Shown here one piece after another: positions 1 through 64,000 of a DNA stretch of 64,000 bases. Below the pieces are notes generated by a model. It made no database searches, had not been told where the DNA came from, and saw only the letters and a program-made list of their open reading frames with translations. Origin of the DNA: an uncultured Flavobacteriales bacterium (GTDB taxonomy: Bacteria; Bacteroidota; Bacteroidia; Flavobacteriales; BACL11); NCBI GenBank assembly GCA_905612305.1, contig CAJQRK010000007.1:98660-162659 (forward strand), read 5' to 3'. Numbering within the stretch: position 1 is the first letter of the stretch; every line of letters starts with the position of its first letter. The position numbers were made by a program, and so were the translations under genes.

Positions 1-2434
1 CTGTTGTAACAATATTTCCGTTTGCAACAACTTTAACAAAATAGATTCCTGTTTCCAAAGCTGAAAAATCAATGTTATCTAATACATAGTAATTACTTGA
101 AATTTCACCTTCAAACAGATTTCTTACTTCAGCCCCTAATATATTTACTAGCTTTACTTCCACATTCATATCAGCCAATTGCTCAAGTGTAATAACTGCT
201 TGTCCATTTGTTGGATTAGGATATATAGATAATTTTGAAGCGCTTATAACAGGAGCGAATAATGCTGAAGCTTCTCCAATTTGAATATTGTCAATGTAGA
301 AATTATTTGCATTTCCAACAGTAACATATTCAAATTTAAATTTAATATTATCATTTTTCAACTGAGTTGTAGTCATAATGGTATCACTCCATTCATTCAC
401 TTCAGGTTTAAAGTTAGTTGTATAAAGACCTGCATTTGCCGCCTCTACAGGAGTTAATGAGCCTAGAACTCTCCACACTTCACCACAATCATTAGAATAA
501 TATACGTTTAATTCATTTACTGGAAAAGTATTAGCCGCCGCTCCTGACCAACTAAATTTAATTGCAGGATTTGACAAAGCGCTTAAATCATAAGCCTCAG
601 AAATTAACTCATCTCTACCAAAAGTTAAATTATCTTTATCAATCATAATACTGGCATTACCACTAACCGCTACTCCATCTTTCCATTCCCATGATGAATT
701 TTGTGTAGAACTAAAACTCCAATCACCATCAGTAGGATTTGCAGTTATATACCAATCATCTGATAAATCAGCAACATTTTCAAAGCTATAAGTATAACTT
801 CCAGCAGTATTAGAAGATGATGTAGAATTTACTGATATGAAATTCTCTTTCACTGTTGTTGATGTGCAAATATTTGCATAATATGCAACATAAGTTGTTT
901 GCTCTAACTCGCCTCTGTAGAATAAGGTATCAGGATAATACACTCCGTTCACCCAATAAGAATTAATACTATACTGATCTAAATCCAAATGAAGAGCAAT
1001 ATTTGTTGCTCCCATTGCTGTTAATTCTGACTCTGTACCTTGTACAATTATAGTTTTTACAATTGAATCATGTGAACTTGCACTTACTAAATCTAAATCT
1101 GATAAACTAGCAGCTCTAGCTTCAGTTGTTTCGTTGTATTCAATAGTTAGCGAAACGTCATAAACATCAGCATCATTATATGTATGCATATAATAATAGC
1201 CAAGCTGCTGCTGATATGATCCTGGCGTCACTGTTCCGTCACCCATATCCCATGAAACAGAAATGAGATTATCATAACTCTTAGAGTTTGAGTTTAACCA
1301 GATCTCTGATCCTTCACACATATTAGTTGATGAGGTGGAATGTTCAAAAAATTCTGCTTTATTAGAACAAGTAGGTGTTAAATACCCATCAGAAACTCCA
1401 GTAGCCGCAATATTATCTGCTGACCACATATATTCTCTAAACCCAATACCTGAAATGCCCTCATCATCCACCAATCCATTTAAAGTTTCATTCATTACTG
1501 CATTTTGCCCCTTAGTGAACATAGTGACATCATCATCATTAGAATAATCCATATAGTTCACAAACATTTCTCCAGCAGGATTTAATGAATCAGCAACACA
1601 GCCAGATCCAATACCAATATTACCAACATGATAAGGAAAATAAGAAAGATTTATTCCAAAATTTGGTCCGAATGCAGGAGGTGTATCGATTACGCCATCA
1701 TCACCACAATCAGCATCTCCCCATACATGCCTTAAACCTAACCAATGTCCACACTCATGCGTTAAAGTACCACCACTAATCATTTGGCTAGCCAACAACA
1801 CAACTCCATCAGTAGACATTCTATTGCTCCAAGGGAATTGAGCGTAACCTAACAAAGTATTCCCATCATCTTGTGGCAGAAATTTCTTTACAGTCCAAAT
1901 ATTAAGATATTGGTATGAATTCCAATAACTCAATGCTTTAACAGCATTTCCTGGCTCTGGCTCATCAGTTAATTCTGAACGAACCCTAACAATACCAGAT
2001 GTTGGATTTCCAAGAGGGTCTTTTTTTGCTAATCTAAATTCAACATTCAAATCTCCTCTTACTGACGCAAAAATATCTGGCGTCTTAGTTAAAAAATTAG
2101 ATGCCTGTCCATTCATATTTGCATTTAAAATATCCAAAGCTCCTTGAATAGAAGCATCAGAAATATTTTCACCTCCCATATCATGAATAACATGTACTAC
2201 TACAGGAATTATTTTTTTGCCATTTTCTACTTTAAGATGCGTCATTTTACTTAAAGCCGATATGTAATTAGCCTCTAAATCTGCGTTCAAACTCTCCAAA
2301 CCCTGATAAAAAGCAGGATATTTTTCTTCTTGTTCTTCATACGAACCTTCATATGTACCACAAACCCCTTGAGAGAAACCAAGGTTTGCTAACAAAAACG
2401 CTACAAAAATAAGTGGGAAGTATTTATTTTTCAT
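1..2434 (-). CDS. Secreted zinc metalloprotease, peptidase M43 (pappalysin/cytophagalysin-like), with T9SS C-terminal sorting domain; 3' end runs off the window
   Basis: Absent from the supplied ORF track because there is no stop inside the window. Reverse-strand ATG at 2434 (MKNKYFPLIFVAFLLANLGFSQ signal peptide) and the frame stays open to base 1. Zinc motif THECGHWLGLRHVWGD (HExxHxxGxxH) is encoded at ~1715-1762. The C-terminal KLSIYPNPTNGQ...GIYFVKVVANG (bases ~1-230) is typical of a Por secretion tail. Confidence 0.8.
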   Translation of the reverse strand, partial: MKNKYFPLIFVAFLLANLGFSQGVCGTYEGSYEEQEEKYPAFYQGLESLNADLEANYISALSKMTHLKVENGKKIIPVVVHVIHDMGGENISDASIQGALDILNANMNGQASNFLTKTPDIFASVRGDLNVEFRLAKKDPLGNPTSGIVRVRSELTDEPEPGNAVKALSYWNSYQYLNIWTVKKFLPQDDGNTLLGYAQFPWSNRMSTDGVVLLASQMISGGTLTHECGHWLGLRHVWGDADCGDDGVIDTPPAFGPNFGINLSYFPYHVGNIGIGSGCVADSLNPAGEMFVNYMDYSNDDDVTMFTKGQNAVMNETLNGLVDDEGISGIGFREYMWSADNIAATGVSDGYLTPTCSNKAEFFEHSTSSTNMCEGSEIWLNSNSKSYDNLISVSWDMGDGTVTPGSYQQQLGYYYMHTYNDADVYDVSLTIEYNETTEARAASLSDLDLVSASSHDSIVKTIIVQGTESELTAMGATNIALHLDLDQYSINSYWVNGVYYPDTLFYRGELEQTTYVAYYANICTSTTVKENFISVNSTSSSNTAGSYTYSFENVADLSDDWYITANPTDGDWSFSSTQNSSWEWKDGVAVSGNASIMIDKDNLTFGRDELISEAYDLSALSNPAIKFSWSGAAANTFPVNELNVYYSNDCGEVWRVLGSLTPVEAANAGLYTTNFKPEVNEWSDTIMTTTQLKNDNIKFKFEYVTVGNANNFYIDNIQIGEASALFAPVISASKLSIYPNPTNGQAVITLEQLADMNVEVKLVNILGAEVRNLFEGEISSNYYVLDNIDFSALETGIYFVKVVANGNIVTT

Positions 2435-2520
2435 ATCCAATAAATTTATTTAAATTTTTAGGAAACAAATATAATGATTATCTATTAATACGCATCCCCA
2501 TACAGAGAAATATATAAATA

Positions 2521-3375
2521 CTAGTGTATATGCTTTTCAGCATGGTAAGAAGATCGTACCAAAGGACTACTTTCAACATGCTTAAACCCTAGAGAAAGTC
2601 CAACTTCTTTATACTTAGCAAATTGTTCTGGCGTAATAAATTCAACAACCGATAAATGTTTTTTAGAAGGCTGAAGATATTGGCCAATAGTCAAAATTGA
2701 AACGCCAACTGATCTTAAATCATGCATAGTCTCTATAACCTCTTCCTTAGTTTCTCCCAACCCAAGCATAATACCAGATTTGGTTTTTACGCCTCCTTCA
2801 TTCAGAAAACGTAAAGCATCCAAACTCCTATCGTATTTTGCTTGGATTCTTACTTTTTTTGTGAGTCTTCTCACTGTTTCTATATTATGAGAAACTACTT
2901 CAGGAGCCACATCAATTATTGGCTGAATATCTTTTAACCTCCCTTTAAAGTCAGGAATTAAAGTCTCCATAGTTGTTTCGGGATTTTGCTTTCTAATCTC
3001 ATTAATAGTCTCCACCCAAATACTCACCCCTCCGTCTTTCAAATCATCACGATCAACAGATGTGATAACTGCATGCTTAACTCCCATTAATTTAATCGAT
3101 CGTGCTACATTTTTAGGCTCTAAAATATCAACTGCTAATGGACGACCTGTCATTACATTACAAAAACCACAAGAACGCGTACATATATTGCCTAAAATCA
3201 TAAAGGTTGCTGTTCCTGCGCCCCAACATTCACCCATATTTGGACAATTACCACTTTCACAAATAGTGTGTAAAGCATGAGATTTAGTAATCCCTCTTAC
3301 ATTTTTATACGCCTGCCCTGTAGGGAGTTTAACTTTTAACCATTTTGGCTTTTTAAGTTTTTGAACTGATGTCAA
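2521..3375 (-). CDS. lipA: Lipoyl synthase (radical SAM)
   Basis: 284-aa ORF with CPNMGECW auxiliary-cluster motif and CTRSCGFC (CxxxCxxC) radical-SAM motif. Confidence 0.95.
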
Positions 3376-3384
3376 AAGGCAATT

Positions 3385-3507
3385 TTATGAATTAGGTATT
3401 TGCAGTTGGATTGTTGTAACTCCCCCGCATGGTTTCTCATAAACTCCACAAGAACTAACAACCAAAATTGCAAAAAATAATAGTGTGTATAATATGGCTT
3501 TTTTCAT
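3385..3507 (-). CDS. Putative 40-aa mini-lipoprotein (below ORF-track size cutoff)
   Basis: ATG at 3507 gives MKKAILYTLLFFAILVVSSCGVYEKPCGGVTTIQLQIPNS, with stop at 3385-3387. Signal peptide plus lipobox Cys. It sits in the lipA/ung gap. Confidence 0.35.
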   Translation of the reverse strand: MKKAILYTLLFFAILVVSSCGVYEKPCGGVTTIQLQIPNS

Positions 3508-3569
3508 TGAAAATATTTTTTGACAAAAATACATTTTTAAAGCAGATTATCTATCTTTGAAATAATTAA

Positions 3570-4271
3570 ATGCCAACTACAAAATTACATATCAATTCAG
3601 ATTGGAGAACATTTTTGAAAGAAGAACTTAATTCTGAAAATGTCCAAGCAATTATTAACTCCTTACAAACAGAAAGGAATACATCTGCCATTTTCCCCAA
3701 AGACAATGAAATCTTTAACGCTTTCAACATCACTTCACTAAAAAACCTGAAAGTCATTGTTTTAGGACAAGACCCTTATCACGGAAAAGAGCAGGCTCAT
3801 GGGCTTTCTTTTTCAGTGCCCAATGGCATAAAAATACCACCATCATTGCGCAATATTTTTAAAGAATTACAAACGGATTTAAGTATCCCTATTTCCAATA
3901 ATGGAAATTTAAGACCTTGGGCAAAACAAGGTGTGCTGCTATTAAATGCTACTTTAACAGTTAGAAAAAAAGAAGCTGGGTCTCACCAAAAAATAGGGTG
4001 GGAAAACTTTACAGATAAAGTTATTGAGAAAATATCTAAAGAAAAAGAAGGCGTTATATTTTTACTTTGGGGCGCTTTTGCTCAAAGAAAATCAATATTA
4101 ATTGATGCTAAAAAACATCATATATTAACTGCTGCACATCCTTCTCCTTTTTCAGCTTACAGAGGTTTCTTTGGCTGTAAACATTTTTCAAAAACAAACG
4201 AAATACTTATAAACAATAACCAACAACCTATTGAATGGAAACTATGCTCAGAACCCTTAACTTTATTTTAA
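3570..4271 (+). CDS. ung: Uracil-DNA glycosylase, family 1
   Basis: GQDPYHG motif and C-terminal HPSPFSA motif. Confidence 0.95.
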   Translation: MPTTKLHINSDWRTFLKEELNSENVQAIINSLQTERNTSAIFPKDNEIFNAFNITSLKNLKVIVLGQDPYHGKEQAHGLSFSVPNGIKIPPSLRNIFKELQTDLSIPISNNGNLRPWAKQGVLLLNATLTVRKKEAGSHQKIGWENFTDKVIEKISKEKEGVIFLLWGAFAQRKSILIDAKKHHILTAAHPSPFSAYRGFFGCKHFSKTNEILINNNQQPIEWKLCSEPLTLF

Positions 4272-4825
4272 TTAGCCTTTTGAGTTGTAGTTCATTTGCT
4301 CAGCAACCAATAGTAAAAGTAAAAGCCTATTTGGGCAATCAAGCATTTGAAGAAATCCTATTTGTATGTATCAAAGAACAAAAGCTCTATCATATAAAAA
4401 ATGATAAAATTGTTAAAGACTATATCATTTCCTCCTCAGCTTATGGAATAGGCAGTGAAGCTGGAAGCAATAAAACTCCACTTGGCCTACATAAAGTAAA
4501 CCAAAAATATGGCGAAAAAACTCCAATAAATGGCAGAATGGTCGGTAGAGTTTTTTATGGAGAAATTGCTACTATATATACAGATAATAGTAAAAGCAAA
4601 ACAGATGATATAACAAGCAGAATATTTTGGTTAGAGGGGTTGGAAAAAGGGAAAAACAAAGGAAAAGAAATTGACTCCTACAAACGCTATATTTACATAC
4701 ACGGAACATCAGAAGAAGGACGATTAGGAAAGCCCGCCTCACACGGCTGCATAAGAATGAAAAATAAAGAAGTGATTGACTTGTACAGCCTAATAGAAGT
4801 TGGTACTTTAGTCCTCATTTTATAA
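4235..4825 (+). CDS. L,D-transpeptidase (YkuD) domain secreted protein
   Basis: Signal peptide LISLLSCSSFAQ and catalytic HGT...SHGCIRM motif. The start may be the second ATG at 4244. Overlaps the ung 3' end. Confidence 0.8.
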   Translation: METMLRTLNFILISLLSCSSFAQQPIVKVKAYLGNQAFEEILFVCIKEQKLYHIKNDKIVKDYIISSSAYGIGSEAGSNKTPLGLHKVNQKYGEKTPINGRMVGRVFYGEIATIYTDNSKSKTDDITSRIFWLEGLEKGKNKGKEIDSYKRYIYIHGTSEEGRLGKPASHGCIRMKNKEVIDLYSLIEVGTLVLIL

Positions 4826-4834
4826 AACAAAAAT

Positions 4835-6025
4835 ATGGATTTAATAGGGTCATCAATAATTGGAACAATAGTAGGGTTAATAGTCGCTATTGCATTAAGA
4901 AGACAGAAAAAAAAAGACACTCCTAATGGAGATAAAGAAAAAACATTAGAATTAGAAAAGAGTATTTCTTCAAATGAAGAAATAATTAAAAATCTTCAAT
5001 CCGAAAAAAATATTTTGAATGCAAAAATGGAATCTTTTGAAAAATTAAAAACAGAAAATACAACTCTGAAGGAAAAACTTTCCAATACTGAAAATGAAAG
5101 AAACTCATTAAAAACAAAAAATACGACTTGGGAAAAAGAGGAAGAAGGGCGAATAAAAGAATTTAAAAAAGCGATTGATTCAACCAATACCCTACAAGAA
5201 TCATTAGAAAAAGAAAAAGAAAGATTAAATGATGAAAGAGTGAAAGAAAAAGAGGTGCATTTTGACAATATGAAAAAACAATGGAGAGAACATGAAAAAG
5301 ATGTTGAGAATCATTTACAAATGATTTGCAAAAATAATGTCATTACTTACATATCTCAAGAAGAATTTCCGCACGCAAGAAACAAACCTGACAATTCCAT
5401 TGAAATTATGGACCAACTTATTGTTTTTGACGCAAAAAGTCCAGCAAATGATAATTTGAGTAATTTTTCTAATTACATTAAAACCCAAACTGAAAACCTA
5501 AAAAAATACGCAAAACACGACAATGTAAAAAAAGATTTATTCTTAGTAATTCCTTCAAGCACTTTGCATGTAATCAATCAATTCACTTACAATATGAGTG
5601 ATTACAATGTTTATGTTATAACATTAGATGCATTAGAACCTATCGTTTTAAGTTTAAAAAAAATAGAAGAGTATGAGTTTGCCGACAAACTAAGCCCAGA
5701 TGATAGGGAAAATATTTGTAGAGTAATTGGGAAGTTTGCGCATTCTACTAAAAGAAGAATACAAATTGACCAGTTTTTTGCAAATGAATTTCTAGACACT
5801 TTACATAAAGCCAAACAATTACCGAAAGATATTTTAGAAAATGTAATCCAATTTGAGAATTCAGAAAAATTAAATCCTCCAATGGAGAAAAGAAACAAGC
5901 CAATACTCACAAAAGATTTAAGAGATCAAACAGAAAAAATAAAAAAAGAATTAGAAATTCGAGATATTCCAGGAATTGAAGCTAAAATAACTTTTAAAGA
6001 AAAAGATGAGAGAACAGAAGAATAA
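4835..6025 (+). CDS. RmuC-like membrane-anchored coiled-coil protein with PD-(D/E)xK-like C-terminal domain
   Basis: N-terminal TM helix, then ~130 aa of E/K-rich coiled coil. PDNSIEIMDQLIVFDAKSP...DLFLVIPSS resembles the RmuC nuclease-like core. Assignment is by pattern only. Confidence 0.5.
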   Translation: MDLIGSSIIGTIVGLIVAIALRRQKKKDTPNGDKEKTLELEKSISSNEEIIKNLQSEKNILNAKMESFEKLKTENTTLKEKLSNTENERNSLKTKNTTWEKEEEGRIKEFKKAIDSTNTLQESLEKEKERLNDERVKEKEVHFDNMKKQWREHEKDVENHLQMICKNNVITYISQEEFPHARNKPDNSIEIMDQLIVFDAKSPANDNLSNFSNYIKTQTENLKKYAKHDNVKKDLFLVIPSSTLHVINQFTYNMSDYNVYVITLDALEPIVLSLKKIEEYEFADKLSPDDRENICRVIGKFAHSTKRRIQIDQFFANEFLDTLHKAKQLPKDILENVIQFENSEKLNPPMEKRNKPILTKDLRDQTEKIKKELEIRDIPGIEAKITFKEKDERTEE

Positions 6026-6764
6026 TCAAGAAGAAGAAAAGAACTTTATTTTCGGTATACGTGCCATAATTGAAGCAGTAGAAGCTGGGAAAACCATTGA
6101 TAAACTATTTATCCAAAAAGGATTGCATAATGATTTGTTTGCTGAACTTTGGAAGTTGGTACGCCTGAAAAGAATCAACTACAAACATGTGCCACTTGAA
6201 AAAATTAATCGTCTTAGCAGAAAAAATCACCAAGGTGTTTTTGCCTTTATTTCCCCTATTGATTTTCATAATATTGAAGATGTAGTTCCTGCTTTGTATG
6301 AACAGGGAAAAAACCCACTAATCTTGGTGTTAGACAGAATTACGGATGTACGTAACTTTGGTGCCATTGCTCGTACAGCTGAATGTGCTGGAGTAGATAC
6401 TATTTTAATTCCAGAACAAAATGCCGCTGCTATTAATGCAGATGCAATAAAAACTTCAGCAGGAGCGCTTCATAAAATTACAGTTTGCCGTACTTGGAAT
6501 TTAAAATTGGCTTTACAATTTATGAAAGATAGTGGTATGCAATTGATTGCCTGTACTGAAAAAACTCAGGACAATATGTACAAACCAGATTACATACCTC
6601 CTACGGCTATTATTATGGGATCGGAAGAAGATGGAGTTTCTCCTGAATTTTTAAAAATGTGTGATTCAAGAGCCAAAATACCTATGAATGGTAAAATTGC
6701 ATCACTTAATGTATCAGTAGCAACTGGGGTTATTTTATATGAGGTGATAAGACAGAGAAATTAA
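6006..6764 (+). CDS. rlmB: 23S rRNA 2'-O-ribose methyltransferase, SpoU/TrmH family (RlmB-like)
   Basis: N-terminal SpoU substrate-binding-like segment (IFGIRAIIEAVEAGK). SPOUT knot motifs IMGSEEDGVS and IPMNGKIASLNVSVATGVILYE. Confidence 0.85.
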   Translation: MREQKNNQEEEKNFIFGIRAIIEAVEAGKTIDKLFIQKGLHNDLFAELWKLVRLKRINYKHVPLEKINRLSRKNHQGVFAFISPIDFHNIEDVVPALYEQGKNPLILVLDRITDVRNFGAIARTAECAGVDTILIPEQNAAAINADAIKTSAGALHKITVCRTWNLKLALQFMKDSGMQLIACTEKTQDNMYKPDYIPPTAIIMGSEEDGVSPEFLKMCDSRAKIPMNGKIASLNVSVATGVILYEVIRQRN

Positions 6765-6766
6765 TT

Positions 6767-7489
6767 ATGAGTTGGTTTGCGAATTGGTTTGATTCTGAAT
6801 ACTACCATACCTTATATAAAAATAGAGATAAGAAAGAAGCTGAATTTTTTATTCAGAACTTAGTACAATACTTAAATTTTCAAAAAAAAAGAAAACTTCT
6901 TGATATTGCTTGTGGTAAAGGAAGGCATGCCACATACTTTAATTCTTTAGGATTTGATGTGGTGGGAATAGATTTATCCTCCAATAGCATAACTACTGCC
7001 AAAAAATATAAAAATGAAACACTACAGTTTTTCAAACATGATATGCGAGAAGTATATCAGGAAAATGAGTTTGATGTAGTGACTAATTTATTCACTTCTT
7101 TTGGTTATTTTGAAAAAGATGAAGACGAGCAAAAAGCCATCAATGCTATGGCTAGTAATTTGAAAGAAGAAGGGCTTTTAGTCATCGATTTTATGAATGC
7201 AAAAAAAGTAATTACTAATTTGGTAGCGAGCGAACAGAAAATAATTGATGACATTACTTTTGACATCAATCGAAAAATAGTTGATCAGTATATAATTAAA
7301 GATATTCGTATTAGTGATTCAAAAATACACCATCATTTTCAGGAGAAAGTAAAAGCCCTAACTTTGATTGATTTTTCTGAGTTCATTACACATGCAAGGC
7401 TTAAAATAATTGATATCTTTGGCAATTATAAATTGGAAGAATTTAATGCACAAACTTCTGACCGATTAATACTAATCTGCAAAAAATGA
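6767..7489 (+). CDS. Class I SAM-dependent methyltransferase
   Basis: Motif I LLDIACGKGRH and post-I GIDLS; 240 aa. Confidence 0.8.
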   Translation: MSWFANWFDSEYYHTLYKNRDKKEAEFFIQNLVQYLNFQKKRKLLDIACGKGRHATYFNSLGFDVVGIDLSSNSITTAKKYKNETLQFFKHDMREVYQENEFDVVTNLFTSFGYFEKDEDEQKAINAMASNLKEEGLLVIDFMNAKKVITNLVASEQKIIDDITFDINRKIVDQYIIKDIRISDSKIHHHFQEKVKALTLIDFSEFITHARLKIIDIFGNYKLEEFNAQTSDRLILICKK

Positions 7490-8178
7490 ATATACTAACA
7501 CTTGGCTTACTTTTCGCATCCGTAATTGCTGGAGCAATAATAGTAGAAATTTTCAAACCTAAAAAAGGAAGAAATATCCAAATGCTACTCACTTTTAGCG
7601 GAGCCTATTTATTGGCTGTCAGTGTTTTGCACTTATTGCCCGAACTTTTTAAAAACGATATCAGCAAATATATTGGCCTCTATATATTAGGAGGATTCTT
7701 AATTCAAATCGTTTTAGAATATTTTTCGCAAGGCATAGAACACGGGCATTTTCAAAAAAGCACTGTTATTCCTTTTTCTATACTTATCAGTCTTTGCCTA
7801 CATGCCCTACTAGAGGGGGTTCCTTTAGGAGGACAGTTACATGATCATGCTCATAACTCCTTGCTCACTGGCATTGTGCTACATAAAATGCCAGTAGCAA
7901 TTGTTCTAATGACTTTCTTTTTACAAAGCAACATGCAAAAATCAAAAGCCTATTTCTATTTATTATTGTTTGCTCTAATGTCACCATTAGGAGTATTTGC
8001 CGGCAATCTATTCGCAGACTTTTCCGACATTCATAATGAGATAATGGCGATGGTAATTGGTGTCTTTTTACATATTTCAACCACTATCCTTTTTGAAAGT
8101 AGTGACGGGCATAAATTTAGCTCACAAAAAATATTATCCATTATTGTTGGAGCATGTATTGCTATTTTGAGTTTATAG
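7486..8178 (+). CDS. ZIP family metal cation transporter
   Basis: Polytopic membrane protein with His-rich loops (IEHGHF, LHDHAHN) and an HKMPVAIVL/LHALLEGVPLG signature-like segment. Confidence 0.75.
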   Translation: MNILTLGLLFASVIAGAIIVEIFKPKKGRNIQMLLTFSGAYLLAVSVLHLLPELFKNDISKYIGLYILGGFLIQIVLEYFSQGIEHGHFQKSTVIPFSILISLCLHALLEGVPLGGQLHDHAHNSLLTGIVLHKMPVAIVLMTFFLQSNMQKSKAYFYLLLFALMSPLGVFAGNLFADFSDIHNEIMAMVIGVFLHISTTILFESSDGHKFSSQKILSIIVGACIAILSL

Positions 8179-8179
8179 C

Positions 8180-8707
8180 ATGAACCAACACTACGTTATT
8201 ACTGGCGCTCCTGGAACAGGTAAAACAGCCATTATAAATGCACTAAAAGAAAGAGGTTACTTCTGTGTTGAGGAAAATTCAAGAGAAATTATTAGCGAAC
8301 AGATAATAAATGGAGGAGAGATTCTTCCTTGGAAAAATCAAATTGCTTTTGAAAATTTAATTTCAAGTAAACGTGCCAAGCAATACGCAAGCATTCATAA
8401 GGATGAAATCTATTTTTTTGACAGAAGCACGATTGATTGTATTGCATACCTAAAAGCAAATAACTTAGAAACTTCCACCAAAATATTAGAGGGAATAAAA
8501 AATTGTGAATTCAACTCCAATGTATTTTACACTCCTATTTGGGAGAAAATTTATACAAATGATAGTGAGCGAAAAGAGAGTATTGAAAGCGCAATTACTA
8601 TTGAGAAATTTCTGATTTCTACCTACCAATACTTTGACTATACTTTAATAGAGATACCAAAACTAACTATTGAAGAAAGAGTAGATTTTATTCTATCCAG
8701 AATATAA
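8180..8707 (+). CDS. P-loop NTPase (AAA_28/NadR-like ATPase-kinase fold)
   Basis: Walker A GAPGTGKT at residues 9-16; 175 aa. Confidence 0.6.
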   Translation: MNQHYVITGAPGTGKTAIINALKERGYFCVEENSREIISEQIINGGEILPWKNQIAFENLISSKRAKQYASIHKDEIYFFDRSTIDCIAYLKANNLETSTKILEGIKNCEFNSNVFYTPIWEKIYTNDSERKESIESAITIEKFLISTYQYFDYTLIEIPKLTIEERVDFILSRI

Positions 8708-8764
8708 TTTTTACACCTAAATTATTCTAATTTTACCAGCAATTTAATAATCAAAAAATATAGA

Positions 8765-9265
8765 ATGGCTAACATTACACTAGACAATAATCCAACAACA
8801 ACCTCTGGGTACTTACCAAAAAATGGAGAGCAAGCAAAAGACTTTTGCTTAATTGGAAAAGATTTAAAAGAGGTGACATTAAACAATTTTCGAGGTGAAA
8901 GAATTATCATGAATATTTTCCCCTCTATTGACACGGGAGTTTGCGGCAATTCAGTAAGAAATTTTAATACAACCGCAGGAAACCTTTCTAATGTAAAAGT
9001 ACTTTGTATTTCAAGAGATTTACCCTTTGCTCAGAATAGGTTTTGTGGAGCTGAAAATATTGAAAATGTAATTACATTATCTGATTTTGTCTCAGGTGCT
9101 TTTGGAAAAGATTATGGGCTTACCATCTTAGATGGAGTATTTACTAATCTTCTGTCCAGGTGTGTTATTGTGCTGGATGAAACGCACAAAATTATATATA
9201 CTGAACAAGTTGACGAAATATCCTCAGAGCCAAATTATGAAAAAGCAATAGCTGTTTTAAATTAA
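8765..9265 (+). CDS. tpx: Thiol peroxidase (atypical 2-Cys peroxiredoxin)
   Basis: PSIDTGVC peroxidatic-Cys motif and CISRDLPFAQNRFCGAE resolving-Cys region. Confidence 0.9.
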   Translation: MANITLDNNPTTTSGYLPKNGEQAKDFCLIGKDLKEVTLNNFRGERIIMNIFPSIDTGVCGNSVRNFNTTAGNLSNVKVLCISRDLPFAQNRFCGAENIENVITLSDFVSGAFGKDYGLTILDGVFTNLLSRCVIVLDETHKIIYTEQVDEISSEPNYEKAIAVLN

Positions 9266-9268
9266 AAC

Positions 9269-9484
9269 TTAGTCAGGAATAAGTTTGTATATATAAGTAG
9301 CTAATACCGCACCTGCTATTGGACCAACAAGACAATACCCTAAATGAGATAGGGTGTTTCCGTCTCCCATTATTGCATCAGCTAATATTGATCATATTCC
9401 AGATACAGAATTATAAACTCCTGCTGAAATTTTACCACCTACAAATATAGATTCAATAATTATAAAAGCCAATTTCTGAACCAT
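9269..9484 (-). pseudogene. Remnant of the C-terminal third of a MIP/aquaporin gene (in-frame stop, degenerate NPA box)
   Basis: Reverse translation gives MVQKLAFIIIESIFVGGKISAGVYNSVSGI*SILADAIMGDGNTLSHLGYCLVGPIAGAVLATYIYKLIPD. The GGxISGG..N(PA) loop is degenerate. The Y..VGPI.GA.LA..IYK tail is typical of AqpZ/GlpF-type channels. No upstream half is present. Confidence 0.6.
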
Positions 9485-9575
9485 TAAGAGAAATTACCTT
9501 CTGTTTTGGTTTTTTCGCTATATTTAAAATTACAAAAAAAGCGCTAGTAAAAATAGCTTATACTACAAGAATCTG

Positions 9576-10238
9576 TTAACAGTCATCACAACAATCTTTA
9601 TCATGCATCAATTTGCATGAATAAACAGCTAAAATAGCACCAAGAGTTGTTGCTAACACATACAGCCATAAATGTGTTAAGTCTCCAGAAAATATTGCTG
9701 GGCCAATTGATCTTGCTGGATTCATTGAAGCTCCGCAAATAGGCCCTGCAAAAGTAGCTTCAAAAGCCACTACACCTCCTATTGCCAATGCTGCTGTAAT
9801 TCCCTTTTCTTTAGCGCCAGTCGACACATTTAAAACTACAAACATTAAAATAAACGTAAGAATTAATTCCAGTATAAATGACTGTAACCAATTGTCATTT
9901 AAAGGTAGAGTTTGACCCATAGTTTCAGCTCCTGGAAACATAAAATACAAAGTTGCTGAAGCTAATATTGCTCCTAGAATCTGAAAAGAAACATAAGGGA
10001 ATATTTCATTTTTCGGAAGTCGTTTTGCTACAGCAAAAGCAATAGTGACTGCAGGATTAATATGAGCGCCTGAAACATCACCAATAGCATAAATCATTGC
10101 CATGACCACCAAGCCAAAAGTCAAGCCGATACCTAGATGGCTCACTCCCCCTCCAGTTACACTGTCAATTACGATAGCTCCCGCACCAACAAATACTAAT
10201 ATGTAAGTTCCTAATAATTCTGCCCAATATTTTTTCAT
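9576..10238 (-). CDS. MIP family channel (aquaporin, AqpM/NIP-like) with Cys-rich C-terminal tail
   Basis: Two NPA boxes (GAHINPAVT, GASMNPARS) and six predicted TM segments. Ends ...CKLMHDKDCCDDC. Confidence 0.9.
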   Translation of the reverse strand: MKKYWAELLGTYILVFVGAGAIVIDSVTGGGVSHLGIGLTFGLVVMAMIYAIGDVSGAHINPAVTIAFAVAKRLPKNEIFPYVSFQILGAILASATLYFMFPGAETMGQTLPLNDNWLQSFILELILTFILMFVVLNVSTGAKEKGITAALAIGGVVAFEATFAGPICGASMNPARSIGPAIFSGDLTHLWLYVLATTLGAILAVYSCKLMHDKDCCDDC

Positions 10239-10343
10239 ATTTTTAATTTTACGTTATTTAAGTATGTGTCAATATAATATATAAAAAATTACTTAGAGAA
10301 AAATACGCTCTCTTTTTTATAAACTAAAATTCAACTAGAAGAA

Positions 10344-12554
<2,211 letters not shown>

Positions 12555-12683
12555 TTATTTGTATTTATAGCAGAATATTCAATATTGTCATAAAATTTAT
12601 TTTATTCTGAGTTAATTGATTGTAAAAATATAATAATATTCAATTTGAAAAGAATTTATATAGCAATTAATTATTTTTGCACT

Positions 12684-13163
12684 ATGAAAATACCAAAGTT
12701 CGCCATCAAGTTTGTATTGAATATTTTTCCGCCACTGCTTTTTAATCGTATAGTATTAAAGGAAATTTCTGATGATTTTATGCAGATGAGAGTAATAATA
12801 AGAAGAGTGTTATTTAACATGAACTTTCATAAAACTATTTTTGGAGGAAGTATTTTCTCAGCTTGTGATCCTTATTTCCCAACTATGTATTATCACATAT
12901 TTGCAAACAAAAATCGTAAACTTATTATTTGGTTAAAATCTGCTGAAATACAATATTCACGCCCTGCTAATTCTTCTTTAGAATTACATTTCAAAATTAC
13001 AAAAGAGGATGTTTTAATTGCTGAAAAAACATTAGATGAAATAGGAAAATTCGAAGTTTGGCACACTGTTGAAGCTGTCAACAGAAAAGGAATAGTATGT
13101 GCTAAAGCAAAAATGCTAGTCTATTTAAGAGATGATAAAATGAAGAGGAAATTAGGCTTTTAG
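12684..13163 (+). CDS. Hotdog-fold (DUF4442/YiiD_C-like) thioesterase-like protein
   Basis: The track ORF starts at an alternative TTG (12645); the first ATG is 12684 (MKIPKFAIKF). FGGSIFSACDPYFPTMY resembles the hotdog core. Family call is weak. Confidence 0.45.
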   Translation: MKIPKFAIKFVLNIFPPLLFNRIVLKEISDDFMQMRVIIRRVLFNMNFHKTIFGGSIFSACDPYFPTMYYHIFANKNRKLIIWLKSAEIQYSRPANSSLELHFKITKEDVLIAEKTLDEIGKFEVWHTVEAVNRKGIVCAKAKMLVYLRDDKMKRKLGF

Positions 13164-13640
13164 ACTTTTGGTAATAAGCACAGTAGCATAAGCAGAAACT
13201 CCTTCTTCTCTGCCTATAAAACTCAGTTTTTCAGTAGTTGTAGCTTTTATAGAAACTAAATCGGTATTTACTCCCATACAAGAAGCTATTACTTTTTGCA
13301 TTTCAGAAATGTAAGGCCCTATTTTTGGAGTTTGCAAGCAAATAGTAGAATCAATATTACCTATTTCATAGCCTTTTTCTCGAATCAAAACCATTACTTC
13401 TTTTAGTAATATTTTACTATCTATTGCTTTATATTTAGAATCAGTATCTGGAAAGTGTTTCCCAATATCACCCAAGTTAGTGGCACCCAAAAGAGCATCA
13501 CAAATGCTGTGGATTAATACATCAGCATCAGAATGGCCTAAACCTCCTTTAGAATAAGGAACCTTTATCCCTCCAATCCAAAAATCTAAACCAGATTTTA
13601 ATTGATGAACATCAAATCCAAACCCTATTCTATAATTCAT
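13152..13640 (-). CDS. ispF: 2-C-methyl-D-erythritol 2,4-cyclodiphosphate synthase
   Basis: GFGFDVH and GHSDADVLIH metal-binding motifs; 162 aa. Confidence 0.95.
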   Translation of the reverse strand: MNYRIGFGFDVHQLKSGLDFWIGGIKVPYSKGGLGHSDADVLIHSICDALLGATNLGDIGKHFPDTDSKYKAIDSKILLKEVMVLIREKGYEIGNIDSTICLQTPKIGPYISEMQKVIASCMGVNTDLVSIKATTTEKLSFIGREEGVSAYATVLITKSLKA

Positions 13641-14823
13641 TTGATTTTATATCTTTCATTTCATCCATTGCACCAAAATCAAATACTAGTGTAAAGCGCA
13701 TAGTATTAGCCAAAGGATTATTACCGATAATAGTACGGCTAGCATTTATTAGATATGAAAAATCAAGTGCAAAAACATTATATTTTACTCCTGAACCAAA
13801 TGTGAAAAATTTTCTACCACCCTTAGTGTCATGCTCAAAAAAGTAACCTGCTCTTATTGCAAACTGATCAGCATACCAATATTCTGTACCAACAGAATAA
13901 TTAATCTCTCTCATTTCCTCACTAAACCCTCCAGGAGCATCCCCAAAAGATTGGAAAATTCCAGAAACGACTGAAACATCTGAGCTTTGTCCTAATTTAA
14001 TTTCTCCTTCATCAATAAGAGGAGGGGTCGGTACTAATAATTTATTAATATCAAATGCAAAAGACATTTTATTATAGTCATCAAACTCTGTACTTAATGC
14101 TGTACCTAATCTTAAATTTATGGGAATAAAATCACTGCCTACAGTTTCCATATAGGAGATTTTATTTCCAATATTTGAGATATTTCCTCCAATTGCTAGG
14201 TCAATATCTTTACCGCTTATTCTGATTGATCGAGCATAATACCCTGCAATATCAGCAGCTATGGACTGCCCCGCAACTGTAGGAATACCACCAGCTGCTT
14301 GCCCTCCTGTTAAATTAGAATAAATATATCTACCGGAAATAGCTAATGAAAATTTACGTGACAATTTACGTGAATAAGAGGTTCCTAATGCAAACTCATT
14401 AGGATTAAATTGTCCAATAGTCTCTCCATTTACATCTGTAAAAGTAATATTCCCTAAAGAAAAATAACGCAATTCCATAGCAATAACTTCTTTGTCATTA
14501 AGCTTTTTGTAACCCGCTAAATACGATAAATTGATATCCGGCACTAAAGCTCTTAGCCAAGGTACGTAAGATACTGCAAAACCCATATCATCATCCACAA
14601 AGGCGTATTTTGCAGGATTCCAATGCATTGAATTAGCATCTGGAGTTGTAGCAACTCCAACATCACCCATAGCACCTGCTTTTGAATCAGGTGAAATTAA
14701 TAAAAAAGGAACGGCAGTTGTAATAGTATTTAATCCTCCTGTTAATTCACTATAATCAATTTGAGAAAATGTGCTATTTAACATCAATAATGATGCACTA
14801 ATTATTCCTATTATCTTCTTCAT
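13630..14823 (-). CDS. porV: T9SS outer-membrane channel/shuttle protein PorV (LptO)
   Basis: 397-aa signal-peptide beta-barrel immediately downstream of porU, matching the conserved porU-porV-gldJ neighbourhood known from Flavobacterium johnsoniae. Confidence 0.75.
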   Translation of the reverse strand: MKKIIGIISASLLMLNSTFSQIDYSELTGGLNTITTAVPFLLISPDSKAGAMGDVGVATTPDANSMHWNPAKYAFVDDDMGFAVSYVPWLRALVPDINLSYLAGYKKLNDKEVIAMELRYFSLGNITFTDVNGETIGQFNPNEFALGTSYSRKLSRKFSLAISGRYIYSNLTGGQAAGGIPTVAGQSIAADIAGYYARSIRISGKDIDLAIGGNISNIGNKISYMETVGSDFIPINLRLGTALSTEFDDYNKMSFAFDINKLLVPTPPLIDEGEIKLGQSSDVSVVSGIFQSFGDAPGGFSEEMREINYSVGTEYWYADQFAIRAGYFFEHDTKGGRKFFTFGSGVKYNVFALDFSYLINASRTIIGNNPLANTMRFTLVFDFGAMDEMKDIKSNEL

Positions 14824-14879
14824 CTATTTAATTTAGTTTGCAAATATACTTCTTTTTTATGTGGTCTTTAACGGAATTA

Positions 14880-17800
14880 TTAAGGCAATAGTATAATCCG
14901 AATTGATTTTGAAATAAAATCACCATCCGAACTACTCACTGCTAATTTAGCAATGTACATTCCGGCACTAAGCCGCTCTCCATATTCATCTTTTCCGTCC
15001 CAATCTATGGGCCCTACAGCATAACCATTATCATAATACGTTTGCTGAAAACGCTTTACCAAAACCCCTGTAATTGAATAAATATCTAACACAACATCTA
15101 AATCCTGATTTGCTTTATTGTGCTGAAAATAAATAGCTGTTGAAGCAGAAAAAGGATTAGGGTGAGTTGAATAATCTGCAATTACAAAACTATTATCATC
15201 AGCAACTACAAAAGTAATCTCTCCCTCCGAAGAGTTATTAAATACATCCCATACTTTTACGCTAATTGTGTGCTCTCCTTTTTCCAAATTACTAAAAGGA
15301 AAGCTTATACTTCCTTTTTTATAATCATCTTTTTTTGCCTCATAATATTCATTAATCACAAAAGGCAAATGAGTAGCTCCATCCAATACGGCTACTATAT
15401 CATGCCCAATACCATTTCCAACGGTATTTATTCCACTAAAATCTTCAATATCAACCAACAATACCGGATTTTTATCTGTTATGCCTCCATTTAAAAATTG
15501 ACGAGTATTCATGAATAATTTCAAGTTAGCACCATCATAATCATAAACGATATCATCAGCTGTCCCACCAATAACAAAACCTACATCACTTCCTCCTGCA
15601 TCTATTGGATTTTCATCATCCGAAACAGCATAATAGGATATTTTTCCGGCACCATAATTATAAGCAATGTCTTTTGGCACTACAAATGAGAAGGAAAATT
15701 CTCCATCATTAACAGTTGCAGCCCCCTTGTATAATATATTGCTCTGATCACGATATGGCATAGGCGTACACGATTCTTGGCCCAAAGTAGTTCTTATAAT
15801 TTCTTTATCATATACAGTTGGGAAGATGGTTCCACTAAAAGCATCTAGAACACCATTAGCGTCTACTATTTTCCCTTCAATAGTTACTTCTCCCAAAGCT
15901 TTTAAAGTATCTGAAATACTAGTAGTTTCTACATCATATTTTGGATAAGTTAAACAAAGAGCAGGATCACCTAACAAAGTAAAATTTCTATTATTTGCTG
16001 AAGTTCCACTCAATACTTTGGTTTTCTTAAATATATCACCTAACCTTGGAAATTCTCCATTTTCTTTTTCAAATACTGTGTTTATAAATTTGGTATTCAA
16101 ATTATAATTAGGAGCAGAGTATACCAAACGAGTAGTACTCAATAAAGCAATTGCCCCTCCATTAGGGTTTAGTAATAAGTATTCGCCTGGAGAGGTTTGT
16201 TCCGGATTATCAAAATAAGAGAATTTGCAAGTAGCTGTCATAAAAAGAGGTAAATTAGAACTATTGTCCCAAGATTGTATTTGATCAAGCTCCAATATCC
16301 TTTCCTGTGTCCAGCCCAATGGCCCTCCGTGACCTGTATAATTAATTAGCAGAGCTCCTTTATCCACTATGGTGTTAATTGCATTTTGAGCCGCCTCACT
16401 CCTAGGACCTCCTGGAGTAGATTCTTGTAAATAATTATCCAGATAAATCTTATTAATATTAATATCTTGATAATTATCTGCAACTATATTTGCCAAACTA
16501 TCAGCCTGCCACATATGTGTATTTCCATCTCCTCCATCTCCATCATCTGCAACAAAAGCAATATCATTTCTCCAACTACCAAACGATTCTTTAGCATAAT
16601 ATTGCTCCACTTTATCTACCAAAATATTCGCTTGAGCTAAAGTAGATACAGGAAATCTTCCTACTCCAATATCTACCAAGTCATTTGAGAACAAACCCTC
16701 ATTATCATCTAACAAAGCAAAATAATCATCAGTAACATAGGAGAGCGTTGGATGTGTAGAATTCTCGGATTGAAAAGTAGGGATATAGTTAGTATTATTA
16801 GCAATTCTATCTTTTGGATCATAGGAACCGTCTCCAAAAAGCAAAACATATTTCAGTTTTGAATTTGGTCTTTTATATAGCATTCTTAAGAAATCACGAA
16901 TAGCACTTACGTCTTGTACTCCTGAAGAAAATTCATTATAAATTTGTTGAGGAGTTACAATTACTGATTTTAAATTATCTTGTGTTGTATGAAATGCTGC
17001 TAAGCGCTCAGCTGCACTCAAAAAATTAGGATGAGATACAATTACATATTCGACATCAGAAGGCGTATTATGTAAATCTTGATTACTAACACTTCCTTTT
17101 AAAATTGGAGTTAAATAAGAACTACCATTAAAAGCAAGATATTCATGTAGCTCATTAATTGAATCATTAAAAGAAAGCACTCCATTATTAAATAAAGTAG
17201 GAAGTTCAGTAATTGCTGTAGTATTACTTACATCCCAAATAGAAATTGAGGATGTGGCATTTTCCAATTGATAAGTAGCAATTTCATTAATCATTAGCTC
17301 AGTATCCCTAAAAAGCATTGCAGAACCACTCATTTTTAATGCTCTTCTTGCATTAATTTCAATATAATTTAACCAAGCGGAAGCTCCATTATCTGAAGAG
17401 CTATAATCAATTGTAATTGTGATGTTTGATGAGGACGCATTATAATTTGTTGTTTTTGAAGCATTTTTGGCATATTCTGTAGCATAAGCAGTTACAATAT
17501 TATTTACACTAATAGCATTTAATGGAGCAGAATTAGCGCTAACTGTAAATACAGAAGGCACTAATGAGCGAGCCACAACAGCTGTTTTTATACTTAAAGG
17601 GCTAAATTGATCCAAATTTGGAAAATTAAAATCAAAAGATTGATTATTTTGAATGTCAAATCGTTCTCCAAACCATTCTTTTCCGGAATGAATTAAATTT
17701 TCATTTTCAGCCTCATGAAAAGAAAATGCATTAAATGACGTCACTGTTTTTGTAGCATTTTGAAAGGCTTGTTTTGCCTCCACCCTCTTTCCATCATTCT

Positions 17801-18239
17801 GATTATCAACTACTAAAAAATAATTTACCTCATCAGCAAACAAATGTGTTTGGTGGGTAAATAAACCGTTTGAAGCATCATAATTCCAAATATGGGGAGA
17901 TTCTCCATAAAACAAAATATAGTCAGAACTTTCAAAAACACCATTACTATTAGCATCATAAATTTTTATGGCATTTTCAACCAAATCATCATGCCTAAAA
18001 TCTGAGTTTAATTTAGGTAACATCCCACCACCATTTCCATACAATTTTAAAGCCGAAATTTGCAAATCATTCATATTAACACCTAAAGACTCTATACTAG
18101 AGTAGTAAAGCTTATAAATACCAGATTTATTAGTAGCTATTTTATACCAATTACCTTGCGCTAATACAGAGCTATACTGTCCATAAATATTAGCTATAAA
18201 AAGCATGAAAATTAAAGAAAAAAGAAATGGTTTTTTCAT
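14880..18239 (-). CDS. porU: T9SS C-terminal signal peptidase/sortase PorU (peptidase C25-like)
   Basis: ~1119 aa from ATG 18239 (MKKPFLFSLIFML); the track start 18260 is further upstream. Gingipain-like core (YVLLFGDGSYDP, YTGHGGPLGW). Own C-terminal tail HPNPF...GMYIAKLAV. Adjacent to porV. Confidence 0.8.
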   Translation of the reverse strand: MKKPFLFSLIFMLFIANIYGQYSSVLAQGNWYKIATNKSGIYKLYYSSIESLGVNMNDLQISALKLYGNGGGMLPKLNSDFRHDDLVENAIKIYDANSNGVFESSDYILFYGESPHIWNYDASNGLFTHQTHLFADEVNYFLVVDNQNDGKRVEAKQAFQNATKTVTSFNAFSFHEAENENLIHSGKEWFGERFDIQNNQSFDFNFPNLDQFSPLSIKTAVVARSLVPSVFTVSANSAPLNAISVNNIVTAYATEYAKNASKTTNYNASSSNITITIDYSSSDNGASAWLNYIEINARRALKMSGSAMLFRDTELMINEIATYQLENATSSISIWDVSNTTAITELPTLFNNGVLSFNDSINELHEYLAFNGSSYLTPILKGSVSNQDLHNTPSDVEYVIVSHPNFLSAAERLAAFHTTQDNLKSVIVTPQQIYNEFSSGVQDVSAIRDFLRMLYKRPNSKLKYVLLFGDGSYDPKDRIANNTNYIPTFQSENSTHPTLSYVTDDYFALLDDNEGLFSNDLVDIGVGRFPVSTLAQANILVDKVEQYYAKESFGSWRNDIAFVADDGDGGDGNTHMWQADSLANIVADNYQDININKIYLDNYLQESTPGGPRSEAAQNAINTIVDKGALLINYTGHGGPLGWTQERILELDQIQSWDNSSNLPLFMTATCKFSYFDNPEQTSPGEYLLLNPNGGAIALLSTTRLVYSAPNYNLNTKFINTVFEKENGEFPRLGDIFKKTKVLSGTSANNRNFTLLGDPALCLTYPKYDVETTSISDTLKALGEVTIEGKIVDANGVLDAFSGTIFPTVYDKEIIRTTLGQESCTPMPYRDQSNILYKGAATVNDGEFSFSFVVPKDIAYNYGAGKISYYAVSDDENPIDAGGSDVGFVIGGTADDIVYDYDGANLKLFMNTRQFLNGGITDKNPVLLVDIEDFSGINTVGNGIGHDIVAVLDGATHLPFVINEYYEAKKDDYKKGSISFPFSNLEKGEHTISVKVWDVFNNSSEGEITFVVADDNSFVIADYSTHPNPFSASTAIYFQHNKANQDLDVVLDIYSITGVLVKRFQQTYYDNGYAVGPIDWDGKDEYGERLSAGMYIAKLAVSSSDGDFISKSIRIILLP

Positions 18240-18381
18240 TGTTGCAAAGTTAAGTATCATTTTAAAAACACTGTTAAAACGCGTAAAAAATGTAATTATT
18301 ATATAATTTATCTACTAGCAAAAGTAGATAATAAATAATTTGTTTATTTTTGTGAAATTGAAATTAAGAAAACCCTCTTTT

Positions 18382-19371
18382 ATGTTAAATAACTTTTCCA
18401 AGATTTTTATTGCCATAGCAGCTTGTATTTTAATTAGTAATGATGCCAATGCACAAGATCCTGCTTTTAGTCAATTTTATGCTAATCCTTTATACTTAAA
18501 CCCTGCTTTTGCAGGCACAACTCCTAAAGGATGTCCAAGAGCAAATTTAAATTATAGAGATCAATGGCCAGGCATTGGAAGAACATACGTAACCACATCT
18601 GCTTCATGGGATCAACACATTAATGCAATTGGTGGCGGGCTAGGTATTCTTGTTGTAAATGATAGAGCTGGATCAGGTCACTTAAACACAAGCCATGCTT
18701 CATTATTATATTCTTATCATTTAGAAGTAAATAGAGGATTCTCTGTAAAAGCTGGTTTTGAAGCTTCATATAGAATGATTAAATTAGATTGGACTGATTT
18801 AACTTTTGGAGATATGATAGATGCTCAATATGGTTTTATATATCCAACACAAGAAGATATAGCTAATAACAAAACAACAGTTAGTTATCCTGATTTTTCT
18901 ACAGGTATTTTGGGGTACTCTAAGAATTTCTTTTTTGGTTTTGCTGCACACCACCTAACTCAGCCAAATCAAGGATTCATTAGCGTAAGTGAATTGCCAA
19001 GAAAAATAACTGCGCATGTAGGTGGTAATATCGCGCTAAACAAGTTTAGTCGTAATTCAACAACTATCTCTCCTAACTTCATGTATCAAAAACAGCAAGA
19101 TTTTCAACAATTCAATTATGGGGTGTATGTAAATAGAGGTCCAATGGTTGGAGGATTATGGATGCGTAATAGTTTAAAAAATATTGATTCATTTATTCTT
19201 ATGGTAGGCCTAATTCAAGAAACATTTAAATTTGGGTATAGTTACGACATTACAGTAAGTAATTTGAAAAACAGCAATACACTAGGTGCGCATGAATTAT
19301 CATTTACGCTTTTCATGCCATGTAGATCAAAAAATAAATCATACAATACAATTAGTTGTCCGCAATTTTAG
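18382..19371 (+). CDS. PorP/SprF family T9SS membrane protein
   Basis: The first ATG, 18382, is taken here as the start (the track uses TTG 18340). The mature N-terminus AQDPAFSQFYANPLYLNPAFAG is the PorP/SprF hallmark. Confidence 0.8.
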   Translation: MLNNFSKIFIAIAACILISNDANAQDPAFSQFYANPLYLNPAFAGTTPKGCPRANLNYRDQWPGIGRTYVTTSASWDQHINAIGGGLGILVVNDRAGSGHLNTSHASLLYSYHLEVNRGFSVKAGFEASYRMIKLDWTDLTFGDMIDAQYGFIYPTQEDIANNKTTVSYPDFSTGILGYSKNFFFGFAAHHLTQPNQGFISVSELPRKITAHVGGNIALNKFSRNSTTISPNFMYQKQQDFQQFNYGVYVNRGPMVGGLWMRNSLKNIDSFILMVGLIQETFKFGYSYDITVSNLKNSNTLGAHELSFTLFMPCRSKNKSYNTISCPQF

Positions 19372-19406
19372 TTTAGATAATTATTAATCTTTATAATACA
19401 TCAATA

Positions 19407-21119
19407 ATGAAAAAAAATCAAATAATTTTAATAACGAGTAGTTTATTACTATTCTTTTCTTGTGTTGAAAAGAACTCTGTTAAATTTAATCATACTGGTT
19501 CACACGGAAGGTCTTCATCCACTGGATGGGAGTATAATAACCCAAGGAATGGTGGTTTTGAAGATAATTGGAATAATAAATTTCAAGAGCAAGCTACGGG
19601 TCCTGGTCTTCTATTTATAGAGGGAGGCTCATTCACCATGGGAAGAGTGGAAGAGGATGTAATGTACGAATGGAATAATGTTCCAAGGACAGTTTCTGTA
19701 TCTTCATTCTACATGGATGAAACTGAAGTAAGCAATATAGATTATTTAGAATATCTATATTGGCTTAAACGAGTTTATTCAAAACCAGATGAAGGGGAAG
19801 ATTGGATATATGAGAAAGCACTACCAGATACATTAGTGTGGAGAGATAGATTGGGATATAATGAGCCTTATGTGAATAATTATTTAAGGTATCCTGCTTA
19901 CCACAACTATCCTGTTGTTGGAGTGAGTTGGGTGCAAGCTACTAATTATTGCAAATGGAGAACAGACAGGGTAAATGAACAAATATTAATTGATGCATGC
20001 ATACTAACAGAAGATGTTATAAATAGAACAGAAGACCAAGCTTTTAGCACTGAAGCTTACTTATTAAATCCAGATGGACTCTTTGATCCTACTGATGAAA
20101 ATTACCATATTAATCCACCGAAAGATTTAAGCGGTTGGGCAAGAGATGAAAAAAATAAAGTGAGAACTGTAAGGCGACATGATGGTCTACTTTTACCTCC
20201 TTATAGATTACCAACTGAAGCAGAATGGGAGTTTGCAGCTTTAGGTTATATAGGAAATACCCAAGAAGAAAATACTAGTAATCGAAAATTATACCCATGG
20301 AATGGGTCTTCATTAAGAAATGGTCATAAAAAACATCAAGGAGAAATAATGGCTAATTTTAAAAAAGGCAGAGGGGATAATATGGGAGTCGCTGGTAGTC
20401 TGAATGATCAAGCTGATATTACTACTACTGTCCGTTCTTATTGGCCAAATGACTATGGTTTATATAATATGGCAGGAAATGTGTCGGAATGGGTAATGGA
20501 TGTGTACAGGGCGGAGATTGAGCAAACTTCCACAGCAGATCATAGAAAATTTAGAGGAAATGTATATGAAACAACTAAACTTGAAGACAACATACCTATG
20601 ATTGATAGTTTGGGTAGAATAATTACGGAGGAAGTTAATGTAGAGGATAATATTTACAGAAGAAACTATAAGAAATCTGATAATATTAATTATCTTGATG
20701 GAGACATTGAATCTCAAATGGGAATTGATTGGAATAATTATCTTGAAGAAACAATGGAAGCTGATACTTCAAGTGTTGCAATTGATAAATGGAATTCAAC
20801 AAAATATGGCCAATCAAAAGGACAAAATCGTTCAAAATATAAAGATAATACTAGAACAGGAAATAGTAATGAAATGTACGCTTATGGTGAAGCTTCGCTT
20901 ATCACCGATAGAACTCGTGTATTTAAAGGTGGTTCTTGGAAAGATAGAGCATATTGGTTAAATCCTGGCTCTAGAAGATTCCTAGATGAAGACCAAGCAA
21001 CTGATGCGATTGGATTTAGATGTGTAATGGATAGATTGGGCTCACAAACATCAACACAAAAACAAAATCAAAGAGGAAAGACAGATTTTGGAAGAAAAGG
21101 AAAGAAAGGAAAGAAATAA
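19407..21119 (+). CDS. gldJ: Gliding-motility/T9SS lipoprotein GldJ (FGE/SUMF1-like fold)
   Basis: Lipoprotein signal LLLFFSCVE. Sulfatase-modifying-factor-like blocks (FYMDETEVSN, PVVGVSWVQA, RLPTEAEWEFAA, GNVSEWVMD, GFRCV). Located next to porU/porV and murF. Confidence 0.8.
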   Translation: MKKNQIILITSSLLLFFSCVEKNSVKFNHTGSHGRSSSTGWEYNNPRNGGFEDNWNNKFQEQATGPGLLFIEGGSFTMGRVEEDVMYEWNNVPRTVSVSSFYMDETEVSNIDYLEYLYWLKRVYSKPDEGEDWIYEKALPDTLVWRDRLGYNEPYVNNYLRYPAYHNYPVVGVSWVQATNYCKWRTDRVNEQILIDACILTEDVINRTEDQAFSTEAYLLNPDGLFDPTDENYHINPPKDLSGWARDEKNKVRTVRRHDGLLLPPYRLPTEAEWEFAALGYIGNTQEENTSNRKLYPWNGSSLRNGHKKHQGEIMANFKKGRGDNMGVAGSLNDQADITTTVRSYWPNDYGLYNMAGNVSEWVMDVYRAEIEQTSTADHRKFRGNVYETTKLEDNIPMIDSLGRIITEEVNVEDNIYRRNYKKSDNINYLDGDIESQMGIDWNNYLEETMEADTSSVAIDKWNSTKYGQSKGQNRSKYKDNTRTGNSNEMYAYGEASLITDRTRVFKGGSWKDRAYWLNPGSRRFLDEDQATDAIGFRCVMDRLGSQTSTQKQNQRGKTDFGRKGKKGKK

Positions 21120-21148
21120 AGAATGCAAGTACTGTCTAATAATATTTT

Positions 21149-21184
21149 AAAAACAAAACCCCATAATATGGGGTTTTGTTTTTT
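21149..21184 (+). terminator. Rho-independent terminator after gldJ
   Basis: AAAAACAAAACCCCA-TAATA-TGGGGTTTTGTTTTT perfect hairpin with a T-run. It overlaps the ORF-track murF start (21176), which argues for the ATG at 21191. Confidence 0.75.
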
Positions 21185-21190
21185 AATACC

Positions 21191-22447
21191 ATGAATATTT
21201 CTGATTTATATTCAATTTTCAAAAGATATCCTTTCATCTGTACAGATACCAGAAAGATAACTAAAGGAAGTATTTTCTTTGCTTTAAAGGGAGAAAACTT
21301 TAATGGAAATAAATTTGCTGAAAAAGCCATTAATGAGGGCTGTGCTTATGCTATTATTGATGAAGAAGATTTTTGTAAAAACAAAAACCTCATCTTAGTT
21401 GAAAATGCTTTAGTCTGCTTACAAAAACTTGCAAAATACCACAGAGAACAACTCTCTATTCCTATAATTGGAATTACTGGAACTAACGGCAAAACTACTT
21501 CCAAAGAACTTATTCATGCTGTCCTAAAGTCAGGAATGAATTGTTTTGCTACAAAAGGAAATCTTAACAATCATATTGGTGTTCCTTTAAGCATTCTTGA
21601 AATGACAAAAAGCACTGAAATTGGAATTATTGAGATGGGAGCAAATCATCAGTATGAAATTGAATTCTTATGCAATATTGTTCAGCCCACGCATGCGGTA
21701 ATTACAAATCTTGGGTTGGCACACCTTAATGGATTTGGCGATTTACAAGGAGTGATTGACACTAAAAATGAACTTTACAAATATATCTCTAAAACTAAAG
21801 GACATGCATTTGTAAATAGTGCTGATGATATGTTACTAAAACTCTCAGCAGGAATAAAACGTACCACATATGGAAAAAAAGGCGTAATTAACGCTATAAT
21901 TTCAAATACAACTCCTTTTATTAGTATTAACTATAAAAACGAATTAATCAAAAGCAAATTGATAGGAAATTATCAATTTGACAATATGATACTCTCAATA
22001 TGTATTGGCAATCATTTTAACATCTCTTTACAAAATATTAAACATGCTATTGAAAAGTATGCTCCAGAAAACAATCGCTCTCAAATAATAGAAACTTCAA
22101 ATAATAAGCTAATTTTAGATGCCTACAATGCAAACCCATCAAGCATGGAAGCAATGTTATATTCATTTGCTGAACAAGAATATACAAATAAGATATGCAT
22201 ACTAGGAGATATGTTAGAATTAGGATCCCATTCTGCACATGAGCATCAAAAGATTTTTAACTTATGTGGAAAATTAAATCTTCAATGTTACTTTATTGGA
22301 GCGGAGTTTAATAAAATAATCAATAAAGCATTTATTAGTAAAAACTCTTTTGAGCAATATTTAAAGAATAATCCTATTGCTAACAAAACGATTCTACTAA
22401 AAGGATCAAGGGGTGTAGAACTAGAAAAATTAATTACATTATTATAG
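21191..22447 (+). CDS. murF: UDP-N-acetylmuramoyl-tripeptide--D-alanyl-D-alanine ligase
   Basis: Mur ligase P-loop GITGTNGKTT and DAYNANPSSM C-terminal domain motif. Confidence 0.9.
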   Translation: MNISDLYSIFKRYPFICTDTRKITKGSIFFALKGENFNGNKFAEKAINEGCAYAIIDEEDFCKNKNLILVENALVCLQKLAKYHREQLSIPIIGITGTNGKTTSKELIHAVLKSGMNCFATKGNLNNHIGVPLSILEMTKSTEIGIIEMGANHQYEIEFLCNIVQPTHAVITNLGLAHLNGFGDLQGVIDTKNELYKYISKTKGHAFVNSADDMLLKLSAGIKRTTYGKKGVINAIISNTTPFISINYKNELIKSKLIGNYQFDNMILSICIGNHFNISLQNIKHAIEKYAPENNRSQIIETSNNKLILDAYNANPSSMEAMLYSFAEQEYTNKICILGDMLELGSHSAHEHQKIFNLCGKLNLQCYFIGAEFNKIINKAFISKNSFEQYLKNNPIANKTILLKGSRGVELEKLITLL

Positions 22448-22548
22448 AGAGCAACTCTTCATATATAAATAAAATATCTATATAAAAATCACTTAGCTAA
22501 TAATATAGATTATTTTCTTTACTTTTGTAAAATTAAAATAACGATTCA

Positions 22549-23286
22549 ATGAAAAAAACATCCTTACTATTTGTGGCCTGCTTAATGGTCTATACAATTT
22601 CTGCTCAAATAAATGAGCACAGTGATAGAAGACTTACCATAACAGTTGGTGGGTTAAATCCATTAATCCAAAAATCCCAACTTCAATTTGAACATACGCT
22701 AGGAAAAGCTACTCAATATTGGTCTATTGGTGAAAACTTGCAATATCATTTGGGACTTCTGAATCAAACAGAAATATGGAGTGGTCCAAAATTATCAATT
22801 TTCACTAGGCGTTATTTTAAAGATCAAAGAATAAAACATGGAAAAGATTGGTTCTTACAATTTAAAGCGGGTGCAGCTTACTTAACCAATCCTTTCGCTG
22901 GCTACGATACTGACCTCTGGGAAGTAGATGCAATCACTGGACTGCTAGTATCTGTTAATGATGCTAATGGAGACCAAATAGAAATTCTAAATAATGATAG
23001 TTATTGGCTAACTTATGGAGGTGGAGTTGCAATTGGATATAAAAAAGTAAGTTGTAATGGATGGGTATTAGAAGCACTCTTAGGATATCATTATTGGGCC
23101 CCTCCTAGTTATTTTACATCTGAATTTAAAACTTGGATAAAAGATGAGGCTAATACATTTGACAGTGATAATAATATAGGAGGAGAATTATACGACATAG
23201 AAAATGGGATAAATAGGACATGGTTTTGGACGTATGGTTTCCCAGTAGACCTTCAATTTAAGGTTGGTAAAATAATTGGGTGGTAA
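22549..23286 (+). CDS. Hypothetical signal-peptide protein, probable outer-membrane beta-barrel
   Basis: Signal peptide LFVACLMVYTISAQ, alternating aromatic/Gly-rich strands, aromatic C-terminus (IIGW). Confidence 0.5.
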   Translation: MKKTSLLFVACLMVYTISAQINEHSDRRLTITVGGLNPLIQKSQLQFEHTLGKATQYWSIGENLQYHLGLLNQTEIWSGPKLSIFTRRYFKDQRIKHGKDWFLQFKAGAAYLTNPFAGYDTDLWEVDAITGLLVSVNDANGDQIEILNNDSYWLTYGGGVAIGYKKVSCNGWVLEALLGYHYWAPPSYFTSEFKTWIKDEANTFDSDNNIGGELYDIENGINRTWFWTYGFPVDLQFKVGKIIGW

Positions 23287-23291
23287 CGCTC

Positions 23292-24338
23292 TTAATTCTC
23301 CTCTAAAGCATCTTTGAATAATTTCCTAAAAACAAAGAAAGATACTGACAAGAAGCCTCCAAGAAAAGCACCTAAAAATCCCGACAAAGCGTTAGACTTA
23401 CTATCTTCTTTTAGCGGAAGTATTGGTTTGTCAATAATATTAATAATAGGTGTATTGTTTAGTAGTGTAATCTTAGAAAGCTCTAAGTTTTTTATAATTT
23501 CTAAATACATAGTATTTAACACTTCCACTCTTCTCATTAGCTGTAATTCTTTCAGCCTACCAGAAGCCTTTATAATTCTTTGATTAATATCTTTCACTTT
23601 AGCAAATTCTTCTTCCACCAAAGCTAACTCGCCAAAAATTGAATCTGCTCTATTCTGTAAAAAATCCAAAGTATTATTTGCTTGAGCAGTTTGATGAACA
23701 ACATACATCTTGCTCATCTGATCAATCAAAACTTCAACAAACTGCTTAGCTAATTCCTCATTTACTGAAGGGTACGATAAGCTAATAATATTAGCCTCAT
23801 CTGATTGCATCTCAACAACTAACTTTTCTTCTACCATACTCCTCCAAATATTACCACTAATACTATCATGAATATATGTTATTTTATCATGAAAAGAAAT
23901 TGGCGTAAAAACCCCTTCTTTATTCCAATCTTCTTTTATGCCATTTATTTCAAGATAGTGCTCAATAAGCAAATCTTCTTTGCCTGCTATTTTTGTCTTG
24001 GTCATAAGGGTTGCTACCACCACTCCTCTTGACTTTAATAATTCTAATACATTACTTTGACTAAAAGTAGTTGAGGAATTCCCTCCAACATCAAAACCAA
24101 ACTGACTTGCAATCCCAGACATTGCTCCTAAACCACCTCCAGCTGTAGGGTCTTCAACGACAAAGGTGAGCTCTGCATTATATCTTTTTTCAGAAGTAAC
24201 TGCAACTAAAACACCTAATACGCAAAAGGCAAGTGACAAGGCAATAATTACAAATTTCTTCTTAAACAGATAAGCTTTGTAATCTGATAATTTAATCAGA
24301 ATATCTTTTAATTGTATTTCGTCATTATACTGTTCCAT
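23292..24338 (-). CDS. Wzz/GumC-like polysaccharide chain-length determinant (no kinase domain)
   Basis: N- and C-terminal TM helices flank a coiled-coil periplasmic domain. Start overlaps the stop of the upstream Wza-like gene. Confidence 0.7.
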   Translation of the reverse strand: MEQYNDEIQLKDILIKLSDYKAYLFKKKFVIIALSLAFCVLGVLVAVTSEKRYNAELTFVVEDPTAGGGLGAMSGIASQFGFDVGGNSSTTFSQSNVLELLKSRGVVVATLMTKTKIAGKEDLLIEHYLEINGIKEDWNKEGVFTPISFHDKITYIHDSISGNIWRSMVEEKLVVEMQSDEANIISLSYPSVNEELAKQFVEVLIDQMSKMYVVHQTAQANNTLDFLQNRADSIFGELALVEEEFAKVKDINQRIIKASGRLKELQLMRRVEVLNTMYLEIIKNLELSKITLLNNTPIINIIDKPILPLKEDSKSNALSGFLGAFLGGFLSVSFFVFRKLFKDALEEN

Positions 24339-26842
24339 TAAAAGGCTCCATTTATCCTGTTAATTAATAAATACAGAGACATTACTGCGGTTATCTTGGT
24401 AATTACACTCTCAATATGCTTATTGTAATCAACATCCTCTTTTCTCTTTCGCTTTACTTTATGTTCACTAATAACTTTAATAGTAGATCCTGGCTTTACT
24501 TTTGGAGAAATAGAAAACAAGCCAAAATTCATTGCTTTTCTTGTAACCCCATTGGCATGTATCACTACAGTATGTGACTTCTGATTATCCTTAGAATACC
24601 CTCCCGCAAAGTTCCTAATGTAGTAATTTGCGCGTTTTCCAAAAAATGGAGCACTAATTGAATTTCCTTCTATATTATTTAATTCTCCTGTTACCTGAAC
24701 TATATCTAGTGTTCTAGGAATAATAACACTATCCCCTTCTCTTAAAGCTAAATCATGTTTAGAACTCGGCTTAGATATTGCCTTTTGCATATCAAAATAA
24801 ACAATATCACATATAATACTATCATAAGTCTGTATACTATTTTTTTGTCTTTCAATATTTAATAATTCTAGATTATAAATATTAGATAATTCATTATTAG
24901 TCAGTATAGAATCCAATAAATTATCAGGAATATTCAACTTTTCATCATTAACGATCTGATTGTTAAATTGCCTGTACATTTTCACGCCATCTACAAAAGC
25001 ATAATTAGTTAAGCCTCCTGCTCTTTTAATGACAGATGAAATTCTTTCATCCTTTGAAAGTAAGGAATATGCGCCAGGATATTTTACTTCTCCCATTAAT
25101 ACAATATTTACAGGCTCTTCATAATCAGGATTTTCTCTTACAAAAATTTGATCAAAAGGTTGTAAAATAAATTCCTGAGCTTCAGCACTTAACATTAAAT
25201 CCTCTCCTATTTTAATCCTTTTAACAAGTGCTCTTCTTGGTTTTAATTTATGAGATGAAATATCATAATCCATAACTCTACTCACCTCTACTCTACTCCC
25301 CTCAGCTTGCTGAGTTAGATCGCCCGCTTGCAAAAGAACATCTTGCAATGTCATGCCTACTCCAAAATCAAATGTTCCTGCTGCTCTTACGGCTCCCATA
25401 ACCGATACAGTAAAATCATCATCAAAATCGTCAACTGAAAGCACACGAACAATATCATATTCTTTCAATAAGATATTATCTTCATAATTTTTATCATCAA
25501 GAATAGCTCCTAAATTTACTGCAATATGAGATTTTGTTCGGTCCTTATTTAAACGAATAACATATACTTTATCCAAGAAAGTTTTCTCATCAATACATTT
25601 AGCTCGGTTTAATAAATCTAACAAATGTTCGCCTTGTATAAACTCATAATCGCCTGCAACGCCAATACTTCCTTTTACGCTCACCACATTAGATAATTTA
25701 TTGGAAATAGTATTCACAACTATCTCGTCACCATTTTGTACAGCAGTAGAGTTTACATGGCTTTTATGCACATCATTTACTCTTATCGCATTATAATCAA
25801 TTCGCTTAAGGGTCAATACATCAGTAAATGCATTCGCACTATATCCGCCGGCATATTGCATCAAACTTGCTACAGACTCTCCTGTTTTTGCTTCATAGGT
25901 ATAAGGACGATTCACCGCTCCTTTTACCTCAACAATATGTTTTGCAGGGGGGACAAACAAATAATCACCATCCTGCAAATAAATATCTTGTGAGCGTGTT
26001 GGGTTAAATAAAAACTGATAAATATCTAGTGAATCAACCGTTTTCCCGTCACGCTTTATGTAGATATTACGAACGGTTCCTAACTGATTCGGACCTTTAG
26101 CTGCTATAAGTGCGTTGAATGCAGTATTAATTGCAGGAATTGTATAAGAACCTGGATTATACACCTCTCCTACAATATTAACCGTAATTACTCTTGAATA
26201 AGAAAGAGTAACATTAATCTCAGAATTTTTCATATCCAGGAATGATGAGAATTTACTTTTAAGTAGAGAACGCATCTTTTTAAAAGTTAGTCCTTTTATA
26301 TAAATTCTTCCGTAAGAACTTGGTGTAATATATCCTCTGTCATCCACTAAAAGTGTCTCAGAAAACTCCGAATATCCCCAAACAGAAATAGAAATTTCAT
26401 CTCCACTTCCAACTTTATAATTTTCAGGAGCTTTAGCGTCTAATGCCTTTTGAAAAAATGATAATTTATTATTTCTAAAAATATCTTGTCCATAAATCTT
26501 AGCTTTAGGATAAGTGGTTGTATCTTCTGCCAAAGTATCACCAAAAATTTCATAAAATTTTGAAAGATTAACATTCATATTTGATGTCTCTTGAACTCCA
26601 TTCGCATATTTTCCTTTACTAGATTTAAAATCCATTGCTTCGGCAATTTCATTATCAGATAAGCCCATTTGTTTTAATACTTGTTCTGAAGGAATATCAG
26701 AAGGACGCAAATCTTCAGGGTTTGCATTTGAAGGTAAAAACTTCAAATAAGCAGGATTGATTTTGTTCTTATCTAAATCAATTTGAGCACTTGAACCCAA
26801 GGCTAAACAAACGACTAATGATAATAAGATGAGTTTTTTCAT
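24338..26842 (-). CDS. Polysaccharide export outer-membrane protein (Wza-like Poly_export plus multiple SLBB domains)
   Basis: 834 aa with signal peptide. Repeated V.V.G.V..PG.Y SLBB-like blocks (e.g. VNIVGEVYNPGSY, VLMGEVKYPGAY). Confidence 0.8.
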   Translation of the reverse strand: MKKLILLSLVVCLALGSSAQIDLDKNKINPAYLKFLPSNANPEDLRPSDIPSEQVLKQMGLSDNEIAEAMDFKSSKGKYANGVQETSNMNVNLSKFYEIFGDTLAEDTTTYPKAKIYGQDIFRNNKLSFFQKALDAKAPENYKVGSGDEISISVWGYSEFSETLLVDDRGYITPSSYGRIYIKGLTFKKMRSLLKSKFSSFLDMKNSEINVTLSYSRVITVNIVGEVYNPGSYTIPAINTAFNALIAAKGPNQLGTVRNIYIKRDGKTVDSLDIYQFLFNPTRSQDIYLQDGDYLFVPPAKHIVEVKGAVNRPYTYEAKTGESVASLMQYAGGYSANAFTDVLTLKRIDYNAIRVNDVHKSHVNSTAVQNGDEIVVNTISNKLSNVVSVKGSIGVAGDYEFIQGEHLLDLLNRAKCIDEKTFLDKVYVIRLNKDRTKSHIAVNLGAILDDKNYEDNILLKEYDIVRVLSVDDFDDDFTVSVMGAVRAAGTFDFGVGMTLQDVLLQAGDLTQQAEGSRVEVSRVMDYDISSHKLKPRRALVKRIKIGEDLMLSAEAQEFILQPFDQIFVRENPDYEEPVNIVLMGEVKYPGAYSLLSKDERISSVIKRAGGLTNYAFVDGVKMYRQFNNQIVNDEKLNIPDNLLDSILTNNELSNIYNLELLNIERQKNSIQTYDSIICDIVYFDMQKAISKPSSKHDLALREGDSVIIPRTLDIVQVTGELNNIEGNSISAPFFGKRANYYIRNFAGGYSKDNQKSHTVVIHANGVTRKAMNFGLFSISPKVKPGSTIKVISEHKVKRKRKEDVDYNKHIESVITKITAVMSLYLLINRINGAF

Positions 26843-26847
26843 AATTT

Positions 26848-27987
26848 CTATTTTAAAACAGAACGAGAGATTACAATTCTTTGAATCTCAGAAGTTCCTT
26901 CATAAATTTGTGTGATTTTTGCATCACGCATTAGGCGTTCTACATGATATTCTTTCACAAAACCATAACCGCCATGTACTTGTACCGCCTCAACTGTCGT
27001 TTTCATAGCTGTTTCAGAAGCGAATACTTTTGCCATTGCTCCTAGTTTATCATAGTTTTTTCCTTTATCTTTTAGCCAAGCAGCTTTCAAACACAATAAT
27101 CTTGCCGCTTCAATTTCGGTAGCCATATCTGCTAACTTAAAAGCAATAGCTTGATGTTGAGAAATTTCTTTCCCGAACGCCTTTCTTTCTTTAGAATATT
27201 TCAATGCTAATTCATAAGCTCCAGAAGCTATTCCTAATGCTTGAGAAGCGATACCAATCCTGCCGCCTGATAAAGTTTTCATAGCAAAAGTAAAGCCAAA
27301 ACCATCCTCACCAATTCTATTTTCTTTAGGCACTTTTACATCTGTAAACATTAATGAATGTGTATCAGAACCTCTTATCCCTAGTTTGTTTTCTTTAGTT
27401 CCAACTACAAATCCTTCCATTGTTTTTTCTACAATAAAGGCATTGATTCCTTTATATCCTTTTTCCACATCAGTTTGTGCGATTACCAAATATACTGAAG
27501 CTGTATTTCCATTCGTAATCCAATTCTTTGTTCCATTTAACAGATAATAATCTCCTTTATCTATAGCTGTAGTGCTTTGTGAAGTTGCATCTGACCCTGC
27601 TTCCGGCTCTGACAAACAAAAAGCACCAATAATCTCACCACTTGCTAGTGGCTTTAAATATCTTTCTTTTTGCTGCTCAGTTCCATATGCTTCTAATCCC
27701 CAACACACTAATGAGTTATTTACTGACATTACAACAGAAGTAGAGGCATCTATCTTTGAAATTTCTTCCATTGCCAATACATAAGAAATAGCATCCATTC
27801 CAGCTCCTCCGTATTTAGGATCAACCATCATACCTAAAAACCCTAGTTCTCCCAGCTTCTTTACTTGCTCAGTAGGAAAAGACTGATTTTCATCTCTTTC
27901 AATTACTCCAGGCAATAATTCAGTTTGAGCAAAATCTCTTGCCGCATCCCTAATCAACTTATGCTCCTCTGTTAATTCAAAATTCAT
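26848..27987 (-). CDS. Acyl-CoA dehydrogenase (short-chain/butyryl-CoA type)
   Basis: Start taken here at ATG 27987 (MNFELTEEHKLIRD), downstream of the track start. ACAD blocks CLSEPEAGSD, QALGIA and QVHGGYG, and the IYEGTSEIQR C-terminal motif. Confidence 0.9.
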   Translation of the reverse strand: MNFELTEEHKLIRDAARDFAQTELLPGVIERDENQSFPTEQVKKLGELGFLGMMVDPKYGGAGMDAISYVLAMEEISKIDASTSVVMSVNNSLVCWGLEAYGTEQQKERYLKPLASGEIIGAFCLSEPEAGSDATSQSTTAIDKGDYYLLNGTKNWITNGNTASVYLVIAQTDVEKGYKGINAFIVEKTMEGFVVGTKENKLGIRGSDTHSLMFTDVKVPKENRIGEDGFGFTFAMKTLSGGRIGIASQALGIASGAYELALKYSKERKAFGKEISQHQAIAFKLADMATEIEAARLLCLKAAWLKDKGKNYDKLGAMAKVFASETAMKTTVEAVQVHGGYGFVKEYHVERLMRDAKITQIYEGTSEIQRIVISRSVLK

Positions 27988-28048
27988 TGTTTTTCTATTT
28001 TCTAAAATACGCACAAAAATACACTTTTTAAACTATCTTTGAAAACTG

Positions 28049-29095
28049 ATGATTAAGAATGTAAAATACCGTGTTTTGGGAGTAATGTCAGGTACATCAT
28101 TGGACGGAATAGATTTAGCAATTTGCAGCTTTTCCAAAACTAAGAATTGGCAATTTAGCATTGAAAGATGTATTACCTTACCTTACAACAAATACTGGAA
28201 AGAAACACTACAAAATTTACATTCAAAATCTGCAGAAGAAATAAAACTAATTGACAAAAAATACGGCCTTTTTATTGGAGATACAATCAATAATTTCTTA
28301 GCTAGTAAAAAAGTAGATTTTATAGCCTCACACGGACATACCATATTTCATCAGCCAGAAAATAAATATACCTTACAAATTGGGAGCGGAGAAATAATTG
28401 CAAAAATTACAAAAACTACAATCATTAATAATTTCAGAAGTTTAGATATTTCATTGAACGGGCAAGGTGCTCCTCTAGTTCCTATTGGTGATTCGCATCT
28501 GTTTTCTAACTACAAATACTGCATCAATTTAGGTGGTTTTTCAAACATCTCTATAAAGAATAATGGAGTAATTACAGCATTTGATATTTGTCCAGCAAAT
28601 ATTGTATTGAATGAAGTATGTAAGCAATTAGGAATTGAATACGATAAGAATGGAGACATTGCGAAAAGTGGAAAACTTATCCCAATACTGCTTAAAAAAC
28701 TAAATTCACTAGATTTTTACACACAAAAAGCCCCAAAATCATTGTCACGAGAATGGGTGGAAATAAACATATATCCATTGTTAAACAATTATAAAACAAA
28801 AAATATTCTAAATACTTTCTGTGAGCATATTGCAATACAGATTGGTGTTTTTCTTAAAAATGAATCTGCATTATTTACAGGTGGCGGTGTATTCAATACT
28901 TATTTAATAGCGCGAATAAAACACTATTCTTATTCTAAAATTATAATCCCAGACAATACGCTAATTAACTTTAAAGAATCTCTAATTTTTGCTTTTTTAG
29001 GAGTTTTACGAATTGAAAATCAGGTGAACTGCCTACACTCAGTCACTGGCGCAAAAAGAGATAATTGCGGAGGAGTTATTCACCGTCCTTGCTAA
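28049..29095 (+). CDS. anmK: Anhydro-N-acetylmuramic acid kinase
   Basis: N-terminal GVMSGTSLDGIDLA motif; ~350 aa ASKHA-fold length. Confidence 0.9.
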   Translation: MIKNVKYRVLGVMSGTSLDGIDLAICSFSKTKNWQFSIERCITLPYNKYWKETLQNLHSKSAEEIKLIDKKYGLFIGDTINNFLASKKVDFIASHGHTIFHQPENKYTLQIGSGEIIAKITKTTIINNFRSLDISLNGQGAPLVPIGDSHLFSNYKYCINLGGFSNISIKNNGVITAFDICPANIVLNEVCKQLGIEYDKNGDIAKSGKLIPILLKKLNSLDFYTQKAPKSLSREWVEINIYPLLNNYKTKNILNTFCEHIAIQIGVFLKNESALFTGGGVFNTYLIARIKHYSYSKIIIPDNTLINFKESLIFAFLGVLRIENQVNCLHSVTGAKRDNCGGVIHRPC

Positions 29096-29171
29096 TAAAT
29101 TTATGCCTACTAACATCTATTATCTAATGTCTAATTAATACATTTGTAAAAAATTTATCACTACCAAAAAG

Positions 29172-30398
29172 ATGGAAGAACTATTAAAAAAATTTGAAAA
29201 TAAAAAACCTGAAATAGTTTTTGAATGGCAAGATTCTGAAACTGATGCTCAAGGATGGATAGTGATAAATTCATTAAGAGGGGGTGCAGCCGCAGGAGGA
29301 ACAAGAATGAGAATTGGTGTTACCAAGGATGAAGTACTAGCACTTGCTAAAACTATGGAGGTGAAATTCACTGTTGCAGGACCTCCTATTGGTGGCGGAA
29401 AATCAGGAATTAATTTTGACCCAAAAGACTCAAGAAAAGAAGGCGTATTAAAAAGATGGTATGCTGCCGCAAAACCTTTATTAAAAAATTATTACGGAAC
29501 AGGTGGAGACATGAATGTAGATGAAGTACATGAGGTAATACCTATGTGTGAAGAGCAAGGTATTCTTTTTCCACTTGAAGGAATTATCAATGGACACCAC
29601 AGGAGAGATGAGTCAGGTAAGATGAAAATCATTAATCAACTTAAAGAAGGTGTTCCTTTAACTGTAAGAGATGAGAAATTAACACCTAATCCAAATAAAG
29701 ATTATTCAGTAGGCGACTTAATTACAGGCTATGGAGTATCTGAAAGTATTTTACATTACTATAATATCTATGGAGGAGAAGTCAAAGGAAAAAGAGTAAT
29801 TATACAGGGGTGGGGAAATGTGGCCGGAACAGCTGCTCACTATCTAGCGCAAGCTGGGGCAATCATTGTAGGAATTATTGATAAAAATGGAGGCGTAATT
29901 AATAAATATGGTTATAGTTTTAATGAAATAAAATCACTTTTGGAGGATCGTTCGTCAAACTACTTGGAAGCGAAAAACATGCTATCCTTTGAAGAAATAA
30001 ATAAAAAAATCTGGAATGTTAGCGCTGAAATATTTATTCCTGCTGCAGCATCTCGTTTACTTACCCAAGAACAATTAGATACTATGATAGATAATGGGTT
30101 AGAAGTGATTTCCTCTGGAGCTAATGTACCCTTTGCTGACAAAGAAATTTTCTTTGGCCCCATCTCAAAAAGTGCGGATGAAAGAGTAAGTGTCTTGCCT
30201 GACTTTATTGCAAACTGTGGTATGGCAAGAGCATTTTCTTATTTTATGGAAGATGATTGCCAAATGAATGACAACTCGATTTTCAAAGCTGTATCAAATA
30301 CAATAAAAGATGCTCTACAAAACACCTATAATATAAATAATAATAAAACAAATATTTCAAAAACTGCTTTTGAAATTGCCTTAAAAAAACTAATATAA
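29172..30398 (+). CDS. Glu/Leu/Phe/Val dehydrogenase family protein
   Basis: Catalytic-Lys region GPPIGGGKSGI and Rossmann GWGNVAG. Confidence 0.85.
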   Translation: MEELLKKFENKKPEIVFEWQDSETDAQGWIVINSLRGGAAAGGTRMRIGVTKDEVLALAKTMEVKFTVAGPPIGGGKSGINFDPKDSRKEGVLKRWYAAAKPLLKNYYGTGGDMNVDEVHEVIPMCEEQGILFPLEGIINGHHRRDESGKMKIINQLKEGVPLTVRDEKLTPNPNKDYSVGDLITGYGVSESILHYYNIYGGEVKGKRVIIQGWGNVAGTAAHYLAQAGAIIVGIIDKNGGVINKYGYSFNEIKSLLEDRSSNYLEAKNMLSFEEINKKIWNVSAEIFIPAAASRLLTQEQLDTMIDNGLEVISSGANVPFADKEIFFGPISKSADERVSVLPDFIANCGMARAFSYFMEDDCQMNDNSIFKAVSNTIKDALQNTYNINNNKTNISKTAFEIALKKLI

Positions 30399-31501
30399 TG
30401 GAACAATTACGAATCTTTTTAAAAACAGAATATTTAGAAAACTCAGCACAAAATTATTTAATCTTTGTTGCGGCAATTATTATAGGATTACTTTTTAAAG
30501 GTTTAATTTCACGATATTTGAGTCACTCTCTTTATAAAGTGATAGGCAAAAAAGAAAGAAAAGTAGGAATGGAAAAATTTGATAAACTTCTAACACGACC
30601 AATTGGATTTTTTATCATGTTAACTATTTTATATTTTGGGGCATCCTATTTAGAATTCCCTACGTCTTGGGGGCTAGCAGGCATGAATAAATTCGGAATA
30701 AAAATGTTGCTCTCTAAAGGATTTTCATTAATTTATATTTATTCTATTTTTAGAATTTCTCTAAGACTTATCGACTATATAGGATTAATATTATTGAAAA
30801 GAGCAGAAGAGACTGAAAATAAAATGGATGATCAGCTCATTCCATTTGTTTTAGAAATCATTAAATTTGTAGCTTATATCTTTACTGTCTTCATTATACT
30901 GGGAAGTGTGTTGGGAGTAAATATTATTGCTCTTACTACTGGCCTTGGAATTGGAGGTCTTGCCCTAGCTATGGCTTCCAAAGAAAGTTTAGAAAACCTT
31001 TTAGGCTCTTTCACTATCTTTTTAGATCAGCCATTTACTGTTGGAGACGTTGTAACTGTAGGGTCTATTACAGGAGTAGTTGAAAAAGTAGGATTCAGAA
31101 GCACTAGAATAAGAACCTTTGACAAAAGTTTAGTTACTCTACCAAATAAAAAAATGATTGATGCAGAACTAGATAATTTAGGAATGCGTCCAGTTAGGAG
31201 GGTAAAATTTAATTTAGGACTGACTTATGACACTACTGCAGAACAAATTAAAGCGATTGTCACTGACATTCAACATATGATAAAACAACACGAAAAAACC
31301 AACCAAGACGGAAAGGTTCGTTTTCAAGAATTTGGCTCTAGCTCACTGGACATAATGATAATGTATTTTGTAAACAGTCCTAGATGGGATGATTTAATTG
31401 ATGTAAAAGAGGATGTCAATTACAAAATAATGGAGATTGTGAAAAAACACAATAGCGATTTTGCTTTTCCATCCACAACGGTATATTTGCAAAAAGATTA
31501 A
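30398..31501 (+). CDS. Mechanosensitive ion channel family protein (MscS-like)
   Basis: N-terminal TM helices, then the MscS beta-domain FTVGDVVTVGSITGVVEKVGFRSTRIRTFD. Confidence 0.85.
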   Translation: MEQLRIFLKTEYLENSAQNYLIFVAAIIIGLLFKGLISRYLSHSLYKVIGKKERKVGMEKFDKLLTRPIGFFIMLTILYFGASYLEFPTSWGLAGMNKFGIKMLLSKGFSLIYIYSIFRISLRLIDYIGLILLKRAEETENKMDDQLIPFVLEIIKFVAYIFTVFIILGSVLGVNIIALTTGLGIGGLALAMASKESLENLLGSFTIFLDQPFTVGDVVTVGSITGVVEKVGFRSTRIRTFDKSLVTLPNKKMIDAELDNLGMRPVRRVKFNLGLTYDTTAEQIKAIVTDIQHMIKQHEKTNQDGKVRFQEFGSSSLDIMIMYFVNSPRWDDLIDVKEDVNYKIMEIVKKHNSDFAFPSTTVYLQKD

Positions 31502-31531
31502 AAAAACCTTAACATTTAATATCAAGAATTT

Positions 31532-32822
31532 ATGATTACTACACTTATGATTATTGTTTTCGTACTCGGATACTTAGCAATAGCTTTAGAGCATCCTATT
31601 AAAATTGACAAAGCAGCTTCTGCTTTGGTTATTGGTGGAGTTTGCTGGGCACTTTATGCTTTTTCAGGAGTAGATGCGCATCACATGAACGAACATTTAT
31701 CGCACCATTTAGTAGATATTGCTGAAATTTTATTCTTTCTTTTAGGCGCAATGACTATTGTTGAATTAATTGATGCCCATGAAGGATTTTCTATTATAAC
31801 TGATAAAATCACTACTAATAAGAAGGTGGCTTTAATGTGGATTTTGAGTTTGATTACTTTCTTCTTTTCTGCTGCATTAGATAATCTTACTACCGCTATT
31901 GTAATGTCAGCGCTGCTTACAAAATTGATAAAGGATAAGGAAGCTCTCTGGATGTTTGCAGGAATAGTTATTTTATCAGCAAATGCTGGGGGGGGCTTGG
32001 TCACCAATTGGAGATATAACTACTATTATGCTTTGGATTGGAGGGCAAGTAACTGCTGCCAATATCATTACTTCTCTATTTATCCCTTCTTTAGCTTGCG
32101 CTTTAGTACCTTTAATTTATTTAACTTTCAAATTGAAAGGAGAAGTAACTCGCCCTGTAAAAACAGACAGCACAGAACATGATATTAACCCTACTACTCC
32201 ATTTGAAAGAAATCTTATTTTCTATATGGGAGTTTTAGGACTACTATTTGTTCCAATATTTAAAATGAAAACTCACCTACCTCCATATGTTGGGATGTTA
32301 CTTTCATTAGGAGTATTATGGATTGTCACTGAAATAATTCATAAAAGTAAAAATCATGAACAAAAATCTCAACTTTCTGTAATAGGGGTTTTAAAAAAAG
32401 TAGATGTGCCAACCATATTTTTCTTTTTAGGAATTTTATTAGCTGTTGCCGCTTTACAATCAGCTGGGCAGCTAGATATTGTTGCTGCTTATTTGAATAA
32501 AACCTTTAATGGAGATGTTTATATCATAAATATGATTATTGGATTATTATCCTCAATTGTAGATAATGTACCGTTAGTTGCTGGAGCAATGGGAATGTAT
32601 GAAATTTCCCCAATAGGGGATTTTGCAGTTGACGGAAAATTCTGGGAGTTTTTGGCTTATTGTGCAGGTACAGGAGGTTCTGTTTTAATTATTGGTTCAG
32701 CTGCAGGCGTGGCGGTAATGGGAATACTGAAAATTGACTTTATCTGGTATGTGAAAAACATCTCTTTATTAGCGCTTATGGGATATTTAGCAGGTGCAGC
32801 AACTTATATATTAATGCAATAA
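31532..32822 (+). pseudogene. nhaD: Na+/H+ antiporter NhaD, split by a +1 frameshift in a G8 homopolymer
   Basis: ORFs 31532..32182 and 31983..32822 are two halves of one transporter. Removing one G from GGGGGGGG (31988-31995) restores ...SANAGGAWSPIGDITTIMLWIGGQ..., the canonical NhaD segment. Confidence 0.8.
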
Positions 32823-32857
32823 AAATTAAATTTATCGTTTAAACTAAAATCATAATT

Positions 32858-33547
32858 ATGAATCCTTTATTACAAATACCAACAACTACTGACAGTACAC
32901 TTGTTGTCACTGAAAAAACGCTTTCGGTTATTGAGCTAATCACCTCAGGAGGTATTGGGGGCAACTTAGTAATGGGTGCTTTAGGATTATTATCCCTCTT
33001 TGCTATATATATATTAATTGAGCGTTTCTCAGTTATTAAGAAAGCAAGTAAGGAGGATGAGAATTTTCTGAAAAGTATTAGGAATTTTGTAGAAGCAAAA
33101 GATATTCAGGCGGCTAAAACTTTATGCAGAAATGCAGACAGCCCTATTTCCAGAATGATAGAAAAAGGCGTAAATCGAATTGACAAACCTATGACAGATA
33201 TTTCAGCTGCAATTGAGAATCAGGGGAAGCTGGAAGTTTTCAAAATGGAAAATAATCTAGCTAACTTAGCTACTATTTCTGGAGCCGCACCTATGATTGG
33301 TTTTTTAGGAACCGTAATTGGCATGATAGTTGCTTTTCATGAAATGGCAAGTGCGGGAGGGAATATTGATGTAGAAATGTTAAGTAAAGGGATTTATATG
33401 GCTATGACAACAACAGTAGCAGGTTTAATTGTAGGAATTATTGCCTTTATTGCTTATAACTACTTAGTTTCAAAAGTAGATAAAGTTGTGTTTATGCTAG
33501 AGGCAAAAACGACTGAATTCTTAGACGTGTTACACCACAATGAATAA
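32858..33547 (+). CDS. exbB: MotA/TolQ/ExbB proton-channel protein
   Basis: Three TM helices and GAAPMIGFLGTVIGM motif; followed by exbD and a tonB-like gene. Confidence 0.85.
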   Translation: MNPLLQIPTTTDSTLVVTEKTLSVIELITSGGIGGNLVMGALGLLSLFAIYILIERFSVIKKASKEDENFLKSIRNFVEAKDIQAAKTLCRNADSPISRMIEKGVNRIDKPMTDISAAIENQGKLEVFKMENNLANLATISGAAPMIGFLGTVIGMIVAFHEMASAGGNIDVEMLSKGIYMAMTTTVAGLIVGIIAFIAYNYLVSKVDKVVFMLEAKTTEFLDVLHHNE

Positions 33548-33939
33548 TGGGATTAAGAAGCAGAAATAAAGTAAGTGCAACCTTTAATATGTCCTCCATG
33601 ACGGACATAGTTTTTTTGCTGTTGATATTTTTCATGCTGACCTCTACCTTAGTTAGCCCAAATGCATTAAAACTATTGTTACCCAGCAGTAAAGCTAAAA
33701 CTTTAGAAAAACAAACGATTTCAATCTCAATAACTAAGGATATTTCATTTTATATTAATGAAAATGAAGTGTCCGAAAATACGATTGAGCAAGAACTAAA
33801 ATTATTGTTAAATAAAGAGCAAGAACCTGCTATTATTTTACATGCTGACAAAACAGTGGCCATTGAGCATGTGGTAAAGATAATGGATATTGCTTACCGT
33901 AATAAATACAAAATTGTATTAGCAACAACATCTAAATAA
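33547..33939 (+). CDS. exbD: ExbD/TolR biopolymer transport protein
   Basis: 130 aa. N-terminal SMTDIVFLLLIFFM TM helix; start overlaps the exbB stop. Confidence 0.85.
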   Translation: MGLRSRNKVSATFNMSSMTDIVFLLLIFFMLTSTLVSPNALKLLLPSSKAKTLEKQTISISITKDISFYINENEVSENTIEQELKLLLNKEQEPAIILHADKTVAIEHVVKIMDIAYRNKYKIVLATTSK

Positions 33940-33940
33940 A

Positions 33941-34720
33941 ATGACAGCTACTGAAAAGAAAAGTAAACGAAAAGGAATCATTGGAACAATTCTGTTTCAT
34001 GTTCTACTTTTAGTTTCCTTTCTTTTTATGGGGCTTACTTATCAAGATCCACCTCCTCAAGAAGAAGGAATCAGTATTAATTTTGGATTTACAGATGAAG
34101 GGTTAGGGGAAATAGAACCTGAAGACACAGAAGAAATTATTGACCCTGTAGAAGAAGAAATTATCGAAGAACAAATAGAAAGTACTGAAGAAATAGTAAC
34201 CCAAACTACTATTGAAACTCCGGCAGTTGAAAAGACTGAGGAAAAGAAAAAAGTAGTTGAGAAAGAACAGCCAAAGGAAGAAGTAATTGAAGAAAAAAAA
34301 CCAGAGGTGAATAAAAGAGCAATTTATCCTGGTAAGAAAAAAACTACAACAACTTCAGAAGGAAATGAAAGAGGGGAAGGAAAACAAGGGGCTATTGATG
34401 GCGATCCTAATGCTGATGCATATGCAGGCGGAGGAATTGGAGAAGATGGAACTGCTTATCAATTAGGCGGCAGGAAAGCTGAGTTTAAAGCAAAACCAAT
34501 TTATACTGTTCAAGTAGAAGGAAAAGTTGTGGTGGCAATTACTGTTGATAGACTAGGAAATGTAATTTATGCAAACCCTGGCGCAAAAGGATCCACTACA
34601 CTTAACAAAGAACTTTTACAAAGAGCCAAAACAGCTGCTCTCAAAACAAAATTTGAACCCAAACAATCTGCTCCAAATAATCAGCAAGGAAAAATTATTT
34701 ATTATTTCCAACTGAATTAA
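33941..34720 (+). CDS. TonB-like energy transducer
   Basis: N-terminal TM helix, E/K/P-rich linker and a C-terminal TonB_C-like domain (VVVAITVDRLGNVIYANP). Confidence 0.7.
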   Translation: MTATEKKSKRKGIIGTILFHVLLLVSFLFMGLTYQDPPPQEEGISINFGFTDEGLGEIEPEDTEEIIDPVEEEIIEEQIESTEEIVTQTTIETPAVEKTEEKKKVVEKEQPKEEVIEEKKPEVNKRAIYPGKKKTTTTSEGNERGEGKQGAIDGDPNADAYAGGGIGEDGTAYQLGGRKAEFKAKPIYTVQVEGKVVVAITVDRLGNVIYANPGAKGSTTLNKELLQRAKTAALKTKFEPKQSAPNNQQGKIIYYFQLN

Positions 34721-35931
34721 TGACCTACCAACAAACGCTTGACTATCTATTTGATCGTTTACCTATGTATCGAAGACACGGAGCTGCAGCTTACAAATCC
34801 GATATTGGAAATATTGTAATAGCAACTCAGCACTTAAACAATCCACATAAAAAATTTAAAAGCATTCATGTTGCTGGTACAAATGGTAAGGGGTCTACTT
34901 CACATTTATTAGCATCCATATTACAGGAAGCAGGCTATAAAGCTGGGCTTTATACTTCCCCTCATCTAAAAGATTTCAGAGAAAGAATAAAGATTAATGG
35001 AAAGATGATTAAAGAGGCTGAAGTCATCTCCTTTGTAAGCAACAACAAGGCTTTTTTTGAAACATTAGAATTATCATTTTTTGAATTTACTGCAGCATTA
35101 GCCTTTGATTATTTTGCCAAACAGAAAGTAGACATTGCTATCATTGAAACAGGTTTGGGAGGCAGGCTAGACAGTACAAATATTATTCGCCCTGAGCTAA
35201 CAATCATCACCAATATAAGTTTGGATCACACCACTCTATTGGGAGATACTATTGAAAAGATTGCTGAAGAAAAAGCAGGGATCATAAAAGATAGCATCCC
35301 AATTATTATTGGCAGAAAACAAAGAAAAACAACTGAAATTTTCAGAAAAATTTCTAAAGAGAGACAAGCTAAATTAATTTATGCTTCAGCTAATAATAAA
35401 TACAAAACAGATTTAAAGGAAAACTATCAAAAAGAAAATGTCTCCACTGCCCTTACCGCTATTAGTCAGTTGCAAGCAATGAATTGGAATATTTCTGAGG
35501 ATAATATAATAAACGGAATAGGAAACACCCTAAAGAATACAGCTCTTATCGGTAGATGGCAAACCCTAAGCAAACACCCTCTTATTATTTGCGATATGGG
35601 ACACAATGAAGATGGAATCAAACAAGTCACTCAACAAATAAAAGAATTACATTACAATAAGCTTCATTTTGTATTTGGTGTAGTAAAAGATAAAAACATT
35701 GACACCATATTCCCTTTATTACCTGAAAATGCTGAGTATTATTTTTGCCAAGCCAATATTGATCGTGCAATGGAGGCAGAAGAATTAGCAAAAAAAGCCA
35801 TAAAATTAGGACTAAAAGGAGAACCCCATACTAGTGTAAAACAAGCGCTTAAAGCAGCAAAAAAGAATGCTACTAAAGATGATTTAATCTTTGTGGGAGG
35901 AAGTGCTTTTGTGGTTGCTGAGGTGCTATAA
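34720..35931 (+). CDS. folC: Bifunctional folylpolyglutamate synthase/dihydrofolate synthase
   Basis: Mur-ligase-type P-loop HVAGTNGKGST; 403 aa. Confidence 0.9.
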   Translation: MTYQQTLDYLFDRLPMYRRHGAAAYKSDIGNIVIATQHLNNPHKKFKSIHVAGTNGKGSTSHLLASILQEAGYKAGLYTSPHLKDFRERIKINGKMIKEAEVISFVSNNKAFFETLELSFFEFTAALAFDYFAKQKVDIAIIETGLGGRLDSTNIIRPELTIITNISLDHTTLLGDTIEKIAEEKAGIIKDSIPIIIGRKQRKTTEIFRKISKERQAKLIYASANNKYKTDLKENYQKENVSTALTAISQLQAMNWNISEDNIINGIGNTLKNTALIGRWQTLSKHPLIICDMGHNEDGIKQVTQQIKELHYNKLHFVFGVVKDKNIDTIFPLLPENAEYYFCQANIDRAMEAEELAKKAIKLGLKGEPHTSVKQALKAAKKNATKDDLIFVGGSAFVVAEVL

Positions 35932-35948
35932 TTTATTTTGATGAAACC

Positions 35949-35976
35949 TTGCTTGTAATAAGAAATGCTATATATT
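35949..35976 (+). promoter_or_regulatory. Candidate Bacteroidetes sigma-A promoter for tRNA-Val
   Basis: TTG at 35949-35951 (and 35953-35955). TATATTTG (TAnnTTTG, -7 element) at 35969-35976, 14 nt upstream of the mature tRNA 5' end. Confidence 0.4.
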
Positions 35977-35989
35977 TGCATCCGATTTT

Positions 35990-36064
35990 GGGCGATTAAC
36001 TCAGTTGGTTCAGAGTGCCTCCTTTACACGGAGGAAGTCGGGGGTTCGAGTCCCTCATTGCCCA
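35990..36064 (+). tRNA. tRNA-Val, anticodon TAC (UAC), no encoded CCA
   Basis: Folded by hand into a cloverleaf. Acceptor GGGCGAT/ATTGCCC, D stem ACTC/GAGT, anticodon stem CCTCC/GGAGG with loop TTTACAC, T stem GGGGG/CCCTC with loop TTCGAGT, discriminator A. Confidence 0.9.
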
Positions 36065-36065
36065 C
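36044..36065 (+). repeat. attL core (within tRNA-Val T-loop/acceptor 3' strand)
   Basis: GTTCGAGTCCCTCATTGCCCAC; 21/22 identical to 43069-43090. Confidence 0.85.
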
Positions 36066-36100
36066 AGATATTCTACCAAAAGAATCCAAATTTTAGCAAC

Positions 36101-36138
36101 AACCCTGTAAACTAAGTGTTTATGGGGTTTTTTGTTTT
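36101..36138 (+). terminator. Element-borne terminator for the reconstituted tRNA-Val
   Basis: AACCCTGTAAAC-TAAGT-GTTTATGGGGTT forms a 12-bp stem (two G:U pairs), followed by TTTTTTGTTTT. Confidence 0.7.
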
Positions 36139-36175
36139 CCAACATCACCAAATAACACTATTAAATCCCATATTA

Positions 36176-36237
36176 AAGGTGTCCTATTAGGTGTCCTTTT
36201 TTAAGTTTTGAAATGGGACACCAGAAAGAGTGTAAAG
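36176..36237 (+). promoter_or_regulatory. Candidate integrase/Xis arm-type sites, left end
   Basis: GGTGTCCT-ATTA-GGTGTCCT (36178-36197), inverted GGGACACC (36215-36222) and AAGAGTGTAAAG (36226-36237). The same 22-mer and the inverted 12-mer recur at the right end. Confidence 0.5.
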
Positions 36238-36334
36238 TGTTGATAATATGTGAATTATATAGTTTATTCTGTTGCATATTAACTTAAAATTATGTATATT
36301 GTAAGCAATAAATAGGAGTCTAAAATACTTTAAA

Positions 36335-37564
36335 ATGACAAATACTTTCTCACTACTTTTCTACATCAGAACAAGTAAAACAAAATCAAATGGTACTGTA
36401 CCAATCTATGTACGCATAACTATCAATGGAAAAAGAGCTGAATTTTCTGCCAAAAGAACAATTGACCCTAACAAATGGAACAATACTAAGGGCAGAGCAA
36501 AAGGCTCTAACGAACAAACAAAATCACTGAACAAATACCTAGACACTATACAAGCTAAGGTTTATGAAAATCAACAAGAGTTAATGCAAAAGAATAAATC
36601 AATTACAGCAGGGACTCTTAAAAATGCTGTATTAGACATTAATCCTGATAAAAAAACACTTCTTGGGGTTTTTGAGAACCATAACAAAAAAATCAATCAG
36701 CTCATAGGCAAAGGTTATGCAATTGCTACTGTTGGTAAATATGAGCTTTCCTACAAACATTTAAAGGAGTTTATTAAGTTTAACTATAAAGCAGATGATA
36801 TACATTTAGGTGAAGTAATTTTCGGTTTCATCACAGATTTTGAGCATTATCTTTTAAGTGTAAAAAACATCAGCAGAAACACAACCAATAAATACCTATC
36901 ACACTTAATAAAGATGATTAATATTGCTCTAGACAATGAATGGATAGATAAAAACCCATTCCGTAAGTTTAAGATGAAAAACAAAGAGGTAGTAAAAGAG
37001 TTCTTAACAGAAAATGAGATTCAGATTTTACTTAGCAAAGAATTTACAATAAAACGTTTGGAGCTAGTCAGAGATATATTTGCTTTCTGTTGTCTTACTG
37101 GCTTAGCATTTGTTGATGTAGAAAAACTTAATCCTGATAATTTACATACAGGTATTGATGGCAACCTGTGGATACATATCAGAAGGCAAAAAACAAATAC
37201 AGCATCTCACATTCCTTTGATACCACAAGCTCTTAAAATAATTAACAAATACAAAGGCCACCCCTTAGCAGTTAATAAAGGCAGTGTTCTGCCAGTCCTT
37301 TCAAACCAAAATATGAACGCCTATCTAAAAGAAATAGCTGATTTGTGTGGGATAACCAAAAATCTAACTATGCATACTGCAAGACATACTTTTGCAACTT
37401 ATGCACTCACTAAAGGAGTTCCTATTGAAACTGTTGCAAAAATTCTAGGGCATAAAGATTTAAAAACCACACAGATTTATGCCAAGATAATTGACAGTAA
37501 AATAGCTGATGACATGAAGAAACTGATGAATATAAATTTAAAAGGAACACAGAAAGCCTCATAA
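36335..37564 (+). CDS. Tyrosine site-specific recombinase (Bacteroidetes-type integrase with N-terminal arm-binding domain)
   Basis: N-terminal LLFYIRTSKTKSNGTVPIYVRITINGKRAEFS, typical of Bacteroidetes element integrases. Catalytic HTARHTFAT (HxxR) and LGHKDLKTTQIYAK (catalytic Tyr). Confidence 0.9.
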   Translation: MTNTFSLLFYIRTSKTKSNGTVPIYVRITINGKRAEFSAKRTIDPNKWNNTKGRAKGSNEQTKSLNKYLDTIQAKVYENQQELMQKNKSITAGTLKNAVLDINPDKKTLLGVFENHNKKINQLIGKGYAIATVGKYELSYKHLKEFIKFNYKADDIHLGEVIFGFITDFEHYLLSVKNISRNTTNKYLSHLIKMINIALDNEWIDKNPFRKFKMKNKEVVKEFLTENEIQILLSKEFTIKRLELVRDIFAFCCLTGLAFVDVEKLNPDNLHTGIDGNLWIHIRRQKTNTASHIPLIPQALKIINKYKGHPLAVNKGSVLPVLSNQNMNAYLKEIADLCGITKNLTMHTARHTFATYALTKGVPIETVAKILGHKDLKTTQIYAKIIDSKIADDMKKLMNINLKGTQKAS

Positions 37565-37733
37565 AAAAATATTTAATCCTATATACGACAAACCATGGTG
37601 TATAAATAGACCCTCATAATGGTTAGTTACTCACATTATGTTGAAAAGCAAATTAGAGATAATACTTAATTTTGACTAATTATTCAATTAAAATTTGTTA
37701 TATGATATTAATACAAATCAATACATATTAAAT

Positions 37734-38003
37734 ATGGATAAAAACAACTTAGTTACAGTACAAGACCTTCAAAAAATGAAAGAAGAAATTATTAGTGAAA
37801 TAGCACTAATAACAGAAAAAACAACTACTCAAAAGGAGTGGCTAAGGTCAGCAGAGGTAATGAAGATGCTAACCCTTTCCACAGGTACACTACAGAATCA
37901 TAGAATCAATGGAAAAATCCCTTACACTAGGATAGGGGGCACTCTTTATTATGAGCGTAAAGCAATACTTAAAGTGCTTAACGATAATAAGAGAGCTGCC
38001 TAA
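37734..38003 (+). CDS. Excisionase/AlpA-like helix-turn-helix (HTH_17) protein
   Basis: First ATG at 37734 (the track uses an alternative start, 37695). EWLRSAEVMKMLTLSTGTLQNHRINGKIPYTRIGGTLYYE is the MerR-superfamily excisionase-type HTH. Its stop overlaps the next gene's start. Confidence 0.7.
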   Translation: MDKNNLVTVQDLQKMKEEIISEIALITEKTTTQKEWLRSAEVMKMLTLSTGTLQNHRINGKIPYTRIGGTLYYERKAILKVLNDNKRAA

Positions 38004-39535
38004 TGAGTAAAGAAGTTAAGAACAAATACATACCCAAAAACTATAACCACAGTATTTTACTGAAAATTCATTCTCCTAATAAGGAGGATTATAAACCTAA
38101 AGAATATAAGGTTTATCAGCTCTTAGCAATGATTAACGAGCTATACCCAATGCAGGAGAACCAAAGGCTTTTGTATGGGGATTATACCTATATAAGTGCT
38201 ACTAAATTGAAACACTTATTTGGTAATGATTATAAGGCAACTGTTGATTGGTTGGTTAAAGCTGATGTTTTCAAAACAGATAATCAATATATCAATGGTA
38301 AAAAATGTAAGGGGTTTAGTTTTACAGATAGTTATGCGGATGCTACTCCTAAGAAAGTAACCATTTGTAAGGGTTCTTTAGTAAGGAAGCTTTCTAAAAA
38401 ATCTAATTCATCTTATGCTACTGAAAAAAAGTATGGCTTCTTATATAAATATTTAGATGGCTTAGAAATTGATGTAGAGGGGGCTTCTGAATGTGCTTGG
38501 AGTATGTATAAGCAAGATAAATTAGAATACTCTAGTAAGTTAGCTAAATATGAGTTAAAGGTAGCTAGTGCCACTTATAAAAGTAAATCATTAAAAAAAC
38601 CTGCAAATCCTACAGTTAGGTTGACTGTTGGTTTAGATAATATAGATAGGATTGATAACAAAGATTTTGGTTTTACACAAGATTCAACTGCATATAGGGT
38701 GCATACTAACCTTACTAATATTAAAAGTGAGCTTAGGAATTATGTTACTTATAATGGTCAGCCAATAGTATCAGTTGATTTTGCAAATTCACAGCCAATG
38801 CTTAGTACTACACTGTTAAGTCCAGTGTTTTGGAATACTGACGCCACAGCAACTGCAGAAATGGAGGAGAAAATTCTAAAAAAAGGTTTAAAACCTAATA
38901 TTCTTAATAATTCAGACATATTACCCAGTGTTTTCAGTGATATTATAACAATGTCTTGTAATCCCTTTAGCTATACTTCTTATATTATGTTTACAAAAAC
39001 AGGTATTCCACCTGTAAGTATAGCTGTTCCTGTTGATATTCAAAGGTATATTGACCTTTGCCAGAGTGGGGATTTGTACAAGTTTCTATCAAAAGAAATG
39101 CAGTTAGAACAACAGGGTATAGCTGATATTGATGGTAGGGGTGTTAAGGCAGCAGTATTTCAAGTGTTGTTTACTGATAACAGGTTCTTAGGACAAGCTG
39201 ACGCTAAACCTAAAAGAATATTTAAGGAATTATTCCCATCTGTTTATGATATACTCTTTCATATTAAGCGTAATGATAGCACAGTCCTTCCTATTACCCT
39301 ACAAATTATTGAAAGTACTATTATTTTGAATAGAGTGGCAAAGCGTATTTCTATTGAAAGACCCAACTTATTTATTACTACTATTCACGATTCTGTTGCT
39401 ACTACATTAGGTAATGAGGATTATGTAGAGCAAGTAATGCGGGAAGAAATGATAATAGCAATAGGTCTTGAACCATCTTTTAAAGTGGATTATTGGTCAG
39501 CTGATAATCCTATAACAATTAAAAAAACAGCATAA
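38003..39535 (+). CDS. Hypothetical 510-aa protein with family-A (Pol I/T7-like) polymerase-like motifs; putative element replicase
   Basis: Real ORF, translationally coupled on both sides. YRVHTNL (231-237), IVSVDFANSQPML (D259), RGVKAAVFQVLF (K382/F386/F390) and TTIHDSVATT (H462/D463) occur in the order expected for PolA pre-motif A and motifs A, B and C; the K382/F386/F390 spacing reproduces the motif B K-x3-F-x3-Y register. The function is inferred, not demonstrated. Confidence 0.45.
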   Translation: MSKEVKNKYIPKNYNHSILLKIHSPNKEDYKPKEYKVYQLLAMINELYPMQENQRLLYGDYTYISATKLKHLFGNDYKATVDWLVKADVFKTDNQYINGKKCKGFSFTDSYADATPKKVTICKGSLVRKLSKKSNSSYATEKKYGFLYKYLDGLEIDVEGASECAWSMYKQDKLEYSSKLAKYELKVASATYKSKSLKKPANPTVRLTVGLDNIDRIDNKDFGFTQDSTAYRVHTNLTNIKSELRNYVTYNGQPIVSVDFANSQPMLSTTLLSPVFWNTDATATAEMEEKILKKGLKPNILNNSDILPSVFSDIITMSCNPFSYTSYIMFTKTGIPPVSIAVPVDIQRYIDLCQSGDLYKFLSKEMQLEQQGIADIDGRGVKAAVFQVLFTDNRFLGQADAKPKRIFKELFPSVYDILFHIKRNDSTVLPITLQIIESTIILNRVAKRISIERPNLFITTIHDSVATTLGNEDYVEQVMREEMIIAIGLEPSFKVDYWSADNPITIKKTA

Positions 39536-39729
39536 TGCATACATATTTCATAAACAAAAATGGTGTTCAAACTTATATTGATAGCAGAGGGATTTATCTC
39601 TCTTACCCCATAGACAGCCGTAACATTGCAGAAGTATCATTAGATAGCTCTACAAGGGCTCTAAAGCTGTTTCAAGTAGCTTCTTTGCAGGATATAACAG
39701 GCTTTCATATTATGGCTTATAATTTTTAG
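39535..39729 (+). CDS. Hypothetical 64-aa protein
   Basis: Its ATG overlaps the stop of the upstream gene (TAATG). No recognisable motif. Confidence 0.45.
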   Translation: MHTYFINKNGVQTYIDSRGIYLSYPIDSRNIAEVSLDSSTRALKLFQVASLQDITGFHIMAYNF

Positions 39730-39788
39730 TTATCATTACTAATCATGTGTATAATAAAATCATGTATTCTCCCTCTTAAATTAGGAAA

Positions 39789-39859
39789 ATAATAACTCAA
39801 AATGCCAGAATCTAATGTATATATCTGACTACCTATAAATAGCATCATAATTACGTAAA
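39789..39859 (+). repeat. Intra-element direct repeat, copy A
   Basis: ATAATAACTCAAAATGCCAGAATCTAATGTATATATCTGACTACCT matches 42803-42848 at 41/46 positions. Both copies are followed ~15 nt later by (A/G)ATTACGTAAA. Confidence 0.8.
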
Positions 39860-40279
39860 TAACTACTAATCAATTATTTACAATTATACTATTGGAATTA
39901 CCCTTATTAGTGTAAAATAATGTCTGGCAAAGTATTGTTATTAAGACTTACATCTACCCAGCAGTTCCGAACTCAAACAAACCTATCAATGATTAATTAA
40001 TAAAAGTTAGTTATTTATTATATTGAAGTATTTTAAGGTTTTTAAGGCTTAAAAAGAGAATAATTAACAACTCTACATCCTGTAAATTGAGCATATAGAT
40101 AGTTATAAAATTGAACTTTAAATGTGGCTGTTTAAGTGTGTTTCTTCAAGTGGTAGTTGAGGTGTTGCTTACGGTATTTAGTTCTTAACCTATATAAATA
40201 AACTCAAACTATTGAAAATAGATATATTATAACTAAGTTTGGGGAGTTTAAAACAATAGATTAACAATAAAATAAGATT

Positions 40280-41089
40280 ATGAAAAAAATACTATTTGGA
40301 TTATTACTATTTAGCTTTGTAAATGCATTATCAATAAATCCAGTTATTGAATACCTATATGAACCTGATTCTTTAGGATTAGATTTTAAAGAGTATCAAC
40401 TACTAACTAAAGATAAAGCTAAAATAAATAGTTGGTGGCTTAGTCCATTGGTTAAAAATGATAATAACAATAATGTTATAATAATTGCAGGAGGTGATGC
40501 TGGAAATATGTCTTATTTATTAAACCATGCTTACTCCATAAGCTATAACGGATACAATGTTGTATTATTTGATTACAGAGGGTTTGGCAAAAGTTCAAGT
40601 TTTGAAATAAATCAAAAGCAACTGTATTATAACGAATTTACAGATGACCTAGAAACTGTTATTAGTAAAGTAAAAGAAAAATGGAATGATAAGAAAATTG
40701 GAGTTTTAGCTTTATCAATGGGAACAATAATAACAAACTCTTATTTGAAAACACATACTCTTGATTATATTATTTTAGAGGGAGTTGTCAGTAATACAAG
40801 TAACTTCACAACAAAAGTTGAAAATTTAAAAAATCGTAAAATATTACTCCCAAAATCTTCTAAGAAGTATGATGAATTATTTTTTGTAAATCTACAAAAT
40901 GCAAAAAATGTAATTATTTTTCATGGAACTGAAGATAATTTTTCTGAAATCACAGAACTTAAAAAGATTAAAAAAATAAATATTATAGAATTTAATGGAG
41001 GGCATTTACAAGGATTTCATTCACTAAGTAAAAATTATTTTGGAGATTTATATATCAATCATATCACGAGTTTTTTTAATAATAAATGA
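40280..41089 (+). CDS. Secreted alpha/beta-hydrolase (serine hydrolase)
   Basis: Signal peptide, FDYRGFGKSS, nucleophile elbow GVLALSMGT, acid FHGTEDN and His NGGHLQGF. Confidence 0.7.
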   Translation: MKKILFGLLLFSFVNALSINPVIEYLYEPDSLGLDFKEYQLLTKDKAKINSWWLSPLVKNDNNNNVIIIAGGDAGNMSYLLNHAYSISYNGYNVVLFDYRGFGKSSSFEINQKQLYYNEFTDDLETVISKVKEKWNDKKIGVLALSMGTIITNSYLKTHTLDYIILEGVVSNTSNFTTKVENLKNRKILLPKSSKKYDELFFVNLQNAKNVIIFHGTEDNFSEITELKKIKKINIIEFNGGHLQGFHSLSKNYFGDLYINHITSFFNNK

Positions 41090-41258
41090 AGTTTCCATTT
41101 TTTTAATGATTTAATTTCTATTTTAAAGAGGAGATGTAAAATTAACTCTAATGCTTGAAAACAGTCTTATTTATAAAAAGCGAAATCTATTTACAAATTA
41201 TACCACTTTGGAAAGAATACGTACAGTTAAACCTTTATTTTAACATGAAAAAACAAAA

Positions 41259-42362
41259 ATGAGATTAATTATAATACTTTCAGTCCTACAATTTTATGCA
41301 GCAATTATTTATGCTCAAAACTCAGATACCACTTCTGCTTTAATAAAACATTCTGAAATTTTTAGAATACAGCTAGAGCAAGATAGTACTCTAAATAAGG
41401 AATTAGAATTAGTTGACTATTTTTTAAATAAAAAATATGATTCAATTAATATTCAAAGTAATAGTTCAGAACAATTTAAAAAATATAGTTTAAATTTTTA
41501 TTCCTCTAAATATTATAAAAATAAAGATAATGAATATGTAATTTTATCTTCTAAGCAAGATGCAGAGAAAACAAACTTTAAGGTTATCTACAAATTAAAC
41601 TCAGAAGCATTTAATTTGAAATATGATGATTTCTATAATGCCATTTTTAATTTGAATTTCATTAAGAAAGAAGGTGAAACATACCTAGATATTAGTCCTG
41701 ATTATACTGATTATAATACATATTCAATTGAAAATATTACCTTTTACCAACTAGAACCTTTTACTGAATTAGAGAAAAAGGAATTAGTAAAGGATGTGTC
41801 CTTTTATTTTGAGATGTATAAACGATTTGAGGTAAAGAAAAAAACTCAGCCATTAAAAATAATTAATATTAATTATTTAAGCAGTTTACACTTTATCGGT
41901 TTTGATTATGCTTTAATGCAGACTGGAATAACTATACCTGATGAAAACCTTCTTCTTTCTCCTGAATATTTATCAAACAAACATGAAATGATTCATTATA
42001 TCCTAAATGGAGAATATAAGTTTCGTACTTTTATAAATGAAGGAATAGCAACTATTTATGGAGGTAGTGGTGGTCAAACTTATCAAAAGAAATTAGAAAA
42101 TGTAAGTAATAAAATAACTGCAGAAGAAAGAGAGGATTTTATTAAATTCCTTGTTGAGGGTAAAAGAGTTGGAGGTGATTTTCAGGATTTTTATTATTCA
42201 ATATCAGCAAAATTAGTTGATTTATATAGGATAAAGGAAGGCTTTACGGATAAGGAGCTTATTGATGCTTTGAATAATCTTAAAATAACACACAAAGAAT
42301 TTATTATAGACAAGCTAAAGGAAGAGAATCCTAGTGAGTTTATCAATTCCATTTTTTATTAA
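41259..42362 (+). CDS. Secreted putative gluzincin metallopeptidase (peptidase_MA-like)
   Basis: Signal peptide. HEMIH (41991-42005) is followed 15 residues later by NEGIATIYGG, the HExxH...EGxAxY pattern of MA-clan peptidases. Confidence 0.55.
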   Translation: MRLIIILSVLQFYAAIIYAQNSDTTSALIKHSEIFRIQLEQDSTLNKELELVDYFLNKKYDSINIQSNSSEQFKKYSLNFYSSKYYKNKDNEYVILSSKQDAEKTNFKVIYKLNSEAFNLKYDDFYNAIFNLNFIKKEGETYLDISPDYTDYNTYSIENITFYQLEPFTELEKKELVKDVSFYFEMYKRFEVKKKTQPLKIININYLSSLHFIGFDYALMQTGITIPDENLLLSPEYLSNKHEMIHYILNGEYKFRTFINEGIATIYGGSGGQTYQKKLENVSNKITAEEREDFIKFLVEGKRVGGDFQDFYYSISAKLVDLYRIKEGFTDKELIDALNNLKITHKEFIIDKLKEENPSEFINSIFY

Positions 42363-42802
42363 AAAATACTTATATATATTTATACAATTAATTATTATAT
42401 AATCAATATACTGTAAATAGGTGAATTATAATAAGACTGTTTGAAGCAAAATGGACACCTCAAAAAATAGGATTAAAGTTTAATAAAGAAGATGAAAAGT
42501 AGAAAAACAACAGACAGTAGAGAAAAAGATTGTTGTTGAGTAAAACAAAAGTGCATAATTTCTATTATATAATGTGCCATTTAAGAAAGGTATAAGCGAA
42601 AACCTTACAGGAAGCTCTAAAGGTTCGGTAAGTGCGACTACTAAGCTTGTAAGAGAGTTAATTGCCATCAACATTACCTTTACAGATACTAAAGAAGAGG
42701 AATAAAGCTATGTATTAGCACTAAAACGACATCAAATCTGACAACATAAAAAAGAAAACCCTTGTAAATCATTAATACTTATTTTGAATACAATTTTAGT
42801 GT

Positions 42803-42873
42803 ATAATAACTCAAAATACCAAAATCTAGTGTGTATATCAGACTACCTTTTAACACAAAGGTGATTACGTAAA
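42803..42873 (+). repeat. Intra-element direct repeat, copy B
   Basis: See copy A (39789-39859). Confidence 0.8.
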
Positions 42874-42968
42874 CCAAGCTATATTAACAACTTACTAATT
42901 AATTTAGAAGTTTTAAAAGTTCAAAATCATATAAAATTTAATACATTTGCCACGCAGGGTGAAAATAA

Positions 42969-43018
42969 CTTTACACTCTTGCTAAAAGATTCCAATAAGG
43001 TGTCCTATTAGGTGTCCT
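42969..43018 (+). promoter_or_regulatory. Candidate integrase/Xis arm-type sites, right end
   Basis: CTTTACACTCTT (42969-42980) is the exact inverse of 36226-36237. AAGGTGTCCTATTAGGTGTCCT (42997-43018) is identical to 36176-36197. Confidence 0.5.
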
Positions 43019-43068
43019 ATTAAGAATTAAGATTTTAAACTGCTGAATATCAGTATATTAATGAGAAA

Positions 43069-43090
43069 GTTCAAGTCCCTCATTGCCCAC
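43069..43090 (+). repeat. attR core: displaced original 3' end of tRNA-Val, continuing into an encoded CCA
   Basis: GTTCAAGTCCCTCATTGCCCAC followed by CA (so ...GCCCACCA). Confidence 0.85.
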
Positions 43091-43097
43091 CAAAAAG

Positions 43098-43121
43098 AAA
43101 CCCACTCATTTGAGTGGGTTT
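43098..43121 (+). terminator. Hairpin terminator (presumed original tRNA-Val terminator); member of the CCCACTCA hairpin family
   Basis: AAACCCACTCA-TT-TGAGTGGGTTT followed by a T-rich run. Confidence 0.7.
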
Positions 43122-43214
43122 TATATTTACAGAAATGACATTCTGTCTTGAAATTTACTTTGGTACAGTTTTCGCTTATATACTTACTAAACATAATCAA
43201 TTAAAAATAAGAAA

Positions 43215-45119
43215 ATGAAAAAGAAAGGTAGTATTAATGTTAAGACCGAGAATATATTTCCAATAATTAAACAATTTCTATATTCAGATCACGAGATATT
43301 CTTAAGAGAGCTGGTTTCTAATGCGGTAGATGCTACCCAAAAAATGAAAACACTTACAACAATTGGAGAATTAGATGCTGATATTAAAAACTTAAGAGTT
43401 GAAGTAATATTAAATAAAAAAGAAAAAACAATTACCATTAGAGATAATGGGATTGGAATGACAGATAAAGAATTAGATAAATATATCAATCAAATTGCAT
43501 TCTCTGGAGCTGAAGAGTTCGTTAATAAATACAAAGATGCTGACACAAAGAATTCAATTATTGGTCATTTTGGACTTGGCTTCTACTCTGCTTTTATGGT
43601 TGCTAAAGAAGTTGAGATTATTACAAAAAGTCAGCAAGCAAATAGTAAACCAGTTAAGTGGATCTGTGATGGCTCTCCAAATTTCACAATGGAAGAAGCG
43701 AATAAAAAAACCAAGGGAACAGATATTGTTTTACATATTGCAGATGACTCAACAGAATTTTTGGAAGAAAGTAGGGTTTATGCTATTTTAAATAAGTACT
43801 GCAAGTTCTTGCCAGTTGAAATTAAATTTGGAACTAAGACTGATGAAATAGATGATCCTAAAGGAAAAAAAGATGATAAAGGAGATGTTCTTAAAATTGA
43901 TAAGGTATCAGATAATATAATTAATAATACCAAACCCGCTTGGACAAAATCTCCCGCAAATCTAAAAGATGAACATTATAAATCTTTTTATAAAGAATTA
44001 TACCCAATGGAGTTTTCTGATCCATTATTTCATATTCACTTAAATGTTGACTTTCCTTTTAACTTAACCGGTATTTTATATTTTCCAAAATTAAAAAACA
44101 ATCTAGAGGTTCAAAAAAATAAAATTAACCTTTACAGTAATCAGGTTTTTATAACTGACAATGTAGAAAATATTGTCCCTGAATTTCTAACACTTTTACA
44201 TGGTGTAATTGACTCTCCAGATATTCCTTTAAATGTCTCTAGATCTTATCTTCAAGCGGATGGAAATGTTAAGAAAATAGCAAGTCATATTACTAAAAAA
44301 GTAGCTGATAAGCTATCAAGAATGTTCAAAAAAGACAGAAAAGATTTTGAACAGAAATGGGATGATGTTAAGGTGTTTATTGAATATGGCATGTTAACAG
44401 AACAGAAATTCTTTGATAAAGCTAAAGATTTTTCTCTTTATAAAAATACTAATAGCGAATACTATACATTTAGTGAGTTTTCTAAAAAAGTAAAGAATTC
44501 TCAGAGAAATAAGGAAGGGAAAACAATAGTTTTATATACCAATGATTCAAAAGAACAGCATAGTTTTGTTAAGACCGCAACAGATAAAGGTTATGAGGTT
44601 CTGGAACTAGGAGGGCCTTTAATTAGCCATTTAATTAGCAGGCTTGAGGCAGATAGTACGGATATTCAATTTACTAGAGTTGATGCCGATATAATAGATA
44701 AACTAATTGAGCAAGAAGAAGCTACTATTTCAAAGTTATCTGATAAAGAACAAGAGAAGTTACAGAAAATGATTGAAGAAGGAGTTGATAAGGAAAAATT
44801 TACTGTGCAAGTTCAAAATATGTCAGTCTCAGACTCACCTATAGTTATAACTCAGAGTGAATTTATGAGAAGAATGAAAGAGCAGCAGCAATTATCTGGA
44901 GGCGGAGGCATGCAGATGTTTGGCTCTATGCCTGAGTCATATAATTTAGCCATTAATTCAAATCACGATCTAATTAGCAAGATTCTTAAAGAGAAGACAA
45001 AGAAGAAAAGAACTAATCTAATTAATCAACTTCTTGATTTAGCCTTATTATCTCAGGGCATGCTAAAAGGTGAAGATCTTACTGCATTCATTTCTAGAAG
45101 CGTGACTCTAATTAAATAA
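43215..45119 (+). CDS. htpG: Molecular chaperone HtpG (Hsp90)
   Basis: 634 aa. GHKL ATPase N-domain motifs (EIFLRELVSNAVDA, IGHFGLGFYSAFMV). Confidence 0.95.
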   Translation: MKKKGSINVKTENIFPIIKQFLYSDHEIFLRELVSNAVDATQKMKTLTTIGELDADIKNLRVEVILNKKEKTITIRDNGIGMTDKELDKYINQIAFSGAEEFVNKYKDADTKNSIIGHFGLGFYSAFMVAKEVEIITKSQQANSKPVKWICDGSPNFTMEEANKKTKGTDIVLHIADDSTEFLEESRVYAILNKYCKFLPVEIKFGTKTDEIDDPKGKKDDKGDVLKIDKVSDNIINNTKPAWTKSPANLKDEHYKSFYKELYPMEFSDPLFHIHLNVDFPFNLTGILYFPKLKNNLEVQKNKINLYSNQVFITDNVENIVPEFLTLLHGVIDSPDIPLNVSRSYLQADGNVKKIASHITKKVADKLSRMFKKDRKDFEQKWDDVKVFIEYGMLTEQKFFDKAKDFSLYKNTNSEYYTFSEFSKKVKNSQRNKEGKTIVLYTNDSKEQHSFVKTATDKGYEVLELGGPLISHLISRLEADSTDIQFTRVDADIIDKLIEQEEATISKLSDKEQEKLQKMIEEGVDKEKFTVQVQNMSVSDSPIVITQSEFMRRMKEQQQLSGGGGMQMFGSMPESYNLAINSNHDLISKILKEKTKKKRTNLINQLLDLALLSQGMLKGEDLTAFISRSVTLIK

Positions 45120-45123
45120 GTAT

Positions 45124-45172
45124 AAGTTCGAGTATTTTAGCCCACCAAAAGAAAAACCACTCAATTGAGTGG
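45124..45172 (+). repeat. Degenerate second copy of the tRNA-Val 3' end plus hairpin
   Basis: AAGTTCGAGTATTTTAGCCCACCAAAAGAAAAACCACTCAATTGAGTGG aligns with 43067-43118 (AAGTTCAAGTCCCTCATTGCCCACCAAAAAGAAACCCACTCATTTGAGTGGG). Confidence 0.6.
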
Positions 45173-45210
45173 GCTTGTTGTTTATCTATATAATGCAATA
45201 AATTAAAGAA

Positions 45211-45232
45211 ACCCACTCAATATTGAGTGGGT
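45211..45232. terminator. Palindromic hairpin of the CCCACTCA family (terminator for gpx and/or htpG)
   Basis: ACCCACTCAA-TA-TTGAGTGGGT, a perfect 10-bp stem between convergent genes. Confidence 0.65.
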
Positions 45233-45238
45233 CTTTAT

Positions 45239-45772
45239 TTATTCAAAAATTATTAAAGAAGTTATTTTATCGCTTAATGGATTTGTAGTAGAGTAGAAGT
45301 AATTAATTAACTCCCCATCTCTATCAACTAGATATTTCTGAAAATTCCACTTGACACTTGAATTTAAAACACCATTATATTTTTTATCAGTTAACCAGGT
45401 ATATAGAGGAGAAATATTATTTCCCTTAACATCTATCTTTTCTGTTAGAATAAAACTAACACCAAAGTTTTTTGTACAAAATTGCTTAATTTCCTCTTCT
45501 CGTGCTGGTTCTTGAGCACCAAATTGATTACAAGGCAAACCAATAATAACTAAATCACTCATATATTTCTGATAAAGCGCTTGTAAATCAGCATACTGTT
45601 TTGTAAAACCACAATTTGAAGCAACATTAACAAATAAAATGTACTTACCTTTAAAAGAACTTAATTCTATTAAGTTTCCATCTATATCTTTAATGGATAT
45701 ATTGTGTATATTTTCTTTATATTGGACGCTCATAGTGCAAAATAGCATTAATACTATTAAAAAAGATTTCAT
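45239..45772 (-). CDS. gpx: Glutathione peroxidase (Cys-type), signal-peptide form
   Basis: Start taken at ATG 45772 (MKSFLIVLMLF), which begins the predicted signal peptide. NVASNCGFT, LPCNQFG and WNFQKYLV motifs. Confidence 0.9.
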   Translation of the reverse strand: MKSFLIVLMLFCTMSVQYKENIHNISIKDIDGNLIELSSFKGKYILFVNVASNCGFTKQYADLQALYQKYMSDLVIIGLPCNQFGAQEPAREEEIKQFCTKNFGVSFILTEKIDVKGNNISPLYTWLTDKKYNGVLNSSVKWNFQKYLVDRDGELINYFYSTTNPLSDKITSLIIFE

Positions 45773-45948
45773 AACTATTTTTATATTTTTAGTAAAGGTG
45801 AGGGGATTTATATTGCAATACACCTAACTTCTCTATATCTATTAACCTTGTATTATGAAAACTAAGTTTATTTATAGAAAGTTAGGTGTATTTAAGTAAT
45901 CTATTGAAGAATTAATTTTTTGTTAACTACACTTTTATTGATTATATA

Positions 45949-47877
45949 TTATCTTGCTAAACGTCTTATAACATCTCCAGTATCATATATATCAAAAACT
46001 ACTTGATTGATTGTATTGCGATCAACTTTTTCACCAAGAATATTTATTGAATATAAATATTCTTTATCTAAAGTATTGTAATCAATAATATCTGTTGTTG
46101 TTGGAATTAAGACAGCATCAATAACATGTACAACACCATTGTCAGCTACAATATCAGCTACAGTTACCATAGCATTGTCAATAAAGACTCCCATTGAGTT
46201 AATTGTTAGTGTTACATCTGTCCCAAGTAATGTTGAAACTACTTGATTATTTGATAACATTCCTGACATTACGCTATCTCCAACAACATGATGCTTTAAG
46301 ATATCAGTTAATTGAGGAATATCATTAAGTAATGCCGTAACTGTACCAGCTGGCAATAAATTAAATGCAGCATCTGTAGGCGCAAATAAAGTAAATGGAC
46401 CAGCTCCAGAGAGTACACCATTTAATGCACAAACATCAACAGCAACTTTTAAGGTAGTATGATCTGCAGAATTAGAAACTATATCATAAATGGTATTTCC
46501 TACACAGCTAGTGTTCCAGTAAGGATTTGAAGGATCATTAGGAAATACAACTATCTCTGTTGAAGGGTCATAATCAATACCAGCAGTTAATACATTTGCA
46601 TCATCAACAAATGTTACTTGATGAGTTATAAAATTATATATATACGCTTGATGACAAACACCACAAGTATCCTCTAGTGCAGTTCCATTAACAACACCAT
46701 AACAATCAGTTGGAGGCAATAAAACAGCATCAATTACGTGTACTACTCCATTATCAGCCACTATATCTGCAACTATTACTTGAGCATTATCTATAAAAAC
46801 TCCCATAGAATTAATTGTTACTGTTACATCCGTTCCAAGTAATGTATTTACTATCTGGCCATTAGATAACATTCCTGACATTACGCTAGCACCCACAACA
46901 TGATGCTTTAAAATATCTGTTAACTGAGGTATATCATTTAATAATGCCGTAACTGTACCAGCTGGTAATAAATTAAATGCAGCATCTGTAGGCGCAAACA
47001 AAGTAAATGGACCAGGGCCTGATAAAGTACCATCCAAGGCACAAGCATCAATAGCAACTTTTAGTGTCGTATGGTCAGCTGATGATGAAACAATATCATA
47101 AATTGAATTTGTAGCAGGTGGCAATAAAACAGCATCAATAACATGCACAACACCATTGTCAGCTACAATATCAGCTACAATTACCATGGCGTTGTCAATA
47201 AAAACTCCCATTGAGTTAATTGTTACTGTTACATCTGTACCATTTAATGTTGTGACAACTTGATTATTTGATAACATTGTTGACATTACGCTAGCTCCCA
47301 CAACATGTTGCTTTAAAATATCTGTTAACTGAGGTATATCATTTAATAATGCCGTAACTGTACCAGCTGGTAATAAATTAAATGCAGCATCTGTAGGCGC
47401 AAACAAAGTAAATGGACCAGGGCCTGATAAAGTACCATCCAAGGCACAAGCATCAATAGCAACTTTTAGTGTCGTATGGTCAGCTGATGATGAAACAATA
47501 TCATAAATTGAATTAGAAGAATTAACAATAATTACACCAGTCATACCATTTGTAGCATGTTGACCAACAGAACAGTCATAAGAATAAGTTCCTGGCACAG
47601 TAAAAATGTGGGTATAAATTATTGCGCCCACAACATTAGTAGTATTAGACTGAAAGCTTACAGGATTATTAAAACTTGATCCTGTCTGAGAATTGACATC
47701 AGCATTAACATCATGATTACCACCATCATTAATCCACTCTACAGTGTCTCCCAAATTAATAGTTAGATTAGATGGCATATAATAATATCCACCTGAATTC
47801 ACAGTATGGATAATTGCACTAACTGTAGATGCAAAAAAGCAGGTTAGAAGTAAGAAAATTAGTTTGTTTGTTTTCAT
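45949..47877 (-). CDS. Secreted cupredoxin (plastocyanin-like) domain fused to three FAS1 (fasciclin) domains
   Basis: Signal peptide. Type-1 Cu ligand pattern ...GGNHDV...YDCSVGQHATNGMTGVIIV. Three FAS1 units (FTLFAPTDAAFNLLPAGTVTALL...GVVHVIDAVLLP). Confidence 0.85.
   Translation of the reverse strand: MKTNKLIFLLLTCFFASTVSAIIHTVNSGGYYYMPSNLTINLGDTVEWINDGGNHDVNADVNSQTGSSFNNPVSFQSNTTNVVGAIIYTHIFTVPGTYSYDCSVGQHATNGMTGVIIVNSSNSIYDIVSSSADHTTLKVAIDACALDGTLSGPGPFTLFAPTDAAFNLLPAGTVTALLNDIPQLTDILKQHVVGASVMSTMLSNNQVVTTLNGTDVTVTINSMGVFIDNAMVIVADIVADNGVVHVIDAVLLPPATNSIYDIVSSSADHTTLKVAIDACALDGTLSGPGPFTLFAPTDAAFNLLPAGTVTALLNDIPQLTDILKHHVVGASVMSGMLSNGQIVNTLLGTDVTVTINSMGVFIDNAQVIVADIVADNGVVHVIDAVLLPPTDCYGVVNGTALEDTCGVCHQAYIYNFITHQVTFVDDANVLTAGIDYDPSTEIVVFPNDPSNPYWNTSCVGNTIYDIVSNSADHTTLKVAVDVCALNGVLSGAGPFTLFAPTDAAFNLLPAGTVTALLNDIPQLTDILKHHVVGDSVMSGMLSNNQVVSTLLGTDVTLTINSMGVFIDNAMVTVADIVADNGVVHVIDAVLIPTTTDIIDYNTLDKEYLYSINILGEKVDRNTINQVVFDIYDTGDVIRRLAR
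46905..47514. repeat. Intragenic tandem duplication, 405-bp period (FAS1 units 1 and 2)
   Basis: 46905-47109 and 47310-47514 are identical by eye over ~205 bp. A third, more diverged unit lies at ~46290-46500. Confidence 0.85.
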
Positions 47878-47880
47878 TTT

Positions 47881-47905
47881 AGTTTAGTTTAGTTTAGTTT
47901 AGTTT
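47881..47905. repeat. Pentanucleotide microsatellite (AGTTT)5, i.e. (AAACT)5 on the coding strand, ending 3 nt upstream of the FAS1-protein start codon
   Basis: Read directly: cat ttt AGTTT AGTTT AGTTT AGTTT AGTTT aaaaa. Confidence 0.95.
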
Positions 47906-47939
47906 AAAAAAGATTTATTATTGTTTTATTAAATAGTAT

Positions 47940-48125
47940 TTATATTTGTAGGGGAAATGTATATTTTCCTGTTGGATACATATCCAACCATTTTTTTAGT
48001 TGTTCTTTAGTTTTTAAGGTAACGGTCATAGTTTTAGTTTTAAAGATAATACTTGCAGAATTATTTTTAATTTTATCTAAAATTTTTTCTGCTTTCCTTT
48101 TTTTCAATAATCTGTAATTACTCAT
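47940..48125 (-). CDS. Hypothetical 61-aa Lys-rich protein
   Basis: ORF only, no motif. Same strand as the FAS1 gene and just upstream of it. Confidence 0.3.
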   Translation of the reverse strand: MSNYRLLKKRKAEKILDKIKNNSASIIFKTKTMTVTLKTKEQLKKWLDMYPTGKYTFPLQI

Positions 48126-48262
48126 AATTATATTTTTAATGTTTAAACTTTTTGCAAATGTATAGGTTTTTTACTAAAAAACTATACAAATATAATAAAA
48201 TGTATAATTTATAATTAAAAAAGATATACAAAATAGAATTATTAGTTAATATTGCACAAATT

Positions 48263-48649
48263 ATGAATATGAAAAAACCAGATAATGTTGTATTTGATAT
48301 CCAATCACAGGAATATGATTCATACAGAAAAAATTATCCAACAGATTTAGGTAGCCCTGCATTTGACAGTTCAATTTTAAAGAAAGATAATTTTGCATTC
48401 AAACATTTAAAGGCAAAATTTGATGAGCTTAATACAGAATATAAAAGTTTATTAACTAAATTAAAATGGAATGAGCTAATATATAACTCAGAGCATAACT
48501 TTATTCCTATTGCGGGCAATACATATCATTTATATAAAAATAAAAATATTACTTTTCTAAGCATGATAGAACCAAACCAGTGGGAAATGGAGTTCATAGG
48601 ATCATTCAGATTATCAGCAAATGATATTTGGGAAAGAATTAATCAATAA
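48263..48649 (+). CDS. Hypothetical 128-aa protein
   Basis: Clean ORF in an otherwise non-coding gap. No motif recognised with certainty. Confidence 0.5.
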   Translation: MNMKKPDNVVFDIQSQEYDSYRKNYPTDLGSPAFDSSILKKDNFAFKHLKAKFDELNTEYKSLLTKLKWNELIYNSEHNFIPIAGNTYHLYKNKNITFLSMIEPNQWEMEFIGSFRLSANDIWERINQ

Positions 48650-48760
48650 AAAATATCAAAAAAATTACAAGAGTATCAATAAGCAATACTATTTATTTTT
48701 ACAATAAACCTTTTCTAGAAAATAAACGATAGCAAAATAAAGTATAACTATAGGCTTGTC

Positions 48761-48794
48761 AAATAACCCCACTCAATATTGAGTGGGGTTATTT
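48761..48794. terminator. Palindromic hairpin of the CCCACTCA family between convergent genes
   Basis: AAATAACCCCACTCAA-TA-TTGAGTGGGGTTATTT. The right arm overlaps the msrB stop codon. Confidence 0.65.
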
Positions 48795-49232
48795 CTTTGA
48801 GATAAATCTAATACTTATTGAATTAACACAATGCCTCAAGTTTTTTTCTGTAAGCTCCTCACCTTGAAATAGATGGCCAATATGACCCTTGCAATTCGCA
48901 CAACATATTTCTACTCTTTGCATTGCAGAACTATTATCTTGATTTCTAATTAATGAATTATTAATCTCGTCATCAAATGATGGCCATCCACAATTTGATT
49001 TAAATTTTGATTGTGACTTAAAGAGAGGGTTATTACATGCCTTACACACATATAATCCGGCTTCATACAAGGCTACATAATCACCAGAAAAAGCTCTTTC
49101 TGTTCCCTTATTCACAATTATCTCTCGTTCTGCTTTTGTCAAAGCATCAAAAAAATCTCTATCTTTCACAGTATTATCTTGTGCAACTAAATATACAGGT
49201 AATATAAGAAATAAAAATAATAATTTATTCAT
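48789..49232 (-). CDS. msrB: Peptide-methionine (R)-S-oxide reductase, signal-peptide form
   Basis: CKACNNPLF, GWPSF, CANCKGHIGHLF and RHCVNS motifs, plus an N-terminal signal peptide. Confidence 0.9.
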   Translation of the reverse strand: MNKLLFLFLILPVYLVAQDNTVKDRDFFDALTKAEREIIVNKGTERAFSGDYVALYEAGLYVCKACNNPLFKSQSKFKSNCGWPSFDDEINNSLIRNQDNSSAMQRVEICCANCKGHIGHLFQGEELTEKNLRHCVNSISIRFISKK

Positions 49233-49254
49233 TCTACAAAATTACTGAATAATT

Positions 49255-49325
49255 TTCTAAAAAAATTCGAACTTAGAAATGTAAGGCTCACAAAAAAGAA
49301 ACCCACTCAAATGAGTAAGTTTTTG
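49255..49325 (+). repeat. Intergenic repeat family copy (long form)
   Basis: TTCTAAAAAAATTCGAACTTAGAAATGTAAGGCTCACAAAAAAGAAACCCACTCAAATGAGTAAG. Aligns with 50343-50410 and 51617-51690, and through its 3' half with 43085-43118. Confidence 0.65.
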
Positions 49326-49355
49326 CTTGTCTATAAGTAGCAGGAGAAAACCCTA

Positions 49356-50300
49356 TTAATTTTTTATTAATCTCACAAAACAATCATCAGCCTGTTTAAC
49401 TATATCATCAACTAAAATTTTCAACTCCATATAATGATGAGACATTTCGGTATTGGGGTTGATATAATTAAAGTTTTGATGCCTCCAAAATGCCATTGAC
49501 GCACCAGCATAAATGGTAAATGCTTTTAAGGAATTTATTTCATCCTCTAATAACTGAACTTCTGATTGATAGCCAACTAAAAGGTGTTTTGTTTTTTCCA
49601 GATTTATGATTTTTTCTTCTCCACAAATTCCAATTATTGTCATTCCTATATCAAATAAGCGATAATAATTTACAGACTCTTCAAAATCTATAATAGTTGC
49701 CGAATTGTTATCTTCGCCAATAATTACATTGTCCCAAAAAACATCAGAATGAATAATTGATTTGGGTAAATTTAATTTTAAGTAAGGCAAAACATATTCT
49801 AGTATGTTTTTGAGCCAAATATCAAATTCGGAAAAAGCTGAGTATATTTTGACATTTGCAAATTGTTCCTTTCCATAATTAAGTTGACTGGGAAGATATT
49901 CAGGAGCATTTATTTGGTGTAATTTGGCAAGTTTCTTTCCTATCAATTTCAACAAGTGAGGAGGAAGATCTTTTCTAATTTTTCCTTTAATAAAGGTTTT
50001 GAGTATTACCGGCTTATTCTTCCAAATAATGACAGGCTCACCATCAGAAGTATAGATTAGTTTGGAAGTATTAAAATTATTTATTTCTAAATATCTTAAT
50101 AAGTGAGCCAGATCTTTTGCATTTTTTTCTGTTTTTTGTTCAAAAACACAAAGTACATATTGTCCGTTCTCTGATTTTACTAAATAGTTTGTATTTTCAG
50201 AACCACCGCTTAATAATTCAAAAGATGAAATATTATGAATATCAAATTTTACTAAAATTTCCCTAATTTCTATTTCATTCAAGCTTGTAGATTGCTTCAT
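49356..50300 (-). CDS. Phosphotransferase-family kinase (APH/homoserine kinase type II-like)
   Basis: Brenner motif IHSDVFWDNVI, followed by IIDFEES (DFG-equivalent). Confidence 0.75.
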   Translation of the reverse strand: MKQSTSLNEIEIREILVKFDIHNISSFELLSGGSENTNYLVKSENGQYVLCVFEQKTEKNAKDLAHLLRYLEINNFNTSKLIYTSDGEPVIIWKNKPVILKTFIKGKIRKDLPPHLLKLIGKKLAKLHQINAPEYLPSQLNYGKEQFANVKIYSAFSEFDIWLKNILEYVLPYLKLNLPKSIIHSDVFWDNVIIGEDNNSATIIDFEESVNYYRLFDIGMTIIGICGEEKIINLEKTKHLLVGYQSEVQLLEDEINSLKAFTIYAGASMAFWRHQNFNYINPNTEMSHHYMELKILVDDIVKQADDCFVRLIKN

Positions 50301-50342
50301 ATCTATTACATTCTAGTTTTCAAAGTAAACGCACTAAATAAT

Positions 50343-50410
50343 TCTCTAAAAAAAAGTTAGAAATAAGGACCGTAAGGCCCACCAAAAACAAACCCACTAA
50401 TTGAGATTGA
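50343..50410 (+). repeat. Intergenic repeat family copy (long form, hairpin truncated)
   Basis: TCTCTAAAAAAAAGTTAGAAATAAGGACCGTAAGGCCCACCAAAAACAAACCCACTAATTGAG. The right hairpin arm is missing and the repeat is fused to the MFS remnant. Confidence 0.65.
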
Positions 50411-50541
50411 AATTGATCAATATTGAAATAGCTTTTGCAGAATGGTATAAAAACACCATTACTTGCCGCAATAAATCCCCAAAAGAAAAATACTGTTACC
50501 AGAGTAAATAATGCCTGCTTGTGATTCTTATTCTCAATCAT
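50400..50541 (-). pseudogene. 5' remnant (~47 codons) of a glucose/galactose-fucose type MFS transporter (GluP/FucP-like)
   Basis: ALFTLVTVFFFWGFIAASNGVFIPFCKSYFNIDQFQSQLV matches the conserved TM1 and first loop of GluP/FucP. Downstream of ~50400 the track ORF (50320..50541) reads through the repeat element and stops. Confidence 0.65.
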
Positions 50542-50733
50542 AATTGTATTAGTTATTAATTATTTATAATTATCGTTTTAATCCTATCTTCTTTTCTAAC
50601 TCCAGTAAATAAATGCCATTATACAAATCGTTTAAATCTACTGTTTTATCACTTGCAAAGCTAGTTAATTCTTTGAGAAATATTTATATTTGTGTATGTT
50701 TTACACTATCTTTGTAGTCAAATTCTTTAACAT

Positions 50734-51612
50734 ATGATCTTAATAGCTGATAGTGGCTCAACAAAATGTAGCTGGGCTTTATGCAATGCAAATGGCAAGA
50801 TTGTTACTCGACATCATACTATAGGATTTAATCCATATTTTATTGATGAAAAAGATATACTAAAACATTTAGAAGAGTCCGATTTAGTAGAGCATAAAGA
50901 TACCATCACAAATGTTGTCTTCTATGGAGCTGGGTGTTCATCAAAAGAAAAAAATACAGTAATATCAAACCCATTTAATCTATTTTTTAAGAATGCTGAT
51001 GTAGTTATTAGGCATGATATTGATGCGGCCTGCTACGCAATGTATACAGGAAAGCCTAATATAACATGTATATTGGGTACAGGTTCAAATTCGTGTTTTT
51101 TTGATGGGAAAGAAATATCTGAACACGCTCCTTCTTTAGGATTTTTAGTGGGCGATGAAGGTTCTGGAAATTATTTTGGAAAAAAGGCGATAAGTCTTTA
51201 CTTTAATAAAATGCTGCCTGATAATTTAAAAACTAGATTTGAAGCTGATTTTGAAACTAATTTAGTTACAATAAATAAACATATTTACAATAACAGCAGG
51301 GCAAATGTATATCTTGCAGAGTTCTTTCCCTTTATATCAGAGAATAAAAACCATCCCTTAATTCAAGACATTATCTATAAGGCTCTAGATGAATTTTTTA
51401 ACATTCATGTTGGTTGTTTTAAAAATTCTAAAGAGGTTGATATTAACTTTATTGGTTCTGTGGCATACTACCTTTCAGATCAAATCCATGTTGTAGCTAA
51501 AAAGTACAATTACAAGGTTAATGATATTATTAAAAACCCTATTGATAACTTAGTAAGTTATCACTTTAAGTACAGCTGTATCCCAAGCGCTAAACAGAGC
51601 ACATCTACCTAA
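50734..51612 (+). CDS. BadF/BadG/BcrA/BcrD-type ATPase (N-acetylglucosamine kinase-like)
   Basis: ASKHA phosphate-1 motif ILIADSGSTKC and ILGTGSN phosphate-2; 292 aa. Confidence 0.75.
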   Translation: MILIADSGSTKCSWALCNANGKIVTRHHTIGFNPYFIDEKDILKHLEESDLVEHKDTITNVVFYGAGCSSKEKNTVISNPFNLFFKNADVVIRHDIDAACYAMYTGKPNITCILGTGSNSCFFDGKEISEHAPSLGFLVGDEGSGNYFGKKAISLYFNKMLPDNLKTRFEADFETNLVTINKHIYNNSRANVYLAEFFPFISENKNHPLIQDIIYKALDEFFNIHVGCFKNSKEVDINFIGSVAYYLSDQIHVVAKKYNYKVNDIIKNPIDNLVSYHFKYSCIPSAKQSTST

Positions 51613-51616
51613 AACT

Positions 51617-51690
51617 AGTTAGAAAAAAGTAGAAATCAGGACCGCAAGGTTCGCCAAAACGAAATCCCTCTCTACGAGTTAAAGTTCTAC
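51617..51690 (+). repeat. Intergenic repeat family copy (long form, diverged hairpin)
   Basis: TAGTTAGAAAAAAGTAGAAATCAGGACCGCAAGGTTCGCCAAAACGAAATCCCTCTCTACGAG. The GGACC-GCAA-GGTTC stem shows a compensatory change relative to copy 50366-50380. Confidence 0.55.
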
Positions 51691-51710
51691 CTTTTTTATA
51701 TTTTAGCTGT

Positions 51711-52196
51711 ATGAAAATAAAAATTAGAGAAGGTGTGAAAAAGGATCTTCCAGCTGTTCTAGAACTCATAAAAGAATTAGCTGATTTTGAAAATGCTCTT
51801 GAGCAAGTAACAATTACATTAGAAGATCTGGAAAAGGATGGATTTGGAGGAAATCCTTGGTATTGGTTCTTAGTTGCAGAAAAAGATAATAAAATTGTTG
51901 GATTATCTTTTTATTGGATTCGCTATTCTACATGGAAGGGGAAGTTCTTATTCCTTGAAGACTTTGTAATTAAGAGAGAGTATAAAAGACAAGGTATCGG
52001 GTCCAAATTATTTGAAGAAACAATTAATATCTGCAAAAAACAAAAACTAAATGGAATGATATGGCAAGTATTAGATTGGAACACGCCTGCAATAAATTTT
52101 TATAAAAAGTATAATGCTGATATTAGCAAAGAGTGGTTGAATGGAAAACTTACAAAGAATCAAATTGACAAAATTTGTTTTGCCACAAAAAGCTAA
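51711..52196 (+). CDS. GNAT family N-acetyltransferase
   Basis: Acetyl-CoA binding motif REYKRQGIGSKLFEE (Q/RxxGxG/A). Confidence 0.85.
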   Translation: MKIKIREGVKKDLPAVLELIKELADFENALEQVTITLEDLEKDGFGGNPWYWFLVAEKDNKIVGLSFYWIRYSTWKGKFLFLEDFVIKREYKRQGIGSKLFEETINICKKQKLNGMIWQVLDWNTPAINFYKKYNADISKEWLNGKLTKNQIDKICFATKS

Positions 52197-52254
52197 TGAC
52201 AAGTTCAAAACTCTTTAGCTCTGAATGTTTTATAATGCCTTTTCAGCAAACAAG

Positions 52255-53277
52255 TTACATCTCATCAAAATCCACCACAATATTTTCTGTAATAGGATGC
52301 GCCTGACAAGTTAAGATAAATCCTTCTTCAACCTCATCCTCTGAGAGTGAGAAATTCTGATTCATGATTGCTTTTCCCTCCATCACCTTAGCCCTACAAG
52401 TACAGCACACCCCTCCTTTACATGAAAACGGAACATCTGCCCCCTGTTCCATAGCAGCATCCAATATTGTTTTTCCTTTTCCGGAAAGAGTAAATTCAAA
52501 ATCTTCTCCATCTACAATAACAGTGATATTACTTATTGTTTCTGCACCTTCATCAGTATTTTTGTTTGACTTCTCTTTCTTCTTTGCAGTAAACCTTTCA
52601 AAGTAAAGTTTTGATTTTTCCACTCCTTTTTCTAATAAGAATTCTTCAGTCATATCAATCATCTCACCAGGACCACAGATATAAAAAGCTTCAGCTTCCA
52701 AAAAAGATTTTTGTTCTGAAAGTTCTAAAAGTAAATCCCTATCAATTCTAGAATTATAACATCCTTGTACTTCCTGCCTAGAATAAGCAAAATGAGCATT
52801 TACATTCATCTGTTTTATCTCATTCAAAAACATTGATGAATCCTCAGTCTTATTTCCATAAACCAAAGTGAAATTTGATTTATCGTGCATTTTCTTCATA
52901 ATACTTAAAATTGGAGTAATTCCGCTACCAGCACAAATCCCAACCACTTTATTTTGATTACCTAAAACAAACCTTCCTTTTGGCTTCATTACACCAATTA
53001 CATCACCTTGCTTTAAAGTATCAATTAAAAAAGTAGACATCTTACCGCCTTCCACCCTCTTAACCCCCACCGCAACTTCTGAAGAGTCAGGATTACTACA
53101 AAGCGAATAAGCTCTTCTTATTTCTTCATTATTAATCTTTTCACAAATAGTAATGTATTGACCTGCAATAAATTCAAATTCAGATTTTAAATTTTCTGGA
53201 ATTAAAAAAAATATCTCAATTGCATCAGATGTAAGTCTGTTGATTTTACTAATTCTTAAATTGTGTAATTCTCTCAT
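52255..53277 (-). CDS. paaE: Phenylacetyl-CoA epoxidase reductase subunit (FNR-like plus plant-type 2Fe-2S)
   Basis: RAYSLCS flavin motif, GSGITP NAD motif and C-terminal CKGGVCCTCRAKV...LTC ferredoxin. The start could be ATG 53277 (MRELHNLRISKI) or the upstream track start 53328. Confidence 0.9.
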   Translation of the reverse strand: MRELHNLRISKINRLTSDAIEIFFLIPENLKSEFEFIAGQYITICEKINNEEIRRAYSLCSNPDSSEVAVGVKRVEGGKMSTFLIDTLKQGDVIGVMKPKGRFVLGNQNKVVGICAGSGITPILSIMKKMHDKSNFTLVYGNKTEDSSMFLNEIKQMNVNAHFAYSRQEVQGCYNSRIDRDLLLELSEQKSFLEAEAFYICGPGEMIDMTEEFLLEKGVEKSKLYFERFTAKKKEKSNKNTDEGAETISNITVIVDGEDFEFTLSGKGKTILDAAMEQGADVPFSCKGGVCCTCRAKVMEGKAIMNQNFSLSEDEVEEGFILTCQAHPITENIVVDFDEM

Positions 53278-53396
53278 TTTAGATGGTAATTTTTGCAAAA
53301 ATATCAATTTATCAATAACACTCTTCATTTTATAACTGATATCAGTAATTCAGTGAAGAGTTTTTGGTAAATTTGCAATAACATTTATAATAAGTA

Positions 53397-54320
53397 ATGA
53401 AAGAAGAATTATTTCAAGAGAAGATAGATAAAGAGCAAAAGATTGAGCCTAAAGACTGGATGCCAGAAGATTATCGTAAGCATTTAATCCGACAAATTTC
53501 TCAGCATGCCCATTCTGAAATAATTGGCATGCAACCTGAAGGAAATTGGATTACAAGAGCTCCATCTTTAAGAGCTAAAATGATATTACTTGCCAAAGTT
53601 CAGGATGAAGCTGGGCATGGATTATATTTATATTCTGCTTGTGAAACTTTAGGAATTAGCCGACAAGAATTGGTGCAACAATTACATGATGGAAAGGCAA
53701 AATATTCATCCATTTTCAATTACCCAACCTTAAGTTGGGCAGACATGGGGGCAGTAGGATGGCTGGTTGATGGCGCTGCAATTGTAAACCAAGTTTCGCT
53801 TCAAAGAACTTCTTACGGGCCCTATGCCAGAGGAATGGTTAAAATTTGTAAAGAAGAAAGCTTTCACCAAAGACAAGGATATGAAATAATGGCTGAAATG
53901 GCAAAAGGAACCAAAGAACAGAAAGAAATGGCACAGGATGCATTAAACAGATTTTGGTGGCCATCAATTATGATGTTTGGTCCTCAAGATTCTGATTCTC
54001 CAAGAACAGGAAATGCTATGAAATGGAAAATAAAAAGACAAACCAATGATGAGCTAAGACAAAGTTTTATTGACAAAACCGTAGGGCAAGCAGAAATTAT
54101 AGGCTTAACCATTCCTGACACTGATTTAAAATGGAATGAAAAAACAGAGCATTATGACTTTGGCGAAATGGATTGGGATGAGTTTTGGAATGTTGTAAAC
54201 GGAAATGGTCCTTGTAATCATCAAAGATTAGCCCATCATCAAAAAGCTCATACTGAAGGAAAATGGGTAAGAGAAGCAGCAAAAGCTTACGCTAAAAAAC
54301 AAGAATTAGTAACCCAATAA
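53397..54320 (+). CDS. paaA: 1,2-phenylacetyl-CoA epoxidase catalytic subunit A (di-iron)
   Basis: Di-iron helices [11 protein letters not shown] and [10 protein letters not shown]; heads the paaABCD order. Confidence 0.9.
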
Positions 54321-54329
54321 AAAAACAAA

Positions 54330-54614
54330 ATGATAGAAAAAACAATTGTTTGGGAAGTATTTATTCAAAGTAAAAATGGGTTAGCACATAAGCATGTTGG
54401 AAATGTGCATGCTAGTGATAAAGTAATGGCATTGGAAAATGCAAGAGAATTATATACCAGAAGAAATGAAGGATCTTGCATTTGGGTAGTAAAAGCAGAA
54501 TACATTGTTTCTTCAGAATCAGAGGATAGTGAAGCATTTTTTGATCCGTCAAACGATAAAATATATCGCCACCCGACATTTTACACCATGCCTGAAGGAT
54601 CAAAACATATTTAA
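54330..54614 (+). CDS. paaB: 1,2-phenylacetyl-CoA epoxidase subunit B
   Basis: 94 aa. WEVF...HVGNVHA...ARELYTRR, typical of PaaB; position after paaA. Confidence 0.85.
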   Translation: MIEKTIVWEVFIQSKNGLAHKHVGNVHASDKVMALENARELYTRRNEGSCIWVVKAEYIVSSESEDSEAFFDPSNDKIYRHPTFYTMPEGSKHI

Positions 54615-54616
54615 AA

Positions 54617-55363
54617 ATGAGTGATTTATTTACCTATACTTTACGGATTGCTGATAGCTCCTTAATTTTAGGACAAAGAATGTCAATGTGGTGTTCAAAA
54701 GGACCAACTTTGGAAGAAGACATTGCTCTATCCAACATTGGACTAGATATGTTTGGCCAAGCGAATGGGTTTTATGAGTATGCAGCACAATTAGACGGTA
54801 CAAAATCTGCTGATGATTTAGCTTTTAATCGTAATGAAAGAGAATTCTTTAATCATCAATTAGTAGAGCAAGAAAATGGTCATTTTGGAATCACTGTTGC
54901 TCGTAATTTCCTGCATGATGTTTTTAACTTTTTATTTTACACTCAGCTTGCCAATAGTAAAGATGAAACTCTTGCGGCATTGGCTACAAAATCCTTAAAA
55001 GAAGTAAAATACCACCTAAAACATTCTAGTAACTGGCTTATTCGCTTAGGAGATGGAACTGATAAAAGCAAAAGAAAAATACAAGAAGGTATAAATACAA
55101 TGTGGCAATTTACAGGTGAGCTATTTGAAATGGATGAGATTGACAAACAAATTCTTAATGCAGGTATTGGGGTGGATAATACTGCATTAAAAAAAGATTG
55201 GGACTCTCTTGTCAACAAAACCCTTAGTAAGGCAAAAATAAATCGTCCTAAAGATGCCTATATGGCAACAGGAGGCAAAAAAGGATTACATACTGAACAC
55301 CTAGGATTTATATTGGCTGAAATGCAGTATTTGCAAAGAGCTTATCCGGATGCAAAGTGGTAA
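54617..55363 (+). CDS. paaC: 1,2-phenylacetyl-CoA epoxidase subunit C
   Basis: 248 aa. N-terminal YTLRIADSSLILGQRMSMW, typical of PaaC; operon position. Confidence 0.85.
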   Translation: MSDLFTYTLRIADSSLILGQRMSMWCSKGPTLEEDIALSNIGLDMFGQANGFYEYAAQLDGTKSADDLAFNRNEREFFNHQLVEQENGHFGITVARNFLHDVFNFLFYTQLANSKDETLAALATKSLKEVKYHLKHSSNWLIRLGDGTDKSKRKIQEGINTMWQFTGELFEMDEIDKQILNAGIGVDNTALKKDWDSLVNKTLSKAKINRPKDAYMATGGKKGLHTEHLGFILAEMQYLQRAYPDAKW

Positions 55364-55802
55364 AATAAAGAAAATATGGGAACTACTGAATACCGTTCCT
55401 GATCCTGAAATTCCTGTAATTTCAGTAGTTGAATTAGGCGTTATTCGAGATGTAATATTTTCTGAAAACTCTTATGTTATTTCCATCACCCCTACTTATT
55501 CGGGCTGTCCAGCTGTAAAAGCATTTCAGGATGATATTAAAGTTTGCTTAAAAGATAATGATATAGAAAATTTTGAGCTTAAAATTGTATACTCTCCTGC
55601 CTGGACTACTAATTGGATGACAAAAAAAACCAAACAAAAACTCAAAAAATACGGAATAGCACCCCCATCAGATACTGTTATTTGCCCACAATGTGATTCT
55701 GAAAAAACAGAATTAATTAGTGAATTTGGAGCGACTGCTTGTAAGGCACTTTACAAATGCTCTGATTGCTTGGAGCCCTTTGAATTTTTCAAGTGCATCT
55801 AA
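55350..55802 (+). CDS. paaD: Phenylacetate-CoA oxygenase subunit PaaD
   Basis: VPDPEIPVISVVELG MIP18/SufT-like N-domain, then a CPQC...CSDC zinc-ribbon tail. Confidence 0.85.
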   Translation: MQSGKIKKIWELLNTVPDPEIPVISVVELGVIRDVIFSENSYVISITPTYSGCPAVKAFQDDIKVCLKDNDIENFELKIVYSPAWTTNWMTKKTKQKLKKYGIAPPSDTVICPQCDSEKTELISEFGATACKALYKCSDCLEPFEFFKCI

Positions 55803-55843
55803 AATTTAATTTTTCGTACTTTAGCACATTAAATTTATACTAA

Positions 55844-56614
55844 ATGATACAATTTGAGATATTAAATGGAGTAGGAAAAATTACCTTAAATAGACCTGAA
55901 AAATACCACTCTTTTGTACGAAAAATGGCTTTACAATTGCAAGATGCATTGGACAAGTGCAATGAAGACAAAACAGTTAGAGCAATCCTGATTACCGCTA
56001 CAGGAAAAGCCTTTTGTGCAGGACAGGATTTGGGTGAGGCAACTGACCCAAACGGACCGGATTTAACACAAATGGTACAAGAACACTACAATCCTATTGT
56101 CCGAAAAATACGAAATATTGAGAAACCTGTTGTAGCTGCAGTTAATGGAGTGGCTGCAGGAGCAGGAGCAAGTATAGCATTAGCTTGCGATATTGTAGTG
56201 GCTTGTGAAAGCGCATCATTCATACAAGCGTTTAGCAAAATTGGATTGATACCAGATAGCGGGGGAACTTTCTTTTTGCCAAGATTAGTAGGTATTCAAA
56301 AAGCTGCTGCACTTATGATGACTGCAGAACCTGTTTCGGCTAAAGATGCGGAAGCAATGGGTATGATTTATAAAGTATTTTCAGATGAAAGTTTTAAGGA
56401 AGATAGCTGGAAGCTAGCAAGTAAGCTTGCAAAAATGCCAACCAAAGGACTGGGGCTTACCAAACGATTATTGAATGCTTCCTATTCCAGTAATTTGGAA
56501 CAGCAATTGGATATGGAAGATAAATGCCAAACTATTGCAGGAAACACTTCTGATTTCAAGGAAGGAATAGAAGCATTTTTTGAGAAAAGAAAACCAAACT
56601 TTAAGGGAGAATAA
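55844..56614 (+). CDS. paaG: Enoyl-CoA hydratase/isomerase family (PaaG-type 1,2-epoxyphenylacetyl-CoA isomerase, or PaaF)
   Basis: Crotonase fold (FCAGQDL, VAAVNGVAAGAGASIALACD); operon context. Confidence 0.7.
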   Translation: MIQFEILNGVGKITLNRPEKYHSFVRKMALQLQDALDKCNEDKTVRAILITATGKAFCAGQDLGEATDPNGPDLTQMVQEHYNPIVRKIRNIEKPVVAAVNGVAAGAGASIALACDIVVACESASFIQAFSKIGLIPDSGGTFFLPRLVGIQKAAALMMTAEPVSAKDAEAMGMIYKVFSDESFKEDSWKLASKLAKMPTKGLGLTKRLLNASYSSNLEQQLDMEDKCQTIAGNTSDFKEGIEAFFEKRKPNFKGE

Positions 56615-56615
56615 G

Positions 56616-57767
56616 ATGATGAAAGTAAGTGTAATTGGAGCGGGAACTATGGGAGCTGGAATTGCTCAGATTGCTGCTACAAACGGACATGAAGTATGCC
56701 TTTATGATTCTTTTGATGGCGCTATAGAATCAGCAGAAAACAAACTAAAAAAAATTCTCAACAGACTAGTTGAAAAGGAAAGAATAACTCAAAAAGAAAA
56801 TGAAACAATTCTAGGGAATATTAATTTCACAAAAGATATAAATAAGCTAAAAGGAAGTGGATTAGTTATTGAAGCTATTATTGAAAATCTAGAAATAAAA
56901 CAAGCAGTATTTGCTGAAATTGAAAGCTTAGTGAGTGAAAACTGCATTATTGCATCTAACACCTCTTCCCTATCCCTTGCCTCTATTGCTTCAGCTTGCA
57001 AAAAGGCAGAACGAGTAGTGGGAATTCACTTTTTTAATCCGGCTCCACTTATGCCACTAGTTGAGATAATTCCAGCAGTACAAACTACTGAAGCAACTTT
57101 GAATGCGGCTAAATCTATTATTGATTCTTGGGGGAAAGTAACGGTAATTGCAAAAGATACTCCAGGATTTATCGTGAATCGTGTGGCGCGTCCTTTTTAT
57201 GGGGAAGCAATTAGAATTTATGAAGAAGGAGTGGCTGACTTTGCCACTATTGATTGGGCAATGCGTGAAATTGGAGGTTTCCGTATGGGGCCTTTCGAGC
57301 TGATGGATTATATAGGAAACGATATTAATTATATCGTAACAGAAACTGTGTTTTCATCCTTTTACTTTGATTCACGATACAAGCCCTCTTTCACACAAAA
57401 GAGAATGATAGAAGCTGGATATTTGGGCAAAAAATCAGGAAGAGGATATTATGATTACTCAGCTGATATGCCAAAAGCAAATGAAGACAGAGGTTTAGGG
57501 AAAACAATTTTATGGAGAGTTCTGGCTATGATTATAAATGAAGCGGCTGATGCATTATTCTTAAAAATTGCCAGCCGAGAAGACATTGATTTGGCAATGA
57601 CAAAAGGAGTAAATTATCCGAAAGGATTACTCGCTTGGGCAGATGAAATTGGAATTAAGAATGTTCTCAAACAATTAGAAGGTTTACAAGCAGAATATGC
57701 TGAGGACAGATATAGACCTTCCCCATTATTAAAACGAATGGCTAGAGAAAATAAAACTTTTTACTAA
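56616..57767 (+). CDS. paaH: 3-hydroxyadipyl-CoA (3-hydroxyacyl-CoA) dehydrogenase
   Basis: ATG 56616 lies just after the paaG stop. Rossmann VIGAGTMGAGIA and a 3HCDH C-domain. Confidence 0.85.
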   Translation: MMKVSVIGAGTMGAGIAQIAATNGHEVCLYDSFDGAIESAENKLKKILNRLVEKERITQKENETILGNINFTKDINKLKGSGLVIEAIIENLEIKQAVFAEIESLVSENCIIASNTSSLSLASIASACKKAERVVGIHFFNPAPLMPLVEIIPAVQTTEATLNAAKSIIDSWGKVTVIAKDTPGFIVNRVARPFYGEAIRIYEEGVADFATIDWAMREIGGFRMGPFELMDYIGNDINYIVTETVFSSFYFDSRYKPSFTQKRMIEAGYLGKKSGRGYYDYSADMPKANEDRGLGKTILWRVLAMIINEAADALFLKIASREDIDLAMTKGVNYPKGLLAWADEIGIKNVLKQLEGLQAEYAEDRYRPSPLLKRMARENKTFY

Positions 57768-57768
57768 A

Positions 57769-58188
57769 ATGGATTTAGCGAAAAAAGTAATAGACAAGAT
57801 GATAAGTGGAGATGCCTTTAGTAAGTGGCTAGGCATTGAGGTTTTGGAGATTACTGCTGGTTTTTGCAAAATACAAATGAAAGTTAGAGATGAAATGACC
57901 AACGGATTCAATATTGCTCATGGAGGAATAGCTTACTCACTTGCTGATAGCTGTTTGGCTTTTGCTTCAAATGCGGATGGATTGCAAGCTGTTTCTATTG
58001 AAACTTCTATTTCTCATACACAAAAGGCAATAAGTGGTGACATACTAATTGCTACTAGTAAACAGATAAACAAAAGCAGTAAAACATCTTTATATTACAT
58101 TACAATTACTAATCAAAATAACATTGAAATTGCTCATTTTAAGGGTACGGTTTACCGAACCAAAAAAGAGTGGCTTCCAAAAAAATAA
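57769..58188 (+). CDS. paaI: Hydroxyphenylacetyl-CoA thioesterase (hotdog fold)
   Basis: 139 aa. NIAHGGIAYSLADS PaaI-type motif. Confidence 0.85.
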   Translation: MDLAKKVIDKMISGDAFSKWLGIEVLEITAGFCKIQMKVRDEMTNGFNIAHGGIAYSLADSCLAFASNADGLQAVSIETSISHTQKAISGDILIATSKQINKSSKTSLYYITITNQNNIEIAHFKGTVYRTKKEWLPKK

Positions 58189-58191
58189 ACT

Positions 58192-61100
58192 ATGAAAAAA
58201 CTACTACTTATATTACTTTGCGTGCCTATGATTGGCTTTGGGCAAAACGTAAACATACCTGATGCTAATTTTAAGACATATTTAGTTGGGAATCCAGCGA
58301 TTAATACGAATGGAGATACTGCAATACAAGTAAGTGAAGCAACTGCCTTTAATGGTACTATTTATTGTAACAGTATGAATATTGACACTTTGATAGGAAT
58401 AGAAGCATTTACAGCTTTAACTGAATTAAGATGTAGTTATAATCAACTCACCAGCCTTGATCTAAATACTAATACTGCTTTAACTGAATTAAGATGTGAG
58501 TATAATCAACTCACCAGCCTTGATCTAAATACTAATTTAACTTATTTAAAATGTAATAATAATCAACTCACCAGCCTTGATGTAAGTACTAATACTGCTT
58601 TAACTTATTTGGATTGTTGGACTAATCCACTCACAATCCTTGATCTAGATACTAATATTGCTTTAACTGAATTGCGTTGTATGTCTAATCAACTCACTTC
58701 ATTAGATTTAAGTAGCAATATAGCATTGGAGAAAGCATGGTGTCACGCCAATGTTCTGACAAATATTAACTTACAAAATTGTATTAACCTAAAAGATCTC
58801 AGATGTGATCAGAATTTAGGCCTTTCATCAATAAATTTAAGTGACAACTTAAATTTGGAACGTTTTAGATGTACTGTTACAAGTATTGATTCAATAGATG
58901 TATCTCACTGTGCCAATTTAAGAAGTTTACATGTAGGTGGCACTAATATTAGTTCACTAAATATAAGTAATAATTCTCTGTTAGAATTCTTATCTTTTGA
59001 TAATCTTGACACGATTGATATAAGTCATAATCTAGCACTTAGACAAATTATAAAATTTTACGGAACAGGACCACTAGATATTGATGTAACTCAGCATACA
59101 CAATTACAACTTCTACATTGGCCTGGCAGTAACTTAACAAAATTAGATCTTAGTAATAATCTTCTTTTGGAAACATTAGATTGTTCTGGAAACCAAATAG
59201 ATTCTTTAGATCTCACTAACAATGTCTTGCTGGAGTCTTTAGATTGTACATCCAACTCTTTAACTTATTTAGACCTAAGAAATGGAAACAATCATAACAT
59301 GTATAATGCTGGAGCGTTCACCTTCTATTGTTTTAATTTAGCATTCACATTTCCTAGAAAGTTTTCGATTATTAATAACCCTTTGTTATATTGTACTTCT
59401 GTAGATAATGTTACTTATTCTGATACTGCTTGGTCAAAGGACTCTTGGAATACCTTTAGCAGCAATTGTCAGAACGAAATTGACGGCTGCACTGATACGG
59501 CAGCACTAAACTATGATTCAACAGCAACTATTAATTCTTTATGTGATTATGGATATACTATAATTCCTGATTCTACATTTGAATATTATCTAGAAACTCA
59601 TAATATTGGTGGCGCGGTAGTACCTGTTGGTAATTCAAGTATGGGAGATGGGATATTGGATAATGATTCTGTTTTAACAAAGAATATACGTTTTGTATTA
59701 AACCTTGATGTAAGTGGTAATAGTAGTGCCGGAGGATCCATACAAAATCTAATTGGCATAGAAGATTTTATATCTTTAGCTTATTTGCACTGCCGTTATA
59801 ATCAACTTACAAGTTTAGGTGTGGATAGTAATACTGCTTTAACTAATTTAGATTGTTCTAATAATCAACTGGACAGCCTTGATGTAAGTACTAATACTTC
59901 TTTAACTTATTTGAGTTGTAGAAATAATCAACTGGACATCCTTGATGTAAGTAATAATACTGCTTTAACTTCTTTGTGGTGTAACGATAATCAACTTACA
60001 AGTTTAGATGTGGATAGTAATACTGCTTTGACTTATTTGCATTGTCATTTTAATCAACTGGACAGCCTTGATGTAAGTAATAATGATTCTTTAATTTATT
60101 TAACGTGTCAATCTAATCAGCTCACAAGCCTGGATGTAAGTAGTAATATTGCTTTAACTAGTTTGAATTGTGATGATAATCAACTTACAAGTTTAGATGT
60201 GGATAGTAATACTGCTTTAATGCTGTTGGATTGTTCTGAAAATCAACTTGACATCCTTAATGTAAGTAATAATACTGCTTTATCTTGGTTAGATTGTAGT
60301 TCTAATCAACTCACAAGCCTTGATGTAAGAAATGGTAATAATATAAATATGATTTATGCTAGTTTTATAAATAATTATAATTTGTACTGTATTGATGTAG
60401 ATAATTCATTTTGGTCTACTTCCAATTGGTATAATATTGATCCTTGGGCAACTTTTAGTGTAAGTTGTCAGAATGAGATATATGGTTGTACCGACTCACT
60501 CGCTTGCAATTATAATTCATTAGCTACTGTTGATGATGGAAGTTGTTTAACATCCTGGGGATGCATGGACACTACTGCTTGTAATTATGATTCATTAACC
60601 ACCTGTGATGATGGTTCTTGTTTAACAGCCTGGGGATGTATGGACACTACAGCTTGTAATTATGATTCATTAGCTACTTGTGATGATGGTTCTTGTAATA
60701 CAGTTTATGGATGTACAGATGTTGCAGCATGTAACTATGACTCAACAGCTACTTGTGATGATGGTTCTTGTGGATATATTAGTGGATGTACAAATGCTAC
60801 AGCATGTAATTATGATTCATTAGCTACTTGTGATGACGGAAGTTGTTTAACGGCCTGGGGATGTATGGATACTACAGCTTGTAACTATGATTCATTAGCC
60901 ACCTGTGATGATGGTTCATGTACTGGTCTTTTAGGATGTACAGACGCTACAGCATGTAATTATGATGCTTCAGCTAATTGTGATGATGGTTCATGTGATG
61001 GTATTTTAGGATGTGCAGATGCTACAGCATGTAATTATGATGCTTCAGCTACTTGTGATGATGGTAGTTGCACTTATTTTTCTGGTGTAGTTCAAATTAT

Positions 61101-61431
61101 TACAAGTGGCGCAACGTTACAAGTACAAGTGATTTCTGGAGGAACAATAGCTGATTATGAGTTTTTATGGAATGATGCAGCAGCACAAACTACTTTTATT
61201 ATAATGCCTATCATACCTGGAATCTATACTTGTACTGTAACTGATGACAATCAATGTGACACTACTGTCACTTATGAGTTTCTTGTTAATGGAATTGAAA
61301 CTTATATTTCAGAAAAAAAGCTGCTTAAGGTAACTGATGTGCTTGGAAGAGAAACAAAAGGAACTAGCAACCAACCAATTTTTTACATCTATGATGATGG
61401 AACAGTAGAGAAAAGAATAGTTATAGAATAA
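58192..61431 (+). CDS. Large secreted leucine-rich-repeat protein with 4-Cys tandem repeats and a short C-terminal sorting-like tail
   Basis: Signal peptide. Two LRR blocks (consensus NQLTSLDVSxNTALTxLxC, ~58390-59290 and ~59750-60340). One solitary and eight tandem GC(T/M)DxxACNYDxxAxCDDGSC units. C-terminal ...KVTDVLGRETKGTSNQPIFYIYDDGTVEKRIVIE. Confidence 0.85.
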   Translation: MKKLLLILLCVPMIGFGQNVNIPDANFKTYLVGNPAINTNGDTAIQVSEATAFNGTIYCNSMNIDTLIGIEAFTALTELRCSYNQLTSLDLNTNTALTELRCEYNQLTSLDLNTNLTYLKCNNNQLTSLDVSTNTALTYLDCWTNPLTILDLDTNIALTELRCMSNQLTSLDLSSNIALEKAWCHANVLTNINLQNCINLKDLRCDQNLGLSSINLSDNLNLERFRCTVTSIDSIDVSHCANLRSLHVGGTNISSLNISNNSLLEFLSFDNLDTIDISHNLALRQIIKFYGTGPLDIDVTQHTQLQLLHWPGSNLTKLDLSNNLLLETLDCSGNQIDSLDLTNNVLLESLDCTSNSLTYLDLRNGNNHNMYNAGAFTFYCFNLAFTFPRKFSIINNPLLYCTSVDNVTYSDTAWSKDSWNTFSSNCQNEIDGCTDTAALNYDSTATINSLCDYGYTIIPDSTFEYYLETHNIGGAVVPVGNSSMGDGILDNDSVLTKNIRFVLNLDVSGNSSAGGSIQNLIGIEDFISLAYLHCRYNQLTSLGVDSNTALTNLDCSNNQLDSLDVSTNTSLTYLSCRNNQLDILDVSNNTALTSLWCNDNQLTSLDVDSNTALTYLHCHFNQLDSLDVSNNDSLIYLTCQSNQLTSLDVSSNIALTSLNCDDNQLTSLDVDSNTALMLLDCSENQLDILNVSNNTALSWLDCSSNQLTSLDVRNGNNINMIYASFINNYNLYCIDVDNSFWSTSNWYNIDPWATFSVSCQNEIYGCTDSLACNYNSLATVDDGSCLTSWGCMDTTACNYDSLTTCDDGSCLTAWGCMDTTACNYDSLATCDDGSCNTVYGCTDVAACNYDSTATCDDGSCGYISGCTNATACNYDSLATCDDGSCLTAWGCMDTTACNYDSLATCDDGSCTGLLGCTDATACNYDASANCDDGSCDGILGCADATACNYDASATCDDGSCTYFSGVVQIITSGATLQVQVISGGTIADYEFLWNDAAAQTTFIIMPIIPGIYTCTVTDDNQCDTTVTYEFLVNGIETYISEKKLLKVTDVLGRETKGTSNQPIFYIYDDGTVEKRIVIE
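60484..61083 (+). repeat. 8 x 75-bp in-frame tandem repeat encoding a 25-aa 4-Cys module
   Basis: The period was measured directly (GGATGCATGGAC at 60559, GGATGTATGGAC at 60634). Several units are nearly identical at DNA level. Confidence 0.9.
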
Positions 61432-61468
61432 AAAGAACTTAATAATCATATTAACCAAAAATACAACT

Positions 61469-61576
61469 ATGAAAAAACTAATTCTAATCTTATTGTGCTT
61501 TACATTTATTCTTTCTGCATGTAGCACTAGCCGTAAATGTGATGGAGGGAAGAAAATTAAATCAGAAATGTGGTAA
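61469..61576 (+). CDS. Putative 35-aa mini-lipoprotein (below ORF-track cutoff)
   Basis: MKKLILILLCFTFILSACSTSRKCDGGKKIKSEMW, with signal peptide plus lipobox. It sits between the LRR gene and paaJ. Confidence 0.35.
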   Translation: MKKLILILLCFTFILSACSTSRKCDGGKKIKSEMW

Positions 61577-61591
61577 CACAAAAATAAAGAG

Positions 61592-62791
61592 ATGACCTAT
61601 ATAATTGATGCCATAAGAACTCCAATCGGAAGTTTTGGAGGTACACTTAAGGAAGTAAGAACTGATGACTTGGGGGCAATTACAATCAGAGCACTTATAA
61701 AAAGAACAGGAATTAATAGCAGTAAAATTGATGACGTAATTTTAGGATGTGCCAATCAATCTGGGGAAGATAACAGAAATGTAGCACGTATGTCCTTACT
61801 GCTTGCAGGATTACCATTCACTGTTCCTGGAGAAACTGTAAACCGTTTATGTGCTTCTGGAATGTCATCCGTAATTCATACACACAGAGCCATTGCTGCA
61901 GGTGATGGGGATTTGTTTATTGCAGGAGGAGTTGAAAATATGACAAGAGGGCCTTGGGTAATTTCCAAAGCATCTCAGCCTTTTGGCAGAGATGCACAGA
62001 TGCACGACTCATCTTTTGGCTGGCGATTTGTAAATCCTAAAATGAAAGAACTGTATGGAGTTGATAGCATGGGAAATACAGCTGAAAACCTAGCAAAAAA
62101 ATACAATATCTCCCGTGAGGATCAAGATAAATTTGCCTACAATTCACAAATAAAAGCTTCAAAAGCACAATGTTCAGGAAGATTTTCGGAAGAAATAATC
62201 CCTGTTGAAATTCCACAAAGAAAAAAAGATCCAATTATCTTTAAACATGATGAATTTATAAAAGGAGATACATCATTAGAAGTTTTAGGCAAGTTACGCA
62301 CTGCCTTTAAAAAAGAAGGAGGAACTGTTACGGCAGGAAATGCTTCTGGGCTTAATGATGGAGCAGCCGCAATGTTATTGGCTTCAGAAAAAGGTGTAAA
62401 AGAAAATAACCTCACTCCCATTGCAAAAATTGTTAGCTCAGCTGTTGTGGGTGTTGAACCAAGAATTATGGGAATAGGACCTGTAAATGCTTCCAACAAA
62501 GCACTAAAGAAAGCAGGGTTAACAATGGAGGACATGGATATTATTGAACTAAATGAAGCTTTTTCAGCTCAAGCATTAGCTTGTATCAGAGAATGGGGAC
62601 TGAAAGATAACGACCCAAGAATAAACCCAAATGGAGGTGCTATTGCACTTGGTCATCCACTTGGAGTAAGTGGTACAAGAATTTTACAAACTGCTGCTAT
62701 TGAACTAAAAAAACAAAATAAAAAATATGCATTAGTAACTATGTGTATTGGTGTTGGCCAAGGATATGCAACAATAATTGAGAGATTATAA
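61592..62791 (+). CDS. paaJ: 3-oxoadipyl-CoA/3-oxo-5,6-dehydrosuberyl-CoA thiolase
   Basis: Thiolase motifs NRLCASGMS (active Cys), NPNGGAIALGHPLG and CIGVGQG. Confidence 0.9.
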   Translation: MTYIIDAIRTPIGSFGGTLKEVRTDDLGAITIRALIKRTGINSSKIDDVILGCANQSGEDNRNVARMSLLLAGLPFTVPGETVNRLCASGMSSVIHTHRAIAAGDGDLFIAGGVENMTRGPWVISKASQPFGRDAQMHDSSFGWRFVNPKMKELYGVDSMGNTAENLAKKYNISREDQDKFAYNSQIKASKAQCSGRFSEEIIPVEIPQRKKDPIIFKHDEFIKGDTSLEVLGKLRTAFKKEGGTVTAGNASGLNDGAAAMLLASEKGVKENNLTPIAKIVSSAVVGVEPRIMGIGPVNASNKALKKAGLTMEDMDIIELNEAFSAQALACIREWGLKDNDPRINPNGGAIALGHPLGVSGTRILQTAAIELKKQNKKYALVTMCIGVGQGYATIIERL

Positions 62792-63384
62792 TGATTTACG
62801 AATTTAACGGATATAAACCAGTAATACACACAAGTTCCTTTGTGCATAAAGAAGCAACTATTATTGGCAATGTAATTATCGGAAAAAATGTATATATCGG
62901 ACCTGGAGCTTCACTTAGAGGTGATTGGGGGAAAATTACAATTGAAGATGGTTGTAATGTTCAGGACAATTGTATTATTCATATTTTCCCAGGAAAAGAT
63001 GTGGTACTACAAGAAAATGCTCATATCGGACATGGTGCGATTATTCATGGAGCAAATATTGGAAGAAATAGTATGATAGGTATGAATGCCGTAGTCATGG
63101 ATGATGCAAATGTTGGGGATGAGTGTATTGTTGGAGCTCTTTGTTTTGTAAAAGGGGAAATGCAAATACCAAATAGAAAAATAGTTGTTGGTAATCCTGC
63201 TCAGATAAAAGGAAATGTTTCTGATGAAATGCTAAATTGGAAAAGTAAAGGAACAGAGTTGTACCAAGAGTTGCCAGAAGAATGCAAAACTTTAATGAAA
63301 GAATGTACTCCACTTTCTGAAATAGAAGAAAACAGAAAAGAAAAGCAAAAAATTACTTTCGATACTTGGAAAAACACACAATGA
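62791..63384 (+). CDS. paaY: Hexapeptide-repeat (gamma-carbonic-anhydrase-like) protein PaaY
   Basis: Left-handed beta-helix hexapeptide repeats (IGNVIIGKNVYIGPGASLRGD...HIGHGAIIHGANIG); operon context. Confidence 0.8.
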   Translation: MIYEFNGYKPVIHTSSFVHKEATIIGNVIIGKNVYIGPGASLRGDWGKITIEDGCNVQDNCIIHIFPGKDVVLQENAHIGHGAIIHGANIGRNSMIGMNAVVMDDANVGDECIVGALCFVKGEMQIPNRKIVVGNPAQIKGNVSDEMLNWKSKGTELYQELPEECKTLMKECTPLSEIEENRKEKQKITFDTWKNTQ

Positions 63385-64000
63385 AAGATTACGAAAATTA
63401 CGCATTAGGAAATTGGACTAAAGGAGATGGAGATGGAACGCCACTCTTTAATGCAATTACAGCAGAAGAAATAGGAAGAGCATCTTCAAAAGGATTGGAC
63501 TTTTCTAAAATGATGAATTATGCCAGGAAGGTAGGTGGTGCTAAACTTAGAAAGATGACCTTTCAAGAAAGGGGATTAATGTTAAAAGCATTGGCACTTC
63601 ATCTGCATTCCATAAAAAATAAATTCTATGCACTAAGCGGAGAAACAGGAGCTACAAAAGTTGACTCCTGGATTGATATTGAAGGAGGAATCGGTAATAT
63701 TTTTGCCAATGCATCTCTAAGAAAGAACTTCCCGGATCTACCTTATCATATTGATGGCGAGATGGCTCCCCTATCTAAAAACGGAACTTTTATCGGGCAT
63801 CATATTATGATGCCAAGAGAGGGCGTTGCTATACACATTAACGCTTTTAATTTCCCGATTTGGGGAATGTTAGAAAAGATTGCTGTGAATTTAATGGCTG
63901 GAGTACCTGCTATAGTAAAGCCGGCAACTATTACTTGTTTCCTTACCGAAATGATGGTTCGTGAAATTGTAGATTCTAAAATTTTACCAGAAGGAAGTTT
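63381..64000 (+). CDS. paaZ: Aldehyde-dehydrogenase-domain ring-opening enzyme PaaZ/PaaN; 3' end runs off the window
   Basis: Not in the ORF track. Its ATG at 63381 overlaps the paaY stop (ATGA). MKDYENYALGNWTKGDG...INAFNFPIWGMLEKIAVNLMAGVPAIVKPAT is typical of the PaaN/PaaZ N-terminus. Confidence 0.8.
   Translation, partial: MKDYENYALGNWTKGDGDGTPLFNAITAEEIGRASSKGLDFSKMMNYARKVGGAKLRKMTFQERGLMLKALALHLHSIKNKFYALSGETGATKVDSWIDIEGGIGNIFANASLRKNFPDLPYHIDGEMAPLSKNGTFIGHHIMMPREGVAIHINAFNFPIWGMLEKIAVNLMAGVPAIVKPATITCFLTEMMVREIVDSKILPEGS

Follow-up and report, generated by a model that had tools for sequence, protein, structure and literature searches.

A 7-kb integrative element in the tRNA-Val(UAC) gene of marine flavobacteria, with a predicted family-A-polymerase-like protein as its candidate replicase

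Streamlined marine bacteria exchange genes despite having neither plasmids nor conjugation, by routes that have still to be explained. The window analysed here, a stretch of 64,000 nucleotides from an uncultured member of the Flavobacteriales, raises this question at a single tRNA gene, the 3' end of which recurs about 7 kb downstream. The host is a small marine flavobacterium represented by a MAG (75% complete, 77 contigs, 1.33-Mb assembly). The original prediction placed an intact integrative element of about 7.0 kb in tRNA-Val(UAC). Comparative evidence bears this out: the unoccupied site was recovered, several species carry identical copies, and attP junctions are present. Recombinase motifs, att repeats, an empty site and an attP junction, the four features used here to recognise a site-specific integrative element, were all found. 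We consider it very probable that the locus is an intact, active element of this kind in the tRNA 3' end, following a scheme of integration, excision, replication and cargo expression. The insertion site and the two ends of the element comprise the following features:

35990..36065, + strand: complete tRNA-Val(UAC) (ARAGORN; Rfam tRNA, 65.7 bits; cloverleaf fold), its last 22 nt being attL
36044..36065, + strand: attL core GTTCGAGTCCCTCATTGCCCAC, with a host-derived G at position 5
36101..36138, + strand: element-borne intrinsic terminator, now 3' of the tRNA (12-pair stem and T-run; -18.6 kcal/mol, z -2.6)
36177..36237, + strand: left att arm, with a AGGTGTCCT doublet (36177-36197), an inverted GGGACACC (36215-36222) and AAGAGTGTAAAG (36226-36237)
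42969..43018, + strand: right att arm, with CTTTACACTCTT (42969-42980, in the opposite orientation to 36226-36237) and a AGGTGTCCT doublet (42998-43018)
43069..43090, + strand: attR core GTTCAAGTCCCTCATTGCCCAC, with an element-derived A at position 5
43098..43121, + strand: original host tRNA-Val terminator hairpin, displaced by 7 kb (-17.1 kcal/mol, z -6.2)

The direct repeat GTTC(G/A)AGTCCCTCATTGCCCAC (22 nt, at 36044-36065 and 43069-43090) was confirmed with its single mismatch at position 5, and only these two copies exist in the 1.33-Mb assembly when up to two mismatches are allowed; by our rough estimate, the chance expectation for a 21-of-22 match in 64 kb is about 0.01. The G at position 5 is present at every host site, occupied or empty; each attR has the A instead, as do both attP junctions. 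Measured core-to-core, the element is 7,025 bp long. Exact AGGTGTCCT occurs four times in the window, in every case as part of a doublet at one of the two element ends, and the left-arm block recurs in three variants of the element; the arms are putative binding sites for Int or Xis.

Downstream of the proximal repeat copy the sequence continues into AGATATTC and then into the stem-loop and T-run at 36101-36138, a terminator that is kept in the related elements of G010 and L133. The distal copy reads on into CCAAAAAG and then the CCCACTCATTTGAGTGGG hairpin, and it is this hairpin that lies directly 3' of an intact tRNA-Val in the empty site of G003. The proposal that the element supplies a replacement tRNA 3' end and terminator is upheld: at the occupied site the tRNA-Val is complete, and the trailer and terminator behind it are those of the element. 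No functional weight attaches to the CCA noted earlier as encoded by the distal copy: just one tRNA gene out of the 19 identified in the host genome encodes a CCA, and a gene for the CCA-adding enzyme is present in all five genomes examined from the host genus. Because the remaining 18 of 19 tRNA genes lack an encoded CCA, its loss is without consequence; nor is a CCA encoded in the native tRNA-Val trailers of other hosts.

Integration is read as recombination by the tyrosine integrase between the 22-nt attP core and the T-arm/acceptor segment of the tRNA that is identical to it, the strands being exchanged within the 17 nt 3' of core position 5. For this reason the tRNA is rebuilt unchanged, gaining the element-borne trailer and terminator while the old terminator stays behind at attR.

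An empty attB junction was seen in G003 and in contig L217. Flanks of the empty L217 and the occupied L128 are 99.2% identical on both sides, and the two flank alignments have precisely the 22 nt of the core in common; an occupied site and an exact empty site are both found in one population. The junction expected of a circular form, in which the right end, the core with A at position 5 and the left end follow one another, was found for the identical element in JGI contig L126 and for an 85% relative in Tara contig L133; such a junction in a contig is compatible with a free circle or with a tandem dimer.

In ten metagenome contigs from several projects, all segments of the 7,003-bp element are 100% identical to the window, except for L123 (99.6% in the 367-aa gene) and L129 (96% in the same gene, with a replaced right end). 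In these ten contigs the folC gene is just 68-79% and a TonB-like gene 65-80% identical to the window. The 900-nt left flanks sort into at least five groups, with identity below 95% between one group and the next, and six different right junction flanks were seen. Junctions were counted instead of whole contigs because assembly across an identical 7-kb stretch may mispair left and right flanks, L127 and L128 having a common right flank and different left flanks. Judged by these comparisons, the element has spread very recently into at least five host species, and because identical copies occupy the same site in all of them, it is taken to be spreading now.

These junctions also bear on the view that the locus is an island fixed in place and decaying, or else an artefact of assembly, its repeats produced by chance or by mis-joins. 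Such a view could appeal to the incomplete and fragmented state of the MAG and to a hairpin repeat family near attR. It is contradicted by the intact genes of the element, the exact empty site, the 100% identity between species, the attP junctions and the recurrence of the same junctions in independent assemblies from several projects. The 22-nt core is also too short for false joins in the k141_ contigs, their names being read as 141-mer assemblies, and this explanation is exceedingly improbable.

Between the two ends, the gene order corresponds to that first described, namely int, an HTH_17 Xis-like gene, a replicase-like gene of 510 aa, a 64-aa ORF and two genes for predicted enzymes with putative signal peptides. 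The first four of these are:

36335..37564, + strand: tyrosine integrase, 409 aa (Arm-DNA-bind_5, Phage_int_SAM_5 and Phage_integrase; Pfam and PHROG matches)
37695..38003, + strand: HTH_17 protein of 102 aa, shortened to 89 aa if translation starts at an internal ATG (Pfam HTH_17, 1e-8; PHROG excisionase families)
38003..39535, + strand: minimal family-A-polymerase-like protein by predicted fold, 510 aa, candidate replicase
39535..39729, + strand: 64-aa ORF, its start codon beginning on the last base of the polymerase-gene stop codon

The integrase has conserved HTARH...Y motifs and shares HxxR, the beta-hairpin K and Y with its relatives; the absence of the first Arg from its TGLAF box is a family-wide trait. 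The HTH_17 gene adjoins int throughout the family, and its product is a candidate excisionase or AlpA-like directionality factor. One marginal terminase match (E 0.09) was recorded for this protein. Excision would be carried out by the integrase together with the Xis-like protein, probably acting on the conserved arm sites at both ends. The 64-aa ORF is conserved 3' of the polymerase gene in L133 and weakly so in L041.

In line with the original statement on relaxase, capsid and portal genes, Pfam, PHROGs and NCBIfam gave no match in the element to any family of relaxases, capsid or portal proteins, or terminases. Many small integrative elements of Bacteroidota move by borrowing the conjugation machinery of ICEs, and the present element could in principle be an NBU-like mobilizable element that uses a co-resident ICE through a cryptic oriT, which may escape notice in sequence alone. 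Neither a relaxase gene nor a Mob gene is present in the element itself, and Relaxase (PF03432) and TraG-D_C (PF12696) were found in none of 16 genomes of the host genus (five of high quality) under a search for which the Bacteroides control was positive. Transfer of this kind is very unlikely.

The 510-aa protein has no sequence-family match in Pfam, PHROGs or NCBIfam; for none of 35 members of its family was DNA_pol_A matched in Pfam, even at E 10, and an hhalign profile-profile comparison of the family with the hosts' own PolA was not significant (E 0.14, motif C alone aligned). The AF2 model (pLDDT 83) has 84 Foldseek matches in the PDB at E<=1e-3, the top 50 listed all being Pol I-type (family A), and models of phage 'DNA polymerase I' match the fold with TM 0.72-0.80 and E down to 3e-23; the global TM of the model to PDB entries is only about 0.3. 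The protein is accordingly described here as having a predicted Pol I-type thumb-palm-fingers fold and looks, in this model, like a stripped-down DNA polymerase I; its gene is the one earlier labelled 'replicase-like'. D259, K382-x3-F386-x3-F390 and H462-D463-S464 are invariant in the 35 sequences, and inspection together with the weak motif C alignment suggests that they may correspond to the catalytic Asp of Pol I motifs A and C and to the Lys and aromatic residues of motif B. The N-terminal 215 aa gave no significant fold match and no exonuclease domain, the weak matches being to winged-helix regulators.

None of the other 66 genomes in the host family has the polymerase gene, and the 510-aa family as a whole has 7,483 representatives at E<=1e-3. 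Its most common arrangement is a tRNA-int-HTH-pol module that recurs across Bacteroidota, and the family, of which the element's hallmark gene is here the founding member, is large, undescribed and without curated annotation. In the 13.5-kb sister element of G010, which occupies the same site with an 85% identical Int, conserved ends and different cargo, the polymerase slot holds a replication initiator instead (phrog_4707, 3.7e-22). The slot after int and xis would on this basis be a replication module, filled either by the polymerase-like protein with its 64-aa partner or by an initiator, and the module would copy the excised circle. We lean towards regarding the 510-aa protein as the replicase of the element.

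A different role is conceivable, in which the protein is a nucleotidyltransferase of repair, defence or transfer and the circle is unreplicated or depends entirely on host enzymes for its copying. An origin of replication could not be recognised in the element, family A membership lacks support at the sequence level, defence cargo is frequent in relatives, and a Hymenobacter plasmid with a homologue of the protein also encodes a conventional Rep protein. Set against these points, the gene is part of a conserved int-xis-pol core, outside the variable cargo, the sister element has its initiator in the same slot, homologues occur in phage genomes and the catalytic-type residues are invariant; this alternative is therefore considered improbable. 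A bolder extension of the replicase reading is that the element represents a large, undescribed 'self-synthesizing' class of integrative elements in Bacteroidota, its excised circles copied by a miniature family-A polymerase with an N-terminal DNA-binding domain, as a PolA counterpart of pipolins and casposons. This extension is tentative and on the whole doubtful; if true, it would account for spread among streamlined marine species without conjugation or capsid genes of the element's own.

The distal part of the element is a cassette region with the following features:

39789..39859, + strand: 71-nt direct repeat, copy 1, one border of the cargo module (80% identical to 42803-42873)
39930..40279, + strand: conserved cargo-leader/promoter module, with TAAGTTTG about 40 nt upstream of the ATG
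40280..41089, + strand: cargo 1, alpha/beta-hydrolase, 269 aa (Pfam Hydrolase_4 and Abhydrolase_1)
41259..42362, + strand: cargo 2, HExxH (HEMIH) protein, 367 aa, with a signal-like N-terminus, of a narrow orphan family
42574..42705, + strand: remnant of a decayed DUF5681 gene, 43 aa, intact in relatives
42803..42873, + strand: 71-nt direct repeat, copy 2, other border of the cargo module (80% identical to 39789-39859)

The right-hand copy alone of the 71-nt repeat is conserved in G010. The leader module is also found upstream of several cargo genes in G010 and L133, and its resemblance to the Bacteroidetes -7 consensus makes it a putative promoter, from which the cassette region would express its cargo, here two predicted secreted enzymes. 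By inspection alone, cargo 1 has an N-terminal signal-like sequence and a Ser-Asp-His triad. Cargo 2 has no family match in Pfam, PHROGs or NCBIfam, and its homologues form only four clusters, all at least 80% identical; an 82% homologue adjoins a LanM/ABC/HlyD cluster. The DUF5681 domain was matched (2e-8) in the 72-75 aa versions of L133 and G010, and the search with the 43-aa remnant of the window gave no match.

The original prediction likened the layout to P4/PICI-like satellites or minimal integrative elements, and the second half of this comparison has proved the better one. As a satellite, P4/PICI-like or of the PICI-like tycheposon type, the element would rely on a helper phage to trigger its excision and replication and to package the 7-kb circle, thereby achieving interspecies spread. 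The int, Xis-like and replication-gene layout and the small size fit this scheme, no conjugation genes were seen in the host genus, phages carry distant homologues of the polymerase, one of them on a 15.6-kb viral contig that also encodes a large terminase, and the PHROG relatives of the small DUF5681 gene are phage proteins of unknown function. That gene, however, is decayed in the window's element, the cargo consists of housekeeping-type secreted enzymes, and PHROGs and Pfam gave no match to terminase, capsid, portal, head-size or helper-interference genes; for head and packaging functions, the six element proteins searched had no PHROG match at E below 0.09. Exact attP junction and right-end patterns also had no matches in IMG/VR, a weak test. 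Packaging by a helper is quite unlikely to explain the spread.

Here gene exchange has been caught in the act: at least five flavobacterial species, with only about 70% identity in the genes next to the element, carry the identical 7 kb (one contig with 99.6% in one gene), and samples of this kind also yielded the unoccupied site and the excision junction. Restriction and other anti-phage genes are often found in relatives, which probably makes the family a major carrier of accessory genes within Bacteroidota. Should the 510-aa protein prove to be the replicase, integrative elements equipped with a polymerase would form a class proper to Bacteroidota, and the protein would rank with the smallest family-A polymerases known.

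A missing first catalytic Arg is typical of IntDOT-type enzymes, and NBU1 also targets a tRNA 3' end. The integrase here likewise lacks this Arg at the canonical box, as in the NBU-type mobilizable elements and CTnDOT-type ICEs of Bacteroides; unlike these, no relaxase, mobilisation or transfer genes were found in the element or host genus, and no oriT. With PICI and P4-like satellites it shares the order of int, Xis or AlpA-like HTH and replication gene, the small size and the conserved host site, but it differs in having no packaging, capsid-redirecting or helper-sensing genes, in its type of replication gene, and in not being found among IMG/VR viral contigs. Pipolins and casposons are self-synthesizing integrative elements with their own PolB, and pipolins sit in tRNA genes with tyrosine recombinases. 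The present element resembles both in being integrative with an element-encoded DNA polymerase, here predicted, as its hallmark gene. Its polymerase, in contrast, is family-A-like and not of family B, with activity, including primer-independent synthesis, that is only putative, and the element has neither terminal inverted repeats nor Cas1.

Tycheposons are small elements of streamlined marine bacteria, described in Prochlorococcus, with related elements reported in Alpha-, Gamma- and Deltaproteobacteria (Hackl et al., bioRxiv 10.1101/2020.12.28.424599); the terms 'Bacteroidetes' and 'Flavobacter' were not found in the text of that preprint. Their replication module is optional and lies beside the integrase, and their cargo serves niche or defence functions (bioRxiv 10.1101/2020.12.28.424599). 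It is doubtful that the integrase belongs to the tycheposon tyrosine-recombinase clade, as the Arm-DNA-bind_5 architecture that it shares with Bacteroidota relatives speaks against this. The replication gene is family-A-polymerase-like, whereas mainly primases and helicases are named for tycheposons, which are also characterised by enrichment in vesicles or virions. Like tycheposons, the element has a tRNA-specific tyrosine integrase at one end, a small module with a probable role in replication, cargo and no conjugation genes, and it is inserted where a hypervariable region with partial tRNA copies borders on the tRNA, the variability being seen here in the six right flanks and a decayed att-like scar at 45126-45172. 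Cargo-carrying tycheposons are the closest described concept, and our claim is limited to the element working like a tycheposon.

The element in tRNA-Val(UAC) is bracketed by two copies of a 22-nt core, as the original prediction had it, and these are the only copies found at up to two mismatches in the 1.33-Mb, 77-contig, 75%-complete assembly. The accompanying claim that the tRNA gains a different trailer and terminator also holds, since a stem-loop and T-run stand behind the proximal copy and a different hairpin behind the distal one. Rfam detected no RNA besides the tRNA. The components of the site are as follows.

35990-36065: tRNA-Val(tac)
36044-36065: attL core, GTTCGAGTCCCTCATTGCCCAC
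3' of the proximal core copy: AGATATTC..., then a stem-loop and T-run (36101-36138)
43069-43090: attR core, GTTCAAGTCCCTCATTGCCCAC
3' of the distal core copy: CAAAAAGAAA, then the CCCACTCATTTGAGTGGG hairpin

Position 5 of the core is G (host-like) at attL and A at attR in every occupied site, which places strand exchange within the 17 identical bases 3' of this position. Integration rebuilds the tRNA letter for letter, and the trailer and terminator alone are altered. The loss of an encoded CCA, to which importance had been attached, was rejected as meaningful: CCA is encoded by 1 of the 19 tRNA genes detected in the window's genome, the native trailers of several hosts are also without it, and a gene for the CCA-adding enzyme is present in the genus.

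Comparison of presence and absence at tRNA-Val revealed empty as well as occupied sites. In G003, a genome of the same genus, an intact tRNA-Val is followed directly by the same hairpin. Metagenome contig L217 represents the empty site of the population to which the occupied contigs L123, L126 and L128 belong; both its left and its right flank are 99.2% identical to those of L128, the two flank alignments overlap by exactly the 22-nt core, and the sole difference is a 7,003-bp insert plus one core. Another genome, G010, carries a 13.5-kb sister element between the same attL and attR, with an Int 85% identical to that of the window, a Xis gene 86-88% identical in nucleotides, a right end about 91% identical and a different middle, and in G006 there is an attR end identical over 118 nt. 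The G010 element (contig L018, 2700-16200, minus strand) encodes T9SS-sorted, collagen-repeat and Lcl_C proteins, its genes being spaced in a cassette-like layout by repeated intergenic modules of 190-220 nt, three of which hold an intact DUF5681 ORF of 72-75 aa. The search for a circular form found an attP junction (right end, core with A at position 5, left end) at the terminus of L126. An exact search for the predicted attP returned one further contig, L133 from Tara, in which an 85% relative lies in circular permutation; int, xis, the 510-aa gene and the 64-aa ORF are all there, accompanied by different cargo. Either a circle or a tandem dimer can yield these junctions.

The exact 510-aa protein is recorded in 265 blocks of a public assembly collection, and ten contigs, taken from assemblies of ENA, JGI and Tara, were compared with the window. 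Their element segments (36066-43068) are 100% identical to it except in L123, which is 99.6% identical in the 367-aa gene, and in the L129 variant, which is 96% identical in that gene and has its right end replaced. In the same ten contigs, identity to the window is 68-79% for folC, just upstream, and 65-80% for the TonB-like gene. By the 900 nt that precede the tRNA, the sequences divide into at least five groups that share less than 95% identity with one another (window; L123/L126; L124/L132; L125; L131; L127), L127 being less than 73% identical to all others, and the sequence after attR occurs in six versions. The tRNA of L127 differs at nine positions; its 22-nt core is nonetheless identical. 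Evidence was counted by single junctions, since contigs that span the whole identical element may join flanks of different genomes; left-right pairings of whole contigs were rejected as evidence because assemblers can mis-thread a 7-kb identical repeat. L127 and L128 have right flanks 99% identical, yet their left flanks are unrelated and their tRNA-Val genes differ in the 5' half; the pair may represent either two tRNA-Val contexts that recombined or such mis-threading. The element is a genuine integrative element that is spreading at present, and what is new here is mobility demonstrated at the population level.

The ends of the element carry repeats that are candidate binding sites for the arm domain of the integrase and for the HTH_17 protein. 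Exact AGGTGTCCT occurs four times in the 64-kb window, always as doublets (36177/36189 and 42998/43010). Beside the doublets are an inverted GGGACACC and two 12-bp sequences that pair perfectly in inverted orientation, AAGAGTGTAAAG at 36226-36237 and CTTTACACTCTT at 42969-42980. When the window, G010 and L133 are aligned, few differences are seen in the ends (about 270 nt left, 150 nt right), and the int genes are about 80-85% identical.

Beyond attR, a terminator hairpin that has an A-rich leader, CCCACTCA...TGAGTGGG, recurs at 43098-43121, 45212-45231 and 48768-48787 and at many loci in genomes G000-G024; it belongs to a multi-copy family whose copies, 40-45 nt long and 91-100% identical, number in the dozens across the genomes of the genus, some of them preceded by fragments resembling tRNA 3' ends. 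Directly after htpG (43215-45119), at 45126-45172, comes a decayed sequence that resembles the tRNA-Val 3' end and hairpin, which places htpG between attR and an att-like scar. The htpG gene of G003, G010 and close population relatives is found elsewhere, beside a Peptidase_C1 gene, and the window gene at 45949-47877 has a homologue 3' of tRNA-Val in G003. This arrangement could reflect island growth through an earlier integration or a rearrangement. A dispersed repeat of 150-180 nt (copies 83-91% identical) flanks htpG in related populations (L222:7653-7834 and downstream in L224) and, in the window's genome, G000, is present on at least seven contigs (C56, C20, C19, C12, C76, C46, C34). At L215:4320-4400, among strains whose photolyase gene is not adjacent to tRNA-Val, the same hairpin is preceded by the apparent 3' end of a different tRNA (GTTCGAACC...GGTCCACCA), possibly another att scar.

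Between the repeats are six ORFs, every one of them on the + strand, and they bear out the predicted order of int, Xis-like HTH, replicase-like gene, 64-aa ORF and two secreted-enzyme cargo genes:

+ strand: tyrosine integrase, 409 aa (Arm-DNA-bind_5, Phage_int_SAM_5, Phage_integrase)
+ strand: HTH_17 protein, 102 aa (PHROG matches of excisionase type)
+ strand: 510-aa protein (no family match)
+ strand: 64-aa ORF, whose start codon opens on the final base of the 510-aa gene's stop codon
+ strand: alpha/beta-hydrolase, 269 aa (cargo)
+ strand: 367-aa protein with a HEMIH motif (cargo)

The integrase retains HTARH, the beta-hairpin Lys and the Tyr, and its first catalytic Arg box reads TGLAF, likewise in all relatives. 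The 510-aa, 64-aa and 367-aa proteins have no match in Pfam, PHROGs, NCBIfam or a PDB profile search.

The cargo region has a GC content of 22-26% versus 30-35% in its surroundings, and by inspection both cargo proteins have signal-like N-termini. The 350 nt upstream of the hydrolase gene recur ahead of several cargo genes in G010 and L133 and have the look of a leader that can be reused. The cargo is flanked by a direct repeat of 71 nt, its copies at 39789-39859 and 42803-42873 being 80% identical, which may have been left by insertion of the cargo or may serve as a site of exchange; of the two copies, the right one alone is conserved in the sister element of G010. The 367-aa protein has four relatives only, all at least 80% identical, one of which adjoins a LanM/C39-ABC/HlyD cluster in another island. 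The same cluster stands behind the 367-aa gene in the L129 variant, which points to cargo exchange by recombination. Its LanM-type (DUF4135), C39-peptidase ABC exporter and HlyD-like genes lie 3' of the 367-aa homologue at L129:6683-13025 and L134/L135:10380-16722; the L134/L135 island is unrelated to the element and also has CBASS genes aboard.

The 510-aa protein and its 34 homologues have no Pfam, PHROG, NCBIfam or PDB-sequence match. An AlphaFold model built from the 35 sequences (pLDDT 83, pTM 0.82) gave 84 Foldseek matches in the PDB at E<=1e-3, and the top 50 listed are all family-A polymerases (Klenow, KlenTaq, Bst, Pol theta and apicoplast Pol among them), at a low global TM of about 0.3. 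The best fold matches in a viral library are proteins of 403-409 aa (TM 0.72-0.80, E down to 3e-23), among them a 'putative DNA polymerase I [uncultured marine phage]'. Invariant in the alignment are D259 in D-x-x-N-S-Q-P, K382-x3-F386-x3-F390 and H462-D463-S464, which by inspection correspond to motifs A, B and C. When the family was compared profile to profile with the PolA of the hosts themselves, motif C alone aligned and the match did not reach significance. No exonuclease domain was found in the protein, and a separate model of its N-terminal 215 aa, of moderate confidence (pLDDT 70), gave no significant fold match, winged-helix-like matches being non-significant. Thus, the protein appears family-A-polymerase-like by its modelled fold, and family-A membership by sequence is not claimed. 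In our reading, the HDS motif and a Gln at the position of the DNA polymerases' steric-gate Glu make DNA and RNA synthesis both possible.

The main argument for the proposed role of this gene in replication is that its slot is filled, in the sister element of G010, by a replication initiator of 232 aa (phrog_4707, 3.7e-22, DnaD-like). The family profile recovers 7,483 cluster representatives when the cutoff is E<=1e-3 and 2,266 when it is E<=1e-30. Named genomic matches are nearly all from Bacteroidota, with Flavobacteriales, Chitinophagales, Sphingobacteriales, Bacteroidales and Cytophagales among them; none of the other 66 host-family genomes has the gene. Most often the order is tRNA-int-HTH_17-pol, the target being mostly tRNA-Ser(tga), sometimes tRNA-Asp(gtc), and tRNA-Val in the window; remoter members have other integrases and other tRNAs. 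Family cargo in Psychroserpens and Winogradskyella comprises restriction-modification, GmrSD and helicase genes, and the attR of most tRNA-Ser members falls outside the 13-kb flanks inspected. Distant homologues (23-33%) are encoded by viral contigs, huge phages and a contig of 15.6 kb among them, and by one Hymenobacter plasmid, which does not decide the replicase role because it also encodes a conventional Rep and ParA. The huge uncultured phages LR756511.1, LR756502.1, LR745206.1 and LR756504.1 (595-642 kb, unannotated records) carry homologues at 26-28%. On the 15.6-kb contig, L136 (IMGVR_UViG_3300020048_000927), a homologue of 513 aa (33% identical) is accompanied by a serine recombinase and a large terminase; the contig may be a small temperate phage using the same replicase family. 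The literature searched yielded no account of this polymerase-bearing family.

The original prediction placed the layout nearer to P4/PICI-like satellites or minimal integrative elements than to ICE or NBU-type elements. The distinction from the latter stands: relaxase and coupling protein are both missing from the element and from all 16 genomes of the genus, which makes mobilisation by conjugation unlikely. A satellite lifestyle is unsupported, since the element has no packaging or capsid genes and exact-pattern scans of IMG/VR gave no match for attP and none for its right end. The closest described concept is the cargo-carrying tycheposon (bioRxiv 10.1101/2020.12.28.424599), from work that did not report Bacteroidota. 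The element works like one; membership among the tycheposons, which would also depend on the clade of the integrase, is not claimed.

Follow-up and report, generated by a model that had tools for sequence, protein, structure and literature searches.

A predicted exonuclease-less, TV-Pol-like family-A polymerase in the conserved backbone of a tRNA-integrating island from a marine Flavobacteriaceae genome

What kind of protein is encoded directly behind the integrase and excisionase-like genes of a small integrative island in a marine Flavobacteriaceae genome, and could it replicate the element that carries it? Inspection of the sequence by eye (the original prediction) had suggested that this 510-aa product is a minimal family-A or T7-like polymerase and a possible self-encoded replicase. 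We followed up that suggestion computationally in the window, the whole 64-kb stretch of DNA that was analyzed (Table 1). It is supported by the predicted fold of the protein, by invariant catalytic residues, and by the genomic setting, since the element has no other gene of replication type. In our reading the protein is probably a catalytically competent, exonuclease-less family-A polymerase of the TV-Pol-like kind that serves as the replication primase-polymerase of the island.

Table 1. Features of the island and of the 510-aa protein (positions in the window; residue numbers are those of the 510-aa protein)
Feature	Position	Strand	Basis
tRNA-Val(TAC), integration target; 3' end (36044-36065) is the attL core	35990..36065	+	ARAGORN; Rfam tRNA, 65.7 bits
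Left arm-type repeats: two direct AGGTGTCCT (36177, 36189) and inverted GGGACACC (36215-36222)	36177..36222		Repeat search
Tyrosine integrase, 409 aa	36335..37564	+	Pfam Arm-DNA-bind_5 3.5e-22, Phage_int_SAM_5 1e-17, Phage_integrase 1.5e-17
HTH_17/excisionase-like small DNA-binding protein, 102 aa	37695..38003	+	Pfam HTH_17 1e-08; PHROG excisionase families
Exonuclease-less family-A polymerase-fold protein (TV-Pol-like, predicted), 510 aa	38003..39535	+	ATG start; subject of this study
Alpha/beta domain at the N terminus (aa 1-157), winged-helix-like, with a conserved xGxKSKGYRF hairpin	38003..38473	+	Separate model
Thumb, two long antiparallel helices (aa 158-189, 203-218)	38474..38656	+	Model secondary structure; TV-Pol/PolA thumb description
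Arg hairpin (YRVHTNL; R232, H234, R245) and motif A strand (VSVDFANSQP; D259, Q264, P265)	38672..38818	+	Invariance in 71 sequences; motif match to Pol I
Variable insertion in fingers (aa 273-343)	38819..39031	+	Low pLDDT at 317-338; poorly conserved, gap-rich in A1 alignment
Core of the fingers, then back into the palm: G356/Y359, O-helix-like motif B (K382, F386, F390), K422, LQxIES (Q434, E437)	39032..39358	+	Conservation, motif alignment
Motif C hairpin (TIHDS; T460, H462, D463, S464) and C-terminal palm helix and strand	39359..39532	+	Model, conservation
64-aa ORF overlapping the polymerase stop	39535..39729	+	Without Pfam, PHROG, NCBIfam, or PADLOC match
Left copy of 71-nt direct repeat bracketing low-GC cargo	39789..39859	+	80% identical to 42803-42873
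Cargo genes for an alpha/beta hydrolase (40280-41089) and an uncharacterized 367-aa protein (41259-42362)	40280..42362	+	Pfam Hydrolase_4/Abhydrolase_1 for the hydrolase
Right copy of 71-nt direct repeat	42803..42873	+	Direct-repeat match
Right arm-type repeats: two AGGTGTCCT copies and a degenerate third at 42985	42998..43018	+	Repeat search
attR core, duplicating the 3' end of tRNA-Val	43069..43090	+	Followed by the tRNA's own terminator hairpin

The gene lies in a 7.0-kb tRNA-integrating island that is a discrete insertion. Its attL core is a 22-nt direct repeat of the attR core (21 of 22 nucleotides identical), and the junction of the tRNA 3' end with CAAAAAGAAACCCACTC runs uninterrupted in about 18 metagenomic contigs having a folC-like left flank; contig L079 carries the right end of the window's island. 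The repeat AGGTGTCCT occurs four times in the 64 kb, against 0.19 copies expected, and all four are confined to the two island ends; the left arm-type repeats are probably binding sites for the arm-binding domain of the integrase. Between the two copies of the 71-nt repeat, GC content falls to 22 to 26% from 30 to 34%. The polymerase open reading frame is exactly where the original prediction had put it and, as described there, directly follows int and an AlpA/Xis-like gene; the int product combines the Arm-DNA-bind_5, SAM_5, and Phage_integrase domains, and the stop of the HTH_17 gene that comes next overlaps the polymerase start. An Rfam search returned the tRNA only, and the non-coding regions of the island held no convincing iterons or clear origin. 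The 64-aa ORF had no homologue by tblastn in any of 51 related loci; with no conservation anywhere, it was ruled out as a partner of MP or SSB type, and it is probably no functional partner at all because it is not conserved.

All five of the motif segments picked out by eye are present at the positions given, as are the codons assigned to D259 (38777-38779) and H462-D463 (39386-39391). The E. coli Pol I strings with which they had been compared agree with the real polA translation: GRVHTSY (653-659), VSADYSQIELRIMAHL (D705), KDIHRATAAEVF (D732), RRSAKAINFGLIY (K758), and MIMQVHDELVFEV (D882). By motif, Pol I residues R654 and R668 correspond to R232 and R245, D705 to D259, K758 to K382, F762 to F386, Q849 to Q434, and H881-D882 to H462-D463. 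Motif spacing is Pol I-like where expected, with 25 aa from DIH to K (26 in Pol I) and 29 aa from the Q motif to motif C (33 in Pol I). The approximately 70 extra residues noticed between motifs A and B are a real insertion, D259 and D357 lying 98 aa apart versus 27 in Pol I. This fingers insertion is the sole low-confidence stretch of the AlphaFold model and is absent from compact phage relatives, which at 384 to 424 aa are shorter by a matching amount.

The AlphaFold model of the 510-aa protein (pLDDT 87.8, pTM 0.87) had 83 matches in the PDB with E <= 1e-3 by Foldseek, the best 50 of which were all A-family DNA polymerases with a probability of 1.0, so that the structural comparison with polymerase palms proposed along with the motifs did return family-A polymerases and a right-hand fold. 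Two viral proteins of about 400 aa, one of them bearing the name "putative DNA polymerase I," aligned almost end to end with the model (TMt 0.79 and 0.72; E = 1.5e-22 and 1.5e-18). Both the model and the motif spacing give a right-hand thumb, palm, and fingers in which motifs A, B, and C follow one another as they do in the family-A structural superfamily; the Arg hairpin is modeled as preceding the motif A strand, with D259 on strand 253-260 and D463 in the hairpin at 459-468. The gene product is accordingly modeled as a family-A (Pol I-like) polymerase fold with an intact active site and without an exonuclease.

The first 230 or so residues, left unassigned in the original prediction, are not a single block; the model divides them into an N-terminal domain (1-157) and a thumb (158-218), the latter forming part of the polymerase core. 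Modeled separately (pLDDT 91.8), the N-terminal domain had no significant PDB match (best E = 0.066), almost all of the matches being winged-helix DNA binders, including plasmid Rep-DNA complexes. On its own it matched no exonuclease fold, and residues 1-224 contain no DEDD-like conserved acidic set, which bears out the predicted lack of an exonuclease. A relic exonuclease in this position was ruled out on the same two grounds.

Homologues down to about 20% identity, 71 sequences in two branches that are 20 to 25% identical to each other, share 15 invariant residues: D227, R232, H234, R245, D259, Q264, P265, Y359, K382, K422, E437, T460, H462, D463, and S464. These include both metal-binding aspartates, the motif B lysine, and two hairpin arginines; D259, K382, and D463, whose conservation the original prediction had proposed to check in an alignment, are all among them, as is H462. 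The motif match to family-A polymerases is far beyond chance. Like Pol I (Klenow, KlenTaq, Bst) and T7 DNA polymerase, the protein is predicted to have this fold, with equivalent motif residues. Unlike Pol I, it lacks exonuclease domains, is shorter by about 90 residues from the motif B lysine to motif C, and carries a 71-aa insertion after motif A. The Glu steric gate of Pol I at D+5 (Klenow E710) is replaced by Q264 in 71 of 71 sequences, the Tyr at K+8 (Klenow Y766, T7 Y639) by F390 in 70 of 71, and E883 by S464, so that motif C reads HDS, as in T7 RNA polymerase (RNAP). The combination of Gln at the steric gate, HDS in motif C, and Phe at the Y766/Y639 position means that the product chemistry, DNA or RNA, is not readable from the sequence. 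The position K-4 is Arg in 51 of 58 relatives and Lys in 5, whereas the 510-aa protein has Gly there (G378) and an Arg of its own at K-3 (R379). D-I-x-N-S-Q-P and T-I-H-D-S are the family's own signatures.

Sequence profiles did not lead to the same place. Searched as a single sequence or as a profile, the 510-aa protein had no meaningful match in Pfam, PHROGs, NCBIfam, PADLOC, or PDB sequences, and the PolA or T7-like match sought in Pfam and PDB sequences as a check on the original prediction was not reached; hits to GAPDH and bL20 at E values of 0.3 to 1 were noise. Pfam DNA_pol_A (PF00476) matched neither the protein nor any of 58 family members even at E <= 10, in a test in which the true minimal PolA of locus L007 scored 1.2e-19 as a control, and the Pfam family of T7-like RNAPs (PF00940) likewise matched none of them. 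By hhalign, the family profile had insignificant alignments with single sequences of T7 DNA polymerase, T7 RNAP, and a minimal phage PolA, consisting of short motif-level matches only, such as LLQxIES with LLQSAGA of T7 DNA polymerase and, weakly, motif C with IHDSFGT of T7 RNAP. An HMM search with this profile among the ORFs of Microcystis phage Ma-LMM01, T7, and E. coli polA found true family members only, and the A3 profile, broadened with the compact phage branch, reached no PDB polymerase by sequence.

The known class with which we compared the protein is that of the TV-Pols, minimal family-A-like enzymes without a nuclease domain for which a primase-polymerase function was predicted (Iyer, Abhiman, Aravind 2008, Biol Direct 3:39; PMC2579912). 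Some of them carry an additional domain at the N terminus (TV-PolN) and neighbor lambda-type integrases on small mobile elements, Bacteroidetes members are listed, and the neighborhoods of TV-PolN contain a lambda-type integrase, a resolvase, or a transposase (PMC2579912). This is the Aravind-group paper to which the original prediction had pointed, and it does give this architecture and context. In the 510-aa protein a domain precedes the polymerase core, and a tyrosine integrase gene lies nearby. The protein shares the features of the class as a whole: a thumb of two antiparallel coiled-coil helices directly before an Arg-bearing hairpin, with R232 (YRVHT) and R245 in 71 of 71 sequences; a predicted RRM-like palm with two metal-chelating aspartates, equally invariant; helical fingers that follow the first strand of the palm and bear an RxxxK motif, as judged from the invariant K382 and the prevalence of Arg at K-4; and no fused or linked nuclease. 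It departs from the class in having no D5-like helicase linked to the polymerase gene and in the N-terminal domain, which is predicted to be all-helical in TV-PolN and is alpha/beta and winged-helix-like here (a comparison by description). We infer from its motifs and IS605 neighbors that MAP_030 of Ma-LMM01 is the TV-Pol named in the 2008 paper; hhalign against a small profile of MAP_030 and six relatives was collinear but not significant (E = 0.31 for A1, 0.053 for A3), and a scan of viral contigs for MAP_030 relatives found nearly all 90 to 94% identical copies plus one relative at 46%. The family fits that branch of the TV-Pols which carries an N-domain, with a profile alignment to the MAP_030 group short of significance. 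The TV-Pol-like kind is already known and under-studied, and the 510-aa protein adds a new member.

The genomic surroundings of relatives define what the polymerase has to work with. Across 48 Bacteroidota loci the recurring genes are the polymerase (48), int, upstream of it (32), and HTH_17 (26), and no others: no helicase, SSB, or primase recurs in these loci, no nuclease recurs in the polymerase neighborhood, and no gene recurs downstream. The 3.6-kb tRNA-int-HTH-pol backbone is 84 to 96% identical in DNA sequence across at least 8 genera, and homology stops at the polymerase stop codon, beyond which the cargo differs in every related island. The family comprises 7,771 clusters at 50% identity. 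Winogradskyella jejuensis, Algibacter sp. R77976, and Psychroserpens ponticola are among the cultivable carriers. One relative is the sole replication-type gene of a 6.3-kb contig, another accompanies a serine recombinase, RNase H, and large terminase on a 15.6-kb viral contig, a third immediately precedes a true DNA_pol_A gene in a megaphage, and others occur in lytic-type large phage genomes; in three further contexts of the compact branch, a recurrent PolA or helicase partner was not seen. Contig IMGVR_UViG_3300032235_001248 has TIRs of 123 bp, which may mark linear ends. The Charybdis small marine elements (2025 preprint) proved unrelated.

These observations are consistent with a model in which the island is cut out in circular form by Int together with the HTH_17 protein, and the polymerase binds element DNA via its winged-helix-like N-terminal domain and itself starts DNA synthesis, with a two-metal site at D259/D463, K382 and the O-helix, and the R232/R245 hairpin. 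It would act as a primase-polymerase, like the CcPol-MP enzyme of SCCmec, and would then either copy the small circle or pass a primer to the host replisome, with the outcome that the excised element may be kept or amplified for transfer. The same slot after int and xis is occupied in other islands by the primase-rep proteins of SaPIs and PICIs, the AEP PrimPol-helicase fusions, and the piPolB of pipolins, with the same presumed job of autonomous replication initiation of the excised element; their catalytic folds or families are unrelated (DnaG/Toprim, AEP, and PolB), and they usually come with a helicase domain. Within the class, biochemical tests have been made on one relative only, CcPol-MP, whose CcPol is a TV-Pol; this primase-polymerase uses dNTPs and needs its two catalytic aspartates. 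It is a DNA primase when CcPol is with its ssDNA-binding partner, and CcPol alone extends primers only (Bebel et al. 2020 eLife, PMC7581432; Rice 2023, PMC10061031). Like CcPol-MP, the 510-aa protein is a predicted exonuclease-deficient A-family polymerase in the core of an integrative island, adjoining recombinase genes. CcPol, however, keeps part of the 3'-5' exonuclease fold and has no TV-Pol N-domain, where the window's protein has its winged-helix-like domain instead; its steric gate is Glu (E174) rather than an invariant Gln; and CcPol-MP belongs to Bacillota with serine recombinases, versus Bacteroidota with a tyrosine integrase here. CcPol also needs the separate OB-fold protein MP, followed downstream by a helicase, an arrangement characteristic of PolA-SSB primases that is absent here and of which neither component is conserved in the window's family.

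Several observations count against the primase-polymerase reading, among them this requirement of CcPol for an OB-fold partner in order to prime. We also counted against it the want of a profile link to PolA or to the named TV-Pol, the insignificant fold match of the N-domain, and the absence of iterons or an origin, together with the steric-gate Gln, the HDS of motif C, the Phe at Y766/Y639, and the Gly at K-4.

It is conceivable, although we think it unlikely, that the protein is a primer-dependent DNA polymerase only, which would not prime but would extend a primer provided by DnaG of the host, by a transcript or R-loop, or by a recombination nick, for instance displacing one strand as it copies the excised circle. 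All of the structural matches are primer-dependent Pol I-type enzymes, the behavior of CcPol alone and the lack of a conserved ssDNA-binding partner point the same way, and an RNase H gene lies near the relative in the small phage contig. The pairing of a relative with a second PolA in the megaphage was likewise taken in favor of this reading, but the division of labor could run either way, and a true PolA next door argues that the two genes have different jobs. With no primase, helicase, or nickase on the islands, moreover, elongation alone leaves the initiation step unexplained, and the conserved N-domain suggests binding to a template or origin, which a pure elongating enzyme would not need.

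A still less probable role is that of a DNA-dependent RNA polymerase of the single-subunit kind, which would work like T7 RNAP and transcribe island or phage genes. The protein shares with T7-like enzymes the predicted superfamily fold, the HDS of motif C (H811-D812-S813 in T7 RNAP, the region of the weak local hhalign match), and a non-Glu residue at D+5, and two family members carry the UniProt automatic name "DNA-directed RNA polymerase." Yet no T7-type RNAP is among the best 50 PDB fold matches, and the first RNAP in the viral list stands at rank 49; by its model the protein resembles Pol I-type DNA polymerases more closely in structure than it does T7 RNAP. With about half the length of T7 RNAP, it has neither the N-terminal part nor the promoter-recognition elements of that enzyme, nearly every sequence has Phe in place of Y639, the residue that reads the 2'-OH, and the slot after int and xis is a replication-module position.

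A polymerase-fold effector of a defense or conflict system, comparable to the polymerase- and RT-based abortive-infection systems, is very improbable. The idea arises from islands with R-M cargo, since cargo beside the polymerase in related islands is often of the R-M or Mrr/GmrSD type, and from a weak PADLOC match of the neighboring HTH_17 gene to mad1 (E = 0.0011); the polymerase itself has no PADLOC match, belongs to the invariant backbone rather than to the variable cargo, and has relatives in lytic-type large phages and beside a terminase. That the motif resemblance is coincidental and the protein no polymerase, as the failure of every sequence-profile search to reach a polymerase family might suggest, is effectively refuted by a fold search returning A-family polymerases only and by the invariance among relatives of the residues predicted by eye.

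The primase-polymerase reading bears on how small Bacteroidota integrative islands, which carry defense and accessory genes between genera, replicate once excised; this gene is the only candidate replication protein on them. The family runs to thousands of clusters labeled "hypothetical" by NCBI and has no Pfam, PHROG, or NCBIfam model, and a family profile would correct annotation in many genomes and phages. The TV-Pol class has one tested member, the atypical two-subunit CcPol-MP, and a soluble single-chain member with a built-in, predicted DNA-binding domain would be a good subject for the study of de novo chain start by an A-family polymerase. More tentatively, and with some doubt on our part, the family might consist of self-sufficient, single-polypeptide, origin-binding primase-polymerases, each joining a winged-helix N-domain to a minimal PolA core and having no helicase, SSB, or primase of its own, that initiate and perhaps complete the replication of excised 5- to 20-kb islands, small phages, and possibly linear TIR-bearing elements, with Gln in place of the steric-gate Glu allowing relaxed or mixed use of rNTPs and dNTPs. 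If that is true, these proteins would make up a third widespread class of bacterial primase, unannotated so far.

The 510-aa window protein is probably, as first proposed, a minimal family-A polymerase encoded by the element that carries it, a reading supported by a PolA fold, an invariant active site, and its standing as the only conserved nonrecombination gene of a mobile backbone. The ORF exists as claimed at 38003-39535 (+) and begins with an ATG whose first base is shared with the stop codon of the upstream gene. All five motif segments quoted in the original prediction were found at the residues and nucleotide positions claimed, and the comparison strings and residue numbers were verified on the actual sequences of E. 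coli polA and phage T7 genes 1 and 5. Judged from the sequence, the motif spacings match those of Pol I wherever the fold demands: DIH to K spans 26 aa in Pol I and 25 aa here, and Q to motif C spans 33 and 29. The roughly 70 extra residues between motifs A and B correspond to a 71-aa insertion following motif A.

Single-sequence and profile searches of Pfam, PHROGs, NCBIfam, and PDB sequences returned no match to the window protein, and by profile the family is not a member of Pfam DNA_pol_A; the case for a polymerase therefore cannot rest on sequence databases. The expected PolA or T7-like match failed to appear in sequence searches but was recovered, as A-family polymerases, by structure. 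Homologues are abundant: 220 were detectable in a word-indexed search, and exhaustive searching gave 7,771 representatives of clusters made at 50% identity (E <= 1e-3), 2,474 of them at E <= 1e-30. D259, K382, H462, and D463 are invariant in a 58-sequence alignment of ~35% mean identity. After merging a compact phage-borne branch (~390-420 aa) that is only 20-25% identical to the main branch, the residues still invariant were D227, R232, H234, R245, D259, Q264, P265, Y359, K382, K422, E437, T460, H462, D463, and S464, which include the three proposed as catalytic markers (D259, K382, and D463). Neither Pfam, PHROG, nor NCBIfam has a model for this family, which runs to thousands of clusters. 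The near-identical members P0062, P0086, and P0106 are named “hypothetical protein” at NCBI, and their automatic UniProt names are inconsistent (“DNA-directed RNA polymerase” or [quoted passage not shown]).

AlphaFold2 modelling from the alignment gave a confident structure (pLDDT 87.8, pTM 0.87), disordered only at residues 317-338, within the insertion; together with the sequence it presents a PolA fold whose two-metal polymerase active site is intact. Foldseek returned 83 PDB matches at E <= 1e-3, and the best 50 were all A-family DNA polymerases at probability 1.0, among them the Pol I enzymes of M. smegmatis, Aquifex, E. coli, Bacillus, and Thermus, DpoZ, Pol theta, and apicoplast Pol. 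Hinged subdomains and larger targets keep the TM-scores of the PDB matches low (0.2-0.4). Two predicted viral structures of ~400 aa, one named “putative DNA polymerase I,” align over almost their full length (TMt 0.79 and 0.72; E = 1.5e-22 and 1.5e-18). No DEDD-like set of conserved acidic residues occurs in the first 224 residues, which upholds the reported absence of an exonuclease. Modelled alone (pLDDT 91.8), the N-terminal domain had no significant structural match in the PDB (best E = 0.066). Its weak matches were almost all winged-helix DNA-binding proteins (MarR, ArsR, PadR, Fur, ScpB, TubR, replication terminator protein, and staphylococcal plasmid Rep-DNA complexes); a putative winged-helix-like DNA-binding domain is a reasonable but unproven reading of the model.

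Features of the island, the window protein, and the shared backbone
Feature	Location	Remark
tRNA-Val gene	35990-36065	
int	36335-37564	
HTH_17/excisionase-like gene	37695-38003	
Cargo: alpha/beta hydrolase and 367-aa protein of unknown function	between 71-nt repeat copies	low GC
Separate alpha/beta domain	aa 1-157	AlphaFold2 model
Thumb, two long antiparallel helices	aa 158-218	AlphaFold2 model
Arg hairpin and first palm strand	aa 224-260	AlphaFold2 model; D259 at strand end
Helical fingers	aa 263-452	AlphaFold2 model
Variable insertion	aa 273-343	AlphaFold2 model; part of fingers
O-helix-like motif B helix	aa 378-390	AlphaFold2 model; part of fingers
LQxIES helix	within aa 263-452	AlphaFold2 model; part of fingers
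Motif C hairpin with H462-D463	aa 459-468	AlphaFold2 model
Last palm helix and strand	after aa 468	AlphaFold2 model
Pol I GRVHTSY (R654) ... R668	YRVHTNL (R232) ... R245	
Pol I D705 / E710	D259 / Q264	
Pol I D732-IH	G356-D-L-Y359	
Pol I K758 / F762 / Y766	K382 / F386 / F390	
Pol I Q849	Q434	
Pol I H881-D882-E883	H462-D463-S464	
tRNA-Ser-int-HTH_17-pol backbone	~3900-7520 of each locus	loci L018-L028, L014, L041

In the window, the polymerase gene directly follows int and the AlpA/Xis-like gene, as originally described. The 22-nt 3' end of tRNA-Val recurs at 43069-43090 (21/22 identical), and tandem AGGTGTCCT repeats sit just inside both island ends. The 64-kb window holds four copies of this motif, all at the two ends, against 0.19 expected; since the integrase has an Arm-DNA-bind_5 domain, the repeats are plausible candidates for arm-type integrase sites. 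The sequence 3' of attR is the terminator hairpin of the tRNA itself, and the junction of tRNA 3' end and terminator is intact in ~18 metagenomic contigs, each flanked on the left by a folC-like gene ~70% identical to that of the window. Their right flanks had no blastn match to the htpG side of the window, so these contigs come from related, not isogenic, genomes; one metagenomic contig bears the right end of the island. Together, the repeated tRNA end, terminal repeats, and intact junctions give an island of about 7.0 kb. A 71-nt direct repeat (39789-39859 and 42803-42873, 80% identity) flanks the cargo genes, and GC content is 22-26% at 39800-42400 versus 30-34% in the int-xis-pol core, which suggests that the cargo may have been gained as a cassette or that the repeats may be regulatory or recombination sites. 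The start of a 64-aa ORF (39535-39729) overlaps the polymerase stop codon (ATGA), which puts it where CcPol systems encode their SSB-like partner; with neither a homologue among the related loci nor a family match, it is probably spurious or strain specific. The HTH_17/excisionase-like protein weakly matches mad1 of the MADS defence system in PADLOC (E = 0.0011), probably reflecting the shared HTH alone.

A scan of one genome per species yielded 48 polymerase loci, all in Bacteroidota (Flavobacteriaceae, Chitinophagaceae, Sphingobacteriales, and Bacteroidales), most with the order tRNA (mostly Ser), integrase, HTH_17, polymerase. When every ORF was clustered, just three genes were recurrent: polymerase (48 loci), integrase (32), and HTH_17 (26). 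Each remaining cluster occurred in at most eight loci, and no helicase, SSB, or primase was recurrent. The cargo immediately 3' of the polymerase differs among loci (R-M genes, Mrr, OGG, and metal efflux). A 3.6-kb backbone, running from the end of the tRNA through the polymerase stop codon, keeps 84-96% DNA identity across at least eight Flavobacteriaceae genera, including Winogradskyella, Algibacter, Lacinutrix, Arcticimaribacter, Maribacter, Hyunsoonleella, and Polaribacter. Homology ends exactly at that stop codon, and the cargo beyond is unrelated; the polymerase thus belongs to the conserved, recently mobile backbone and not to the cargo. The pattern indicates that a modular island has moved between genera recently. 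Eight loci (L049-L056) keep only a C-terminal remnant of the gene; in the one inspected, L051, 255 aa remain (5800-6567), truncated beside a block that carries a serine recombinase and ParB/methylase-like genes, and a CzcA-like efflux pump lies downstream. The eight resemble decayed islands into which another element has inserted itself. In two Chitinophagaceae islands (Puia sp., L002/L003, 6359-7942), a DUF6617 gene lies between the integrase and HTH_17 genes and a 133-aa ORF between the HTH_17 and polymerase genes; stand-alone N-domain genes adjoin some TV-Pols (Iyer et al. 2008, PMC2579912).

Viral relatives extend the range of contexts. Compact members occur in phage contigs of 86 to ~640 kb. 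In a 15.6-kb viral contig (L084, IMGVR_UViG_3300020048_000927, 1096-11173), a 513-aa member occurs with a serine recombinase, a large terminase, and an adjacent RNase H, which hints at a part for RNA primers; the contig resembles a small temperate phage or a satellite that would use the family polymerase. The complete 6.3-kb viral-fraction contig L099 (IMGVR_UViG_3300032235_001248, 1-6313) has perfect 123-bp terminal inverted repeats, no integrase, a 525-aa family member as its sole replication-type gene, and R-M-type cargo (EcoRI-like methylase, GmrSD_N+HNH, Mrr_cat, and HTH_3); it could be a linear element replicated by the polymerase, or else a piece of the assembly graph with an inverted repeat at its ends. 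In megaphage LR756511.1 (L007), a 387-aa member (4010-5173) immediately precedes a true minimal DNA_pol_A gene of 428 aa (5170-6456, Pfam E = 1.2e-19), with overlapping stop and start. The tandem implies different jobs, suggesting a division of labour between the two polymerase-fold genes; it was absent from three other phage contexts examined.

The Aravind-group description of such enzymes cited in the original prediction exists and is rendered accurately there: under the name TV-Pols, Iyer, Abhiman, and Aravind (2008, PMC2579912) grouped minimal PolA/T7-RNAP-like polymerases found in transposons and viruses, which have a thumb of two helices, a hairpin bearing Arg, two Asp in the palm, and an RxxxK motif in a fingers helix, and which lack a nuclease. 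A subset has an extra N-terminal domain and adjoins lambda-type integrases, and Cytophaga, a Flavobacteriales bacterium, Polaribacter, and Psychroflexus are among the species listed (PMC2579912). The window protein and its family share these core features (thumb, hairpin, palm Asp, fingers helix, and lack of a nuclease). It also has an N-terminal domain and an adjoining tyrosine integrase, but that domain is modelled as alpha/beta, and the N-domain of the subset was predicted to be all-helical. MAP_030, the presumed TV-Pol of Microcystis phage Ma-LMM01, adjoining IS605 transposases, shows the same motif series (GLRVYE, VNYDVVKCH, VKTAVLAVINGA, LLQRIEVDS, QHDGAL); hhalign of family profiles against its shallow profile gave E = 0.31 and 0.053, short of statistical homology. 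The present family stands apart in its Gln steric gate, in its NSQP and TIHDS signatures, and in an N-domain modelled as winged-helix-like, with no helicase or SSB partner. We rejected a CcPol-type PolA-SSB pair because no partner or helicase is conserved across the 48 loci. The gene is best filed under the TV-Pol-type polymerases of mobile elements, known but little studied.

We consider it likely that the polymerase is the primase-polymerase of the excised island. The case rests on the lack of any other initiation function in the islands, on what was predicted for TV-Pols in 2008, and on the single experiment performed with a member of the class. There the SCCmec enzyme CcPol, with its A-family polymerase domain, synthesised DNA primers de novo in complex with its ssDNA-binding partner, and this required its two catalytic Asp (PMC7581432). 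According to its authors, no other TV-Pol had been biochemically characterised (PMC7581432), and our literature search found no later paper doing so. Int and Xis would excise the island; the polymerase would then bind the element through its putative DNA-binding N-terminal domain and itself start DNA synthesis, after which it would copy the small circle or the host replisome would take over. The fused N-terminal domain could stand in for the ssDNA-binding partner of CcPol.

The main rival, a primer-dependent polymerase with priming from another source, is unlikely. An RNA polymerase role is improbable. The steric-gate position is an invariant Gln, as against Glu in Pol I, T7 DNAP, and CcPol and Gly in T7 RNAP, and motif C HDS is common to the family and T7 RNAP, whereas the equivalent of T7 RNAP Y639 and Klenow Y766 is Phe; DNA versus RNA sugar specificity is not readable from these residues. 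A defence effector, for a gene often neighboured by R-M cargo and itself part of the backbone, is more doubtful still. Chance resemblance is very improbable, given two independent lines, conservation (15 invariant residues, including across the divergent branch) and structure (A-family enzymes only among the best 50 fold matches).

The existence of such a gene will not surprise a specialist. Being large, unannotated, and built as a single chain, the family offers experimenters a good way in to how A-family polymerases can act as primases.

Follow-up and report, generated by a model that had tools for sequence, protein, structure and literature searches.

The closest described kind of locus is given by the tRNA-anchored additive islands of the tycheposon type. 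In Prochlorococcus, these islands adjoin a few tRNA genes and the tmRNA gene, successive integrations push older material inward, partial tRNAs are scattered inside, and elements combining an integrase with replication functions carry the cargo (Hackl et al., bioRxiv 10.1101/2020.12.28.424599). In 'Ca. Methylopumilus', an additive flexible genomic island is marked by the recurring last 20 bp of tRNA-Lys (PMC10872708).

The island analysed here is situated in a 64,000-nt stretch of DNA of an uncultured Flavobacteriales bacterium (the window) and is anchored at a tRNA-Val(UAC) gene (35990..36065, + strand; ARAGORN; Rfam tRNA, 65.7 bits), tRNA being the sole Rfam family found in the window. Similar to tycheposons, a 7-kb integrative element (36066..43068, +) that encodes a tyrosine integrase (36335-37564; PF00589 match at G000:C7:135660-136148) and a polymerase-like replicase sits between the tRNA gene and the cassette array, which fits the same build. 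The 3' part of tRNA-Val (36044-36065) is the attL of this element, and its att direct repeat comprises 22 nt, GTTC(G/A)AGTCCCTCATTGCCCAC. Relatives of the element occur in G010 with 80-91% identity, and its right end is 100% identical in G006. Unlike in tycheposons, the recurring site is more than a plain partial tRNA: it belongs to a conserved but diverged family that is joined to a terminator and, in many cases, a promoter, and it is used behind tRNA-Val and tmRNA and also next to pepF. Most units consist of a single gene and lack an integrase, and the lineage is Flavobacteriales, with 0 mentions in the text of the preprint (10.1101/2020.12.28.424599). The 'Ca. Methylopumilus' island is likewise additive and recognised by a repeated tRNA 3' end, but there the tRNA end itself is repeated, at one locus only, whereas the mimic found here has approximately 14 nt in common with the tRNA, is present in several arrays of a genome, and comes with mapped junctions and cross-species cassettes.

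In this lineage, a junction of approximately 80 bases imitates the 3' end of tRNA-Val and tmRNA and sets single-gene cassettes apart; these cassettes form stacks behind tRNA-Val or tmRNA, and uncultured marine Flavobacteriales exchange them across species boundaries. The repeats of the window are probably att-type junctions of an additive island of mostly single-gene cassettes stacked behind tRNA-Val. A preliminary description had listed seven sites of a repeat family pointing in the same direction as the tRNA, and all of them were recovered where it had placed them, on the + strand and co-oriented with tRNA-Val, five with a covariance model (R1, built from 16 repeat copies of the source genome) and two by the hairpin only.

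Copy 1 (43069..43122, +; R1 match 43056-43131, 48.7 bits, E 2.6e-7) is the displaced original 3' end of tRNA-Val (attR, 43069-43090), i.e., 22 nt of tRNA-Val with one mismatch, followed by CAAAAAGAAA and the hairpin ACCCACTCA-TT-TGAGTGGGT (fold z -5.6); in G003, where tRNA-Val is unoccupied, the same sequence follows the tRNA gene on its 3' side. Copy 2 (45124..45183, +; R1 match 45107-45186, 31.7 bits, E 1.2e-3; nhmmer 45140-45183) starts 5 nt past the htpG stop and consists of a shortened tRNA-Val-like end (AAGTTCGAGT...GCCCACCAAAAG) and a hairpin. Located between both copies and oriented like the repeats, the htpG cassette (43215..45119, +; Pfam HSP90) is 86% identical to G010 and G003, and in G010, where htpG occupies another locus, family copies are found on its flanks, too (L034 4304, 6487, 6785). 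Copies 3 (45205..45244) and 4 (48761..48794) are family members as judged by their hairpin sequence alone. The former (CCCACTCAATATTGAGTGGG) is located at the 3' end of a glutathione peroxidase gene (45239-45823, -) and matches R1 weakly with its hairpin part (45199-45261, E 0.17); the latter, also matching with the hairpin part only (48728-48800, E 0.039), is common to the convergent DUF2452 gene (48263-48649, +) and msrB (48789-49232, -). The msrB cassette has its hairpin end at copy 4 and its promoter side at copy 5 (49252..49332, +; R1 81.3 bits, E 2.4e-14). The latter is a full junction: its 5' half and a minus-strand TAATTTTG-N4-ATG make up the promoter side of msrB, and its degenerate hairpin half belongs to the next cassette. 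The cargo of this canonical cassette is an APH-family phosphotransferase gene (49356..50300, -; Pfam APH), antisense to the repeats. For three loci on metagenome contigs, homology to the window stops at 49286-49291 in the core of copy 5.

Copy 6 (50343..50405, +; R1 match 50343-50423, 68.2 bits, E 1.6e-11) retains the 5' half and core as well as the left arm of the hairpin; it is interrupted in the hairpin loop by a transporter gene remnant (50395..50541, -), which has taken the place of the right arm. The remnant comprises the first 49 codons of a gene of approximately 548 aa and is cut between CAATCTCAATTA and GTGGGTTTG within the hairpin; intact homologues of other genera have 540-552 aa and are 84-88% identical over residues 1-49. 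Intact forms of this junction are situated upstream of APH in L160-L169, and copy 6 is a record of the rearrangement that truncated the transporter gene. Copy 7 (51615..51695, +; R1 match over the same positions, 53.7 bits, E 2.2e-8) combines a 5' half (GGACC-GCAA-GGTTCGCCAAAA) with a decayed hairpin of a second type (GCGGAATCC...GATTCCGC family), which is also observed 3' of tRNA-Val in G009. In the closest relative, G014, the preceding BadF/BcrA-type sugar kinase gene (50734..51612, +; Pfam) and the 5' half of copy 7 occur at a different locus with unrelated neighbours (G014:C114, 90% identical to window 50673-51672), and homology stops in the hairpin loop. The last cassette, a GNAT acetyltransferase gene (51711..52196, +; Pfam), has a separate location in G014 and lies between family copies in G015 (L020), G007 (L033), and the metagenome loci L161 and L163; backbone synteny with G014 restarts at about 52252. 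Copies 1 and 2 are fairly intact, and copies 5, 6, and 7 are decayed, with hairpins that fold like shuffles (z -1.2, -0.8, and -0.3, respectively).

On the tRNA strand the family consensus reads AAAAAAGTTCGAAMTTAGGACC-GNRA-GGYCCACCAAAAAGAAA-CCCACTCAnnTGAGTGGG-TTTTT. The long form proposed in the preliminary description exists, but its consensus was rewritten as AAAAAAGTTCGAAMTTAGGACC-GNRA-GGYCCACCAAAAAGAAACCCACTCAnnTGAGTGGGTTTTT, and in approximately one third of the copies (26 of 68) conservation extends about 45 nt further 5', up to a TAnnTTTG box followed by ATG, both read on the opposite strand. With tRNA-Val, the long forms have only GTTCGA and GCCCACCA (the G(C/T)CCACCA block) in common, spaced by 17 nt compared to 12 in the tRNA; the tRNA-like spacing of 12 is kept in few copies (C76:7865, L030:1837). 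The source genome contains 19 matches and approximately 16 full-length copies detected by nhmmer, and CCCACTCA occurs 49 times compared to about 12 expected by our estimate from base composition; the repeats are more than chance occurrences. The family is present in 15 of 15 genomes of the genus and 23 of 24 of the family with 5-42 matches per genome, and when 185,579 species genomes were scanned for the exact pattern, nearly all matches were in marine Flavobacteriales MAGs. In case of the C76 array, Rfam yielded weak terminator-driven matches, all below threshold.

The copies are distributed unevenly along the genome in few clusters, forming co-oriented arrays with a spacing of 0.5-3 kb, e.g., G015:C2:438837-458674 with every copy on the minus strand. 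Arrays start directly at the 3' end of tRNA-Val in the window, G003, G009, and G010 (the tRNA-Val preceding those of G003 and G009 is identical in kind), and at the 3' end of tmRNA in G010 and G015, always co-oriented with their tRNA-Val or tmRNA gene. For the arrays of L024, L028, and L030, no tRNA or tmRNA was found at the start within the stretches covered. Besides its use behind tmRNA, the family occurs beside pepF. Of the tRNA and tmRNA genes of the source genome, tRNA-Val, tmRNA, and one tRNA-Met alone are followed by the family hairpin, and the remaining 17 tRNAs have unrelated terminators. The cargo is diverse (104 Pfam families among 115 ORFs), and most array genes are transcribed from the strand opposite to the tRNA sense, i.e., towards the anchor. 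No recombinase was present among the top array families of the cargo survey, and no match was obtained in IMG/VR.

Each junction is composed of two halves owned by different neighbours. The downstream half, in which the hairpin CCCACTCAnnTGAGTGGG stands between an A-tract and a T-tract, is located where the gene of one cassette has its 3' end, genes stopping within a few nt of the hairpin, and is plausibly a two-way terminator travelling with its gene. The consensus hairpin folds with -22 to -23 kcal/mol (z about -3.4) between its A- and T-tracts and is predicted to be an intrinsic (Rho-independent) terminator, copies 5-7 folding poorly. The upstream half, AAAAAAGTTCGAAMTTAGGACC-GNRA-GGYCCAC, mimics the T-loop-to-CCA end of tRNA-Val and tmRNA, ends the next cassette, and often runs on the opposite strand into the leaderless promoter of that cassette (TAnnTTTG-N4-ATG). 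Both halves meet at approximately CCAC(CAAA), the position of the CCA end of the mature tRNA, and the att identity of the 7-kb element stops at the same point, directly after GCCCAC. Among 130 copies compared, a highly identical 5' flank is shared by 29 pairs, a 3' flank by 27, and both by only 5; these pairs are not independent and represent by our estimate perhaps 10 distinct events per side. Counted from the A of ACCAAAA, divergence sets in at +1 to +10 in pairs with a common 5' flank and at -3 to -11 in pairs with a common 3' flank. A few junctions are off the core, namely in the hairpin loop (copy 6 and the left end of one shared cassette) or inside the 5' half (gene X of G001). As a rule, the bounded unit is a single gene that brings its own promoter and terminator.

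Transfer between genomes was observed for single-gene cassettes that are 97-100% identical across species, and once across genera, with differing neighbours; core DNA of G015 and G010 is 79.5% identical. The content is mosaic: among relatives, the segments between repeats vary independently in presence and position, every relative has the 43-52 kb block scattered, with pieces breaking at repeats, and in G014 (approximately 90% identical) kinase, GNAT, and backbone occupy three separate loci. Comparison of the empty locus L051:1771 with the occupied L030:2471...7533 reveals a 5,062-nt segment of two cassettes. The APH gene was found at 26 metagenome loci with approximately 90% nt identity; family copies flank it at almost every one of them, and the neighbours vary. 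Its cassette abuts a genuine tRNA-Val (L162), tmRNA (L168, L169), or other 5' halves; in L165 it is situated one cassette further from tRNA-Val. In L165, L168, and L169, the 5' half is common up to GGCCCAC, followed by divergence. Several of the compared genomes are MAGs, and the 100% identical segments in two contexts in G003 may reflect strain mixture. Short-homology recombination between conserved repeats could yield many of the same patterns.

Both checks suggested in the preliminary description, a genome-wide copy count (tens of clustered copies versus hundreds evenly spread) and synteny in relatives (no conserved 43-52 kb block, breaks at repeats), favour its interpretation of the repeats as att scars. 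This interpretation holds in kind, given co-orientation, arrays headed by tRNA-Val or tmRNA, and the APH cassette abutting both, but not in the form of independently decayed tRNA-Val scars left by decayed large elements: the long forms are paralogous copies of one conserved family, and the bounded unit is usually one gene.

For the exchange itself we infer a site-specific process. A cassette would enter by recombination of its own junction with a true tRNA-Val or tmRNA 3' end or, alternatively, with the pseudo-end of a resident cassette. Entry would recreate the junction site, and thus arrays would grow and shuffle in one orientation. Catalysis would most likely be provided in trans by tyrosine integrases encoded on tRNA-targeting elements; one such element is the 7-kb element, which occupies the same tRNA-Val as the array.

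It is unlikely that the repeats are instead selected terminator-plus-promoter modules exchanged, following uptake of foreign DNA, by ordinary homologous recombination over arms of approximately 40-80 nt with no dedicated enzyme. A hairpin with U-tract is a plausible two-way terminator, the TAnnTTTG-N4-ATG form present in 26 of 68 copies is the norm throughout the source genome, some junctions lie off the core, and in five genomes neither was a recombinase gene found consistently adjoining the arrays nor did a PF00589 match abut an array start. However, junctions cluster within approximately 8 nt and do not scatter across the hairpin or the 35 nt of the 5' half, and 5' halves adjoin unrelated hairpin types at precise boundaries, with about 8 nt in common. 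Shared sequence of this length is too short for RecA-type exchange. Moreover, the 5' half can have a genuine tRNA-Val or tmRNA end as its partner, with only CCACCAAA in common.

Very improbable is a primary role of the 5' half as RNA, namely as a tRNA-acceptor-like minihelix with GNRA loop and ACCA tail that would signal processing or stability, in which case the genomic pattern would be secondary. TRNA-sense loops of well-formed copies are nearly all GNRA (GAGA 39, GTAA 20, GAAA 6, GGGA 1, GCAA 1) and some paired changes occur in the helix, but the loop variants are one mutation apart and thus may be explained by shared descent. The commonest stem contains an A-C mismatch on the tRNA-sense strand (GGACC/GGCCC 27 versus GGACC/GGTCC 13), RNAalifold does not predict the minihelix, no Rfam family matches, and most array genes are read from the other strand.

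REP/BIME elements are short palindromic repeats that go with RAYT transposases and can be terminators. Although the family resembles them as a short intergenic repeat with a palindromic hairpin, a possible terminator function, and tens of copies per genome, the alternative offered in the preliminary description, a REP- or MITE-like non-autonomous element inserting itself in intergenic DNA with a fortuitous CCA-like tail, is barely credible, since no Y1/RAYT transposase was detected in five genomes (PF01797, 0 matches, one genome being 99% complete; control genomes positive), the consensus ends are not inverted repeats, no target duplication appeared in alignments and no orthologous intergenic sites differing by the 80-nt repeat and target duplication alone were seen, copies number tens instead of hundreds and are confined to few arrays instead of dispersed, the halves segregate independently with different neighbours, and the units that move carry genes, the one clean empty/occupied pair differing by two gene cassettes and not by a repeat.

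Integron arrays (attI/attC, IntI) line up small cassettes in one orientation, most of them with a single gene and each terminated by a structured recombination site, with attC sites of the architecture R''-L''-L'-R' and GTTRRRY. The junctions described here likewise delimit co-oriented arrays of small, mostly single-gene cassettes with highly diverse cargo, but they lack attC symmetry and a GTTRRRY core, the consensus palindrome being limited to a short AAGTTCGAACTT with no attC-type paired boxes. Furthermore, no IntI-type integrase gene is adjacent (PF00589, five genomes), the cassettes own a promoter and a terminator and are mostly transcribed towards the anchor, and the end of a tRNA or tmRNA serves as primary site. 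It is tempting to assume, with a chance we place slightly below even, an integron-like yet unrelated gene-capture system of uncultured marine Flavobacteriales, in which single-gene cassettes that own a terminator and a leaderless promoter but no integrase would use their tRNA/tmRNA 3'-end mimic as recombination site and be moved in trans at a CCAC core by integrases of tRNA-targeting elements. If so, this gene-capture system would spread genes among species and genera.

The seven repeat sites that the preliminary description had read from the sequence are all present, and all of them are located on the + strand of the window. Copies 1, 2, 5, 6, and 7 (43069-43122, 45124-45183, 49252-49332, 50343-50405, and 51615-51695) reach 48.7, 31.7, 81.3, 68.2, and 53.7 bits, respectively, with a covariance model made from 16 copies of genome G000, the assembly containing the window C7:98660-162659 (1.33 Mb, 77 contigs, 33% G+C, 75% complete), and in case of copies 3 and 4 (45205-45244 and 48761-48794) the hairpin part alone matches this model. 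The family consensus is AAAAAAGTTCGAAMTTAGGACC-GNRA-GGYCCACCAAAAAGAAACCCACTCAnnTGAGTGGGTTTTT, a junction of approximately 80 nt in which a tRNA-end-like 5' half and a terminator hairpin half meet at about CCAC(CAAA). Copies 5-7 show decay, with hairpins whose folding is not better than that of shuffled sequence.

A count of the consensus over the whole genome, as proposed in the preliminary description, yielded about 16 full-length copies (nhmmer), clustered in arrays: a group of six in an 8-kb stretch of contig C76, the set of the window, and single copies on C19, C21, C32, C34, and C48. Within each array the copies are spaced 0.5-3 kb apart and share a single orientation; for a check of replication-strand bias, GC skew was too noisy to place the origin on the window's contig C7. 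Contig ends of this short-read assembly lie inside family copies (C29, 1-53; C32; C34, 1-92), and the practical consequence is that the repeats break short-read assemblies. With the covariance model the family was found in 15 of 15 genomes of the genus and 23 of 24 of the taxonomic family, with 5-42 matches per genome, and was rare or not found in the other searched families of the order. The exact core pattern matched 91 stretches among 185,579 species represented by one genome each, nearly all of them uncultured marine Flavobacteriales MAGs, e.g., "Cryomorphaceae BACL11" and FRAM18 bins, and was absent from IMG/VR viral contigs. Rfam returned tRNA and generic terminator look-alikes only, without a family match, for the window (gathering threshold) and the C76 array (E-value threshold). 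A 39-mer specific to copy 5 was absent from metagenome contigs, and exact-protein look-ups with MsrB and GNAT gave no match.

The final 22 nt of tRNA-Val(UAC) (35990-36065) are repeated with one mismatch at 43069-43090, and between both lies a 7-kb element with a tyrosine integrase gene at 36335-37564. Its attL/attR identity stops at GCCCAC/AGAT versus GCCCAC/CAAA. At the right end of the element (42685-43136), 118 nt are 100% identical in another species (G006:C190:2971-3088), and the tRNA-Val of a further relative is occupied by a larger relative of the element of approximately 13 kb (G010:C1:126674-142768) with 80-91% identity at both ends. Due to these matches, the element family appears to circulate within the genus.

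In the relatives, arrays start directly 3' of tRNA-Val (G003 and G009) or of tmRNA (G010 and G015), and the repeats always follow the direction of the anchoring RNA gene. Another array is adjoined by pepF in both G000 (C76) and G003, and for some arrays no RNA gene occurs at the start within the fetched DNA. The array-edge copies beside pepF (G000:C76:7791-7865, L030:1837-1906, and L024:4160-4234) have a tRNA-like GTTCGA-to-CCACCA spacing of 12 nt, without the full GGACC minihelix arm; possibly they represent older primary sites rather than cassette-borne ones. In G000, the CCCACTCA hairpin follows only tRNA-Val (at its displaced end), tmRNA, and one tRNA-Met, and the remaining 17 tRNAs have unrelated terminators. 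Since C29 breaks in the hairpin immediately 3' of tmRNA, a tmRNA-anchored array is probably present in G000 as well, divided among contigs.

Synteny with relatives, also suggested for comparison in the preliminary description, showed that the 43-52 kb block is not kept: it occurs together in no relative, and htpG, gpx, the fasciclin-DUF2452-msrB group, the kinase, and GNAT are situated at different loci. In the closest relative (G014, approximately 90% identity), backbone synteny resumes at window position 52252, the kinase and the 5' half of copy 7 sit among other genes with homology stopping in the hairpin loop of copy 7, and GNAT is found at a third locus, where G000 carries a 6.2-kb insert with a family copy. 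An ORF at 50395-50541 comprises the first 49 codons of a transporter of about 548 aa, of which other genera have intact versions; the truncation point lies within the copy 6 hairpin and shows a CTCAATT microhomology.

Flanks of 300 nt were compared for 130 copies out of nine genomes: on the 5' side 29 pairs share a flank (at least 93% identity), on the hairpin side 27, but only 5 on both, with the reservation that these comparisons are not independent and that MAG quality limits certainty. Relative to the A of ACCAAAA, identity on the 5' side extends over the entire 5' half and ends at +1 to +10, and identity on the hairpin side extends over the hairpin and ends at -3 to -11; thus the two halves segregate with different neighbours, joining at about CCAC(CAAA). 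Precise joins of 5' halves to unrelated hairpin types were observed as well, one of which, GCGGAATCC...GATTCCGC, also occurs 3' of tRNA-Val in G009. A unit with a 163-aa gene is 97-100% identical among G003, G015, and G016, the latter of a different genus, and a unit with a 472-aa gene is 97-99% identical among G001, G010, and G015, with differing neighbours at each location. As G015 and G010 have only 79.5% identity in the core DNA around tmRNA, these units have moved between species recently. In one clean empty/occupied pair, L051:1771 combines the 5' half found at L030:2471 with the hairpin half found at L030:7533, and the occupied contig holds 5,062 nt with two cassettes between these sites. 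Both contigs are from MAG G003, so the difference probably reflects strain variation. Segments 100% identical in different cassette contexts on L030, L051, and L052 (G003:C3, C5, and C2) are explicable by real duplications or by two co-assembled strains with differently ordered arrays.

The APH gene of the window was detected in 26 metagenome loci with approximately 90% nucleotide identity (protein-guided scan of metagenome contigs), nearly all flanked by family copies and with varied neighbours. Its hairpin-side partner is the genuine 3' end of tRNA-Val in L162 and of tmRNA in L168 and L169 (ARAGORN), with various 5' halves elsewhere; in L165 the cassette is one cassette distant from tRNA-Val. 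On the other side, L165, L168, and L169 carry the same 5' half up to GGCCCAC, followed by three different hairpins, and this divergence point is the end of attL/attR identity of the 7-kb element.

We infer site-specific recombination because the junctions fall in a narrow window, because 5' halves are joined to hairpins that are unrelated, and because the 5' half and true tRNA or tmRNA ends can replace one another: small cassettes would insert serially and oriented at a tRNA- or tmRNA-end-like core, each adding a further copy of this site. A serious rival explanation of the exchange is homologous recombination between the repeats, and a few junctions that fall off the core favour it. For site-specific exchange, the coincidence of the crossover point with the att end of the 7-kb element and the lack of integrase genes in the cassettes suggest movement in trans by integrases of tRNA-targeting elements. 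No tyrosine recombinase was found beside arrays in five genomes, and among the genomes searched serine recombinases occur in G015 only. The integrase gene after htpG in G003:C2 was dismissed as cassette integrase since it is part of another element: directly after htpG lies a partial tRNA-Met (3' part, minus strand, L035:6243-6290), and the 408-aa tyrosine integrase (L035:6560-7786) is only 25% identical to that of the window, so the same island region holds a second type of integrative element. An RNA-level role of the GNRA minihelix is conceivable, but RNAalifold supports the terminator hairpin only, and thus this reading was not adopted. The REP- or MITE-like element considered earlier fails on its defining features, as no Y1 transposase was found in five genomes and as consensus structure and the empty/occupied comparison contradict a MITE.

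Array genes are mostly antisense to the repeat, with the stop codon within a few nt of the hairpin and often a type-IX-secretion sorting domain (...KIILE*) at the gene end; htpG, GNAT, and sugar kinase cassettes have the opposite orientation. Past the hairpin in the reading direction of that gene follows TTTCTTTTTGGTGGRCC-TYNC-GGTCCTAAGTTCGAACTTTTTT, and in 26 of 68 strong copies TAnnTTT(G/A) lies exactly 27 nt past TTCGAA, with ATG 4 nt further. Genome-wide, the TAnnTTTG-to-ATG spacing in G000 (ORFs of at least 100 codons) peaks sharply at 4 nt (54 cases) and 5 nt (25 cases), e.g., at window 49233-49254 (msrB) and C76:1448, which marks TAnnTTTG-N4-ATG as the ordinary promoter form of this organism. 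These promoters probably yield leaderless mRNAs, and the peak points to a frequent use of Bacteroidetes-type -7 promoters for leaderless mRNAs here. The junction thus holds the terminator of one gene and, in many cases, the promoter of the next; at the usual spacing of a -33 box no TTTG was found, just TTCG 23 nt upstream of the -7 box. At junctions, the CCCACTCA hairpin alternates with another recurring terminator hairpin, GCGGAATCCATCTC-N5-GAGTTAAGATTCCGC (L029:1594-1640 in G009, L035:6155-6200 in G003, and window 51655-51690); the latter lies directly 3' of tRNA-Val in G009 and in decayed form in copy 7. At G000:C76:1324-1360 (L001), about 40 nt beside a hairpin resemble final sorting-domain codons (...DVTVEKKIILE*) with no gene attached; real genes at C7:59766 and C27:60757 end with the same codons, and the stretch appears to be left over from a cassette gene that was deleted. 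Cargo is diverse, the 115 array ORFs representing 104 Pfam families, most frequently secretion-tail proteins, SprB repeats, ABC transporters, MerC, SnoaL, and FUR.

Of the serial attR scars at tRNA-Val proposed in the preliminary description, oriented insertion at a tRNA-end-like core stands in kind. The long forms are not decayed tRNA-Val scars, since they are paralogues of each other and occur at tmRNA and pepF sites, too; instead they form a shared and conserved family, with one and the same site used at several anchors. The arrays are a variant of the tRNA/tmRNA-anchored island type. Closest to them are the islands of Prochlorococcus, shaped by tycheposons and with scattered partial tRNAs (bioRxiv 10.1101/2020.12.28.424599), and the additive island of Methylophilaceae, in which copies of the final 20 bp of tRNA-Lys recur as markers (PMC10872708). 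In contrast to these, the site here is a conserved mimic fused to terminator and promoter, the units are single genes, several arrays occur per genome, the junctions are mapped, and the lineage is different. The arrays work somewhat like integrons, yet every test for integron membership places them outside. A full-text literature search found no description of this repeat family.

Streamlined marine bacteria have large flexible gene pools, and to our knowledge few of the usual gene-exchange vehicles have been found in them so far. Here, a compact recognisable junction marks cassette boundaries in an abundant uncultured lineage, so that the flexible genome becomes readable directly from metagenomes, i.e., which genes are cassettes, where arrays are situated, and which cassettes different species have in common. 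Provided that the exchange is site-specific and acts in trans, it would represent a gene-capture system based on tRNA-end mimicry and convergent with integrons, and tycheposon-type elements with an integrase would seem to mobilise much smaller passengers, too.
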